Positions 1 to 64,000 of a DNA stretch of 64,000 nt are shown piece after piece. The position numbers were made by a program, and so were the translations under genes. The stretch is from Octopus vulgaris. Lineage: Eukaryota. The notes below the pieces were generated by a model. That model saw nothing but the letters and a program-made list of their open reading frames with translations. It was not told where the DNA came from and ran no database searches. How positions within the stretch are numbered: the first letter of the stretch is position 1; each line of letters begins with the position of its first letter. The stretch covers positions 50,530,001 through 50,594,000 of the forward strand of contig OX597831.1 of assembly GCA_951406725.2 (NCBI GenBank). The letters run 5' to 3'.

Positions 1-165
1 TAGTGCGACACAACATTGTTCGCATACGAGATAAGTTTGAATCAGATAGAACTCTGCATAACGTCCATAAGGAGCGTTCAGGAGGACCGAGGTCATCAAC
101 CAGCCCCGTCAACGAAAAGTTGCTGGAAACCCTCTGGCAATTCCCACAGAAATCTTTACGACGAA
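1..165 (+). mobile_element. Tc1/mariner-type transposase N-terminal (HTH, DUF4817-like) fragment, cut by window edge
   Basis: Translation IVRIRDKFESDRTLHNVHKERSGGPRSSTSP..EKLLETL..PQKSLRR resembles the 'KF..TG.V....RSGRPR....SP.KS.RR' pattern of these transposases; runs into a microsatellite. Confidence 0.6.
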
Positions 166-344
166 TAGATACATACATACATACACAGACACATGCACGT
201 CACAAAATCTTCAGAAACGAGTAAGCAATTGATTTTGATTGGGTGACTGATTGCAAAAAAAAAAAAAAAAAAAATTACGGTGTATACAAGCTGCCAGTGA
301 TGTGGGGTTGTTAACGTAAATAGTGAAAAAAATTTACAAATAAT

Positions 345-535
345 GGGCGTAGGAGTGGCTTTGTGGTAAGTAGCTTCCTTACGAACCACATGGTGCCGGC
401 TTCAGTCCCACTGCGTGGCAGCTTGAGCAAGTGTCTTCTGCTATAGCTTCGGGCCAACCAAAGCCTTGTGAGTAGATTTGGTAGACGGAAACGGAAAGAA
501 ACACGTCGTATATATGTATATATATATATATATTT

Positions 536-619
<84 letters not shown>

Positions 620-860
620 AGAGAGAGAGAGAGATGTGTGTATATATGTTTGTGTGTCTATGTTTGTCCCCCAGCATCGCTTGAGATCCGATGCTGGTGT
701 GTTTACGTCTCCGTAACTTAGCGGTTCGGCAAAAAGAAACCGATAGAATAAGTACTAGGCTTACAAAGAATAAGTCCTGGGGTCTATTTGCTCGACTAAA
801 AGCGGTGCTCCAGCATGCCCACAGTCCAATGACTGAAACAAGTAAAAGAGTAAAAGAGTA
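345..860 (+). mobile_element. tRNA-derived SINE family A (CORE-like central motif), full length, with internal (TA)n tract
   Basis: Head GGGCGTAGGAGTGGCT..GTGGTAAG; cttgagcaagtgtcttc motif (ccttgggcaagt in other copies); tail ..gactgaaacaagtaaaagagtaaaagagt; many homologous copies in window. Confidence 0.85.
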
Positions 861-1619
861 ATCAAATTGAAAAGCATTTGAATAACAGCGATTAAAAACG
901 GATAGAATATAGAAATATAGAAGATAGAAATTGCAAATTATAAAAAGGAACAGTAGGATTGAAACACTACGTATTTAGAGTCGAAATTATGATGAAAGAT
1001 TAGGATTTTTTTTTAAAATGAATAGAAGCTATAATGAGAAAATATAAGAAATAAACAAATATCCAAAAGATATATAATGCTACATATAAGGGAAAAGAAT
1101 GGAGAATAAATGATAGCAAAATAAAGATAATCGAAGTCAAAATGTAAAGACGGAAAAAGGGAGGAGGAGGAAGAAATAATAAAGCAAAAAGCGGGAGAGA
1201 AAGAGATAGATAAAACAGTGAAAATTAGACAAGAAAGGAAAGAATTAATAAAAGAATTCAGGAAAGAAATGAAATAATTAATAATATAGTACATAGTAGG
1301 AAGAGAGAGAGGAGAGAGAAACTATTTTGACGTTAAAGAGGTAACGAATGTAAAGTATCGATGGTTATGTCCAGGTGGTTGGGCAGAGGGGAAAATTAAA
1401 AGCAGTAAGCTTTCTAGCAATGGTGAAAGCATTGTAGAAAAATGCGAATACAGATCCAGAGATAAATACGAATACAGATACAGAGATAAAAATGTGTAAA
1501 TGAAAGAGCATTTGAAAGCATATATATTTAAATATAAACATATAAACAAGTGCTTACTAACCACCAACAACAATCATACCCAAACACACACACACAAACA
1601 TACATACATACATACGTAC

Positions 1620-1650
<31 letters not shown>

Positions 1651-1676
1651 TACATTATATATATATGCATACATAC

Positions 1677-1714
<38 letters not shown>

Positions 1715-1731
1715 TACATTATATATATATG

Positions 1732-1765
<34 letters not shown>

Positions 1766-1927
1766 CATTATATATATATATATATATAACTTTATCTAAC
1801 TAGGGCAGGGTCATTTAACTTGCTGTGCTAGCTTCCCATAAATATAATCAGGTTAAAGTTTTTCGAGGCTTTTAGAGTTATATATATATATCAATACAAA
1901 AAGATACTATAATGATATATTAATATA

Positions 1928-2216
1928 TCATGTGATCACGTGACCGACCAGGCTATCAGATATTGCCACACATCGCTGGTCACAATGCGCTTCGCATTGT
2001 TTTAGCTGGCTAAGCGAGCAGGCCTACAGAAGAAAGAGTGTCAGAAAGTTGTGACGAAAGAGTACATCAGGGATAGCCACCACCCACTGCCGGACCCTTG
2101 TGGAGTTTTAGGTGTTTTCGCTCATTACACACTCACAACACCCGGTCTGAGAATCGAAACCGCGATCCTACGACCGCGAGTCCGCTGCCCTAACCACTGG
2201 GCCATTGCGCCTCCAC
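1928..2216 (-). mobile_element. tRNA-derived SINE family B, tail type 2
   Basis: Reverse complement begins GTGGAGGCGCAATGGCCCAGTGGTTAGGGCAGCGG (A box), with GGTTTCGATTC (B box); tail shared with 58663-58952. Confidence 0.85.
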
Positions 2217-2335
2217 ATATTAAGATGTATTGAACACATTATATTATACGTGGCTCGCTAGCATTTAAAAACCAAAATGAATTAGTATATCAATGGTACA
2301 AAACAGTACGAGCCATTGCTAAATATAAGGGTCAC

Positions 2336-2698
2336 AATTAACTCTTAAAGCCACTAAAAACACTAACCTCACTACATTTACGGGAAGCGGGCACAGCAAG
2401 CTAAATGGCCTTCCCCTAGTGAGATAAACACACAAAAAGAAATAGTTGGACAATGCTTTATCACGTGATTTCAAAATTTAACCACTAAGGCAAGCTATCT
2501 TTTTAACCCTGAGTAGTTGGTAGATGCTTCTCAGTAGAAACAAGACCTTACTGGCTAAATTTCGAAATCACGCTGGAAAGCTTTGTCCAACTATATTTTT
2601 GTAAGTTTATCTAACTAGGGCAGGGTCATTTAACTTGCTGTGCTAGCTTCCCATAAATATAATCAGGTTAAAGTTTTTTGTGGCTTTTAGAGTTAATT
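2336..2698. repeat. Diverged long inverted repeat (fold-back/MITE-like)
   Basis: About 2336-2490 aligns by eye to the reverse complement of about 2545-2698 (attaactct.aaagccac, gcacagcaag.taaatg, atagttggacaa.gcttt). Confidence 0.65.
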
Positions 2699-2803
2699 TT
2701 TAGCAATTGCTAGTGCTATTTTGCAACATTTTTATATATATATATATATCAAGAAACAACTTTAGCATAAGCGCCATAAATCAAATGATAAATGATTAAC
2801 TGG

Positions 2804-2846
<43 letters not shown>

Positions 2847-2892
2847 CATATATATATATGCATATATATGTGTATATATGTATATATATGTA

Positions 2893-2932
<40 letters not shown>

Positions 2933-3561
2933 TACATCCACTTAATCATTTAACATTCGATTTATGGCGCTTATGCTAAAGTCGTTTCTTTGTATAAAGA
3001 TAATGTGACTCAGATCGCTATCACAATGATTAGCTGATGTGGCCATGTGGTGAGGAAAAGAAATTTTCTGTCATTTGGCTGCAGCGCCCGTATGTTAAGG
3101 TCTCGTGACAGCCATGCGAGAAAGTCACGCTAAAACTTTTGTTCAGTGGATATATTAGTTGACACTTAGATCAATTGCTATGGAAGTCGAACGTATTGGG
3201 TGTTAATTGGAGGTTACAGATATTAGGCTTGTGTGTAAATGTATTGTTGTGTATCGAATTTCTTAACCACTGTGATCTGTCGATGTGTAGAATTTATCAC
3301 AAATTGTAACGCTCTGTCTTAAGATAATCATTACACATTGGATAAAAGAGTTCTAAATTCTCTATGTATGAGCTCTTCAGACAGTGTATTTACAAGATTT
3401 TCAGGAAGGTAAAATCTACAAGCACAAGTCTGGAAAATGAAGACCGGCTTGCTGCCAAAGAACCAAGCAACAAATTGACAACTATATTCGTTTTCCATTA
3501 AGATTTATTCAGGTCCATGTTCTCTTCAGTATTGCACATTCATATTTTGCTTCATTTGTCA

Positions 3562-3845
3562 TGGTCTAGTGGTTAGGGTGTTGCACTCACAATCACGAGA
3601 TCGTGGTTTCAGTTCCCAAAGCGGGTGGTGTATTGTGTTCTTGAGCAAAAACACTTCATCTCACGTTGGTCCGTGATCGGTTTGAGATGGGGTACAACGT
3701 ACACCTGTTCAGCCAATGTCGATATGCTGGCGAGAGTGCGCTAAAGTATACCACATACATTTTGTCACTATAAACAAATCATTTGTGCAGGTCGTTTGTC
3801 AAAAGCTGAACACTCATATGTCGTCTTCGATGGAAACATTCCATC
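3562..3845 (+). mobile_element. Diverged tRNA-derived SINE (B/D-related head)
   Basis: atggtctagtggttagggtg A box and gtggtttcagttccc B-box-like motif; ttgtgttcttgagcaaaaacactt..tcacgttg is shared with family D. Confidence 0.6.
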
Positions 3846-4624
3846 ATTGTCATAAATGCTGTTCTGTGTTTGGTGAAGGTCCAAGTTTAGGACCTTCATT
3901 TCAAATAGAATTTCCATCATTTTTTCTTAAGTCAGCAATTGTAACACTTGGTTCCCCAAACCGTTAAAGACAAATACATAAATTTGATACCAAACACGAC
4001 TGATAACATGAAGTTCTATGCTGCCTCTAGTTTCATAATGAACAATGCCTTCAATCTAATTTAATAATTATTTTGAAAAGGCAAATTTATTTCTCAGATA
4101 AATAGACATTTTTTGAAATGACTTCTAGTGATAATCTATGATTATTTACTGTGTGAGTGGATTTTTGCTTATATCTGCATATTTGGAAGTGTGAGATTCG
4201 TGGGCGTATGCATTTGTTTTATAAGATGTTACTAGCGGCAATTTTTTAACGTAAGTAATGCATTGTGAACATTAATCTATAGCACCATACATCATTCAGA
4301 AATGATGTCTTGGCAAGTAATATATCGAACAGAATTTTTTTAAAATTTGTTTTAAAAAGATATCTACCAATAGCGATATTTTTACAGATGAGCTCTTAAA
4401 ATGTTAAGACAGTGTTGAAACGAATTCATATGCGGCGTATACGCATACATACATTCATACGTTGGTGTACACACAGAAGTATACATACATATATATATAT
4501 ATCGCCCTTTCTCTTTCCTTCATATCACCCTCTCTCTTTCCTTCATATCTCTCTCTCTTTCCCTATTCTTCCTTCTTTCCTACCTCCCTCTATCTCTCAC
4601 TTTCTCTCTATCCTCTACTCCTCC

Positions 4625-5523
4625 TCTGGGCTTAAAAAACGAAGGTGCAGGTGTTAGGGGAGGCCATCCCGTGTCTGTTGACTGTGGTGGTCTTGCGCAG
4701 TGGTGGGCAAGGTTGCTTGTTTGCCAGGTCAGCTGCTGCACAATGTTTTACGTCATGCACAAAAAGACTCCTGCTCAACTGCTGCGTTGCATGTAACCTC
4801 TGCAGAGCGCACTTTTTTTGTATATTTTTCTTTGGAGACGATTGGTGTCTTTACTCAGGGAAGTTTTTCTCCTTAAGGCCCCTGTAGTTTTAGCGGGGTC
4901 TCGGATGAGCAAACCGGCAGGTTTTGCCGTCTTCCCCATGCCAACATCTGCCTTGCAGGTCCTTGAGTACCCTCCAAATTTTTTCACTCCCCTAGGGTTT
5001 TGGATTGCATTGTATCCTTCTGTTTTTTGCTTACTGAATCGAGGTTTCGGTTTTGGTTATTTCATTTTTGCCTATTCCTTTTCTCCCTTTCCTTCTTTAT
5101 ATTTGTGTTCGTGTTCTGTCCTTCCTTTTCTTGTTGTGGGAATTTCTTTCCTCTGGTTGTCCAATGGGGTGAGGAGCCAGAGGAGCTTTTGGTTGATACT
5201 TCCTTGGCTCCCATATCCTTTTCTGCCTGCTCTTTCTCAGGGGAGGGGGATCCATTCTTTTGAGGAACCACTGTCACAAAGAGACTTCTGGGTTTTGTTT
5301 CCTTTTCTCTATCCTTATCATCCTTGCCACAATGGTTTTCCATTATGACATCCAGGGTATCAATGTGTGGTCTCATAAGCATATAAGATCTGATGAATTT
5401 ATTTTTCTTCCGCTCTATCTGGTCAATGGGAGTCATTCCTGAGAGCATGAGGCCTTCGGGCCATTTGACGCAGGAAAGTTGAAATCACCTACAAGAAATA
5501 TGCTCAGTGGTGTTCCAGTTTCA
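4625..5523 (-). mobile_element. Inverted 5' part of the adjacent LINE (probable ORF1 remnant plus a duplicated piece of the endonuclease)
   Basis: Minus-strand K/R/E-rich ORFs 5062-5448 and 4775-4987 (LCRGYMQR, possible Zn-finger remnant); 5430-5523 is the reverse complement of 5545-5639. Confidence 0.55.
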
Positions 5524-7872
5524 CAAGAATTAAAGAAATCCTCATGAAACTGGAACACCACTGAGCATATTTCTTGTAGGTGATTTCAACTTTCCCTGCG
5601 ACGAATGGCCCGAAGGCCTCATGCTCTCAGGAATGACTCATTGCAAACGAGCACAGGTGGAGTCGCTGCACAACCTCACCAATGTCTTATTCGTGGAGCA
5701 AGTTTTACTCAGACCAACTAGGGCGAATAACATTTTGGATCTCTGCTTTACGAACAATATGGACATCGTTCATGAGGTGAAATTGACGCCGACAGTAGCC
5801 TCGGATTACAACATAATAGGGCTATCTATGTTTGGGCCTAAAGTAGCCAGAGACATACAGCTTAAAGGAAGCACCCGAAATCTCTCCAATCTGAACACCC
5901 ACAAAGCAGACTGGAAATCGATCCAAAAAGAGATCCTCAGAGAGGACTGGCCGAAATGTCTCTCCACACCAGACATTGGCATGAAACTAGAATATTTCCT
6001 GTCTGTTGTGCAAGCCATATGCCAAAAATATATCCCAGAGAACAAGGCCAAAACAAATAGGAACAATATTCCAAGGGAGAGGAAAATCCTCATGAGACGA
6101 CGGATGAAGGTTGCAAATCGCATCAACCAACATCCCAAAAGTAGCGAAATGTCCCACCCAAAAACAAGACTAGTGGAGATTTAAAAAAACCTGCAAAAAT
6201 TGCGAGGGAGAAAGCAGAAAAAGAAGCATGGGTTATAAAAAACATTAAGTCAAACCCAAAGGCCTTCTTTCATTATGCAAAAGTACGCTGCTAGATAGGA
6301 CCCGTCTTCTAATGGGATTGCTCCCTCACAGATAGTCGAACCAGAATTAGCGAGGTACTGAATGACCAGTTCAAAAGTGCCTTTACCACCCCGTTGGAAC
6401 ACAGACAAACGAACGAACCAGTAGACATTTTTGCCACCTTACCAGCAAGGCAGTTACGATGGAATACATCGACATTAGCGAAGAAGATACACTACTAGCC
6501 ATAGATGAGGTGGACGCAAATTCAACTGCTGGTCCTGATGGTTTCCCAGCAATCCTCCTTCAATCGTGTAAGCGTGCTCTGGCAAAATCCATCCAGATTC
6601 TCTTCCTGAACATTCTTGCAAAGAGCAGGCTGCCAAGCAAGCTGAAGGAGGGAACAATATGCCCAATCCATAAAAGGGGAAGCAGGACAGATGCCAAAAC
6701 TGTAGGCCTAGCTCTCTGACTTCACACATTAGCAAAGTCATGAAACGGATATTCAGAGGGAAACTAATAGCTTCCCTTCAAGAAAATAACTTACTGAGCG
6801 ATACCCAGTGTGGCTTTCGATCAGGTAGGAGCTGCCTGACCCAGCTCTTACAACATTATGACTGGGCGAGACAGCTACCCAACAATTCAAATGTGGACGT
6901 AATATACCTTGATCTTGCAAAAGCTTTTGACAAAGTGGATCATGGTATGATATACCACAAACTGCGTGATCTCGACATAGCTGGAAAACTTGGAGAATGG
7001 TTACATGACTTTCTGAAAGATAGAAATCAGGCAGTAGTGGCCAAGGGAGCCACCTCAACGAAAACACAAATAGTGAGTGGTGTTCTACAGGGCACTGACT
7101 TGTGACCACTGCTTTTCATAGTGGCCCTCTCAGATATGCCCTCAACTGCCTGCATAGCCACACTTGTTAGCTCCGTAGACGATACAAAAGTCTTGCAGAT
7201 AATACAGAACCCCAGCAATGTTGCACATCTGCAGCGGGAGTTGGACTCAATTTACAGACGGGCTCAGGTTAATAGTATACATTTTAATGTTGAAAAATTC
7301 GAATCCCTGAGCTACCAGCGTCCAAAACTGAATATGAAACTTACAGGGTACACTGGTCCACAGCGAATTACAATCCCAGAGCCTCAATCAGTGAGGAGCC
7401 TGGGTATCGGCATGAGAGATGATACCTCTTTCTAAGTGCACATTAACAGGATGGCGACAAAGTGCAGACGACTAGTTGGATGGATCCTTAGCACATTCAG
7501 AACCAGAGATAAGGAAACCATGATGGTCCCATGGAGGACATTCGTACTCAGCAGCCTAGATTACTGTTCCCAGCTATGGTCACCTACCAGTGTGAAATTA
7601 ACAGCGGACCTTGAAGCAATCCAGCGAATCTTCACAAAGAAGATCGTCTCATTGCAACAGCTCAGCTAGTTGGCAAGGCTGAAACAGCTAAGACTCTACT
7701 CCTTTTAGAGAAAACGGAGGAGGTATGCAGTAATATACATCTGGAAGATCCTGGCATTGAAAGCTACACCAATGCCAGAACATGTCGACGCTGCATAGTA
7801 CCAAAGATCCCAGCAATGCCATCGCGCTTCAGAACCAGTTACTGCGACAGCCTGGGTTTCATGGGTTTCATG
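5524..7872 (+). mobile_element. CR1-group non-LTR retrotransposon ORF2 (APE endonuclease + RT), degenerate
   Basis: VGDFNF, PTRANNILDLCFTN, AGPDGFPAILL, QCGFRSGRSCLTQLL, DVIYLDLAKAFDKVDHG, SGVLQGT, SVDDTK, LDYCSQLWSP; frameshifts and stops. Confidence 0.92.
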
Positions 7873-7922
7873 TATATATATATATACATACACACAAACA
7901 CACACATACACACACGCTCACG

Positions 7923-7956
<34 letters not shown>

Positions 7957-8114
7957 CATACATACATACATGCATATATACATACATGCATATATACATA
8001 CATGCATATATACATACATGCATACATACATACATACATGCATATATACATACATGCATACATACATACATACATACATACATACATACATACATACATA
8101 CATACATACATACA

Positions 8115-8150
<36 letters not shown>

Positions 8151-8152
8151 TA
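7873..8152. repeat. Compound (TA)n/(CA)n/(TACA)n microsatellite
   Basis: Direct reading. Confidence 0.95.
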
Positions 8153-8734
8153 CCGCAATAAAAGTGCACAAAACCCTCTTATTTGGTCACATCACATTTA
8201 GGATGATTATTGCCCTATATGAAAAGATTTAAAATATATGATTCTGCTTTTATTAAATTATGAGGTGAATGAAGAATATTACGAGAAATGACAATTGGTT
8301 TTTGTATTGATTATGTTTATGATGTCTTCGTGCGTGTAGTTTTAGGTCGTATATATGGACATATACGGTTTGGTTTGTGTACCATTTGTTGTTTTAATGC
8401 TTGTGTGTTTGTTAAATTGTTTGTGCTTTTGCGTGCATATTTGTATCTGTGCGTTTATTAAGTTGTTTGTGATGTTCTGTGCAAATATCGCGCACGAATA
8501 ATATTCAAATAAAGATCTATGGTTGCTAGCTATTTTTTTCATTAGAATGATGCTCCATTATTTCTAATATACATATGTATTACCCTTCTTTGTGTCACAG
8601 TGCGTTTAGTCATTTATTTGTGTGAACTTTATTAGATAATATATTAATATAGTGACTAACATTAACACGATATGTTTTGGGATATGAACCACAAATTCCT
8701 GTTTTTTTTTGTATGCAGGTAAATAACAGAGTAT

Positions 8735-8773
<39 letters not shown>

Positions 8774-9337
8774 CATACATGTGCTGTGTGAGGGGGGTGC
8801 GCCCGTGAGTATGTATGTATGTATAATAAATGCAATAAAATATAACATATCTACGTTAATATATATTTTAAGTATCATCTGATGAATTACCCCACTGAAT
8901 AAGAAAGACAAGTGTATTTGTGTACATCCCAAAATATTAACCATACCTTTAGAGATAGGATATTTATTTCATATGTATCGATTTCGAAACATTACAATTT
9001 ATACATATGAACACATCATAATATAAACTTCATTAAAATTTAAAATACAATATTTTAAACCTTATACACTATTTTAAACCTTCATTAATGTCTAAAATAC
9101 AAAACCATTTATAAGAATTAAAATGTATGCGCACAAAAATATGCCCGCGAGTGTCGACGGAATTGGCGAAGCCGTGGCCAACGGGGAGTGGCACAGTAGG
9201 CTTCCTGACTGCGTACAATTGCTGGAATACATGCAGCCATCTTTGAACAGGGCCTTAAACTTAATTCACAATGTTGTTTGAAGTTGTTGAAGACTTAGAT
9301 CAAACCCTGGTTGGAGAAGGTTGCTGCTGGAAGGCTG

Positions 9338-9430
<93 letters not shown>

Positions 9431-9512
9431 GTGGTGTGTGTTTGTATGAGAGGGTGTGTGTGTGCGTGTGAGATTATGCATGCATGAATGTATGAATGTA
9501 TGAATGTATGTG

Positions 9513-9544
<32 letters not shown>

Positions 9545-9604
9545 TGTATGTATGTATGTATGTATGTATGTATGTATGTATATCTGTGTGTATGTAAGTA
9601 TATT

Positions 9605-10040
9605 AAATTCAGGAAACGTTTCCTTGTCATACCTTCAGAAAGAGTCAGAAGTACTTGTTGGAAAATTTCTACGACTTCACAAGTTTCACATTTTGGCCTC
9701 GTAATTATTTTGATTGTAATCTTACGGATTATTATAAGTGGGGCGCAGTTTACAAAGACACCAACTGCTCTGCCTCGCTGATAGTCAAGATCAAGGAGAT
9801 GTCTGAAGATCTTCCTAAGGATACAGGTAGTAACGCACGTGCTCCGTTTCCGAGCCGTCTTGAGGCTGCGGTGGAATCTAAGGGCGACTACTTTGAGCAA
9901 AATGTTATCTCCCGGCCACAATCTAGTTGATTAGTTTCTTTTTTCATTTTAACACTTCTATTTCTTAGTGGAATATTGTTTTTTTTTAAATTTTCTTTTC
10001 GTTTTATGGAGAGTTTCAAATTTAGCCCGAGCACCTTGTA
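9605..10040 (+). mobile_element. Tc1/mariner-superfamily (maT-like) transposase C-terminus and right end
   Basis: FWPRNYFDCNLTDYYKWGAV ~ WPPNSPDLNPMDYYVWG; SRLEAAVESKGDYFE ~ RLEAVVEAEGGYFE; ends gcaccttg-TA at about 10038-10040. Confidence 0.8.
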
Positions 10041-11549
10041 TATTTTTGTATTTGTATACATATAAGCATGTATGTGTCCAGCAGGAGAGGAAGAGACAGA
10101 TGGACGGATAGACAGACAGAGAGAGAGTGGTGATCTCCGTTGTTCGACGACATTGATTTAATTGCTCGATCGACTGAATTACGTATTGCTCCTGAATTAA
10201 AATCTCAATGGTTGCACCAACATAATTACATGTGTGTGTCTTAGAGTGTGTAGGTGCGTCTCTCAACGTGTGTGCCGAGATTTGCTTATGCAGGTAACAG
10301 TGAAGCGCACAGCATTGCCAAGACTCAGCAATGATGAAATGCGTCTATCACGCTTGCATGTCATACAACTCTTTTCGCCGCAATATACAGAGCGATTTTA
10401 AGGCTCCAAAGTTTCTTCTCTCACAGACAATGCCAGAGCATTATCCGTATATTTTTCTCTAAAAATCTATTCTCTTGAAGCAGTGAATAGAACCAGGTTG
10501 ATTATGGAAGATTATTCTTAGTGTTTGTGAGAAAGTTACTCTGCAGTATTGCCAGGCTTGTTACCTAGTTGCTTATTCTTCTGATAATAGTCATAGTATA
10601 AGTTTCTTATTAAATAATGCGCGGGTATTCAACATGCAGGCAATCACCACAAACAAGATGGTTTGACACGTTATTAACAAGAAAATAACCGGTGAAAAAC
10701 AATATCGGAAAAGATAAATTGAATCTTATCAGTTGTAGTTATAGATGAAACCAAAACTATAAAAGCATATTTTTTCTTGGAGATATGAGCTCAGTAATGA
10801 CTTATATAATTGCTATGAAATAACATAAAATATATTCTCCCTCCGGCTATATGAATAGAAGAAATATAGAGTGAAAAAGAAATGGTCTCTCGAAACCTAA
10901 TCATTTTATGAAAAAAACAATTACTCCAGCGAGAAACATTTGTTGAATGCAACATGGATGCCAGTGTTATTAGAAATCTTTAGAATAGTAATAACATGTA
11001 GCCAAAATAGTTTATTTTAGACCAACAACTGGTATATTAGCTTTCGTTTTGACAGATATCCTTTTGCAATGTTTGAAATGGAAATAGCAACAAAATACCA
11101 GAGGCCCAAAATAAATAGCAATGCAAATTAACACCCAAATCTGGTAAACTTCACAGACTCTTGAATTAGCACATGTCTGTATATGTCACTATGGGTATGG
11201 GAAGAATGGGGTCGAGGCCGACACCGCAAACCATGAAACCTTTAAAAATGGTTGGGCTGAAGTTAAAAGATAGAATGTGTTATACAATAATGTAGAATGC
11301 AAACTCAATCACTGTATAAAGAGTACTGGTGAGGTTTTCTTATAACTTTTACTGACCAGAGTTATTGATCTGTTGGAGAAATAGGAAAGAAAGTGAACAC
11401 AGTAGTAGAAGTCATAAGCATTGAAGATTCCTCAGTTATTCAACCCAGTCTATAAATTCAGACACGTTTAGGTATCTTTTATACAATTAATTTCCTTAAC
11501 ACTAATTGCTTGATCAACTAAATTACATCTTCTGAATTAACGTCTAAAT

Positions 11550-11970
11550 CAGGGGTTCACAACAATTTTTTTTATCTATGGATCCTTTGTTATTTTATTC
11601 TGGTGGACCCCCATATACCATCTGATGTTTAAAAACTAGTTTTATAGAAACTTCTTTGTGTTTCCTTGTGTTTCCTTACTAAACTTTTCAGGCAAAATCA
11701 ACGTCGCAGAATGTGAGTCAAGGCCGTATTTTGTTTCACACATGCAATTCCATCCGAAGGTTTTCTATGGGGATAGACAGACAGACGCACAGACAGATAA
11801 ACAGATAGATGGGCAGATAGATAGACAAATAGATGGAAAGACAGATAGACATATAGAAGGACAGATAGATATATAGACAAATAGACAGACAGACAGACAC
11901 ATAGATAGATAGATACATGCATAGACAGACAGACAAACAAACATACATACAGACAGACAGACAGACAGAC

Positions 11971-12048
<78 letters not shown>

Positions 12049-12326
12049 ATTTAGATAGATTTTAGTTTTCTTTATACTTTTAAAAATATGTTGGTATTAT
12101 TCTCTATTAATCGGATTGTTAATTTTATAAGATTTGATATATCTTCAAACATTGTAAGAAATTGCAGTATGATTTATAAAGCATTTCAAATATATGTGTA
12201 AACCTATATGATAGTGTGGTGAAATAGGTGTTTGTACAACTGTAACTACGAATGTATATATATATACATAACTTATAAACAAGGGCATTAGAAAAATTAT
12301 TTCAATACCTATATGCTGAGAACCGA
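11550..12326. mobile_element. Degenerate hAT-like non-autonomous element containing a (GACA)n/(GATA)n tract
   Basis: Left end CAGGGGTTCACAAC, right end gctgagaaccga; imperfect 8-bp flanks gtctaaat / ctttaaat. Confidence 0.45.
11773..12060. repeat. (GACA)n/(GATA)n microsatellite
   Basis: Direct reading. Confidence 0.95.
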
Positions 12327-12571
12327 CTTTAAATCGTCAATTTCCACATTTATAATACCCATTCACTATAGATATACGTCGTGCTGAAATCGAGGAAATC
12401 GAGCTAACAGAATTTTTTTTTTTAAAGTTCGTTATTTCTATATTAAATCAATTTCAGGATTAATTCTATGGAATTTTCCCTCTTCAGTAGAAAATACGAT
12501 GAGAAATAAATGAAATACTTACACACACCCATGGAAAAAAGCAAAAGTAAGATTCATTTCCATCCACGTAG

Positions 12572-12662
<91 letters not shown>

Positions 12663-13903
12663 GTATGTATATATATATATATATTCTTTTATGCACGTTA
12701 TCACGTTCGTTGCTTTTCTTTTTTAATCCGTTTATTTGAATTATTTGTTTATTTGAGTTCACAATACGTATATATATAAGTATGTATGTATGTATGTATG
12801 TATGTATATATGAAAGGAGAGAGAATGAGAAAGTCTGTTATGCATGAATTATGAAGGGTGATGAAAGACTAACAAAGAAAGAAGATAAGATTAAAGTGAT
12901 ATAAAATTTATTTCATCCAGCTTACGCAATCGCTTCAATTGTTGATAGAGTCTCTCCTGGAGAAAGCATATTCGCAACTTAGCTAAGGTCGCATCTCATT
13001 GAAGAGCTCTTTTCTTTAGTTCCCTAGAATTATTGATACTTTACACAGTCCAAGAGGGGCTCATAATAGAATACTATTTTGTTGTCTTAAACAAAGGTGT
13101 TATACACATAAAAAATTTAAACTGCATCCAGGAAAGAACCTCATAAATGAATGGCGTAAGGTGACCTACTAATACACTCCAAGCTTTGGCTCATAGCCGC
13201 GCTGCCTCCTGTTTCAGTTTTTTTCTACCTCCTCAGAGCTACTTGGAACTACATTTACGTCGCTGAGGCATTTACAGCTACTCGACTCTGCTCCTGTTAT
13301 CACTTTTATCGTGTCATATCCCGTCCTGAGGTTACGCAGTAACCACCACATCAATCTTTCACTCTCAGACCAAGGTCCCACTGGAATACTCTCCGTGTTC
13401 ATGCATCTCTTTCATGTGTTAACTTCCAAAAATTCAACAAGAACATTACATTTATTAATCTGAGCGTTATAGCAGCACCTGCAAAATTGAAGCACACTGC
13501 CCATAATTCCTAATTCTGCAATTAAAAATGTTACTCCGCCACTGTTTTTCTATGAGTCAATCCAGACATGGATGTTTTTTGTTGATACACTATTCTGGGT
13601 TGTATTTGAATATCCGTGACGAATATAGTAAATATATACATATATCATACATACATTAAGTATATGGAAATGTTATACACACATTCAAGTATATATCAAT
13701 AAATAGCTATCGTAATATTTGTACTATTCGAAAATACTTTTAAAAGCTAACAAAGAAGTAATATCATATGTATGTAGGTGTATGCGTATGTATGCATACA
13801 AAGTCATATACATTTTCACGCACACACACATACATGTATGTGTATGTATAAGTCAATATATTAATGTATGCTTGTATATATATATAACACATATATAACA
13901 CAA

Positions 13904-13945
<42 letters not shown>

Positions 13946-13976
13946 ATATATGTGTGTGTGTATATATATACATATA

Positions 13977-14020
<44 letters not shown>

Positions 14021-14631
14021 TATATATGCGTGTGTGCTTACGCACACGCACATACACATACATACATACATACATACATACATACATACAAACATACATA
14101 TATACATACACACATAAACACACTACATATGATTGCATATGTAAAAGCCTCTAAAACATTTAATGCTCATGATCAATTATTCAACATTTATTGCTGCTTG
14201 TATGAACCGACAGGGGAGTTATAATAGTAATAGTTCTTCTTTACACACATTTATTATTCCAAACATCATTCCGGCAAAAATAAAATCATTATTTATTAAT
14301 GCAAAACTTTATTTATAGTATTTGTTATGTGAAATTACGGGAATCACTTGATTTGTAATGTAAAATACACATTCAGCGGTATCATACACATTATTCTTAA
14401 CATTTTATCCCAAATGAATTGGCCATAAATCATTTAAATTGCGAAAATGTGTAATACTTTCTAGTCTAAAACCATGCAAATACTATAGTCATCTTAATCG
14501 TCACCTCAATATACCAGTCGGACAGATGTAGACTCTGCGTTGTCTCGGAACTCGCAAGAAATAATAATGATAAGCGCCCAGAAGATAACACCTCATTCTA
14601 TTTAGAAAAATGAAGCACTGATTGTATAATG

Positions 14632-15034
14632 GATGGTGTTACCTTCGTTCACTGATGGATGGAAGCACTCCGTCGGTTACGACGACGAGGGTTCCAGTTG
14701 ATCCGAATCAACGGAACAGCCTGCTCGTGAAATTAACGTTTAAGGGGCTGAGCACACCACAGACACGTGTACCCTTAACGTAGTTCTCGGGGATATTCAG
14801 CGTGACACTGAGAGTGACAAGGCCGGCCCTTTGAAATACAGGTACAACAGAAACAGGAAGTAAGAGTGAGAGAAAGTTGTGGTGAAAGAGTACAGCAGGG
14901 ATCACCACCATCCCTGCCGGAGCTTTTAGGTGTTTTCGCTCAATAAACACTCACAATGCCCGGTCTGGGAATCGAAACCGCGATCCTACGACTGCGAGTC
15001 CGCTGCCCTAACCACTAGGTCATTGCGCCTCCAT
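14632..15034 (-). mobile_element. SINE family B, tail type 1, with 13-bp TSD
   Basis: Homologous to 20911-21298; TSD tgattgtataatg at 14619-14631 and 15035-15047. Confidence 0.9.
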
Positions 15035-15869
15035 TGATTGTATAATGTTGTCCTATAGACTCTCATCTTCAATTATAAGCAGAATGGTCATAGTTAGAAT
15101 ATACTTGATCATCACGCTGCTTAGTGATTATGTTTTCTTTGTTACAACTCACTTCATACATATGTACCACGTGTGTGCATACATACATACATAGAATCAA
15201 AAAGATACCCTGTTGTTGATGTTGAAATTCCACTGAAGGAGTCTTGGATCTAGGTTAGAAACCGGTTCTTTCTCTATTGGCTATAAAACTTTGAAATAAA
15301 CTGAATAATGACGTACATACATACATACAAACATACATACATACATACACACATACATACATATATACATACATGCATACATACATATTTATATAGATAG
15401 TTATCGTAATATTAGTAGCATTCGAAAATTCTTGTAAACCATTTTCGATATCCTGTCGATAGCATCTCTACGCCGTCGGCAGTTTAGCTAAAAATAACAG
15501 CCAAACGTTCTTCAAATTAGATCTTGCTTTGTTTATAGAAAAATAGCAGACATATTGGACAAGTAGTACGAGATATATTATGTCAAAGAGATTGATGGTT
15601 AAGGCTTGATTGTTCTTAAACATTCGCCTACTCAGTCAAGACACTGTTGTTGGTTGGTGTGGTGAACAACAGTAACAATATTTTAATTTGCGTGTCCGAG
15701 AGATTAAAGAGTGGAGCATAGAAGATGATCAGATTGTGGCTTATTTATAAGGGAGTTAACTAATTCGATTCCTTCCTGACACTATTTAATTTTACTGACA
15801 TTAATATTTCGTTATAACATGGTCATTATAGAATCCCATATACCGTTCCTTATAAATCAAATTTTCGAT

Positions 15870-16219
15870 ACTGCGTGGCCCCTTGGGCAAGTGTTTTCTA
15901 CTATAGTCTCGGGTCGACCAAAGCCTTGTGAGTGGATTTGGTAGACGGAAACTGAAAGAAACCCGTCGTATATATGTATATGTATATATACATATGTGTG
16001 GGGGGTGCTTGCGTGTCTGTGTTTGTCCCCCCAACATCGCTTGACAACCGATGCTGGTGTATTTACGTCCCCGTAACTTAGCGTTTCGGCAAAAAGGACC
16101 GATAGAATAAATACTAGGCTTACAAAGAATAAGTCCTGGGTCGATTTGTTCGACTAAAAGCGGTGCTCCAGCATGGCCACAGTCAAATGACTGAAACAAG
16201 TAAAAGTGTATAAAGAGTA
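15870..16219 (+). mobile_element. SINE family A, 5'-truncated
   Basis: ctgcgtggccccttgggcaagtg...gactgaaacaagtaaaag, homologous to 345-860. Confidence 0.88.
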
Positions 16220-16786
16220 TATGAGATGGATTTGATTACTATACTATTTATTGTAGATCCAGTGCCCAGGCTGAAGCTCCTTTTGTCGTTTAGTGTCTCC
16301 CTCGTTGGTTGATTTTTTATAGGCTCGCACTTGAGCATCTTGTAGTTTGTAATTGCTCCTGCTTTTTTAGTTCTCAATGAATTATGTGCAAACGTTTCTT
16401 ATCGGAGATTGCTTTACACATATTTACTACTTTGTTACGTCATGTAGTTAGGGGCGTTAGTGAGAAAGTATCCTTATGACGCCTATAATATTCAACAGGA
16501 ATTATATGGCTTTATATGGCTACAGATCTACAAACATAAATTTGTTCTGATATAGCTTTCTCCTGTGATGATGAGAAATGCAGTTAAAAGTTCGGTTCCA
16601 GTGGGACTTGAATTTAGATATTATTTATCACTAAGTAAGATATGAAAAAACAGAAAGAGACGAGTAACAGACAAGTAAATGCATTAATCAGTGCTTCAGT
16701 GTCAAGAGTGAAGGTAAAGAGAGAAATATTTATATCGTACTTAAACTGTCATTACATTTCTTCAGCATCAAATAGCGAGCATATGA

Positions 16787-16855
<69 letters not shown>

Positions 16856-16858
16856 CCT

Positions 16859-17192
16859 AGACCCCCTTCGGTCATGAATGACCATGGGATTGCACCTAGA
16901 AAGTTACCCTCCTAGACACAAGTCCGGGCAAGGTTGTTTATGGAAGACCAGCAGTCGCCCATGCATACCAGCCTCCCCTCTCCACGCCACCAGTGTTATC
17001 CAAGGGAAAGACAAAGGTCGATACAGCTTGGAACCAGTGACGTCGCAACTCATTTCTACAGCTGAGTGAACTGGAGCAACGTGAAATAAAGTGTTTTGCT
17101 CGAGAACACAACACGCAGCCCGGTCCGGGATTCGAGCTCACAACCTCACGATCGTAAGCTCGACGCTCTAACCACTGAGCCATGCGCCTTCA
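16859..17192 (-). mobile_element. tRNA-derived SINE family D inserted in a (TAA)n tract
   Basis: Reverse complement GTGAAGGCGCATGGCTCAGTGGTTAGAGCG...GCTCGAATCCC; near-identical to 25795-26130; (TAA)n on both sides. Confidence 0.9.
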
Positions 17193-17193
17193 C

Positions 17194-17270
<77 letters not shown>

Positions 17271-17282
17271 TGATAATAAAAA

Positions 17283-17381
17283 CATCTAGATAATATCCCA
17301 CGAGAACCTTGTCTCAGAGAAATCCAAAAGATTGTGCTGACAAGTAATGCCCACATACTTAGAGAAAACCTATCAATTTAA
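17283..17381 (+). mobile_element. 3' coding end of an R4/Dong-like (restriction-like endonuclease) LINE
   Basis: HLDNIPREPCLREIQKIVLTSNAHILRENLSI* resembles the 'IQKIVLLGTAHILRK.LS' C-terminus; sits next to (TAA)n, the known target type of Dong elements. Confidence 0.6.
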
Positions 17382-18061
17382 ATGTCTGTGTTGAACTACG
17401 TGAAGTTATTTGTCCCTTCTACTCCCCAAGCTACTGTCCCTTCCTCTCCCCAAGCTTTCAGTCATACTATAGCATCTCTTATCCTTCATTCACCCTAGAA
17501 CACTGGTTGTGAGAAAGCAATGCATGCCATCAAAGTGACACTAGGGTAAAATATACGAAGCCCAGTATACCCATCATGACTACCCGTCTGATAAGGGTAC
17601 AAAAGACACATCCATCACAACCATGTGTGCGCGACACGGTGATCACATAACAGCGCATGATCTTGCAGGTGGGGCCCAGTTACAATTTTCTTCAGGTCGA
17701 ATAGCACATCCCTCGAAAGGTCCCTGAATAAGGATTATTTAAGGATATAGAACAAAACACCAATGTTTCCAGAGGTAATTATCCAAACCTCCCAAAACTT
17801 TTCTCAACACATGGCTATGATGCTCCCGAAGTACTTCTGCTCGTTATCAGTGATACACGTATCGTCAGCTACCAAGGGACATGCTCAACTGGTTAAGGTC
17901 AAACAACTGACAACCAAATCTGTGGTATTGAGTAGAATATTTACTATATCCCATCTTTTATACTAAGACAAAACAATGTACTTAATAACACTTCGAATCA
18001 GTAAAGATCAGAAGCCACGCGAGCCACTGTATGGTACTGTATCAAGCTATTTATTATTATT

Positions 18062-19170
18062 ACGCCCACCTTTCTGGACGGTGAGCGTGTGTGGGCTCCA
18101 TTTGTGAGGCTCGTCTCCTTGACGGAGCTGCAATCCTGGGAGAAGAAAAGACCGAGACTGGGCGCCTGGCACCTAGAAAATCGTCAGGCGCTGATAACCT
18201 CTACCAGTCGGGACATGGGGTCGGTGGATATTCCGCTTTAGATATTTATAGTTATTAGTGGTGGTGAAGTGCAACGGCATTCTCAGTGTGACACTAGATG
18301 CCGACGAAAACGAACTAGAGCGTCTATTCCGGAGGACTTTTCTGTCGGGAACTATCATGGATAATTTCCAGATGTCCTTGACCTGCAGAGCTACTGGGGA
18401 ATGGGCACTACCGGGTCGAGATAAGCTACAGGCACGGATGTGCTGTCAGACGGACTTGTCCGAGGTGCACGCAGTGTGACGAAACCGTTCTGCATGCCCT
18501 CGTTCAGTGTCCGGGCAATTCTGACTTATGGAGTTATGTTGAAAAGTTGCTGTCTCGCGTGGTAGTGATCTGTTTGTCGGCCGAGTGTGTAGTGATGATT
18601 GCACCGCTGCCCTCCTTCAATCGGGCAGGCAGGGCAGCTTTCCTTTCCCTGGTGGCAGTGGCGAAAGGGCTTTTTTTTTGGGAAAAGGCTGAAAGGCATG
18701 AGGACAGATACACACTCCTCTTTGGTAGAGCTCTTATTAACTTTTTCAAGTTTTACTTAAAAAGGAAATTGACAGCGGTGAGGGAAGTGCTGTCCTCGAG
18801 TGAGTTTATTGAAAGGTGGGTGAAAGTTGCGAAAATGGCAAAAGTAGATGCTACCTCTCTAAGTGTAGACACGTGAGTCAGAAAGAATGAACTAAAGAAG
18901 GCACTTGCTCATGGGATTTCAGGGTAATCTCGGACAGTGGGGCTCCCTAGAGGTGTTGCTGTATCAGGAGGGCCACATCTCTATCATCCTCCACACATTC
19001 TTTTACCTTTGTATGCTATGCACATGTCTCATCTTTTCCAGTGTATACCGTGTATACTGTTATTTATTTTATTTATTTTTATCATTTCATTATTATATGT
19101 AACCTCCCATACATTACGTCTCTCTCTGTATTGTCCCCCTCGTTCTTCACTCTTGTGACAAAAAATGAAA
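18062..19170 (+). mobile_element. Tx1/L1-clade LINE 3' fragment (zf-RVT region + 3' UTR)
   Basis: ALPGRDKL, then CPRCTQCDETVLHALVQCP (CCHC zf-RVT); T-rich UTR ending aaaaatgaaa before (CAT)/(CAC)n. Confidence 0.8.
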
Positions 19171-19196
19171 TCATCATCACCACCACCACCACCACC

Positions 19197-19248
<52 letters not shown>

Positions 19249-19249
19249 C

Positions 19250-19303
<54 letters not shown>
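19170..19303. repeat. (CAC)n(CAT)n(TAT)n compound microsatellite
   Basis: Direct reading. Confidence 0.95.
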
Positions 19304-19304
<1 letters not shown>

Positions 19305-20644
19305 AACAGCTGGACGTTAATTTTTTTTTCGTACTTTTTATTTTCTGACTTGAAACTTAATTTTATTAGTAATTAAATATTTACAAAATGGGAAAGTAAT
19401 GAAATTGACGCAAGGAGATTTAATTAAAATGAATTATTTATGCAAGTTTACAGATGTAGGAGACGGTTTCCTCTTTCCTCAACAAACACTCGCAACCAAA
19501 GTCAGAAAAAACAAAAGCAACAACAAAAAATTCTATATATTCTGTCCAGTGATTAATCATCTTCGTAGACCAGAGAAATTAAGTAGCGTCCGCACATGTC
19601 CTACCGATGAGGCCTTTGATACCTGAAGTGTTCACTGCTGATTCTGCAGCTTTTGTATATAACGTGTAGCATATGATGGTTGTGGTGGTGGTGGTAATGC
19701 TTTTGTCACCTTAATATTGTCGGCATAGCTTAAGAAGGTGTCTGCCCTTATGAAATACCATACAACATGAATTTTTGATGCATTGAAATTATCTCCATCT
19801 CTAGAGGATTTATCGTAATTACCAAATGGCAATTAAGAACAGCTTCAGATCATGAGAGGAGATAATTTCATGACTGAAGCATTCTCCAAAGTTCACATAA
19901 CTTTAAGGAAAATGACAGGCTCATTGTCTGGAGGTAAGAGGATAATCATCGACCTTCAGTAGCCAAGGGACTTATATAAAACAAGAGCAGAATACATTCA
20001 TAGACCAGACGAGTTGCATAGGTTAAACAAGTATGGGATAAGATAAATAACTCAGAGTGACCAGTGGCATAACTTATTACGTAGGCCACAGATGTGATCT
20101 AATTTTTTTTTGCATAAGTCTAAGGTCGGAGGAATGTCCTGCTGATGACAGTTATTGAGTCAGAAACACATATCCACAATAGTCCTATCTCCAGGCAATG
20201 AGCCGGTCCTTTCTTTAATTGCATGTCAACTTTGAAGAAATACTTAAATTTTGAGATTTTCTCTACTTCTCAAGTGCAGCTGGTCCTAAAGACGTTTGGT
20301 AATTACGATACATCTTCAAGAGGCGAGGATGATTTCTAATAAACCAAGAATTTATGTTACTTTGTATATGATATACCTGTTATTGTCTCTTTTGACTCGG
20401 CTCATATTTGTTTAAATCATTACACCCAATGCTGTCCTTTACGAAACGTTTATATGGTACTTCTCTGAATTGTTGAACGATTAAAGAAAACAACATTGGC
20501 GGCAACAATTTGGGTTGCGCTTATTAGGGAGTTATACAGCCACTGTTATAGTCTCAGTTTACTGAATTTATACAATGTGTAACATTTTCTGCCGTCGAGA
20601 AATTCATATAGGTGAGACCATGCCGAGATTCCGAATCCCACTCA

Positions 20645-21380
20645 TTACTGGACTCATGCTGTAACGAAAGGAATCTTGCTGCTCTAGACATCAGCTAAGT
20701 CTTAGATCGTGCCTGACAAGCAAAGCTCCCATCTAAACATGCTGCCAACAGGTTCCACCTTTCTCTCGTGCTTTGGATCAGTAGCTTCATTTCAGATCGC
20801 ACCCTCGAGAGACGTGTTGACAGAGCTCTTCCTCCCCACACTAAATCAACCCTAGTTGATTCCCTGGGGCACTTTCTTCTTTCTATATATCAATGGCCTA
20901 CTTGTCATCAGTGGAGGCGCAATGGCCCAGTGGTTAGGGCAGCGGACTAGCGGTCATAGGATTGCGGTTTCGATTCCCAGACCGGGCGTTGTGAGTGTTT
21001 ATTGAGCGAAAACACCTAAAAGCTCCACGTGCTCCGGCAGGGGATGGTGGTGATCCCTGCTGTACTCTTTCACCACAACTTTCTCTCACTCTTACTTCCT
21101 GTTTCTGTTGTACCTGTATTTCAAAGGGCCGGCCTTGTCACTCTCTGTGTCACGCTGAATATCCCCGAGAACTACGTTAAGGGTGCACGTGTCTGTGGAG
21201 TGCTCAGCCACTTACACGTTAATTTCACGAGCAGGCTGTTCCGTTGATTCGGATCAACCGGAACCCTCATCGTCATAACCGACGGAGTGCTTCCATCCAC
21301 TTGTCGTCACTTCGAAGAACAGCTGACACGATCCGTCATTCCATCTAAATCTTCCCTAATTATGCATCATCCAGAAGTAA
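20645..21380 (+). mobile_element. Degenerate CR1/Jockey-group RT fragment interrupted by a SINE
   Basis: ALDIS*VLDRA (~ALDISKAFDRV), LWISSFISDRTL..RVD, LFFLYINGLL. Confidence 0.7.
20911..21298 (+). mobile_element. SINE family B, tail type 1, full length with 11-bp TSD
   Basis: A box TGGCCCAGTGG, B box GTTTCGATTCC; TSD acttgtc(a/g)tca at 20900-20910 and 21299-21309. Confidence 0.92.
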
Positions 21381-22399
21381 TCTAGTCACAATAATCTAAA
21401 TAGGCATTGATTCCGCAAACGGAAAGCTTGAGTGCATCATAATGCCTCTTGCTTGCCATGCTTTTTGCTGACGATTTTGCCGGCTCGTCGCCGTGCTTTA
21501 TGTACCTATTGACAGCATAAAATGTTGGAAGTGTGAAACATGTGGCCGTGTACTCCTCTTTAAGGCTGGGTATACCAACTCGTTTCTTTATTTGCCACAC
21601 GGGGCCAAAATAGAGGGAGACAAACAAATACAGACAGGACACCACAGAGGGGACAATACATAAAACGAATATTAATGAGATTATTATGTAACAATGAGGT
21701 TAAGAATGGCTGCATGCGCCCCTCATCACATTCAGTACCATTAATCTTCTTTTATACAGTCCATTATTATCATGTATTTACATAACAATTAATTATCATG
21801 TTACATACCATTGCAAGTATTTGAACCATTATATACGTTATCTACAATTGTTCTACTTTTCAATATTTTTTAAACATAACGTAAAACACTTTACTCTTTT
21901 TTTTCCTTGTTGTTTCCTCCTTTTTCTTTTTTCCTTTGTTTTTCTTTTCTTTTTTCTGTCAATTTAATATACTTATTTTCCTTTTAATAGTACTTCATCA
22001 ATGGTTCAATTTCTATTAGATCCACTACTGGTGACAATTCTTTGAATTCCACCCGCACTCCTCTGGGTCAATACTATCTCCACACATTTCTTCAAGTTTC
22101 TTGTAATTTTAACTTGGTATATCAACTATCTCAGGTCCTATGAATGATCAACTGTATTTAACATCATTCCTCCAAGACCTGGTGATTCCACCAGTGTAGC
22201 GTACCAAATGACCTGCAAGTTGATTACGGTGGTTCACAGGGTTCATATTTCTCCAAATGATCTGATCGATCCAGTGGAAGTTACAACTTTCGTTTGTCAT
22301 CTATGCTTCAAATCCTAGAGATCTGCATTAGAACTGAATAGTCATCTAAGAGGTTATGGACGGAATGTCATAAATAATATTGACAAGGGGAAAGCTCAA

Positions 22400-23100
22400 A
22401 GCCTGTAAGAAAGGTTACATATAAAAGAAAAGGAAAAGTACACATGCCTCAGCAAACGATGTGAGAGCGTCACAACAAAAATGGATAGTTTGAACGACAG
22501 ATGCTCATACATTCCATTGTCCGACACATAAAGCCAGAGACTACACGTCCCCAACATGGAACAGTTTACCTTGATAGAACAAATGTAGAGATTTAGAAGC
22601 AATGAATATTTTTCGCTTAGTTCAGACGATAGCAGAATCGCTGACCTCGTACAAAGAAGGGCTACCTAGAACAACACATAAAGTAGCTTCAACTAACAAA
22701 ACCCAGGAGGGCCACCTTAGACATTACCTCACATGCAATACGAGATATACTGGCAAATATCAGGAGTATTTTGCATCAGAGTATATTGAATAAAATTAAT
22801 CACATAAGGAATGTTTATGTATGCAACGAAGTAATATGCATAAACACTGACAGAAACACATCGGACAAGTAACTTGGCAGATTAGAAAATCACATATCAA
22901 GATGTGCATCTTCTGTACGGACAAGATGGAAAGAAACCACAATGTTTTTACGATGTATATTCACAAAAATGTAACACCGTCATGTGTGTACATATAAAGC
23001 ATCAAAACTTATATACGTAGTTTAAACCCTACAGATGCATCAAATTATGTCACAACATGTAAGATATCAGCAACATAAATGCACTAACAAGTTTGAAGTA
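22400..23100 (+). mobile_element. Possible highly decayed restriction-like-endonuclease LINE (CCHC / RHN region)
   Basis: ENHISRC ... ERNHNVFTMYIH loosely resembles HI.S.C ... RHN.VA..IH; weak. Confidence 0.3.
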
Positions 23101-23570
23101 GAATACCGACGTACCCCCATTCAATGACTTCACCCTTCCCCTTCAAATGGTCTGACGGCACACTCTCTTAGTAGGTCACATTAGATATGTAGTGTTCCAC
23201 CATGATCTCACCAGTATGCAATTCTTAGTACAAAAAATTAGTTACCAAATTAGGGGCAATAAATTGGGTGTATGCTTCACAGACATTGCGAAAATCCGCC
23301 CGAGTTATAACATGATTCCTATATGCTTGCTCCGGATGCTTACAAGAAAATAGAATTCGCTGACGGCAAACAAGTGGATGTATGATGGTTACTGCATAGT
23401 GGGAGACTCTATGCCCTGTTGAAGGGAGATACGTTTGGAAGAATGAAAGAACAAATGAAAAACATAAAAGAAAAAAAACATAAATAAACGAAAACCCAGG
23501 AAAGGAACAGCTGAAACCATTTTAGCAGCAACAGCGACAGGGGCAGCGGCAACAGCGGCAGCAGCGGCAA

Positions 23571-23609
<39 letters not shown>

Positions 23610-23761
23610 TAGTAGTAGCAGCAGCAGCAGCAGCAGCTGCAGGAGGAAGAGTAATAGAAATGTATGTAGTAGAATGTATGTAGTAGAATCTGGGGAGAGG
23701 CAAACATCCTGTATTTACCTGAAGAAAACGATTTTTCCTAACGATGTAATATCTTCATTTA

Positions 23762-24015
23762 ATAGAATGGTTGTATACTGTCAATCTAACGTGAACGTGA
23801 CAGTTGGGGGTTACATCACCGCTGTTTAGCCCTAGGAAGCATCGACGCCTCCTGATGGCGTCGATGCTTTCTAGGGCTAAACAGCGGTGGGGTAACCCCC
23901 TACTGTCACGTTCACGAGCCATCAGGAGGCGTCGATGCTTCCTAGGGCTAAACAGCGGTGAGGTAACCCCCTACTGTCACGTTCACGTTAGATTGACAGT
24001 ATACAACCATTCTAT
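23762..24015. repeat. 98-bp-arm inverted repeat with a third partial arm in the middle
   Basis: 23762-23859 is the reverse complement of 23918-24015 with few mismatches; 23857-23916 repeats part of the right arm. Confidence 0.95.
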
Positions 24016-24412
24016 CGCTCCACCACCGTACATATTTCTATGAGAGATTTAGAAATTAAATTTTTCTGATAACATTTAATAATTCGTTGGAAACAGCTGT
24101 GGTGGATTGACACATTATCCCTCTGTTGTTATTTAATTATCATTCACTTCGCTCGGAACCTGCTTCTTGCGTAGAACCTACGTATTTTATGAACTGTACA
24201 TTCAGTGACATGTGTGTATCATGAACAACCTCAGGGCTATTGATATAGTCAGTTAGGTACAGTTAATCGTATACACAACCTGAATATCTTCCTAGCTTTA
24301 CTTTGGTATCCGCGTATATTTTTGTTGTGGACACATTTTACTTTTCGATCCGGCCTGGTACCTTACTATTTAAGTGCCTGATTTGCTTGAATCCTGATCT
24401 AATATATGTATA

Positions 24413-24668
24413 CAGGGTTAGCCAAAAGTCACCTGACAGTAAATCGAAACCATTTAATTCCAAGATTAATTTATGTTTAACAACTGAATGAGACTTCGCT
24501 AATAAACAGAAAAGATGTTGAATAAACAGAAAATGTTGAAAAGAAACTGTGATTTTAACTCACAGTATTCAATTTTTAAACATTCATAATTGGAATGAAT
24601 ATATGAAATTGAATATTAAGTATTTATGGAATTTTGATTTACTGTCGGGTGACTTTTGGCTAACACTA
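24413..24668. mobile_element. Tc1/mariner-type MITE (about 256 bp)
   Basis: About 37-bp TIRs CAGGGTTAGCCAAAAGTCACCTGACAGTAAATC / gatttactgtcgggtgacttttggctaacacta; TA on the left flank. Confidence 0.85.
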
Positions 24669-24744
24669 CATACATACATACATGCATACATACATACATA
24701 CATACATACATACATACATACATACATACATACATACATACATA

Positions 24745-25160
24745 AGGCGGCGAGCTGGCAGAAACGTTAGCACGCCGGGCGAAATGCGTAGCAGTATTTC
24801 GTCTGCCGTTACGTTCTGAATTCTAATTCCGCCGAGGTCGACTTTGCCTTTCATCCTTTCAGGGTCGATAAATTAAGTACCAGTTACGCATTGGGGTTGA
24901 TGTAATCGACTTATTCCGTGTGTCTGTCCTTGTTTGTCCCCTGTGTGATTAGCCCCTCGTGGTAGGTAAAGAAATAGGTATTTCGTCTGCCACTACGTTC
25001 ACAGTTTAAATTCTGCCGAGGTCGACTTTGCCTTTCATTCTTTCGGGGTGGATTGAATAAGTATCAGTTACGTACTGGGGTCGATGTAATCGACTCAGTC
25101 CGTTTGTCTGTCCTTGTTTGTCCCCTCTGTGTGTAGCTCCTTGTGGGCAATAAAACATAA
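24745..25160 (+). mobile_element. SINE family C with tandem duplication of body and tail
   Basis: aaggcggcgagctggcagaa head; gccgaggtcgactttgcctttca motif occurs twice (about 24831 and 25015); homologous to 56969-57202. Confidence 0.85.
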
Positions 25161-25449
25161 GATAGATACATACATACACGTGGTTCTAGGTTTGACCTCA
25201 TAATTTGATGCAATACATTGCACAAGTCAATCACGCCATAGCTTCATAAACATTCAATACATGTTAGAATTTGTGCGGAAGCTCGTTAGATATGCTGTAC
25301 TTGCACTCGGGTAATGTGCCTAATCTTTTACACGATTGCACGCAACCATCTGTGTTATTTAGTTGCCTTACAGTTGGTTATCTAACATTGAGGATACATT
25401 GTGATCTTTATGCATTGCTGCTACATACAAAGAATAAGGCCGCTCGCCG

Positions 25450-25673
25450 ATCTCAGAGACAATGTAAATGACAGAATCGTCACCATACGGCTGAGGGGTC
25501 ACCCTCTAAACACTACACTCATCCAGGTTTACGCACCAACGAGTGAAGCTAGTGAAGAAGAAATTCAGGATTTCTATGATGTTGTTCAGCAGACACTGGG
25601 CAATGCTCTACGGAGAGATGTCATTATCTTGGTGGGAGATTGGAACGCCAAGGTAGGGAACAGTTTCGAATAG
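25450..25673 (+). mobile_element. RTE-clade LINE endonuclease fragment
   Basis: NDRIVTIRL..TTLIQVYAPTSEASEEEIQDFYD...IILVGDWNAKVG. Confidence 0.88.
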
Positions 25674-25794
25674 ATAAATCATCTCTGCTTCTGTACAAAG
25701 GATCACAACAACAACAACAACAACAAAAACCTGAAATTTAATAGCTCAATCAGGAATCGAACTACTAATGTAGGCTAGACTATGCTGAACTATA

Positions 25795-26135
25795 AAGACC
25801 CCCTTCGGTCATGAATGACCATGGGATTGCACCTAGAAAGTTACCCTCCTAGACACAAGTCCGGGCAAGGTTGTTTATGGAAGACCAGCAGTCGCCCATG
25901 CATACCGGCCTCTCCTCTTCACGTCACCAGTGTTATCCAAGGGAAAGACAAAGGTCGATACAGCTTGGCACCAGTGACGTCGCAACTCATTTCTACAGCT
26001 GAGTGAACTGGAGCAACGTGAAATAAAGTGCCTTGCTCAAGAACACAACACGCAGCCCGGTCTGGGATTCGAGCTCACAACCTCACGATCGTAAGCTCGA
26101 CGCTCTAACCACTGAGCCATGCGCCTTCACTATAC
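25795..26135 (-). mobile_element. SINE family D with 13-bp TSD
   Basis: TSD atgctgaactata at 25782-25794 and 26136-26148; near-identical to 16859-17192. Confidence 0.92.
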
Positions 26136-26592
26136 ATGCTGAACTATACAGTCATTTTTTTAATACAGTGCAAAATTTTATTTTTCATTTTTTTTCATTA
26201 TTGTATCAAATTACTAATGGTCACTCGTCAAAAGGAAAGCATATGCTTATCTCTTCAATGAATAAACGTTTACCGCTAATCGCTTGATAAAATACTGGTA
26301 CTACGTAACATACGACAATGTACATAAAGCATTTCATAATAACGCTCATTCATTACATAGCTGCAGTTGCAATTAAGTAGTTTGCAAACAAAGTCAAAAG
26401 CGGGACTTCCCTGGCTAGTATTTTCATATTGGCAAACTTGATTTGGTATGGCATGGCACGTCTATAACGCCGAGAGATGGTTTGTGTCTCTATATGTGTA
26501 TGTATGTATATATATATGTGTGTGTGTGCATGTGTGTGTAAGTATACGTTTGTATATATATATTTAAATGTATGTGTATGTATATGTATATG

Positions 26593-26630
<38 letters not shown>

Positions 26631-26671
26631 AATGTATGTTGTGTATGTATATGTCTGTGTATATATGTATG

Positions 26672-26703
<32 letters not shown>

Positions 26704-26858
26704 CTCACACAAAGTGAGGGAAAGAGAGATGTCTATATAAAAATATAAATACATGATATAAATGTGTATGCATATGTATATATGTATGTATATGTAAGTG
26801 TATATATATATATGCATATATATGTATGTATATATATATGTATGTATATATATATGTG

Positions 26859-26903
<45 letters not shown>

Positions 26904-27086
26904 TTCTTCATTAAATGTGTGCATGGGGATTATTTAAACATAGTCATTATTTGCAACGTGTGTGTGCATAAATGTGTATAATGGCTATACCAACATTATA
27001 TAGGTGTGTGATTCTGCATACGCGTGTGTACGTGTCAGTGTTCGCATGTGTGTGCACGCGTGTTTATGTAGGTGTGTGTAGAAATG

Positions 27087-27121
<35 letters not shown>

Positions 27122-27178
27122 ATGCTTATATATATATGCACACACACGTATACGCATATATAATCATATATGATTATG

Positions 27179-27239
<61 letters not shown>

Positions 27240-28509
27240 TTGTGTGTTGGTGTGCGTGTATGTGTATGCAAACTCTACCTATATGGGCGTGCCTTTGGTA
27301 ATGCCTGGAAATTATGTTTGTCCTGTAGTGTAGGAAGTATTCTTGTATTGTGCTAATATCGTCACCTCTACCACGACTATTGCGCACGTTGCTAACACTA
27401 ATAACCATGATGTACATGATACTGGTGTTTCCATCAATAATGTTCTTGATGAAGACACAAAGTGAATAACTACATTTCAAATTGCTCATACACGTATTCT
27501 GATTATTGGCGCAGCTCTTGTGATTGGTCAGGCTAAGCCGTGGAGAGTAGATTTTTCTATCCATCTAGTAATGTTGTATAAGTCCACATTCATAAAAAGC
27601 CGCTTTCATTATCCCACCAATAAAAGCCGAAAATATTTCCGAGTTTATCCTTAAATGTAACCAATTTGCCTACACAAATTGTACAAAGATTAGCACACAG
27701 AGTAGATTCACCGGGACTATAAATTTTTCTCAATGTTAATTTAATGAATACAAGAATGTTCTGTCCGTTTATTTCTTTTCTTTTTTTGTTTACTAGCGAG
27801 TCAGTAGAGTTTATAATGGCAACGTGCATTCATCCGTCATTTAAGAAAGATTTGGTATTCATTCTGTAACATGCTCCAGCCATTTACACTCGACGTACGC
27901 AGCTGAAATCTCCGACATGTTAAGGCCTGTGTTTCGTTTGTCACTCACATCCATATTAGTCTTATATTATTCTATTCAAAACCACATACTAATCCAATGC
28001 AATCCACCATTTGTATATCCAATCTCCATACTTGATTTCAACCTAGTATTCCGAAGTAGAAGTATATTCTCATTTATAACTATTTTTCTGATTGCTAAGA
28101 TAGACATACATACATAAGTACTTACCTATGCACATATATATGCACACAGTGACATACACACGAAAACAAACACACCCACATGCACATGCAAACACATGGG
28201 CAGATACATAGATAAATAGATAGAGACAGACAGACAAGTAGACAGACATAAGGGCCGATAGACAGATACGATGATTATAACGAAGGTAATATGAAAATGG
28301 ACTGGCATCGTGTATATTGTTGACATAAGTCCTACGCATAACACGAGTCGGATATATATGAGGATGTGTGTATGCGTTTACATATATACACACACACTCA
28401 CGAACGCACACACACACTCAAATATATGCACATATACATACACACACACGCGCAAACACAAGCATACACACAAAAAAAATTACTAGGTATTGAACCTCTA
28501 ATCGCTACT

Positions 28510-29500
28510 TAGACAACTGTATAGGTGCCACCTCCCTCTCCCGTCAACAACTCTCCCACTTCATTTCTTTCCTTTCTAACTTCCACCCCTCTCTCCAATT
28601 TATTTCTACCATCTCTAACATCTCGGTTAACTTCCTTGATATCTCTCTTAGCATTGACCTCCCCTCCCACTCTCTCACCACCTCCGCCTTCTTCAAACCC
28701 ACAGATTCCCACCGCTACCTCAACTTCTCCCATCCCTTCCACACCAAACGGGTCATCCTCTACTCACAGTTCCTCCGCCTCCGATGCTTATGCAGCCGGG
28801 ACCAGGATTTCAAGACCCAGTCCCAATTCCACCTTGACCGCCTATTCATGCATCGAGGATAACCTTCAACCCTAGTCCAAATCGCACGTGCACGCGCTCG
28901 TCGAATCCATGGCACCATCACCCTCTGCCCCCCACACCAACCCCCTAACTGCACCCACTTTCTCCTCCTTTTCCACACCTCCACCCTACCCCTTCGTCGG
29001 AGCATCCTACGGGCCTTCCGTCGTCTCCAGCTCGATCCCACCACCCGCTCCATTTTTCCCAGCCCACCCATGTCCTCCTTTAAAAGCGCCGGGAACTTAC
29101 ACGATCTACTGGTCCGTAGCATCTTCTCCTCTTCCCCCCAGCCCCACCTGGATCCTTCCTGTGTTCCTGATCCCGCTGCCACACCTGTCCCTTTATCACC
29201 AACACTACCTGGTTCCAACCAGCATATTCTTCACATCAGAAATTCTTTCTCTTGCACCTCTTCTAACCTCATATACTATATTAGATGCAACCTCTGCGGT
29301 AATCTATATGTAGATCAAACGGATCGCTGATTGGCCGACCGGTTCACCGAACATCTAAGGGGTTTTCTGCTGCGTTCGAACATCCCTGTTGCCCGTCACT
29401 TCCGCTTAGTCAACTCCGTCTTTGGCCTCACTCCGCACCACGGATCCGCACACTCGCGAATCCGCCTGGAACAACTATGCTCTTCGGACAAAACACAACA
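28510..29500 (+). mobile_element. Penelope-like element (RT C-terminus + GIY-YIG endonuclease), degenerate
   Basis: VNFLDISL, FKPTDSHRYLNFSHPFHTKRVILYSQFLRLR, NSFSCTSSNLIYYIRCNLCGNLYVDQTDR*LADRFTEHLR, PVARHF. Confidence 0.9.
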
Positions 29501-29644
29501 CCCTCCTCCTAATGGCTGTCTCTACAACCTCCTGCAACATAGCACTTTATTACATTTTTGTTTTTTATTGCGCCATTTTATATTAACTTCTTTACCCCCT
29601 ATCAACCTTTTTTATTATAATTTATTACATTTTATTTTATTTCC

Positions 29645-30718
29645 ATATACACGCACACATATGCACATACACGGGCATATACACACACACACGAAAAAAT
29701 ATACGCACCCGTGCACACACATGAACGCACATATACCTCCAACACACATACTACACACATACATGCACATACACACAAATTACATCCACACATACAAACA
29801 TACACACACGCATATACACACGTACACATGCGTATACACGCGCATACACACACATGCCTATATACACACTCATACACCTACGCGCACACACATCCATGCA
29901 GATACACCTCCCTCACACACCACACACACAACACGCACACACAAGGCACACACATGCACATACGCTCATACACACACACGTGCACACACATAAATACATG
30001 CACATACACACACACGCACGCACATATACACACGCACACACCGATACATACACACACTCGCACATGTACACACACATACGTCCTACACACACAACACACA
30101 CACAGACACGCACACAATTACACACATAAACATAAGTACACACGCATGTAAGCACACGCACACACAGGAACAAGATATACCTCCACACAACTCCCCACAC
30201 AGCTCCACGCACACACGCATAAAGAAACTCACACATACACACAAATATACGCACATATACATACACATACACACACGCAATATATACATATACGCACACA
30301 CATACATACACCGACGCGCACACACATATACACAAATACACACGCAGGCACACACACGCACGCGCACACATGCACACATACATACACATACACGCACACA
30401 CACGCACACATAATATATACATACATGCACACATACATACACACACGCACACACTCATACACACATATCCACACACTCACTCACACACATGAGCACACAT
30501 ACACACGAATGCTCACATACCTAATACTCACAACCCCACGCACACACGTACACACATCCACATACAGAAACACATGTACACACCCTCACACGCACACACA
30601 TACACACATACGCACATACACCCACACATGCACACATAGAGTAACGCACATCTGCTCCACAGACAGCCCCACACACAAGCCCACGCACACACGCATACAC
30701 ACGTACACACACATTCAT
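29645..30718. repeat. About 1.1 kb degenerate (CA)-rich low-complexity tract
   Basis: Direct reading. Confidence 0.95.
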
Positions 30719-30748
30719 AAACTATGGCCTCGGTCATACAAGCTCCAT

Positions 30749-31200
30749 TTAGCGGGAACAACCGACTTCATTTTGTTGTTTTTGTGTATTGTGTGCAATT
30801 ATATTTTTAAAGTTATTAATAGAACTAAAACTAATTTTTATATTATGTCTATTAACGAGCCTCCTATAATAATTATTGACTGGAAAATGCCTATCTATAA
30901 GTGATAAGAAATATCTACTTATACTAAAGGTCATTTCGGGGAAGTAAGGTGTTGTGAACCAGATAATCTTTCTGTTCCCATTCTTCCTCCTCTTTATTTC
31001 TGCACTAATAACAGCTCTATAGGTTATTTCCTCGCTAAAACCACCATTTTTTAGAGCTTTATTATGTATTCGGGCAATACTATTAGAGATGTTTATATCG
31101 GAGGAGAGTCTAGAAATTATCTTGCTAATGTTTTTAGCTAAATTCTTAAACATAATGGGAGGATGGCAGGAACCTACATTAATATAGCCAAGTCAATGGT
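30749..31200 (-). mobile_element. Penelope-like element fragment (post-RT linker)
   Basis: HPPIMFKNL..ISRLSS...RKIIWFTTPY...FLSLIDRHFP...NRHNIKISFS matches the PLE 'IIWFNPPYS...LIDKHFP...KVSYSC' pattern. Confidence 0.8.
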
Positions 31201-31239
31201 TGGGTGTTCTATAGCGTGTGTAAATTTTCTTATTTAAAT

Positions 31240-31590
31240 CTAAATTTTCCAAGTTTAGGAACCTTTCCAAGTTGTTGAAGATGACGATTAACAGTTGTAT
31301 GGTTTGAACTAAGCTTTATTGCCAATTCTTCAACTGATGATGCAGGATTTTCTTCAAGTAATGCCTCTAGGAGCTTATCTTCAAACTCAACTGCACGTCC
31401 TGATCGATCTTCATCTTCAAGGTTGAAATCTCCACTTCTGATTTTTGCAAACCGTCTTCTGCAAATTCTTTCATTCAAACATTCTTTCCCATAAACTGAG
31501 TGCATGTTTCGAGTCGCTTCGGCTGCAGAGTTTCCTTTTTTTGTACACATAAAGCATTATGTACCTCAAATGCTCTTTGGATACTTCCAT
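31240..31590 (-). mobile_element. Mariner (Mos1-type HTH) transposase 5' fragment
   Basis: ATG at 31590; MEVSKEHLRYIML, then KKGNSAAEATRNMHSVYG...RSGDFNLEDEDRSGR...HLQQLGKV. Confidence 0.9.
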
Positions 31591-31656
31591 GTTAGAAAGG
31601 GTTTTAGTCAAAGAAATTTTAATTTTATTATTCTGTAAAATAATATTTAATTAATA

Positions 31657-31838
31657 CAGTTCTATATTTAAGAGATGAGGAATTATGTACATTATTTATA
31701 TTTCACGGATATTTGTCCTCATCTTGTTTGTTGTTGACACAACAATTCGGCTGTCTTGGGGAAATTTTTCGAACCTGGGTTCTCATTCCTAAGGTATTTT
31801 TTGATGTTATAATAATGATAATAATAATAATAATAATA

Positions 31839-31884
<46 letters not shown>

Positions 31885-31955
31885 TCGCTGCTTGGAATCG
31901 AACTCAGAATCTTGGGGTTAGTAGCCCGCGCTCTTAACCACTACGCCATATGCCC
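31657..31955 (-). mobile_element. Solo element: tRNA-like head + (AAT)n + PLE terminal sequence
   Basis: GGGCATATGGCGTAGTGGTTAAGAGCG...GTTCGATTCC; the rest matches both termini of the PLE at 34672-36062. Confidence 0.8.
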
Positions 31956-32266
31956 ACACTGTCATATGACCCCCCACCCCCAACGGTCATATGAGTTAGC
32001 ATCAAGATATTTCAATTGCTAACTGTAAATTATTTCCTGTAAGAGCCAGACAACAATAATTCTTTCGAAACGTTTTTTTATAGAACCAAACAATAAAGCC
32101 AAATTTTCTTTAGAATTTCTCAGATTCAATTAGTCTAGTACAATATTATTTTAAAAAATTATAGAAGTATTCATTAAAATTATGAGAACTTGATATAGAT
32201 TATAATTAAATCTTTTTTCCATGTTTTTTAACTTTGCTAGTACACAACAATCTATCTTTTATATAT

Positions 32267-32354
<88 letters not shown>

Positions 32355-32743
32355 CCTATATGTATGTATGTGATTCGATTAATTAATTTAGATATTTATA
32401 CAGAATGCGTTAAAGTAAAACTACCGATTAAGTATAGAATCTGGAATTAAACAAATTATTGAAACAACTACATTCATATTATAGACATCGATAAAACACC
32501 AGATGTATTCAATAAAACAGTTTTGATTGGCATTCCCCAAAATTAACTTTTAATTAAAAAACAAGATAAGCAATTTTCGTTTCATTGCAGAAGTAAGCAG
32601 TTTTGATGGAATAGATAGATAAATAAATTTAAGAATACTCCTATCAGCTTCGTTTTTTTTTTCTAGTATGATATCATTTATTGTATAATAACTACTAACT
32701 GAGAACTAATAATCATAAAAGCACATACTGTTAATGCAATAAA

Positions 32744-33375
32744 CATTTTATCATTAATTAAAATCTTAGGGTAGCAAGAATATTCATAGAAAAATTCTTA
32801 GTTACCAGTGGTCTAGCGAGAAAGAAAAAATTAGTCAATAGACTATATATTATTTAAAGAAGAATACAGTGTACGTTAAAACACAAAAGAATAGGATATC
32901 TGACTTGCTAGAAAGAGCAGTTAAAACTCCAAGCCACCAATTGTTGTAATTCCGAAAGTGATTGGAAAATAAAAACTTTTACTTTAATCCTAGATCCTGC
33001 AAGGTTTCTGCAGACTTAAATACAGACTGAAATAAAGTAACCTCAGCCTATATCTGGCGCTGCTTCTTCAGTAGGTTGCCAGGACTGAACACATAGGCAC
33101 GGAGCGATAAATAACCCGGCACGTGTCTATAGGTTCTAATTTTTCGAATCTACCGCGCAGAAGCGGAACTCAACACTAAAAACATAAATTGCCGATTTTC
33201 TTCCAGAATTAGCCAAAAAACATTTTATCAATAATTAAAATCTTAGGGTAGCAAGAATATTAATAGAAAAATTCTTATTTTCCAATCACTTTCGGAATTA
33301 CAAAAATTGGTGGCTTGGAGTTTTAACTGCTCTTTCTAGCGAGTCAGCTATCCTATTCTTCGGGTATCTCTTTTG
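32744..33375 (-). mobile_element. Non-coding hammerhead-bearing retroelement (retrozyme-like); 477-bp unit + 60-bp terminal redundancy + 5' inversion, 15-bp TSD
   Basis: Direct repeat 32741-32800 / 33218-33277; 33277-33360 is an inverted copy of 32887-32970; TSD tgttaatgcaataaa at 32729-32743 and 33376-33390. Confidence 0.75.
32989..33075 (-). ncRNA. Type I hammerhead ribozyme motif
   Basis: Reverse complement: CCTA-CTGAAGA-A-GCAG..(long G-U-rich stem)..CTGC-A-GAAA-CCT-TGC-AGG-ATC-TAGG; stem I CCTA/TAGG; one extra A in stem III. Confidence 0.75.
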
Positions 33376-33760
33376 TGTTAATGCAATAAAGATACAACCC
33401 GCATCCGTCTGTTTAAGCAAATATAAACGGTTCGTATTGGAATTCGCAAGCTCCAAAAAAATGTGTTTACCCACTCGCCTGCAAATACACAAATACGATT
33501 GTTAATACAATGACTTTAACCAACTTCAAATTAATCCACCTAGACTGTACACCATGTTACCGCTCTAAGCACGGGATACTATATCGGAAAATTAGGTTAA
33601 TATAATCGTAGCTGTCTAGTAAGAAGCTTGCTCTTTAATCACAAAGTACCGGATGCCGTCCCATTGCGTGGTGCCTAGGGTAAGTGTCTGCTACTATAAC
33701 CTCAAGTCGACCAAAGGCGTGTAGGTGGGTTCGATATACGGAAATGTATGTATACACATA

Positions 33761-33925
33761 GGCGCAGGCGTGGCTGTGTGGTAAGAAGCTTGCTCCTCCA
33801 CCAAATGTCCCCGGGTTCAATCCCACAGCGTGGCACCTTGGGCAAGTACCTTCTACTATATGCTCAGGCCCAGCAAAGTGTTGAGAGTGGATCTGGTAGA
33901 TGGAAACTTAAAGAATCCCGTTGTG

Positions 33926-33985
<60 letters not shown>

Positions 33986-34242
33986 CATATACATATATAA
34001 CATGTATATATCCATGTGTATGTCTTTGTGTCTGTGTTTATCCCTCCATTATCGCTTGACATCCGGTGTTGCTGTGCATACGCCCCCGTAAGTTAGTGGT
34101 TTTCAACAAAATAGATTGATAGACTAAGTAACAGGCTGAAAAATAATAAGTTCTGTAGTCGATTTATTCGACAAAAAACCCTTCAATGTGGTGCTCCAGT
34201 ATGGCCACAGTCAAATGACGGAAACAAGTGAAAAAGAAAAGA
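33761..34242 (+). mobile_element. SINE family A, preceded by a decayed head at about 33605-33745
   Basis: ggcgcaggcgtggctgtgtggtaagaagc...accttgggcaagt...(TA)n...gacggaaacaag. Confidence 0.85.
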
Positions 34243-34252
34243 AGGATATATA

Positions 34253-34387
34253 AGCGCAGGCGTGGCAATATGGTAAGAAGCTTGCTTCCCAACCAAATGG
34301 TTCCGGGTTTAGTCCCACTTCGTGGCATCTTGGGCAAGTGTCTTCAACTATAGCCTCAGGTCGAACGGAAACTGAAAGAAGCCCGTC

Positions 34388-34448
<61 letters not shown>

Positions 34449-34650
34449 TGTACGTCTGTGTTTGTCCCCTTACCATCGCTTGACAACCGTTGCTGGTGTA
34501 TTTATTTCCCTGTAACTTAGCGGTTCGGGAAAATAGAATGATACAATAAGTACCAGGCTTGCAACGAATAAGCCCAGGGATTGGTTTGTTCGACTAAAGA
34601 TGGTGCTCCAGCATGGCAGCAATCTAATGATTGAAACATGAAAGATAAAC
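34253..34650 (+). mobile_element. SINE family A, tandem copy with internal deletion
   Basis: Same head, core and tail as other family A copies. Confidence 0.85.
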
Positions 34651-34671
34651 GATTAATATATCTGAAAATTA

Positions 34672-36062
34672 CAGTTCTATATTTAAGAGAAGAGGAATTA
34701 TGTACATTATTTACATTTGACGGATATTTGTCACGTTTCGGCACTATCGGTGATTCAAGATAAACTAATGACAGACACCCATCTAAAAGAACGCACTAGT
34801 ATACCAATAAGAAACTTGATGGAAATGTTGACATTCTGTGTAGAATCTACCAACTTCAGTATGGATGCTGATATATATATATCGGCAAGAAGTGACTTTA
34901 GATATGGGATCGCCATTATCACCGATAATAGTCAATATATACATGGAATACTTTGAGAATTTGGTTTTAGGATCAACACCACTAAAACCAATCCTATGGC
35001 TGCGATATGTTGATGACACCTTTATACTCTGGCCCCACCAGGAAGATGTCCAAGTGCTGTTAGATCATGTGAACGCAATAAAGCCATACATACAGTTCAC
35101 AGTGGAAAAGGAAAAATACAATCAACTAGCATTCCTGGATGTATTAATAACACGCACCAAGTATGGATTCAGGACATCCGTATACTGCAAGCCGACCTTT
35201 ACTGGACGATACCTCAAGTTCAATTTCCACTATCCATACAGTGTAAAAAGATGGATTGCTGTGTGCCTAAAACATCGTGCAAAGAATATAAGTAGCGATC
35301 GTGATGCACACCACGAAGAAATGATCAAGCTCAATAACAATCTAATAAGCAACAACTACCCCCAAAACGTACTACCCACTCCAATTATGAAGAAAAGAGA
35401 TCAAGTCAATAAACTGTCCACAAAGGCCTCTCCGAAAAGATACAAAAGATATGCGGCCCATATGGCATCAGAACAGTATTCAAGACTAATAAAACACTTC
35501 GCAAATATCTCCTTCGAGCAAAACCACCAATAGAAGAGAATATGACCAAAGACTGCGTGTACTCCATGCCATGCAGCTGTGGTAGGTTATACAAAGGCGA
35601 AACATGCCGCCCTCTCAAAATAAGGGTAGACGAATATCGCAAAGCTGTGACACGAGGAGATATAGATAAATCGGATATAACTGATCATGTATGGAAAAAT
35701 GGAGACCACCTCACCCTGTGGGATGAAGTTAAAATAATAGACAGAGAACACCACTGGAAAATACGAACATTAAAAGAAGCAGCACGTATGCTAGGACACA
35801 ACAGCCTCCTAAGCAGACCGAGTGCAGATATGACTAGCATATGGGAACTGGTATTAAGGAAGGATAGAAAAATATTTGATTAATAAACCTTAAAAATTCA
35901 CTCCATAATTGCCCACGGGCATATGGCATAGTTGTTAAGAGCACAGGCTACTGATTCCGAGTTCGATTCCATAATAATATCAATAATAATAATAATAATA
36001 ACAACAACAACATCGAAAAATACCTTAAGAATAAGAAACCAGGTTCGAAATTTCCCCGTCAA
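34672..36062 (+). mobile_element. Penelope/Poseidon-type PLE, 5'-truncated, with inverted terminal piece and 12-bp TSD
   Basis: MGSPLSPIIVNIYME, WLRYVDDTF, LAFLDVLI, VYCKPT; GIY-YIG CVYSMPCSCGRLYKGETCRPLKIR; TSD atctgaaaatta at 34660-34671 and 36063-36074. Confidence 0.93.
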
Positions 36063-38394
36063 ATCTGAAAATTAGGCTAAAATTCTTGGATGGGCGTCTC
36101 TTTGAGGGCAATTGTCTACTATTTCTGACAAAGCAATCGACCAAATGAAAGCACTTCATTACTTGAGAGTTTGTATGAATGGCATGTAATTGTTTGATGG
36201 ATGCGTGTAATAGACTGTTGTGTGGGTGTCAGGCACTCAATGGTAAAAGATAATTTTCAGAAACCGACTGATGGTGGAGTAGTCGTAGCTGTCGCTGTTA
36301 TTGCTACTGCTGCTGTTATCGTTGGTATTGTAGTTATTGCTGCTGTTTTTCTTTGGGTTTTTTTTTGTTTTTTTGTCGTTATTTCTTACTACTATTATTT
36401 TTTTCTTTTTCATGTAACCCTGAACGATGAGCAACGACATTTCACCAACAATCACACACTTTTTACACTTATTTTTTATTCTGACAAAATGTATCCAGGA
36501 CTACATTATTTACTGTACCATTCCTTTCATTCGATTTTTTATTATATGTTTCTTTCATTTTCTTAAAGACGATGTCATGTGATAATGTAATACAAGATAG
36601 ATTTGACCGTTATTTCAAATATTTCTAGCGATCTTATTCAGGTTTTCTTCTTTAAATTATAGTCACTGGTGCAGTCTTTTGCTGTTGCTGTTGTTGTTGT
36701 TTTTGTTGTTGTTGTTGTTGTTGTTGTTGTTGCTGAGGTTACTACTGCTGATGTCTTTGTCATTGTTAATATTGTTAACAGCATCATGGCCGTTGTCACA
36801 GTCGTGAAATACCTATTGTGCAAAGATGGCTATGTTTTTCATTCTTCAATCAGACACTAATTCTGAACGCTTCTAATTTTCTGTCAATTTAATAGAACCA
36901 GACTTTCTCAGATCTTAGGCATCTGTTCATCCATTGCTGCCTGTTTGGAATCTTTAATCTCTCTCTCCCTTTTTTCCCTTTCCCTCTCACTCCCTCTCGT
37001 TCTCTCCTTCTCTCATTCTATATATTTGTGTGTGTGTGTGCGTGCGTGTGTGTGTGTGTGTGCATGTGTGTGTGTATGTGTATGTGTATATATATTTACG
37101 TATCATGAAACACCTCAGATAATGGTCATAGTGTCTTACCCTTAATTCTATATTGATTTTAATATAATTCCACACATTGAAATTCAAAACAATGATATAA
37201 GTTAGGGTAAGTTGATTTTAGAACTGTAATGTTGGTCTAGTCTAGATTACTTTAAAGTAATCCTAGGTACTACCTACAAGACGATGAAGCTAGTAATAAC
37301 CTGGATTATAACTAACTGCTTGTACGGTAGCCGCCTGGATAATTTATCCTTATATATATGCGTACACACAAATATATATATATATATATATATACATATG
37401 TGCATACATAAATGTGTGTGTATGTGTGTGTAAATAGCAAAGATTTCATTCTACAGGAAAAAAAAACATTATTTACATTGTCCCTAAATGAAAAAAATAT
37501 AGTTACTGATTACCTTTAATCCTATAAAAATATAATTATCTTTACCATTTTTACCATCATTTTCATCATTGTCATCATCGTCATTATTATAGACAGCACA
37601 CCACCATAATCCTTATCCGAGGAACACCGATATCTAAATTCAATGCACTAACATCAAAACTTAGAAAAATTGGCCCATTGGTGAAGCCTTTCTATTTTAT
37701 CGCTCGATTTACTAGAAATAGACGTCCGATTCACTCACATCCTAACCTGCCGTCTTAAAAATATAAACAACTACAAAAACATATTAAACTATATATTCTT
37801 TAGACAAGCCCGTCCAACAGAAAATTTGAACGAGATGGGAATGCATTGGATGATATGTCTGTTCTATCACGATTCACCTGGAACTGAACAGCAGTAATAA
37901 CAACAATAACAAGTACATGAACAACGATAACAACATCGTCGACAACAACAACATCACACCAACAAAAGTCCGCTCAAAATTCAGACATTTACATACTTAT
38001 AATAACTAAAGTCTCTTTAGATTAATATTTGTCTCGTCATACGGCCGATGGTCGGCTAAGTCGTTAAAATATCAAAGAATTAGTTTACAATATTTACATT
38101 TACACAGGTTTCCTCGTCTTATTTGCTAAAATAGTTCTGAGAACAAGTTTGTCTTATAATCCTCTTGATTACTGGAATGCTTTTATTAGTTTGTTCACGA
38201 ATCTCAAATCTGTGGATTTCTGTCAATGATGGAAATGAATAGTAATTTAGTTGTATTTCGTTACGTTCTCATTCCACCGAGTTTGACTTCGTTTTCCATT
38301 ATATTTTCCTGTTTAGTGTGGGCGGCGCGGCTTCCAACTTAAATATGTCTTTCTAGTACATCAAACAAAATGCACATTGGCATTTCTTCCGGCC

Positions 38395-38760
38395 TTACGT
38401 TTTGGATTCAAATTTCGCCGATATCGATTTTGCCTTTCCTCCTTTCAGAGACTATGTAATAAGTATCAATTGAACACATGGGTCGATGTAAATGACTTGA
38501 CCCTCCCACAAAATGACAGGCCTTGTACCTACAGTAGAAATGATTAATATTATTTCTAAGGGGTCGAGCTCCTAGAATCATGAGCACATAGGTCAATATG
38601 CTTAATGGCATTTCCTCTGAGTTCAAATTGCTCCGAGGTCGACACTATCTTTTGTCCTTTATGAGTCGATAAAATAAGCACCAGTTTAAAAATGGTGTCG
38701 ATGCAATCGACTAACTCTCTCCATCTACAATTATTGGCCTTGTACAGAAGTTTAAGATAT
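38395..38760 (+). mobile_element. Two decayed SINE family C-related copies
   Basis: ttcaaatt..gccga..tcga.tttgcctttc and ccgaggtcgac...gtcgataaaataagcaccag motifs. Confidence 0.6.
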
Positions 38761-38813
38761 TGTTAATATTAGTATTATTATCAGTTGTTTCATCATCATC
38801 ATCAGCAGCAACA

Positions 38814-39140
38814 GCAATGGCCCAGTGGTTAGGGCAGCGGACTCGCGGTCGGAGGATCGCGGTTTCGATTCCCAGACCGGGCGTTGTGTGTGCTTATTGA
38901 GCGAAAACAAATAAAGCTCCACGAGGCTCCCGCAACTTTCTTTCACGCTTTCTTCCTGTTTCTTGTCTCCGACTTCCTACGCAACTGCTGAGCCTGGATG
39001 CGCATTCATCCATCCGTCGATGCTCTCGGTGTCGGTGGCGGGGATAACCTGCTTTCTCTTCTGCGGGTTTTACGAATAGCAAAGGACCACATTTCGGACT
39101 TCTCCCATCTTGCGAGCTCTGGGACGAAGACCGTTCTCTC
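38814..39140 (+). mobile_element. SINE family B, tail type 3
   Basis: Family B head, then a distinct tail ending gggacgaagaccgttctctc; lies within (CAG/CAA)n. Confidence 0.85.
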
Positions 39141-40829
39141 AACAGCAACAGCAACAGCATGAGCAGTGTTGTAGATAGCAGAATTCTCAAGTCGCCGGTC
39201 AAAAAACATTTGCCTATGTAATTACATCCGCTGTATACTTCATCTGTAATACAGTAGTGGTTAAACCGTTGTCTTCTATTCTTTATGTCATGATAAAACA
39301 CGCACCAGTTGTAGCTGCTTCGTCTATTGTAAGGAAACGACGTAGAATCTTTTCTTTATTGGTTAGAACTGCCCATCATATAATACAAAGAGTCTCATGC
39401 CAAAATGTGTTGCAAAATTAGAGGTATGCATAATCTCGTTGTGAAATATTATGCAGATTATGACACAAGTAACCCTTTAGTGATTGCTGGTAAAACTTAT
39501 GTGGCACCTAGGCTTTCTGCTTTCCACTGCTAAAAGTAAGTCTTTTAACTGGTTAACATGCACCCTTGAAACCTTCGTAGTCGGAAATGCGGTGAACCGA
39601 TATCTACTCTGTTGGAAATCTGCAACTAAGGATACTTTTATTCATGCAATGTGACATGAAATGCATAAAGAAAGTATTTCACTCCTTTAGCTTGGTGGTG
39701 TGTCGATTGGAATATCCCTGCCCTTTTTCTCCTGTTTGGAGTGACGGTTCAGCTACTTCACAAATAGGTAGCACAAGTCAACAATCACGAGCTTGAGTAT
39801 AAAACTATTTTCATTGAAGAAGTATAGTTTGAGCAATTTGGTGACACATTATATTTACTAATGATATAACGATTCACAGCACCCTTAAACACATGAAAAA
39901 TTATTCTTCCTCTGTCCCTTTGAATTAATGGGGCAAAGAATGATATATTTAGTGAAGCCTGATATCTTTAATGTACAGCTTTGAAAAGGAAGAAAAATTA
40001 ATTCGAGCACAACAATATACAAAGTCAGCACAGAAATACGCCGAAGAAGAAACTATACGATGTGGTTATCTCTTAGAGAACATAAAGTGTATATAGAAAG
40101 TTTTTAGCATTTGTATTATTCTCGGATTTACCTCTTTTATTCAATGTGCAAAATCAATTCATAACCACTGGATAGATACACGAGATATGTATTTCTTGCA
40201 CCTTTGTTTTAAAGTATAAGTGTTGCTGTCTATTAAGAGACAGTGACAAAGGAACCGCTGACAGGTATAATATAAATATTTCTAACTTATGATATCCGGG
40301 AATAGACATGATTCACTAAATAAGGAAGAGTTAAGTCTCGATTAAGTCTATGACAGTCAACAATGCAACAGGCAAACAAAAAGCAACAATATCATTAAAT
40401 ATAAAACACAAAAATAAGATAAAGATAAAAAAGCAAGTATTAAATACATCCATTAAAAACTTATTTCAAAGCAGAGGAACTACTGTTTTGTTTGTTTATT
40501 TCTTTTTCGCTAAAAATCCAGCTGACGGTTTACATATACGAATTTTTTACTTCCTGAAGTCATTTCCGTAGACCAGAAACATAGCTATTACTTCACTATA
40601 GAAATGACAAAAGATATTCTTTTAAAATAAAATTTACAATCATTCATCATCAGGAAGGAAAGGTATCTCCACGTCGTACGTAGGTGTATGTAAGATAATA
40701 TACGTACAGAAATCTGTGATATATATATATAAACATGTGTGTATGTGGCTTTGTGTCTATATGTGTTATATATATATAACACCACATATAGACACAGACA
40801 TGTACACACGTATGTTTATATATATCTGC

Positions 40830-40878
<49 letters not shown>

Positions 40879-42444
40879 AGAGAAAGAGGGAGACAGATTA
40901 ACGAATACATAAACGTGGTGGGAGTTTGTGTGTGCATGTGTATGTTGCATATATCCAATGTCTTTGGCTGTGTATATCTGATGTGTGTGTCTGCGTATCT
41001 GCGTATATCTGCTTTTGAAATTGATATAGCACTGGATATGTTGAACAGCATTAGCATTAGCAACGTCATTCATGCCATTCTTGACACCAATGGACGATGG
41101 AACAATAAAGAACGTACAATGTTTTCTTTTCAATGTAATAAATTCCACCCAGATGATATAAAAGTCACCATCAACTACGCTTCTAGACATTGCTACAGAA
41201 AATTACACGTACCGTACAGAGAGTTAAGAATGGAGAACATAAACATTTACAGAACATCTAAACTGTTAAGGCTCCACACACATTATTATAAATCTCTATA
41301 GTGAACTCACAACAAAACAAGTTGGGTTTTGTATATCGTACACTATTCAAAATAAACATAATGTTAGATACTTTTTTTAAGCATAAGAAGCTTGTCACAA
41401 CATTGCCAACCTCATGAATGGCAAAAGATGTCCAGCATTTGATCTACTGTATATAGTTATTTCGCTACACACAAAAGTCTACGTCTAGGTTATGCAAAGA
41501 AACAAAGAAAATGTTTGGAAATAGTAAAAATATTTAAAGGAATTGTGTTATATATTGGGCCGATCATTATTTTGATAATGGACACGCACTGGTTATATTT
41601 CAGTTCTTTTATTATTATTAAAGTAGTTAATTATTTAACCTATTAACTAATCGATTTGATGGGGTCACGAATGGGGATGAGAAGACTTTGACAAACATAG
41701 CTACCTGATTGATTGACTGAACGATCGATTAATCAAACAATCATTTCATCGATTGATCCAAACGTCAAACAACTGATGAATAATAACAAAAGAAATGAAA
41801 TAACCTCTATACAAATTTTTTTCATTGCCATAATGACCATCACCACTCCAAGGTACAGAGAGAAGTCCCTGTATCAGTACATGAGTTTGCATCAAGTATG
41901 CTGCAAGCAAAGTCTGAAAACGAAATATTTCAACAGAGTAATTAGAGAAGATAAAAAAGTAATTAAATACAGGGCGTGCTACGATAGCAATATGTTTAAT
42001 GCTGTAGTTTTTGAGGATGCCACGACCAATAGTGGAATCGCAAATAAGTATAAGAAAATCTGATAAGCAACTAATCTTAGTATTAAATTTGAGGAGAAAA
42101 TAAATTCATGTAGATCCATCACAAAGACTCAGAGTAAGAATATCGTATCTATACCTCCAGAGGTTGCCATGTCAAGTCAAATAGAAAGTAAATCAGTTTA
42201 CAAGCGGAGAAACGTCAGTATATCCGAGTGTAGCATTAGCATTTCACGATATATACGAAGTGCTGTTATTCCCCATTGGAATTGATGATCATATAGTAAC
42301 AGACACACTCTTGCTCACACACAAACAGCAACATAGGCGCAAGCACACACGCAAACACAAATACATATATTCATTAAGATCGGAAGCAGTTGAAACAATC
42401 CATATATACATACATAGACACACACACACACACGCGCGCAAAAA

Positions 42445-42817
42445 CATTTGACTACGGCCATACTGAAGCAACCACCTTTACTCGAACAAATCGACCCCAG
42501 ATCAACTTATTCTTTGTAAGCCTAGTACTTATTATATCGGTCTTTTTTGCCGCACAGCTAAGTTACTGGGACATAAACACACCAACACCGGTTGTCAAGC
42601 GATGGTGCGGGGAACAAACACAGACACAAACTTACACACACATTCACATATATATATATACACGACAGGCTGCTTTCAGTTCCCGTCTACCAAATCCACT
42701 CACAAGGTTTCGGTTGGCCCGAGGCTACAGTAGAAGCCACTCGCCGAAGGTTCTATGCAGTGGGACTGAACCCAGAACCATGTGGTTGGGAAGCAAGGTT
42801 CTTACCGCACAGTGCCT
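42445..42817 (-). mobile_element. SINE family A
   Basis: Reverse complement matches family A head, core and tail. Confidence 0.85.
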
Positions 42818-42831
42818 CTAAAGCCACGGCA

Positions 42832-42870
<39 letters not shown>

Positions 42871-42914
42871 CATACATACATACATACATACATACATACA
42901 TGCATGCATGCATA

Positions 42915-43120
42915 TACCGCGTGTATACCGTTGGCGTTTTTTTCCCTCTGTCTTCCCTTCTCTGGATCTTTCCTTCGCCTATGCTTCCGACGAAGAGCTC
43001 CGCTCGAAACGTTAGACCCTCCTTCTTCCCTTCCTTCCTGAGCGTCCAATAATACTATATTTGTTCCACGTCCTCGCGTTGTTGTGTTTTCTCTTTGTGT
43101 TTTCATGTTTGGATTAACTA
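42915..43120 (+). repeat. Short interspersed repeat with a minimal hammerhead-like motif (probable PLE terminal remnant)
   Basis: CCGACGA-A-GAGC-TCC-GCTC-GAAACGTTA at about 42987-43014; 3' part recurs at about 56180-56240. Confidence 0.6.
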
Positions 43121-43554
43121 TATATATACATACATGCATACACGCATACACACATAATATTCATACAAGTCCATTTGTAGTCATAGGTGTGTGTATGTAT
43201 GTATATAAGTATGTATGTATTTGTGTATATGTGCGTTTGTGTGTGCGAATGAGTATATGCCTGTGTATATGTGAGTCTGTGTGCATGTGAAATTAGGAAT
43301 ATTATTTCTCAATAAATTTTAAAATAACAGGAGAAATTCGTCTTGAGTGAGAGTCTAAGTAGCCTTTGACAGCTTATTTAAACATTCAATCAGCAGCGTT
43401 AATTTTATTTGTCTTTGCCAAAAACAAGACTCATATTTTGGTTGCAAACGTAATTATCACCAAAAAAATCGAAAGAAATATTGTTCGTTACTAGTTATTG
43501 TTTTTGTTGATGATGATGACGGTGAGGAGGAGGAGAAGGAGGGATAGATGGAGA

Positions 43555-43631
43555 AGAGAAGAAGAAGAAGAAGAAGAAGAAGAAGAAGAAAAGAAAATAA
43601 GAAGAAGAGGAAGAAAAGAAGTAGTAGCAGT

Positions 43632-43670
<39 letters not shown>

Positions 43671-43704
43671 CAGCAGCAGCAGTAGTAGTAGTAGTAGTAG
43701 TAGT

Positions 43705-43766
<62 letters not shown>

Positions 43767-43873
43767 AAGAGGAAAAGGAAGAAGGTAGTAGTAGTAGTAG
43801 TAGAAGAGGAAGAGGAAGAGGAAGAAGGTAGTAGTAGTAGTAGTAGAAGAGGAAGAAGAAGAAGAAGAAGAAG
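43555..43873. repeat. Compound (GAA)n/(GTA)n/(GCA)n trinucleotide tract
   Basis: Direct reading. Confidence 0.95.
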
Positions 43874-44467
43874 ACAGGAGGAATCCTCGTTGAGCTGTGA
43901 TCCAGAAGAGATAAAATCAAAGAGCTTCCAGTTATGATGATGATGTAGAATTATATTTTAAAACGCGATCCCTCTGTGGACCACGATTACGTCCCGTCGT
44001 TGTGGATTTTCATTTCCGTTTTTTTTTTTCTTTTTGCTTTTGTCGGGTTTTTGCTGCTCGTCATTTTGCTTTTGCTGTTGTTGTGGTTGTTTTTTTTTTT
44101 TGTTTTTTCTTGAGCCGCAGGCCAAATTCCGATCCGGTAAACTTATGATCAGCTATTCCAGTGTTTTCTCTCTTTCGCTCTTTTCAGTTATTGTCTTCTT
44201 GAAATTATATTATTTTACTCTCTCCCCCCTCTTCCGCTTTCATTAAGGCGGCAGACATTGTTAGAGTAGTTTCGTGATCACTACGGCGACGAAATCTAAC
44301 AACCACAGAAAAGAAAGAATTCCCATAATAATGGCTCACTATGCTTACTTGGTGTGCTGGCGATCTTGTTATTGTTGCTGTTTTTGCTATGACCGTATTT
44401 GCTAGTGATAGGTCGACTATAATCGAGCATACGTATTATCCAAGCACTCCAGCCGTGGCTATGCAGC

Positions 44468-44500
<33 letters not shown>

Positions 44501-44978
44501 TCACACACACACACACTATTTACCGTGTTAGCGCACACTTTATTTATTCAGATTGTCCTTACATTCTTTGAAACACATTCTGAGGCGAACTGTAGTGTTC
44601 GCCATGGTACCTAATATTAACAACTTTAGCGAAGATGCGCTGATTCTCTCCCCTCTTTGTTGATTCATAAAATTTGGTTTAACGTGAAGATGAAAGGAAA
44701 GCTGGCTCCAGAATTTTATTGCACAAAAGAAATTTTATACTTATAATACATAATGAACAGTCTATAGTCTGGTGTTCTTGTCTGCATCATATTAATCATA
44801 TTACACGCAGTGAACATTACGTGATTTTTAAATTATGTGTTAATTTAATAAATACCTATCATATCGTGTGGTCAAAGTAATTGGCTATCAGGTCTCCTGT
44901 AACTTGATTAATATAGTCTTAGAATATATATATATATATATACATACATATATATGTATATATATATATATATGTATG

Positions 44979-45073
<95 letters not shown>

Positions 45074-45227
45074 TATGCGTGTATGTAAATGCGAATATAT
45101 TTATATATAATACATACACACGCGCTCTTATGCATATGTGTTTGTGTGCACGTGTTTGTGAGTATGTTTGCGATTGTATGGTTAGTACACACAGAGACAT
45201 TCACAGATACACAAATAGTCTTACATT

Positions 45228-45273
<46 letters not shown>

Positions 45274-47006
45274 CGTAAATACTATATGCCCAAATGTTTA
45301 TAAGTTTTATTTAAGTTCTCACATTCTCCAATCTTTCTGGGTTCTCTTCTGAATCCTTCACCCTACCTAACTATTTTGAATCTGTCTATCTGTCAATGAA
45401 GAAATCAGTCAATCTATCTATTTATCTATGAATCTATCTATCTGTCTATCGATTTTACTAACTGAATATCTATCGATCAGTCTACCCATCTGTCTCTCCC
45501 TATATTTAATGTGTAATATGTACACAATCAGATTATTCCTTATGTATGACGTACACTTTAACATGAATATCTGTACAAATACGCACATAATACATGGATA
45601 CATACACACAAGCCTTAGAAAACACACATACAAACACACATACACACAGATACACGAACACGAACAATCAAGAATAGAAATATATGACAGAGCTATCATA
45701 TCACCCCTACTCATATATCTCACATTCTTTTACTCCTTACCTTCTCATATCTTCCTTTCCCTCCCCCACACCCCTCCCATTCTCCCATTACATTACCTTG
45801 ACTACTAACTAACATTCCTTTTCTCACTTCTTTCACCCTTTTTTCTTTTTTCTTTTTCTCTCTTTCTTCCTCTCATTTTGTCTTCCTGTTTTCATTTTGA
45901 CCTATCTCCTTTTTCTAATCATATGCATCTATCCTCCTACCATCTATCTACAAATACTACCAATACATTCTCAAAGTTTGATTCACACCACAGCACCCTT
46001 TCGAACGAGCCACACTGACTCCCTGGCTCCATACTTTGAAATGACATGAACTGTTACTGGAACTTACATAAGATGTACAAGAAAGTTTTTACCACTTCTT
46101 TACATCATTTTCCTCGAATAATGGAACTGCAACTACAATATCTTTATATATCTTATTTCTACTTTCATTCTCTTATTTCCCTCTACATTCCGTATCTCCT
46201 CCTTTTCCACAATAATTCCAACTCAAATATTTTCTCACACTGTCTCTGACAAAATGATATCCATAACATCCCAGAAACAGGTGTAAAACTATTTCATTAT
46301 AAATGTCCTGAAAACTCCTCACAACCTTGGCTATTTTTATGGATATATGCGAGTAGATTTGTATGTAAACATGTGTGGGGGGAGGCTGGTATCTCCTGTG
46401 TTGTGGTTTGTCCATGTATGTGTATGTGGGCGCACGTTTGCATGTGTGCGTGTCTGTGTTTCTTAACAAACCAACCGTAAAGAAGACAATTGAAATTTAA
46501 ATGTACAGGCCAATCATATTTAGCGTTCGATTCTTAACTATTTCTGAACATAATACTGTATATGTGTCATAGTCGAAATTATGGAATGCACTCGCATGTA
46601 CATTTATACACTTGTGGAACTTAATATCATGTAAACCAATGTTTTTATTTTTCATTTTATATGTATATGCCGATCGTTAATGCTTTGCATGGTACTGTAG
46701 TATAATTGTTGTTGTTGTTTTTGCTATCATGTTGCTAACCGTGTGATGCATATAATGTTTTGCTGGTATTAATGTTATTAATAATAATAATAATGATATT
46801 AGTAGCAATAGTGGTAATGATAATAGTAATAATGTTAATATTAATGACATTTTGTAACTTAATATAATGTACTCTTGACTTTGTATATCTGCATTTGAAT
46901 ATGAATATGTGTATGTTTTCTACATTGTAATATCATAATATTATGTTGACCAATTGTAACATTGAATATAGAACATATGTATGTATATTGATTTATATTA
47001 TTATTA

Positions 47007-47044
<38 letters not shown>

Positions 47045-47159
47045 AGTATGGGTATATGCACTCATATATATGTGTATATTATATATCATTGGTATATACC
47101 CACTCTTGTATGGGCGTACCTCCTCTGATATTCATATTTAATTTAGTTTGTATTTCATA

Positions 47160-47286
47160 ATCTCTGAAGAGGCCTAGGGATATTTTTGTAAGTGTCTCAT
47201 TTATAACTACATATTGACCTATCACACATGGATAATATGAGCATAATGAGACACACATATCTGCATGGCCGAAACAGCTGTAAGAT
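47160..47286 (+). ncRNA. Type I hammerhead ribozyme motif with extended stem II
   Basis: ATCT-CTGAAGA-GGCC...GGCC-GAAA-CAGCTG-TA-AGAT; core intact; internal pairs gtgtctcatt/aatgagacac, gatat/atatc, catatt/aatatg. Confidence 0.8.
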
Positions 47287-47661
47287 GTAGTTTATATTTA
47301 TATTTGTATTTATTTATATTCACTTATACATACTGTACATATTGTATCATATTACTCTTTCATGTACATTATTTTGTTCTATATTATTATGTTTGACCTT
47401 AATGTTCATATATAGTGGTTTAATAAATTATGTGATTGGGTATCATCTGGTAGTTGATCATTGATTAAGATGTGTTTCTCCATTTTCTTATTTTGTATAT
47501 ATATATATATACATATATATACACATATAGATATATATACATACATATATATATATATACGCACATATATATACGTACATATATATACATATATATATAC
47601 GTACATTTAAATGCATATATATATACATGCATATACATATATATACACATATAAATACATA

Positions 47662-47734
<73 letters not shown>

Positions 47735-48184
47735 ACAATAATATTTGAAAACGATAATATTTTAAAAAAATACCGTTATGTGGCCGCGAGCATAAGCCTT
47801 ACAGGCAAATTAATAAAATATATATATACAAAAGTACTACATAAGAACCTGCTTTGCTAAAAATAGAAGATAGAATCTTCTAAGCCACATAAGAATCACA
47901 AAATTATTACAGGCATGATAATAAAAAAAAATTAGTGAACCTATCTCGGCCGAGAATGCAAGAGGAATGGTGGTTAATTTGATATCATGATTCCGAATTT
48001 AGCGTCAAAGGTGCCTGATTCTCCTTAGTCAAACCTGCCAGAGGCGACTACTAGAATTCCCCCCACCATGCCTGCAGATTCATTTGAATGCTCCAGCATC
48101 GTTGAAAGAAAGGAAATACGTGAAATTATTTGAAAATAAATATGCGAACGATGATATTTCTAAGAATAATATTGTGCATGTACA

Positions 48185-48590
48185 TAGGAGTGACTGTGTG
48201 GTAAGTAGCTTGTTTACCAACCACATGGTTCCGGGTTCAGCTCCACTGCGTGGCACCTTGGGCAAGTGTCTTCTACTATAGCCTCGGGCTGACCAAAGCC
48301 TTGTGAGTGGATTTGGTAGGCGGAAACTGAAAGAAGCCTGTCGTATATATGTATATATATATATGTATGTGTGTGTGTTTGTGTGTCTGTGTTTGTCCCC
48401 CTAGCATTGCTTGACAACCGATGCTGGTGTGTTTATGTCCCCGTCACTTAGCGGTTCGGCAAAAAGAGACCGATAGAATAAGTACTGGGCTTACAAAGAA
48501 TAAGTCCCGGGGTCGAGTTGCTCGATTAAAGGTGGTGCTCCAGCATGGCCGCAGTCAAATGACTGAAACAGGTAAAAGAGAGTAAAGAGA
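48185..48590 (+). mobile_element. SINE family A
   Basis: Near-consensus copy. Confidence 0.9.
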
Positions 48591-48611
48591 AATATATGTT
48601 TGTGTGTTTGT

Positions 48612-48641
<30 letters not shown>

Positions 48642-48644
<3 letters not shown>

Positions 48645-48890
48645 GAGGCGCAATAGCCCAGTGGTTAGGGCAGCGGACTTACGGTCGGAGGATCGCGGTT
48701 TCGATTGTGTGTGTTTATTGAGTGAAAACACCTAAAAGCTCCAGGAGGCTCCGGCATGGGGTGGTGGCGACCCCTGTTGTACTCTTTCGCCCCTACTTTC
48801 TCTCACTCTCTCTTCCTGTTTCTTGAGTGACGCTGCGATGGACTGCGATGGACTGCGATGGACGCTGCGATGGACTGGCGTCCTGTCCAG
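48642..48890 (+). mobile_element. SINE family B, tail type 4 (ctgcgatggactggcgtcctgtccag), 3'-truncated
   Basis: Family B head; tail contains four tandem ctgcgatgga units. Confidence 0.8.
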
Positions 48891-48899
48891 CATATATAT

Positions 48900-50060
48900 A
48901 TGCTGACCAAGATACTCTCCTTGGAATGTGACCAACTAAGCTTTATTTTTCAACATAGTCCCCTATGCAGTCCCCATATTTTTCCATCGGTGTTGCAGTT
49001 CTTTGTTCCTATTGGTGAACAAGATTTCATCCTCTTGGTAAAAAATATATAAACAGCACACATGACGTCATCATTTCTGCAATACTGGTTCTCAGTCAAG
49101 TACTTTTTCAAGTTGGGTAATAGATGATATTCAGATGGAGCCAACTCATCAGTCATTGAAACCAAGGTCTTGTGTGCTGGACATTGGTGAGACATGACCC
49201 CTTTCTTCTGTTTTCCAGGGCGTTTGGTCTCGCTAGCCTTTTGTAACTGTCTCAGCCAGTTGGCATAGTTCTTTTCATTGATGGTGTGGCTCTTTTGAAG
49301 CACAATGCCTTTTGCATCCCCAAAATCTGAGATTATCAGATGAAACGATCATGGGCTTCTTTGAAGCTGAGGAAAATGGGTATTTCCACTTCATGGATTG
49401 TCTCTATCTCATCCTGTGTTAGGAAGCCAGCTGCATTGCCTCAAACAGTGTCAGATGTTCCCGTAATGTGATCAGCCCGGTGTGTGCTTTTGATCAGTTT
49501 AGACTTAGAAGATAAGGAACCACTCGAGCAGAAAAGTCTTCTTTATGCCAAGATTTGTGTGCAGAATATTCTCAACTCTCTCACGATATATGCAAATACC
49601 ATTGGCTATTTGATTTATAGTCAATCACATGACATCCATCACCAATTGGTGAATACGGCCAATGTTTTCCACTGTAGTGGCAGTTGCTGGAGGTTCAGAT
49701 CTTGTGTGATCATCACGACTCCCCCTGCACCTCCTGAATTCAGCTGCCTACTTTTGCACTGTTGATAAAGATGGAGCGTCATTCCCTAACGTAGCAACCC
49801 TTGTCTGCATGAATGTCCTTTGGGGCTAAAAACTATTCCTGCAGGTATTTGATAACGCTATGATACCAAATTTTGTCCATTTTCAAAAGTAGTCGCTACT
49901 ACTTACATTTGAAGTCTTCTTTCAAGAGTCAGATATCGGGTTACCTGGAACGAAGAAAAGTAGTTATTAATAAGAAATGTTGAAATTAAAGTGTACGAGA
50001 TTTCACAACTCTACCATCACTCCTTCATAAACAGTCTATGAACTTTTCAGCCCACCCTCA
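48900..50060 (-). mobile_element. Degenerate mariner element
   Basis: TIR-like GAGGGTGGGCTGAAAAGTTCATAG at the right end; ATG at about 49880 (MDKIWYHSVIKYL); KRPGKQKKGV..H..PAH, ELAPSEYHLLPNLKK. Confidence 0.88.
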
Positions 50061-50107
50061 TGTGTGTGTTTACGTCTGTGCGTGAGAGTGTGTGTGTATT
50101 TGTGTGT

Positions 50108-50168
<61 letters not shown>

Positions 50169-50665
50169 AGTGTGTATGTGCGTGGGTATACATAAGAAAA
50201 ATGGGTGAAGATGCACAATAACATGAAAATATTTGTTATAATCTTTTTAGAAAAATGAAAAGACGAAAGCAGGTGTAATTTTTCATTTAGACATATTAAT
50301 CTTTGTAACTTGCATGGAAACTAAAAAGTTTTAATAAAATAAATGAAATATCACATCTGAATTTTGTCTTTTGTATAACAATTGTTTTCAAGTTATTGTG
50401 AATCAGCCGATTTTCGTTCGTTAATAGAATACCACTTGTATGGAAAATATTAATGTTCACTGTGTGTATGTGTGTGGTTGTGTGTGTGAGTGGTTGCGTG
50501 TGTATTTGTGTGAGTCAGTATGTATGTATATATGTATGCATATATATATACACACATACACACACATATATATAACATATATAACATGTATGTAACATAT
50601 GTATATATGCGGTGGTGCCCCAGCATGGCCGCGGCCTTCGGCCTAAACACTTTTGTGGAATTTAA

Positions 50666-50714
<49 letters not shown>

Positions 50715-50832
50715 AAAGAGTTGAAAATAAGCTGAATGTTTGTACACATAAAAGTTTTTTTTTAAGTAGGAGAAGTGGGAGGTAAATATTTTTATTGTAC
50801 ACTTACATGCATGACAGTAAAACACAAAACTA

Positions 50833-51226
50833 TTCTTTTATTCTCTTATTTGTTTCAGTCATTTGACTGCGGCCATGCTGGACCACCTCATTTAGTCGAA
50901 CAAATCGACCCCAGGACTTATGCTTTTGTAAGCCTTGTACTTATTCTATTGGTCTTTTTTGCCGAACCGTTAGGTTACGGGGACGTAAATGCACCAACAT
51001 CGGTTGTCAAGCGATAGTAGGGGGACAAGCTCAGACACACAAACATATACATATATATTTATACGACGGGCTTCTTTCAGTTTTCGTCTACCAAATCCAT
51101 TCACCGGGCTTTTGTTGGCCCGAGGTCATAGTAGAGGACATATGCCCATGGTGCCGCGCAGTGAGACTGAAACCGGAATCATGTGGTCGGTAAGCAAGAT
51201 ACTCACCACACAGCCACTCGTGTGCC
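50833..51226 (-). mobile_element. SINE family A
   Basis: Reverse complement matches family A. Confidence 0.85.
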
Positions 51227-51629
51227 TACATGTTTACACATTGAATGTTTTCAAAAGGAGCATGTTTTTCAAAAATGCATGTTTTCAAAAGGAGACCTTA
51301 ACACACAAACCGCATTCCCTATTGAAATGCTTTCGCATAGAAAAATCGTTTTTGCATAAAAATATTTTACTGAATATATGTTGTAGCCGTGTTTTCTACT
51401 AGAAAAAATATCATATTTTGTTGACCAGGGTCAGTTTTTGCTATACCTCAGATAATCAAGCTCGAAGCTACGTAGTGGTAAATACATGCGTGATTAATCG
51501 TATGTAGTTACGCTGCATATTTAATTTCCAAGAAAGGCGCGTAATTTTCGATTGTTGCCATACAATTTTTGGTTTAAATAAGGGTATATGAAGGCGTGGT
51601 TGTGTGGTAAGAATCTTGCTTCTCAATTA

Positions 51630-52964
51630 ATTCTGTGCGACACTTACTCTTTCCTTAGCCCCTTTCACCCTTTCTACGTTCCTTCCACTTTTCTTTTTCT
51701 CGCTCCCACCATCTCTCACATTTCTTGGCACTCTCTTCGTTCTCTTCACTTTCCCTCTGCCTTTACCTCCTTTGTAAACATAAGGACACAGGAAATGTGT
51801 CAAGGCCGACAGGAAGTGGTGCTTCCTAGAGCTAAATAGCAATAGTACTCTTCCCTTTCATACGACTTGTCACATTGACAACATGCCAACATGACAAACG
51901 GTAATTTTTTGTCCTACGGGGATAAGAAAATTTCTGTTAAATTTTTATTGAAAGATTTTGAATTGTTATTTTTTAATCCTTTACAGGTTCTTTTTGCTGA
52001 AAAATTTGTTCCTTATAAAAATGAAAGAGAAATTATTTTCGGAGCTGGAGTCTCGATATCCGGAAGATGTAAGAAACGTCAGCTCCGAGGTGGCGGATGG
52101 GAAACTAATTGTCAGCCCGGCTGCCCCACCGAGAGAAAGCCAAGCGGCTACACCAAGCAAAGAGAAAAATGGGGAGGGAGGCAAATTTGTGCAGTCCTTC
52201 CTCCAACTTAAACTGTAAGTACACCTTAAACATTTTTTACCTATGAATGTGCGTGGTCTGGGATCGAAATGGAAACAAATTTGTTTACTGGACGACCTCA
52301 GGTCACATGATATAGATGTGTGCATTGTCACTGAGTGGACCACAAGTGTTCTCGCCTCTCTTGAATGGCCACGAGAAATGTATTGCTCATAACCGACATG
52401 GAGGAGGGGGCGTGGTGGTCTTATTCAGGAAGAACTTGGACTTGTAGGTAAGTACTGTCTTTCTGAACACAGAAAGTAGTCTGGTCGTCCTGGATGTAAC
52501 CTACGTGAGTAAACAGTCCTTCGGGTTGGTAGCTGTCTACGCTCCTGACGAGCGTAGGCAGTCTGGCATTTTTTACGAGACCTGGAGCACTTTCTAGTGA
52601 CGTTAAAAATAGTAGTTCTCTTAGGAGACTTTATCCTCGATGCACGGTTGGATAGTGTTGGCTCGACTGATAGGAAAGGAAATCCTGCCCTCAAGGATTT
52701 ACTAGAGCGCTATAATCTAGTAGACCGTTACAGACTGGATGAGCTGAGCGTTCCACAGTGGACGTGGAGTAATAACGACGGTGCACGCAGATCTTACATG
52801 AGTATAGTATTCGTTAGGGAAAGAGATAGGGTTACCTTTAGCTGTCCACGATTTTTTATTGTATCTTACACGGACCACAAATTTGTGACATGTCAGGTAC
52901 GCGTAGATAAATGTCATAGACAGGCACCCGGGTCCTGGAAAATGAACAAGTCTATTTTTACTTG
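51630..52964 (+). mobile_element. Tx1/L1-clade LINE 5' fragment (ORF1 remnant + endonuclease)
   Basis: MNVRGL, GGGVVVLF, LVAVYAP, VLLGDF, LVDRYR..PQWTW, TDHKFV, GSWKMNKSI. Confidence 0.85.
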
Positions 52965-53439
52965 TAAAAAGGCTTCCAAATAAAGAAGCGCTTCTTTATT
53001 TGGGAGACTTTTATTGTATTTCTATAATATATAGTCTAGTGACTAATTCATCTTTTGTGCTGGGTCACTGGTAATAATAATATATTTTTTATTACCCTAT
53101 TTACTATGTTAAAATATTGCTTGATAAATTTGCTCGTAAATTTTTTACCGGCATCTTCTCTGTCGCCGTGTATGATTTGTGGCTGCGCACTGGTTTGAAA
53201 AGTTAGGGTATACAAATCGTTGCCTCTAACGGTCTGTACATCTAGGATTACAAAGGCTCCCTACTGATGATTCTTGCCTTGGCAGATAAATTCTGTTTGT
53301 TTGCTAAAAATAGATGAAACCGTCGGTCTAGGATTAGCTGAGTTGGTAAACGTTTTTAATTTTCATTCCTTTCATGAATTTATCCCTTTTTGTGTGTCTA
53401 GCACAGCGCTTCTTTATTTGGAAGCCTTTTATTGTATTT
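52965..53439 (+). mobile_element. Non-coding hammerhead-bearing retroelement (retrozyme-like); 418-bp unit + 35-bp terminal redundancy + short 5' inversion
   Basis: agcgcttctttatttgg..ttttattgtattt at 52987 and 53405; about 52965-52992 is its inverted copy; blocks homologous to the 32744-33375 element. Confidence 0.72.
53260..53332 (+). ncRNA. Type I hammerhead ribozyme motif
   Basis: CCTA-CTGATGA-T-TCT...AGA-T-GAAA-CCGTCGG-TC-TAGG; GUC cleavage triplet at 53326-53328; stem I CCTA/TAGG. Confidence 0.8.
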
Positions 53440-53861
53440 GGGCATAAATATGTATTTAAAATATATACTTAGTACTATAAGTGTATGATGAATTTATAGA
53501 ATGAACTTCTACAAGTCCAGTCGTATTCTGTAGATTAACCATACATTTGATACAATAGTACTACTTTTCATACCTACACCAATTTACAGTACTAAACTCT
53601 CAGCAAAGTAATCAACGTTAGAATTCGTTCTGGAAACCATTCCAATTAAAGGAAGAATCCACATTGAAGTTTTTACAAACGCATATATGTGCATATGTAC
53701 ATATGTGTACATATATATACGCGTGTGTGTGTATGTATGTATATTTGTATAAATATATGTATGTGGTGGAGTGGGTGTTATAATATCCTAACTAAATATA
53801 TACTTATATGCCAGCATATATATATGTATATATATATAATATATATATATATATGTATACT

Positions 53862-53960
<99 letters not shown>

Positions 53961-54771
53961 GTATGTATACATATCCACTACAACGAAACAAGCTGCTCTT
54001 ATAGGGATGTAAAACATCCAATTTTATCTTGTTCCTTATTTCAATATATTTTACATCAGAAAATGTAGCTAGTGATGTAAGAGTGTTATTTTTTAGTTTT
54101 TGTTATGCTTTCCTTGTATTTCTTTAGCAGTTTTTATTACAACGTTCGCTCTATAATCTAAGTATGTACTTGAGTTTATATAAACGCACACCTATATTTT
54201 TGCGCGCGCGCGTGTGTGTGTATGTGTGTGTGTGTGTGTGCATGTCTGTATATGTGTGAGTGTGCACATGCGTGTGTCTGTGTATGCGCGTGTGTGAGTG
54301 TGTTTGTATATATGTATGTAAGTATGCAGTTACGTCTGCGTGTCGAGTGTATATATGTATGTATGTGTGTTTGTGGTGTGCTTGTGTGAAGGGCGTGCAT
54401 GTGCAGACACAAATGCATATAAAGTAAAAATATTAGTAGGTATCGACACATACACACATAGACTCAAGATACACAATCGCACAGACTCAAACAGGGAATC
54501 ACACACGCAGGAACAGCGACTAAACATGAAAGAACTAATAATTAATGTTCAAATCAGGAACAGTAAAAAAATCACATCAACAAGCTAAACCTGAAAATGC
54601 ATACAATGAGCCTTTTACTGAATGGCCTACTACAGAATCATGGAGGAAATAAAAAGAGAATATAATGTCGAAAGCATATTTATCGAGAGAAATGTAGATG
54701 TTCAGATATACTACTTAAGATAGGTGGAATGAGAGATTGAGCGATATGCATGTATGTTTGCATGTATGCTC

Positions 54772-54837
<66 letters not shown>

Positions 54838-54914
54838 TGAGAGAGAGAGAGACGGAGGGGGGAGATAGAGAGACAGGCAGACAGACAGGGACAGAGAGAG
54901 CGGGAGATAAATAA

Positions 54915-54974
<60 letters not shown>

Positions 54975-55911
54975 ACAGACAGACGCACAGTTACATAGAC
55001 ACACAGATATGCACATACATATTTACATACATATTCACATACGTATATATATATATATATATACTCATATATGTTCATATACGAATATACGCTCATGCTT
55101 TCATATACATACATATATGCATACGCAAATGAATTACTGTAAACGAGTATATTTCTGAAACCATTTTGTTATAGATAAGGCCTATTTTCCGTTAAATTAC
55201 AGTAAAGAACTATTAAACTTTCGTTTGTGTTTATGTTGGCAGCAAGGTAAGGCAATATAGAGATAGGTATTAGAGGATCTATTGGAAACAGTTTTCTTTC
55301 CATGGACCGTAGTCTTAGTTTGACTGTGATGGAGCGAAAAATTCTTGCTAGAAAATTGTCTGAATCCGATGAGAAAGCAAGCCACGACATCTGACTCAAC
55401 GGAGAGGATGGGTTGAGCAAAAAGCATGAGGACTGAGGATGGTAGAAATATTTCTCCCAGAATCACAACATCTTCCACAATAAAGCTCGTGCTGTTTTTT
55501 CCGGCAGTTAGGTCGTCTTACATGGGCAACTTGCCTTGGGCAGTTTTCGCATCGCGGTGGAAGGGGTCAAAATACCTACAGTACTGCTTCGCCGCCTGAT
55601 GAGACATAGACATTCGTGCCCGGAGACAGAATACAACAGCACCATCTTCATACAAGCACTTGCCCTAAATATTCATGATATGAATTTACATAGTAAACAC
55701 ACATACACACGCACACACATACACACGCACACAAATACGCACGCATACACACACATGCACATGCCCACACATACACAAAATTTGAAGCAATTCAAGTTTT
55801 GTACAAGTCCATACCAGTAGAATTCAAGCTGTAGTTACTGCCAAAAGTGGTCCTGATCCACATTAAAATAAATTTGTTTGAAATTTTAAGGTGTTTCCAT
55901 TATTTTGACCA

Positions 55912-55993
<82 letters not shown>

Positions 55994-56086
55994 GTGTGTG
56001 TGTGTGTCGGTTGATACGGATACCAGTTGTTTCACACCGAGAATCCGAGCTATTATCATGCCTCTCAGATTGGACTATATTGTGTG

Positions 56087-56185
<99 letters not shown>

Positions 56186-56941
56186 ATATTTGTTCCTCGC
56201 GTTGTCGTGTTTTTTTGTGCTTTCTTGTTTGGATTAACTTTATATACATATAGATATATATCCATAAATATACACGCACGCATACATGCATTCATAGACA
56301 ATAACATACATATACATACTTTTAATTACACATGGACTTATAGCTATATATATATATGCATATATTATAATTCCTTCACTTCACTTTCTCAGTAAGTGAC
56401 GTAACACAAGCCTTATCACGATTTCTAAAGGAAAAAATGCTTATATAATTTTCGTTTGAAGTCACATGCGGTCGAGCCTATGTAACTGAAAGTATTCCTA
56501 TTAGTTGTTACGTCACATTTCTGTACAATGATATTAGTTAAGGAAGCGTTGTCGAGAGAACGAAAAGATTTACTTATTAAGTTACATCATTTGGGGGACG
56601 ACTGGCCACCAGTATTGTTATTGCCACTTAATTACGATTGACAGTCCTCATTATAGCCAGAACTAGTAGAGTTATTTAAATCATTCAGCGTTTCATAGGG
56701 GCATTATGACTAATATCAATATTAACAATTCGATAGATAAAGCCGCTGGAATTAGGATAGCTGATTCCGTGATGATGCATTTGTGCAATTGACCGGTTAC
56801 CAGTCACGCCAAAAAGTATGTAACTTCAAAATGAGATTATATAACCGTTATTTTTCCTTTCTAAATCGTGATAAATCATGTGTGCACATGAAGAGAAAGT
56901 GAGGGAATTAAAAGCTTACAAAACTTATTTCAATATTACCT

Positions 56942-57346
56942 GGGGCGTAGGAGTGGCTGTGTGATAACAAGGCGGCGAGCTAGCAGAATCATTAGCACGT
57001 CGGGCGAAATGCTTAGCGGTATTTCGGCTGCCGTTACGTTGTGAGTTCAAATTCCGCCGAGGTCGACTTTGCCTTTCATCCTTTCGGGGTCGATAAATTA
57101 AGTACCAGTTAAGCACTGGGGTCGATATAATCGACTTAATACCTATGTCTGTCCATGTTTGTCCCTTCTATGTTTAGCCCCTTGTGGGTAATACCGAAAT
57201 AGGTAACTAGCTTGCTTACGAACGACATGGTCCCGGGCTCAGTCCCATTGCGTGGTACCTTGGGCAAGTGTCTTCTACCATAGCCTCGGGCCGACCAAAG
57301 CCTTGTCAGTGGATTTCAGCAGACAGAAACTGAATGAAGCCGTCGT
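56942..57346 (+). mobile_element. SINE family A head interrupted by a SINE family C insertion (about 56969-57202)
   Basis: A head ggcgtaggagtggctgtgtgataac, then C element, then ggtaactagcttgcttacgaac resumes family A. Confidence 0.85.
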
Positions 57347-57530
57347 AGAGGAAACGCAAAGGCCGATACAGTTTGGCACCAGTGACGTCACAATTCATTT
57401 CTACAGATAAGTGAACTAGAGCAACGTGAAATAAATTGTCTGCTCAAGAACACAATTCCCAGCCCGGTCCGGAATCGAACTCACTACCTTATGGCTGTGA
57501 GCCCGACATTCTAACGAGTGAGCCATGCTG
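57347..57530 (-). mobile_element. SINE family D partial copy
   Basis: gatacagtttggcaccagtgacgtc...gagcaacgtgaaataaa...ggaatcgaac. Confidence 0.8.
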
Positions 57531-57558
57531 CTGCACACTCTCACACACACACACACAT

Positions 57559-57643
<85 letters not shown>

Positions 57644-57829
57644 AAGATAGATAGATAGATAAGTTTCTTTATTGGCCACACAGGGCTGCACACAGATGGG
57701 ACAAGTTACAAGGTAGAGCTTTTCTTTGGGGGATGAAAAAAACAAAAAACAAAAGAAAAGAAACAAAAAAAAAGAAAGGGGTGGCGTAGGTTTTCGATCA
57801 AGAGGGATCGTAAAAGGGAAGAAAAGAAC

Positions 57830-58093
57830 AAGGCCAGTTTCCAGTTTTCATTGGCGTATAGGTTCCCCACCTGGTCGGGACGTCATTCCGCTGCAGGTGA
57901 GCTGCTAGATCCAGGAGAAAAGAGTGAGAAGTTGTGGCGAAAAACAGCAGAAGTTCGCCATTACCTTACTGCCGGAGCGGCGTGGAGTTTAGGTCTTTCG
58001 CCCATAAGTACACACATCGAACGGTATGAGATTCGAACCCACGATCCCTCGATCCCGAGACCGCTGCTATAGCCTCTGGGCCATGTGCCTCCA
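57830..58093 (-). mobile_element. Diverged family B-related SINE
   Basis: Reverse complement TGGAGGCACATGGCCCAGAGG...GGGTTCGAATC...cctaaactccacg..ccggcag. Confidence 0.7.
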
Positions 58094-58662
58094 TGTGTGT
58101 GTGTGTGTGTGCGTTTGTCTGTGTGTGTGCGTGTGTGTGTGTGCGTTTGCGCGCGTGTGTGTGCACATGTATTTATGCAAACATGTATGCACAAAACCCT
58201 CATATATGTGTATATCTACGTGTAGCGTTACCTCATAGAAAGCATCATATTTTTAACGCGTAGGCGATATTCTATGAATGCGAATGCGTCTCTGTTGTTG
58301 TTCATTATTTCTTCACTTATAGTACGTTTTCGTTTCTTTCCTTAATTACATTGTTCCCGTTCTTCTCATGACTCGTCTTTATTTATTGTTAGTTCTCAAT
58401 ATGCCATCTTGTTATTTTACATGTCAACTTTTTTCTGATCATCTTTGTATATCATATCCGCTCATTATATTCCAGTTACTCGATATATCCCAGTTGCTGA
58501 GACCGGGAAATTAAACAATATTTTTGAAATATGACAAAATTGTAATGACAAATGGTAGGCAGCTGGTGAGGAATGGAGGTTATTCGCGAGCACATTCTGT
58601 GTATTTTCATGTTCTTTCCTATAGTGCTCCTTTGTCGTCCCTTCTGTCAGCTACAGTTATAT

Positions 58663-58952
58663 ATCACATGATCACATGACCAGCCAGGCAAACCAGATGT
58701 TGCTACACATCGCTGGTTTAGCCTTCAAATGATGCCATCCCGCTGCCTAAGCGAGCAGGCCAACAGAAGAAAGAGTGAGAGAATGTTGCGGCGAAAGAGT
58801 ACAGCAGGGATCATCACTACCCCTGCCGGAGCGTCGTGGAGCTTTGGGTGTTTTCGCTCAATAAACACTCACAACGCCCAGTCTGGGAATGGAAACCACG
58901 ATCCTACGACCGCGAGCCCGCTGCCCTAACCACTGGTCCATTGCGCCTCCAC
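58663..58952 (-). mobile_element. SINE family B, tail type 2
   Basis: Head as 20911; tail as 1928-2216. Confidence 0.85.
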
Positions 58953-58957
58953 GTACG

Positions 58958-58990
<33 letters not shown>

Positions 58991-59262
58991 TTTGGATTTG
59001 GCTGGCGAGATTCTTTATGTGAGTTCGTGTGTTGAAGCATATTCTGTTGTGTCTAGGGAGAGTCATTTTCTTTTTGTGCCTTATAATTTAACACACTCAC
59101 CGTTGCGTCATGCAACCTTTTCAATAGTCTTGACTGCTGAAAAGGTTGCGACACGCAACGAAACTTTTAAGAAAATATAAATAAGAAATAAGTGGAAATT
59201 TTACTGGTGTGTGTGTTAAATTATAAGGCATAAAAAGAAAATGACTCCTCCGAGACACAACA

Positions 59263-59314
<52 letters not shown>

Positions 59315-59356
59315 TACACATACATACATACATACATACATACATACATACATACA

Positions 59357-59389
<33 letters not shown>

Positions 59390-59718
59390 TTACGAATATA
59401 TGCATGTAACACATCTTATGATCTTTTGGACAATAACTAACGAGGAATTAACATCGTCGTATGTGTGAATTTTCCATTTCAGTTTCTATTTAAAGTTTTG
59501 GGACATATTATTTAATATAACGCTACGCACTTAGTTTTTACCCATTCTGTTGAATATGTGTATATGTGTGCGAGAGTTGCTATATAGATATTTAAAGAGC
59601 GAGAGGGGCACATACACATATGTGTATATATACACATATGAGAGAGAGTCCACTAAAGTGGACGCCCTTACACAATTAATTTGCAGATCATCAGTGGAAA
59701 ATTATATTTTTGACGGAC

Positions 59719-59792
59719 TCCACTGATGATCTGCAAATTAATTGTGTAAGTAAAATTGCATAATTTATTAACAGTGAAACAATTGTATGCGG
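59719..59792 (+). ncRNA. Hammerhead-like motif (weak stem I)
   Basis: CTGATGA-T-CTG...CAG-T-GAAA-CAATTG-TA; palindromic stem III. Confidence 0.6.
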
Positions 59793-60729
59793 TTAATCTA
59801 TATTTTGGTTATTTTTCATTTGTCCTGCTCGCTTACGTTCATAGTATGCTAAGTTTTTCTTGAGAACAATTTTTAGTGGTTGAGACTCATGCGGATCTCT
59901 CTTTAGCGTAAGGGCGTCCACTTTAGTGGATTCTCTCTCATATGTGTATTAATAATATTTACTGAATCTCAGTTTTTTATGCGCTAAACCACTGGTGTTA
60001 AATTGATGTTATTAAATTAATATACAATGTTTTCACCCTCATTATGTGTTTATATACAGGTGTGTGTGTGGTTTTGTATGTGCTTGGTCCATGTTTGGTT
60101 TCGTATATGTTCTTTATATCATCGTATTTAGTTGTATTTGTGTGGGGGATATGTGATGGCATAACAACACACGCTCGCTCTTGAGGGATGAAATCCTACA
60201 GAGTATAGTCCACGAATCGAGCTACAACTGACTTATAACATATTATCTCTCGAATTCAACAAACTTGATAAGAACAATAAAATAATATAAAATTTACAAC
60301 AAAGAACATTGATATCCATATAAACCAAAACTACATATTAAATAATAATAACCATTTAGCTGAAGACAAATAGCAGAAAATGTGAAATTATAAATATATT
60401 TATCTTCCTAATCATAAACCTCACCCAGAGATAAAACCGCGTTATCGCAAAATCCAGGAATATTTTCTATTCACTAATGGGTTTTGCATATTTATACATT
60501 AATAATTTATCCACATGAATATTTAATAGAATTTTTCACAGGTATTTTTCAAAGAGTGCTTCCTCTGATAAATCATCCAATTTAGTTATATTGTGTTCTA
60601 TAACAGTATTTAAAAATTTATAGGGTATTTTTTCGGATTTTTTGTTATGTATTTATGTGTAACATGCTGTTTTTGACGTTATACGAAGACTTCCAATTAA
60701 TATTTGTACAGTAAGGCTTCAAATACTGA

Positions 60730-63480
60730 ATACTCAATCAGCATGTGTACATACAGATGGATCTGTATGTCATGAACACAATGTTGCAACTAAAAAATAA
60801 GTATAAAATGACGTAGATGCCCCCTAGATCTAAGAAATGGCACCTTATTGATTATATCTTCACTAGAAAACGTAATACCAGGGACTTTGCTATTTGTGCG
60901 AGTTATGCATGATGCAGAGTGCTGGACTGAGTATAAGCTTTTGCGTGCAAATGTGAATTTTGTTGTCAAGCCTAAGTTTAGAGCAAACAATAAGTTACCT
61001 AAACGGATCGATGTCAACAGACTTAATACACCATCAGTACACAATGGGTTTGTGAGTGAGATAAATAATTTGTCCTGTGATGGAAGTGGGAATTCGTTCA
61101 AAGAGACAGTCGATGGGGTTTGTAGTAACATTCTCGGTTTTGTCGAGACAAAGCACTTGGATTGGTTTGACGATAATGATGAAGAAATTGGTCTTATGTT
61201 ATAGAGGAGATGCGAAAAGCATTGAACCTGTTGCAAGATACTGAATTTTCAGTGAACAGAACAGTGACTACACGCTTCAAGCCAGTGAAAGCAACAGTGT
61301 AGGGGGAGCTGAGGATGATGCAGGAAAATTGGTGTAGTGATAGATGCGATGAAATCCAAGAAGCTTCAAATATTAACAGTTCCAAGGATTTTTACTCTCT
61401 TGAAAAAAGTTATGGTCCAACTTCATCAACGTCTGCTCCACTTCGTAGCAAGGATGGCACAGAATTATTCAAAAATCCTAAAGATATTATTGGGAGATAG
61501 AAAGAGCATTTTGATGAGTTGCTCAATAGACCCACTGGAGTCGATCTATTTGTCCTTGATAATATACATGAAAGACCAACAAACCATCTTTTAGCAGAGG
61601 TTCCAAACCTGGCGGAAATAAATGCAGTGATCAGAAAATTGAGCAATGGAAAAGCTGCTAGTATGGATGGATTAGGTGCAGAAATATACAAACATGGTGG
61701 TGAACATCTCCGTACAATGTTGACAGCTGTGACTGAGAGGGATTGGCATAGTGAAGTGGTTCCTTGGGGTTGGTGTGATGTGATTATGGAGATACTCTAT
61801 AAATCAAAAGATAGAAAGGATGTCTGTGACAATTTCCGTGGCCTTTGTCTGTTAGCTCTCGTTGGAAAGGTCCTTTATAGGGTAATGCTGGATAGATTGC
61901 TTCTGCACATTGCTGATGAGAATCTACCAGAAACACAATGTGGGTTTAGGGGTAGTATGAGGAATATGGATATATTTTCAGCTAGACAGTTAGAAGAGAA
62001 GTGCATAGAACAGGATATGGGCCTATATCAGGTTTTTATTGATCCGACTAAAGTGTTTGATTCTGTAAATAGAGTTGTACTTTGGGAGATCCTGAAAAGG
62101 GTCGGATGCCCTGAAAAATTTGTGAGAATGCTTAGATAATTTCATGACAAGATGTAAGTGAGAGCTAATGTTGGAGGTACCTTGTTAGATTCAATTTCTG
62201 TAGAAAATGGTTTAAAACAAGGTGATATTCCTACTTCTACATTGCTTGCTCTGTATTTTGCAAGGGGTCTATGAAGGTAATAAGACAGTCAGGAAACTTT
62301 TCAACCTCAAAAGACTTTGTGCTAAAACGCAAGTTCTTCATTCTCACATCATTGAGGTCTTGTATGCAGATGATTGTGACCTGCTAGCACATTCCCATGA
62401 TGCAACACATGATGAATGCGATTTCTGCAGCATGTATAGCAAGGGGCCTAACAATTAACTTGAAAAAAACTGCTCTAATGTACCAGCCTGCCCCTTCTAA
62501 GATTTATGCCTAACCTTCTGTAAATGTGAATGTTCAAAGCTTGGAAGTTGTAGCTAAATTCATTTATTTAGGAAGTACTTAGAGTACTACTGATCTTGAT
62601 GAAATTTCATATAGAATCAGCAAGGCTACTAAAACCTTTGGTGGGCTTAACAGTGCTTCTGGTCACGCCATAGTATATCTTTCCAAATTAAAGTTAGGGT
62701 TTATAACATAAGCGTGCTGCCATTTTTGCAACATGGAAGTGAGACCTAGGTTGTTTATCGTAGGCATTTAAAGCATTTAGAACGATAACATCAATATTGC
62801 CTTAGGAAAATTCTTGGAATAAATTGGAAAATGGCTATCAGTGATGTAGAGATACTTGAGAAAAGTGATAGTAGAAGTGTATAATAAATGATTCTGCCAA
62901 GTCTTTTGAGATGGGGGGGGGACATCTGGAAAGAATTAATGATGAAAGACTCTCCAAGCGGAGAGATGATAGCGGGAAGATGGTAGGAGACCAGAACATA
63001 AACCCAAAATGAGATTCAAGGAGTGCCTCAGAATTGCTCTGACACAGACAGGAATTTCAATTGTTTGATTGGGAGACAGAGGCACAAGACCGAGATGGAT
63101 GGAGGAAGAGAATGCACAGTGGTTGTTCTAGGTCTGAAGGAGAGAGAATGAAGCACGAGAATAGTAGAAGGCTTAGAAGTAATTAATCTATGGCGAATAA
63201 GGTAGTGTTGCTTTCTGTATGTGTGTGGGTTGTGGGAGGAGGAAATTGAATCGTACAGGCCTGGTCAGTCATCAGAGTTGTGATATGGCTATTGTTGACA
63301 TCAGAACATAACATGTGCAACATGTAGAAAGGTGGGCCTCTCAGTTAGAGAATTAAAAAGGCATGTCAAAAGAGCTCATACAGTGACACCTGTTTCTTCT
63401 GCTAGTCAGCACAGCCGTGAAGTATGTAACAGAATGTACAAAACTTACGTCAGGCTCAATTTTAAAATACAAGGGCTCCA
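60730..63480 (+). mobile_element. RTE-clade LINE ORF (EN end, RT, C-terminal C2H2-like fingers), degenerate
   Basis: PRSKKWHLIDYI, GKAASMDGLGAEIYK, DNFRGLCLL, LPETQCGFRG, FIDPTKVFDSVNR, LKQGD, LYADDC, CATCRKVGLSVRELKRH. Confidence 0.92.
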
Positions 63481-63550
63481 CATTGCATCAATATTTACTC
63501 ATTTCAATGATTCTTTCTAGTAGTGGCTTTGCCTGTATACAACAAAGCAG

Positions 63551-63653
<103 letters not shown>

Positions 63654-64000
63654 ATATATATACATATATATATATATATACATACATACATACACACACA
63701 TATCTTTTATGTATGACTATATTAGAGAAGACAAATAAGACAAATACACTGTAAAAGAATACGACTACATAGCATATTATACTCAATAAAAAGGCACTGT
63801 ATCGCAAAGAGGTTTATGCACACACACGCACGCACACACACATACACACACACACATATATATATATATATACATATATATATATGTACATGTACATAAA
63901 GATACATACATAAACATACATACATAAACATACATACATAAACATACATACACACACATATGTACGCCTATGTGTATATGCATGTTTTGTGGGAGCTGGT

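What the first reader, a model, noticed from the sequence alone, without database searches (positions are those of the whole stretch)
31657..31955. Solo tRNA head + PLE tail: candidate SINE mobilised by a Penelope-like element
It starts at the tRNA-like head (A box TGGCGTAGTGG, anticodon-like arm GGG-CTACTAA-CCC, B box GTTCGATTCC). It ends at the same terminus (...cttaaatatagaactg) as the inverted PLE end at 34672. Known SINEs borrow LINE 3' ends; one sharing a PLE terminus would be a different partnership. The segment aagacagccgaattgttgtgtc may be the remnant of a deleted hammerhead (speculative).
Basis: partly seen in the sequence, partly recalled or inferred. Interest (0 to 1): 0.7.

Follow-up and report, generated by a model that had tools for sequence, protein, structure and literature searches.

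The report
tRNA-headed Penelope end repeat, SINE-like
A 300-base jumping-DNA copy turns out to be the free-standing end piece of a Penelope-like retrotransposon whose end repeat carries a tRNA-type promoter and a small self-cutting RNA motif, so this element family appears to spawn its own SINE-like passengers.

Summary
Head, (AAT)n spacer and tail all recur, in order, directly behind the endonuclease frame of the Penelope/Poseidon-type element (PLE) at 34670-36062, and public reads show this linkage is family-wide. The solo is that PLE's terminal repeat (pLTR). Reads laid on the PLE supply a minimal type-I hammerhead, which the solo has lost by deletion. They also show sharp 3' ends and 5' junctions piled at the head: 11 of 16 listed inversion joints fall in 10 nt around +1, with 193 joints hidden. 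The rest are scattered through the ORF. Random truncation is therefore refuted for this class of copies. Most likely, RNA starting at the tRNA-type A/B-box head (Pol III, inferred) is copied by the PLE enzyme from its fixed internal start, giving SINE-like units. Pol III transcription, and self-propagation of solo copies, are not shown. A Pol II start, or processing at the same site, remains a live rival. Analogues exist (Schistosoma Sm-alpha, retrozymes, TRIMp3), but my literature searches found no tRNA head inside an ORF-linked pLTR. New variant of a known kind; interest 0.6.

The parts
31655..31955 (-). Solo terminal-repeat unit: head, microsatellite, dead hammerhead, RT-start tail
   Evidence: no T run of 4 or more on the sense strand
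31880..31955 (-). tRNA-derived head; +1 at 31955
   Evidence: 51 of 56 aligned letters identical to 35917-35973
31938..31948 (-). A box
   Evidence: family majority restores the A-box G at the equivalent site 35933 in 510 of 541 and 451 of 474 reads
31894..31903 (-). B box
   Evidence: same box in the family loose-end consensus after 35952
31808..31879 (-). (AAT)n then (ATT)n microsatellite spacer
   Evidence: the PLE copy has (AAT)n(AAC)n here
31758..31807 (-). Middle tail shared with PLE 36009-36057
   Evidence: 45 of 49 aligned letters identical
31736..31757 (-). Hammerhead remnant: both stem I strands and the 3' strand of stem II kept; CUGAUGA box, 5' strand of stem II and loop deleted near 31752; stem III letters changed
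   Evidence: comparison with loose-end consensus after 36057 and 34732; size of the deletion (about 26 nt, CA microhomology) is inferred
31655..31735 (-). Tail ending at the family's sharp 3' terminus (RT start site by analogy with Poseidon PAc)
   Evidence: the last 116 nt fold better than shuffles (z -2.86)
31637..31640 (-). First T4 run, 15 nt beyond the terminus in flanking DNA (possible Pol III stop)
   Evidence: function inferred
31956..32000 (-). 5' flank with near-inverted copies of the first bases of the head (1 and 2 mismatches in 9)
   Evidence: origin unexplained
34660..34671 (+). Left target-site duplication of the PLE insertion (12 bp; last 2 nt also fit the terminus)
   Evidence: the 12-mer occurs only twice in the window
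34670..34732 (-). Inverted 3' terminus of the PLE insertion
34741..35434 (+). 5'-truncated, frameshifted reverse transcriptase and thumb region
   Evidence: Pfam RVT_1 E 1.4e-9; tblastn about 61-64% to P0001 and P0005
35422..35868 (+). Linker and C-terminal GIY-YIG-type endonuclease
   Evidence: Atlas feature hits 0.96 to clusters where 15-21% of members carry PF01541; tblastn 65-66%; no direct Pfam hit
35917..35973 (+). Same tRNA-derived head inside the PLE's 3' repeat, with private deletions (8 nt inside, and the end of the head)
   Evidence: reads carry the missing letters
35974..36057 (+). Microsatellite and middle tail; this copy stops just before the hammerhead
36063..36074 (+). Right target-site duplication

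Best explanation
The element is the terminal repeat (pLTR) of a Penelope/Poseidon-type retrotransposon family, inserted on its own. In this family the repeat begins with a tRNA-derived head carrying A and B boxes, then an (AAT)n spacer, a minimal dimer-type hammerhead and about 110 nt of tail. Mechanism: (1) an RNA starts at the head, most likely made by RNA polymerase III from the internal boxes and running to the first T run in flanking DNA (inferred); (2) the PLE protein binds the tail, nicks AT-rich DNA and starts reverse transcription at a fixed internal site, so no exact RNA 3' end is needed (sharp ends and AT-rich flanks shown here; enzymology from the anole element PAc); (3) cDNA runs to the RNA 5' end, giving head-to-terminus copies (5' pile-up shown for inversion-type copies only). 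These units work like a SINE with a PLE partner. The copy at 31655-31955 is one such product whose hammerhead is dead.
For: Identity of head, spacer and tail with the PLE 3' repeat. ORF-to-head linkage is family-wide: depth is continuous across 35868-35971, a listed contig spans 35733-35968, and 80 X11 contigs clipped at 35893 continue in PLE-like sequence. 3' ends are sharp: 286+112 contigs (X1) and 1132+370 reads (X23) stop at 34670/34672, with A/T-rich unlike flanks. 5' ends: of 16 distinct listed joints from the inverted terminus to a sense start, 11 land at 35910-35919; among rows I took as single-contig, 4 of 9 (binomial p 5e-7 for uniform truncation, 6e-4 if the window is given 5%). In RNA reads the terminus is 3.3 and 5.4 times deeper than the endonuclease peak and 38 and 59 times deeper than RT, so most copies are short. 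A and B boxes are family-majority letters. Hammerhead core present in the family. The terminus lies about 114 nt beyond the start of stem II (inferred), close to PAc's RT start 111-118 nt beyond the same landmark (PMC11167929).
Against: No direct evidence of Pol III transcription: the RNA lay shows balanced strands and no place where many molecules begin or end (these libraries cannot be expected to show short RNAs). Only 15 of 208 joints were displayed, chosen as best supported, which favours recurrent sites. No loose-end pile at 35917 is among the 24 rows shown (1806 hidden). Read depth in the head exceeds the upstream value only modestly (541 vs 481; 474 vs 309), though the reference head shares at most 11 consecutive letters with the solo, so unanchored heads are probably missed. 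Absence of T4 in the unit is not significant (63% of shuffles lack one). The solo has no TSD. The head does not fold as tRNA. Unchecked notes from other genomes report pLTR-edge 5' clustering without a tRNA head.
Confidence: 0.5

Rival explanations
1. Ordinary solo pLTR from a Pol II transcript: the full-length PLE mRNA starts at or near the head, RT initiates in the upstream repeat and runs to the mRNA 5' end. The tRNA sequence is a captured fossil, not the working promoter.
For: Drosophila Penelope uses an internal TATA-less promoter in its pLTR and has an intron there (PMC2377424 passages). RT starts internally. The tail holds a possible ORF start (MRTNIR.., compare the N-termini of P0038 and P0041) followed by a GTAAAT that could be a splice donor (inference). 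Similar 5' clustering is noted for PLEs without tRNA heads (unchecked).
Against: The 5' pile-up coincides within 10 nt with the +1 predicted from A-box position, and both boxes are kept in the family majority. A coincident Pol II start would be an extra assumption.
Confidence: 0.22
2. Long read-through RNAs are cut at the tRNA-like head (RNase P) or RT stalls at a structure there, giving 5'-truncated PLE copies with a preferred end.
For: Joints split into two sub-clusters, 35910-35914 and 35917-35919. A hairpin is predicted across 35903-35926.
Against: The head lacks a cloverleaf fold. The predicted fold of that region is no better than shuffles (z 0.29).
Confidence: 0.13
3. The whole autonomous element, ORF included, is transcribed by Pol III from the head.
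For: The 1182-nt coding part holds one T4 run, and its first T is C in 31 of 31 and 35 of 35 X23 reads. 0-1 of 9 T3 runs reach T4, against 25 of 81 in six other retroelement fragments (Fisher p 0.045 for 0 of 9, 0.20 for 1 of 9). The head is preceded by an inverted copy of its own start in both copies (with a 2-nt insertion in the PLE, seen by eye), as if it were the unit's true 5' end.
Against: Not significant against shuffles (P of zero T4 = 0.08 mononucleotide, 0.34 dinucleotide). Under half of the ORF is visible, and only 40 of 538 substitutions were displayed. A possible intron would require Pol II. Pol III RNAs are uncapped and short (Kojima 2024 argues autonomous partners must use Pol II).
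Confidence: 0.1
4. Random 5' truncation of PLE cDNA that by chance ended at the head, or a chance SINE insertion into this one PLE copy.
For: 5 of 16 joints lie scattered in the ORF, and depth falls steadily towards RT, so ordinary truncation does occur.
Against: Clustering; family-wide ORF-head linkage.
Confidence: 0.05

Closest known systems
Penelope/Poseidon-clade PLEs, e.g. PAc of Anolis (Frangieh et al. 2024, PMC11167929; parts 1-2 of 4 read)
   Same: RT then C-terminal GIY-YIG; hammerhead in the pLTR; fixed internal RT start about 110-120 nt beyond stem II; AT-rich targets; 5' truncation; inverted 5' segment (PMC8557442 passages)
   Different: No tRNA-derived head or Pol III boxes are described for PAc or Penelope in the text I saw
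Schistosoma Sm-alpha / Sj-alpha SINE-like retroposons (as reviewed in PMC6765202, passages; originals not seen)
   Same: Pol III-type promoter followed by a hammerhead in a short repeat
   Different: Those are often tandem, and the passage names no mobilising partner. Here the copy is a dispersed monomer, the hammerhead is of the minimal PLE type, and the same module is attached to a PLE ORF
Animal non-LTR retrozymes (PMC7229834 passages; Li, Clavereau, Pollet 2026 preprint 10.64898/2026.07.22.740005, parts 1-2 of 5 and passages)
   Same: Non-autonomous, hammerhead-bearing, argued to derive from pLTRs
   Different: Defined as tandem repeats making circular RNAs. 'tRNA' has 0 occurrences in the preprint, and 'Pol III' 0 in both papers
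TRIMp3: Helenus, Ajax, Cassandra (Kojima 2024, PMC10886601 passages)
   Same: A small-RNA-derived Pol III promoter inside the terminal repeat of a retroelement
   Different: LTR elements, non-autonomous only; the paper deems sharing of the repeat with the autonomous partner unlikely, whereas here the ORF-bearing element carries the head
Classical tRNA SINEs, including octopus OK, OR1, OR2 (Ohshima and Okada 1994, seen only as a citation; OR2 called a CORE SINE in PMC4758252 passage)
   Same: Under 700 bp, tRNA head, body shared with an autonomous element
   Different: Partner is a PLE, not a LINE; microsatellite is internal and the 3' end is fixed, not a repeat tail. I could not compare sequences with OK, OR1 or OR2

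Membership tests
Penelope/Poseidon PLE (element at 34670-36062) | RT followed by C-terminal GIY-YIG endonuclease in one ORF | tested here: met
   this copy is truncated and frameshifted, relatives P0005 and P0026 carry both regions in one frame
Penelope/Poseidon PLE (element at 34670-36062) | No Cys-rich Zn-finger motif in the RT-EN linker (present in Neptune and Nematis) | tested here: met
   0 of 11 close relatives with a readable linker (of 32 examined) have CxxC; criterion from PMC8557442
Penelope/Poseidon PLE (element at 34670-36062) | Placement in the clade by RT phylogeny against named references | not tested
   no named PLE references were available; best named hits are cockroach and sea urchin proteins at 45-48%
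PLE pLTR | Repeat lies directly behind the ORF and recurs as an inverted or tandem 5' segment | tested here: met
Minimal type-I hammerhead of PLEs | CUGANGA and GAAA boxes, extra base after position 9, G10.1-C11.1, palindromic 15-16 region, short stem I | tested here: met
   For the family, read by eye from two loose-end consensus pieces plus the letters the solo keeps; criteria from PMC4209133. No single continuous sequence was seen
Minimal type-I hammerhead of PLEs | Intact core in the solo copy itself | tested here: not met
   CUGAUGA box deleted; no descriptor hit in this region, no Rfam hit
Minimal type-I hammerhead of PLEs | Self-cleavage as a dimer | not testable with these tools
   needs an in vitro assay
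SINE (SINEBase definition, PMC3531059) | Short (under 700 bp), non-coding | tested here: met
   301 nt; no ORF of 120 aa or more
SINE (SINEBase definition, PMC3531059) | Head derived from a Pol III RNA with internal promoter | tested here: inconclusive
   A and B boxes significant; ARAGORN and Rfam negative; likeness to tRNA-Arg is recalled, not tested
SINE (SINEBase definition, PMC3531059) | Copies start at the head | tested here: inconclusive
   met for 11 of 16 displayed inversion joints; plain solo copies could not be counted
SINE (SINEBase definition, PMC3531059) | Transcribed by Pol III | not testable with these tools
   no suitable RNA data
SINE (SINEBase definition, PMC3531059) | Depends on a partner LINE; 3' tail of simple repeats | tested here: not met
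   partner is a PLE and the 3' end is a fixed non-repeat terminus
Non-LTR retrozyme | Tandem repeats with a hammerhead in each unit | tested here: not met
   monomer at this locus; tandem arrays elsewhere in the genome not examined

The most novel reading that the evidence does not exclude
A protein-coding Penelope-like retrotransposon family has replaced its usual promoter with a tRNA-type Pol III promoter. Pol III makes both the short head-to-tail RNAs (a SINE lineage born inside, and mobilised by, a PLE) and the full-length RNA, whose coding strand avoids T4 terminators and whose hammerhead provides the processed, uncapped message.
Probability: 0.1. Interest if true: 0.88.

Novelty: new variant of a known kind. 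Interest (0 to 1): 0.6.

Why it matters
SINEs are defined by LINE partners. Hammerhead-bearing short repeats (Sm-alpha, retrozymes) have long been suspected to ride on PLEs without a sequence-level link to a Pol III promoter. Here head, ribozyme and RT start site sit in one module that is both attached to a PLE ORF and dispersed alone. This gives a direct route for the birth of a SINE from inside an autonomous element. PLE internal priming removes the need for a defined RNA 3' end, which suits Pol III read-through. It makes two open questions testable: which polymerase drives PLE repeats, and whether PLE proteins mobilise short RNAs in trans. It also matters for repeat annotation, where such copies would be split between 'SINE' and 'Penelope'.

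Tried and rejected
No whole genome is held, so the genome-wide histogram could not be made. The tail pattern found 0 matches in metagenome and viral contigs. Protein-based locus searches found no relatives. ARAGORN and Rfam gave no tRNA or hammerhead (Rfam hits were microsatellite artefacts). PDB sequence search gave only weak generic RT hits (best E 0.0016). No RNA holder was listed; this is no evidence on expression. Contig depth sums are not copy numbers and were not used as such. Lack of T4 in the solo was rejected as evidence. No TSD for the solo. Earlier-finding searches by sequence, by place and two by words returned nothing. Literature: nine searches answered. In the listings and passages seen, none describes a tRNA-headed pLTR or a PLE-mobilised SINE; two searches returned 0 papers. 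The library lacks most subscription journals and Repbase. The SINEBase supplement could not be read and bioRxiv supplements are closed, so a match to OK, OR1, OR2 or a Repbase/Dfam entry is not excluded. PMC13282606 (part 1 of 3, passages, supplement search), PMC8967140, PMC6685494, PMC7761336 and PMC3653858 (passages) gave no such description.

Full report
OBSERVATION. The minus strand from 31955 to 31655 reads as a tRNA-like head (76 nt), an (AAT)n/(ATT)n run, and a 153-nt tail. This pair is the only strict match in 64 kb, against 0.007 per shuffled window. The terminal 18-mer occurs twice, here and at 34672, and the two termini are 60 of 63 identical. The head is not called by ARAGORN or Rfam and folds worse than shuffles (z +2.06), so its tRNA origin rests on boxes and spacing. 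A likeness to tRNA-Arg, and the host being an octopus, are recalled from the look of the sequence; no call names either.

WHAT THE NEIGHBOUR IS. [quoted passage not shown] A search for longer relatives returned 110 proteins at E 1e-20 or better among 375 candidates, the best at 63-69% identity. None of 11 close relatives with a readable linker has a CxxC motif, which fits Penelope/Poseidon rather than Neptune or Nematis (PMC8557442). No tree against named references was made. The insertion is flanked by a 12-bp duplication found only there. Its left end is the family's 3' terminus, inverted; its right end stops just before the hammerhead. The two segments do not overlap, as in twin priming, but an inverted second copy is a known PLE arrangement too.

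THE KEY CORRECTION. Directly behind the endonuclease frame lie the same head (35917-35973), spacer and middle tail. Fourteen runs under five coded organism labels hold 28-55% of the region's sampled words. I laid four runs on 34620-36179: two DNA contig sets (organisms A and D) and two RNA read sets (organism D). Depth runs on from the ORF end into the head, one listed contig spans 35733-35968, and 80 contigs clipped at 35893 continue in PLE-like letters. So the head belongs to the family's ORF-linked repeat; it is not a chance insertion in one copy. The solo is that repeat alone.

HAMMERHEAD. Records running past 36057 continue with a consensus containing GACAC, then CTGATGA, an extra A and GGCTG (66 contigs in X11, 307 reads in X23). 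Records running past 34732 give, reversed, AAACGTT followed by GTGTT (149 and 168 contigs; 1295 reads in X24; the X23 consensus differs at one letter). The solo keeps GACA, CAGCCGAA and GTGTC. Together these give a type-I minimal hammerhead: 5-bp stem I, an unpaired base after position 9, a 5-bp stem II opening with G-C, and a palindromic ACGU in place of stem III. These are the features listed by Cervera and de la Pena (PMC4209133, part 1 of 4 and passages). The junction between the pieces was not displayed, so the gap size is inferred. In the solo the first catalytic box is deleted and the stem III letters are changed; the motif is dead.

ENDS OF COPIES. 3' ends are sharp at 34670 and 34672 with A/T-rich unlike flanks (X1: 286 and 112 contigs; X23: 1132 and 370 reads). 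A second pile at 34697 may be a second start site or a variant of a 9-nt unit. In the anole element PAc, RT starts internally 111-118 nt past the start of stem II, at two adjacent sites, on AT-rich targets; here the terminus is about 114 nt past stem II (inferred). 5' ends could be read only from records joining the inverted terminus to a sense start. Of 12 such rows in the joint table, 10 land at 35910-35919; with four more from table 5c, 11 of 16; the other five lie at 35487-35765. Only 15 of 208 joints were shown, picked as best supported, which favours recurrent sites. I therefore dropped the six rows seen in two runs or two contigs and one very deep row, and assumed the four 5c rows single: 4 of 9 remain at the head (p 5e-7 uniform, 6e-4 at 5%, 0.008 at 10%). 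No pile of loose ends at 35917 is among the 24 rows shown, and head depth is only modestly above upstream depth. The reference head shares no exact run above 11 nt with the solo, so unanchored heads are probably under-laid; I cannot count them. The terminus is 3.3-5.4 times deeper than the endonuclease peak in RNA reads; copies with two termini inflate this. Strands are balanced and no RNA start or end pile is reported, as expected for copies embedded in host transcripts.

MECHANISM. Shown: module identity, family-wide linkage to a PLE ORF, hammerhead in the family, fixed 3' end, AT-rich targets, a preferred 5' boundary at the head beside ordinary scattered truncation. Inferred: Pol III initiation from the boxes, termination at the first flanking T run (15 nt past the terminus here), and copying in trans by the PLE protein. 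I give this 0.5. Rivals: a Pol II mRNA starting at the same place with RT priming in the upstream repeat (0.22; Penelope has an internal promoter and an intron in its pLTR); cleavage or stalling at the head (0.13); Pol III transcription of the whole element (0.1; the visible 1182 nt of coding strand have one T4, removed in the family majority, but this is not significant against shuffles); random truncation (0.05).

COMPARISON. It works like a SINE. It fails the SINEBase definition on partner and tail, and Pol III is untested. It meets the pLTR and minimal-hammerhead criteria at family level. Sm-alpha has a Pol III promoter plus hammerhead (review passage). Retrozymes are argued to be pLTR derivatives. 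TRIMp3 elements put tRNA or 5S promoters in LTRs of non-autonomous elements only. Non-autonomous PLE derivatives are known. Unchecked scan notes describe tRNA-bearing Penelope-type tandem repeats and hammerhead-headed short copies in other genomes; I did not test them. They suggest the theme recurs and that 5' clustering needs no tRNA head. My searches found no paper describing a tRNA head in an ORF-linked pLTR; Repbase, Dfam, the 1994 octopus SINE paper and the SINEBase supplement were not visible.

VERDICT. Real, family-wide feature; new variant of a known kind; interest 0.6. The boldest open reading, a Pol III-driven autonomous PLE, has probability 0.1 and would merit 0.88.

Noticed in passing
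joint 34721 to 35919: One contig with this exact inverted-terminus-to-head junction has depth 1429 in X1, while most other listed joints and pieces have about 30-130; one inverted unit may itself have been amplified some 20-fold, by an unknown route.
   Followed up: no
31956-32000 (-) and 35905-35916 (+): Both heads are preceded by near-inverted copies of their own first 9-10 bases, suggesting fold-back synthesis at the cDNA end.
   Followed up: partly
31670-31725 (-): The tail could hold an ORF start (MRTNIR..) resembling two full-length relatives' N-termini, followed by a possible splice donor; two relatives only, inference.
   Followed up: partly
34697-34717: A 9-nt unit in the terminus varies in number among copies (left out in 168 of 3261 X23 reads); a second pile of ends lies at 34697.
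   Followed up: partly
31808-31879: The microsatellite switches from AAT to ATT midway, forming a long palindrome; the PLE copy has AAT then AAC.
   Followed up: no
28443-29465 (+): A second, distant PLE fragment (tblastn about 26% to the relatives); Neptune-like by recall.
   Followed up: partly
30749-31300 (-): ORF fragment whose motifs recall the C-terminal half of another PLE type; no Pfam hit.
   Followed up: partly
33741-33930 and 8 other places (343, 15870, 33607, 34250, 48186, 51063, 51592, 57202): Abundant SINE-like family with an internal (TA)n run, 73-82% alike over the long matches; recalled as an octopus CORE-type SINE.
   Followed up: partly
16856-17195 and 25796-26130: Two 335-nt copies, 97% identical, of another SINE-like family, with older copies at 57350, 3560 and 20911.
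   Followed up: no
14656-14914 and 21041-21299: 259-nt inverted pair, 97% complementary, 6.1 kb apart; its last 60 nt recur at four other places.
   Followed up: no
5534-7105, 18382-18876, 52558-52983, 60812-62139: Broken LINE-type endonuclease and RT fragments (types by recall); used only as controls for T runs.
   Followed up: no

Follow-up and report, generated by a model that had tools for sequence, protein, structure and literature searches.

A dispersed, hammerhead-bearing repeat family of Octopus vulgaris with the insertion pattern of a non-autonomous Penelope-like element

Background

Animal non-LTR retrozymes are an already described class (Cervera and de la Pena 2020, PMC7229834; Li, Clavereau and Pollet 2026, bioRxiv 10.64898/2026.07.22.740005), characterized as non-coding units of about 150-450 nt with a GC content under 45-50%, arrayed in tandem with two or more complete hammerheads, whose RNA cleaves itself and accumulates as circles. 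In the later source, the dependence of vertebrate retrozymes on Penelope-like elements (PLEs) is inferred from co-occurrence and terminal-repeat similarity. Among PLEs themselves, traits such as inverted pieces and microsatellite targets have been described (PMC8557442), as has a tail with two start sites (PMC11167929). The role of the hammerhead ribozyme in the PLE cycle has been termed unclear (PMC8557442); PLE hammerheads cleave poorly in vitro (PMC4209133), and in one in vitro system the hammerhead is dispensable and no RNA ends are found at the cut (PMC11167929).

Two elements, A and B, in a 64,000-nt stretch of O. vulgaris contig OX597831.1 (hereafter the window) belong to a family that resembles the retrozymes of both sources in its short non-coding unit, type I hammerhead and low GC content, and in that autonomous PLEs co-occur and PLE-dependent mobility is proposed. 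It differs from them in that its copies lie dispersed, with 5' truncations and some inversion, instead of being arrayed in tandem, two hammerheads occurring at 10 of 210 loci; the unit lies at or above the upper edge of the 150-450 nt given there, its stem II measures 40-60 nt, and none of its sequence could be linked to a PLE terminal repeat. Copy ends, unmapped in the consulted parts of those papers, are mapped here. Like the Chlamys dependants, for example MRC1 (Craig et al. 2021, PMC8557442), the family is ORF-less, with pseudo-LTRs and head-to-tail insertions; however, MRC1-like elements generally resemble their autonomous families at the 3' end, a likeness that is usual though not universal in non-autonomous PLEs and was not found for the octopus family, which has no detectable parent among the 150 PLE loci read, and Chlamys elements mostly lack canonical hammerheads, whereas those of the octopus family covary. 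Shared with Hydra-clade PLEs (PMC8557442) and the Poseidon element PAc (Frangieh et al. 2024, PMC11167929) are (TA)n targeting, inverted 5' copies, a hammerhead upstream of the 3' ends and two internal starts bounding an optional tail; unlike these elements, the octopus family is ORF-less, its tail is 80-90 nt rather than 30-40 nt long, and its start sites are AU-rich and merge into the (TA)n target.

Results and discussion

Two related elements in the window

The features of both elements are listed in Table 1. Neither contains an ORF, as originally proposed: A has no stop-to-stop frame of 120 aa, and the one frame of at least 120 aa that touches B (52558-52983) shares only the first 19 bases with it. 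The proposed terminal redundancy was also recovered, as a direct repeat at spacing 477 in A (71 nt, 93%, of which the 60 nt first noticed are the core) and at spacing 418 in B (35 nt, 94%). Inverted 5' pieces were confirmed in both elements and the 15-bp target-site duplication (TSD) in A; no TSD was seen around B. The inverted piece of A contains a 102-nt arm that is 92% complementary to 32887-32988; the other 15 nt of the piece correspond to family sequence now absent from the main copy through a 12-nt deletion, and the piece's own 3' end lies at a minor end site. In B, the inverted piece and the start of the main copy together form a palindrome. Each element has a single hammerhead. When both units are opened at the predicted cut, they are collinear end to end in a single order, with 297/510 identical columns and a local score of 208.5 (98.8 +/- 9.0 for 200 shuffles, maximum 131), which bears out the claim that they share blocks in the same cyclic order; the conserved block of B matches A over 60 nt at 80% (E 2e-9).

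Table 1. Coordinates of elements A and B within the window
Feature	Position	Strand	Remarks
Element A, overall	33375-32744	minus	ORF-less, hammerhead-bearing
TSD of A, 5' copy, 15 bp	33376..33390	minus	exact direct repeat with 32729-32743
Inverted 5' piece of A	33259..33375	plus	unit positions about 5-121 past the cut
Main copy of A	32744..33277	minus	1.1 units, 5'-truncated, ends at 3' site 2
Type I hammerhead of A	32989..33075	minus	predicted cut between 32993 and 32992
Conserved multibranch RNA domain in A	32767..32911	minus	predicted structure, covarying in 9 family members
3' site 1 in A	near 32845-32850	minus	from end tallies; site 2 lies directly past the multibranch domain
TSD of A, 3' copy, 15 bp	32729..32743	minus	exact direct repeat with 33376-33390
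Element B, overall	52965-53439	plus	ORF-less, hammerhead-bearing
Short inverted 5' piece of B	52965..52992	minus	26-nt arm, 100% complementary to 53405-53430
Main copy of B	52987..53439	plus	1.08 units, 5'-truncated, ends at 3' site 1
Conserved block and 3' half of structured domain in B	53025..53099	plus	first-round tail, from site 1 to site 2
Type I hammerhead of B	53260..53332	plus	predicted cut between 53328 and 53329

A genome-wide family with a closed unit

The ORF-less family spans the genome, where the conserved-block pattern of B has 535 exact matches and another motif pattern 363, and it comprises at least six subfamilies. The head-to-tail unit is closed, 427-497 nt long with a GC content of 32-37%, and has remained so despite divergence to 54-62% identity. 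Long copies lead into the previous unit and not into an ORF, giving 25 natural block-to-block units (25 of 27; L336 and L344, which another repeat interrupts, were left out). Most copies are shorter than one unit; 15 of 68 pattern-sampled copies are longer, and copies of 1.1-1.9 units look circularly permuted. Two complete hammerheads one unit apart occur at 10 of 210 distinct loci and two or more full units at 1 of 126; the longest array found, L003, has three units. Both rounds within a locus carry the same subfamily variants with no recurrent round-specific difference, and a candidate round-specific variant in B was rejected as sporadic. No flank at the junction is common to any two of 181 loci, and none of 126 loci has an intron-length deletion. 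The unit is covered by assembled contigs of four runs, none of them recorded as RNA; the joint between units shows up both in runs guessed to be RNA and in DNA runs, and no splice-like joint is present. These observations are neutral on expression, splicing and circles.

Hammerhead and conserved RNA structure

The core boxes of the hammerhead are present in 98 distinct instances, and the cores in A and B lie where they were originally placed; in A, one stem III pair is broken by an A at 32995 where most copies have G. The covariation check came out in favour of the hammerhead, with 99.2% of cells in stems I and III paired and 13 double changes, against 0 of 500 shuffles. Both of these stems are short, and the foot of stem II has an unpaired or mismatched base. 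The window has no Rfam match at the gathering score, and its hammerheads escape the hammerhead models even at E<=10; a stem II of 40-60 nt is the probable reason. The structured domain around the start sites is predicted to consist of a closing stem, a TAGTC/GACTA hairpin and a GGTA/TACC hairpin; double changes affect 5 of its 22 pairs among nine family members, and GGTA has become GGAA with a compensating change in one subfamily. Five natural units folded as circles are more stable than their shuffles (z -2.5 to -5.7, 30 shuffles each).

Copy ends and insertion targets

In 28 distinct loci picked by the hammerhead pattern and taken in coordinate order, copies do not share one fixed start; 25 of them have their 3' ends at two homologous sites (11 at site 1, 14 at site 2), while 5' ends are scattered. 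The two sites are 80-90 nt apart, AU-rich, and lie around the conserved RNA structure. The different starts of A and B, originally linked to reverse transcripts of a circular or multimeric RNA, are not random entry points on a circle: A ends at site 2 and B at site 1, and their 5' ends are ordinary truncations. Inverted 5' pieces are present at 17 of the 28 pattern-sampled loci and at 75 of 126 similarity-ranked loci, in the latter of which they terminate at the same sites as main copies. Insertion targets are mostly (TA)n or yield TSDs of 9-15 bp: a microsatellite lies at the 3' junction of 24 of the 28 loci, 109 of the 126 have a microsatellite, and 3 of 8 loci without one at either end have TSDs.

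The 5' ends are in excess 0-33 nt past the predicted cut, at 18 of 38 copies at risk versus 10 of 64 in the adjoining bins (6/44 and 4/20; Fisher p 0.001), with the bin picked after the data were seen and a peak that is 33 nt wide, not sharp. The pile-up is repeated in A (17/37 versus 3/20) and weaker in B (10/34 versus 2/24 and 5/22); a further excess lies 137-170 nt upstream of the cut (6/9). The excess past the cut hints at cleavage in vivo and linear templates, and stalling at RNA structure could contribute to it. Of the copies that extend as far as the predicted cut, about half end at it, consistent with cleaved linear RNA; read-through by the others is compatible with both uncleaved tandem RNA and a circle.

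Relationship to Penelope-like elements

The combination of 3' ends at two sites, (TA)n targets, scattered 5' ends and inverted 5' pieces is the PLE signature. The genome encodes intact Hydra-type PLEs (frames of 778-908 aa with RW, DKT and, at the C terminus, a GIY-YIG-like domain) that likewise have a long-stem-II hammerhead and end about 45-62 and 196-218 nt past the cut, in (TA)n; intact Neptune-type PLEs (781 aa) are also present. Locus L411 is a single insertion with two arms: on the left a Hydra-type 3' end in inverted orientation, on the right a family copy fused directly to Hydra ORF-end sequence; this lone case could alternatively reflect an insertion that deleted 600 bp of its target. 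At another, L352, a family copy abuts a truncated Neptune element with no microsatellite between them.

A search for a parent with Hydra-type reverse transcriptase (RT), divergent endonuclease and Pfam GIY-YIG queries, in which 150 PLE loci representing a small part of the PLE families in the genome were read, yielded only nested family copies and no related autonomous partner. With three PLE proteins, tblastn found no sense ORF continuous with the unit except at the L411 and L352 junctions, and none of 35 alignments of units with PLE tails was convincingly above shuffles (lowest p 0.04). A by-eye motif likeness between a family block and Hydra tails was dropped when shuffles gave it no significance, and an RT fragment in the vicinity of L048 belongs to a Hydra-type insertion of its own. 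No family copy was seen as the terminal repeat of an ORF, in agreement with the original view that A and B are not solo pseudo-LTRs.

Proposed mechanism and alternatives

We consider it about 80% probable that the family is a non-autonomous PLE that borrows a PLE RT-endonuclease, most likely of Hydra type, and inserts in AT-rich DNA; it is likely a retrozyme-like, dispersed variant of such elements. The PLE enzyme would bind the conserved multibranch domain of the unit RNA, nick a (TA)n target, begin cDNA within the RNA at either of two AU-rich sites that are separated by 80-90 nt, and mostly drop off inside one unit, with the second target strand often priming a second, inverted cDNA. The hammerhead may cleave part of the RNA pool, so that roughly half of the cDNAs that reach the cut end there, and the others would read through on uncut tandem RNA or a ligated circle, producing copies of 1.1-1.9 units. 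The original idea of retrozyme-like reverse transcripts mobilized in trans by PLEs is retained.

With two hammerheads at only 10 of 210 loci, a circular RNA stage is no more than possible. The classical retrozyme scheme, in which dimeric loci are cut twice, the ligated circle is the main template and copies longer than one unit arise by rolling reverse transcription, is a serious but less probable contender: those 10 loci have the two cut sites, about half of the cut-reaching copies read through, the five natural units fold well as circles, rounds within a locus share subfamily variants, the unit has been kept closed during divergence, and circles are demonstrated for other animal retrozymes (PMC7229834). 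However, a circle has no 5' end and leaves the pile-up at the cut unexplained, two full units or more are present at just 1 of 126 loci, decay of 1-10% between rounds prevents the within-locus comparison from separating a circle from a homogeneous tandem, and unprocessed RNA is the dominant PLE substrate in vitro (PMC11167929). A stronger proposal, more tentative still, is that the family has long persisted as a circular-RNA parasite of Hydra-type PLEs; its insertions, numbering thousands, would then record a whole cycle of enzyme recruitment and start-site fixing by the structured domain, cleaved-linear stops, circle read-through and helper chimeras.

A helper of Neptune type is rather unlikely: its intact frames are present, a short palindromic stem III like that of the family occurs in a Neptune 3' UTR, and the L352 junction is free of microsatellite, but it is in Hydra-type elements, whose 3' ends were tallied, that the long stem II, the pair of end sites and the (TA)n ends are documented, and L352 can also be one element that landed at the edge of the other. 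The motifs of the conserved blocks also resemble splice signals (branch point, pyrimidine tract, AG and GT), PLEs retain introns (PMC8557442), and Hydra-type tandems in this genome have a GT..AG stretch directly upstream of the start codon; that the blocks belong to a retained PLE 5' UTR intron, with circles formed by back-splicing, is nonetheless improbable, for the same letters build the covarying closing stem and hairpins, the change of GGTA to GGAA is compensated, and the 126 loci lack intron-length deletions. Least probable is that the copies are ordinary pseudo-LTR fragments, 5'-truncated pieces of an autonomous PLE with its ORF outside the sequence seen. Most copies are shorter than one unit and truncated PLE copies have the same appearance (PMC8557442), and a rare parent could be missed, as each DNA search scored 40 of some 1800 candidates; this reading is largely refuted by the closed unit junction, with long copies entering the previous unit (25 natural units and the three-unit array), no shared junction flank among 181 loci, and no continuous sense ORF by tblastn except at the L411 and L352 junctions.

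The octopus family provides evidence, at the level of single insertions, that an ORF-less hammerhead unit integrates in the PLE manner, as well as a testable sign of hammerhead cleavage in vivo, and its 250-nt structured domain is suited to direct use in the published in vitro assay (PMC11167929). If the tentative circular-parasite proposal were true, the family would constitute the first genomic footprint of in vivo hammerhead cleavage on PLE templates and a minimal natural substrate for Hydra-type retrotransposition. A repeat that recurs in several copy flanks is a very common interspersed one, likewise located in (TA)n, with 11 matches in the window.

The window elements and their family

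The repeat family to which elements A and B belong works, in our judgement, like a non-autonomous Penelope-like element (PLE) of retrozyme-like character, a dispersed variant whose mechanism is readable. A and B, which carry hammerheads and lack open reading frames, both lie where the original prediction placed them, in eukaryotic DNA rich in microsatellites. The 477-nt period, 102-nt inverted 5' piece and exact 15-bp TSD of A are confirmed, as are the 418-nt period and 26-nt inverted piece of B. Their proposed kinship also holds: units (single head-to-tail periods) rotated to the predicted hammerhead cleavage site (the cut) align end to end (297/510 columns), with a local alignment score of 208.5 versus 98.8 +/- 9.0 for 200 shuffles. 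The two look permuted because the 3' end of B is at site 1, immediately 5' of a conserved block shared by A and B, and that of A is at site 2, 80-95 nt beyond site 1.

Other features of the window include a decayed Hydra-type PLE fragment joined to a segment that we take, by eye, to resemble a mariner-type transposase fragment, and an interspersed 420-nt repeat, likely a SINE, that is present in about ten copies and has an internal (TA)n tract in which family copies sometimes lie (for example, at locus L002). An inverted pair of 259-nt repeats, 97% complementary and 6.1 kb apart, possibly represents DNA transposon terminal repeats or an inverted PLE arm.

Features of the window, with coordinates and strand
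Feature	Position	Strand
Element A	32744-33375	minus
Element B	52965-53439	plus
Shared block of B (within)	53025-53099	
Hydra-type PLE fragment	30788-31200	minus
Presumed mariner-type fragment	31240-31600	minus
420-nt repeat	343-854	
420-nt repeat	15870-16222	
420-nt repeat	33763-34661	
420-nt repeat	42445-42812	
420-nt repeat	48186-48597	
420-nt repeat	50831-51222	
420-nt repeat	57202-57347	
259-nt inverted repeat, first arm	14656-14914	
259-nt inverted repeat, second arm	21041-21299	

DNA searches of the 2.8 Gb genome (227 contigs) gave 1848 and 1755 first-look candidates, the best 40 of each being scored. Exact patterns matched the shared block 535 times and the intact hammerhead 363 times (reversed controls, 0), and 70/70 loci drawn from the block list are family members. 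Natural units at 25 loci measure 427-497 nt and form several subfamilies; identity is 54-62% when A is compared with the rest and 72-97% within the rest. L399/L413 and L432 represent two further, more divergent types. With one likely assembly duplicate set aside, the closest copies differ by at least 1.3%; therefore, family activity is either not current or low.

Hammerhead and structured domain

Rfam models did not detect the family hammerheads. In 98 distinct instances, retrieved by an expression that held the core fixed and allowed restricted letters in the stems, the first pair of stem I is A-T (78), G-C (15) or a mismatch or wobble (5), the second is T-A (72) or C-G (22), and one stem III pair is C-G (81) or T-A (11). 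Across 18 chosen sequences, 99.2% of cells are paired, with 13 double changes that represent about three events rather than 13; 0/500 shuffles equal this pairing and covariation, and slid controls drop to at most 42%. The long stem II with an unpaired base at its foot, the short stem I and the often palindromic stem III are shared with PLE-type hammerheads that may function as dimers (PMC4209133).

A multibranch fold common to nine members of four subfamilies is predicted about 60-240 nt past the cut; 5 of its 22 predicted pairs have double changes, located in the closing stem and the hairpin preceding site 2. The conserved blocks of the original prediction are largely strands of this fold, site 1 is an AU-rich linker within it, and site 2 directly follows it. 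The alternative that the conserved motifs are splice signals is weakened by covariation of the motif strands within the predicted fold and by the lack of intron-less copies among 126 loci.

Copy ends and the RNA template

Among 28 distinct loci picked by hammerhead pattern in coordinate order, 3' ends fall at site 1 (11), site 2 (14) or elsewhere (3); 5' ends, unlike 3' ends, are dispersed. An inverted 5' piece occurs in 17/28 loci and a 3'-junction microsatellite in 24/28, in agreement with 75/126 and 109/126 in a similarity-ranked set skewed toward long copies, in which inverted pieces terminate at the same sites as main copies and A has a minor third 3' site about 120 nt past the cut. TSDs of 10-15 bp flank 3/8 loci without a microsatellite at either end. 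These end sites, inverted pieces and microsatellite junctions are traits of PLE insertions as described in PMC8557442, and the two 3' sites match internal initiation at two sites as reported in PMC11167929. At the 3' junction of locus L024, a few CCCTAA-like repeats directly follow the copy's own ACCCTAA motif.

Of 68 pattern-sampled copies, 18 of the 38 at risk have a 5' end 0-33 nt past the predicted cut, versus 6/44 and 4/20 in the bins either side (Fisher p 0.001 against neighbouring bins and 0.0002 against all others, for bins defined after the data were seen). Samples obtained with a query located immediately past the cut yield 17/37 pieces versus 3/20, 3/17 and 2/14 in other bins for A, and 10/34 versus 2/24, 5/22 and 3/17 for B. 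Stalling at RNA structure is an alternative explanation of this excess, but no such excess occurs at the long stem II; read most simply, the excess past the cut means that some of the template RNAs started at the predicted ribozyme cut. There is a further excess (6/9) at 137-170 nt upstream of the cut, which might mark a transcription start. In a single case, the 5' junction of L383, a duplicated 13-nt piece ends exactly at the predicted cut, as if the enzyme had jumped to the end of cleaved RNA.

The original prediction also envisaged a circular or multimeric template. Judged from sequence, the 10/210 distinct loci with two cut sites one unit apart could release monomers, and five units folded as circles perform better than shuffles. 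At least two full units are present in only 1/126 loci. Divergence between rounds of the same locus is 0-11%, with no consistent round-specific variant, a pattern that fits a circle and a uniform tandem alike. A circular RNA stage in the family cycle is a tentative proposal, to which we give somewhat less than even odds.

Relation to known elements and candidate helpers

Non-LTR retrozymes of animals, and the circles that they form, are already described (PMC7229834), and a 2026 preprint, the supplements of which might list invertebrate families, argues that these retrozymes are non-autonomous PLE derivatives (bioRxiv 10.64898/2026.07.22.740005). Literature searches on octopus hammerheads, Penelope elements and retrozymes yielded no account of this family. 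Neither text nor supplement of a curated octopus repeat annotation (PMC13282606) mentions hammerheads or ribozymes; the family sequence may already be filed in its repeat library or in Repbase.

Young, intact PLEs in the same genome include Hydra-type elements with frames of 778-908 aa (best 137 of 12258 candidates scored) and Neptune-type elements with 781-aa frames; the only family showing a CxCX5C linker is a more decayed one. Hydra-type copies carry long-stem-II hammerheads, and their ends lie in (TA)n, either about 45-62 or about 196-218 nt past the cut. The family unit is a UTR in 0/150 PLE loci, aligns with PLE tails no better than shuffles do, and no junction flank is common to two of 181 family loci.

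L411 has a (TA)n arm on either side. Between the arms, the 3' end of a Hydra-type element, inverted, is followed by a short stretch from the end of the Hydra ORF in sense orientation and then by a family copy, with no microsatellite at the join. This arrangement fits one integration event drawing on both RNAs, and target deletion could also produce it. The family copy at L352 adjoins a truncated Neptune; the remaining PLE neighbours lie tail-to-tail with family copies over a common (TA)n.

Two very young Hydra-type families, at L217 (G000:C1:119514000-119523999) and L212, have intact 899-aa and 778-aa frames and many copies with identical scores, one of them in tandem with a period of about 3.6 kb; a GT..AG stretch lies ahead of the start codon, and the 3' UTR holds TATA-like and CRE-like motifs and a long-stem-II hammerhead. 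The young Neptune-type PLE of L312-L317 (781-aa frame) has a second open frame of more than 300 aa upstream and repeated CCAAT-like and TGACGT motifs in its 3' UTR.
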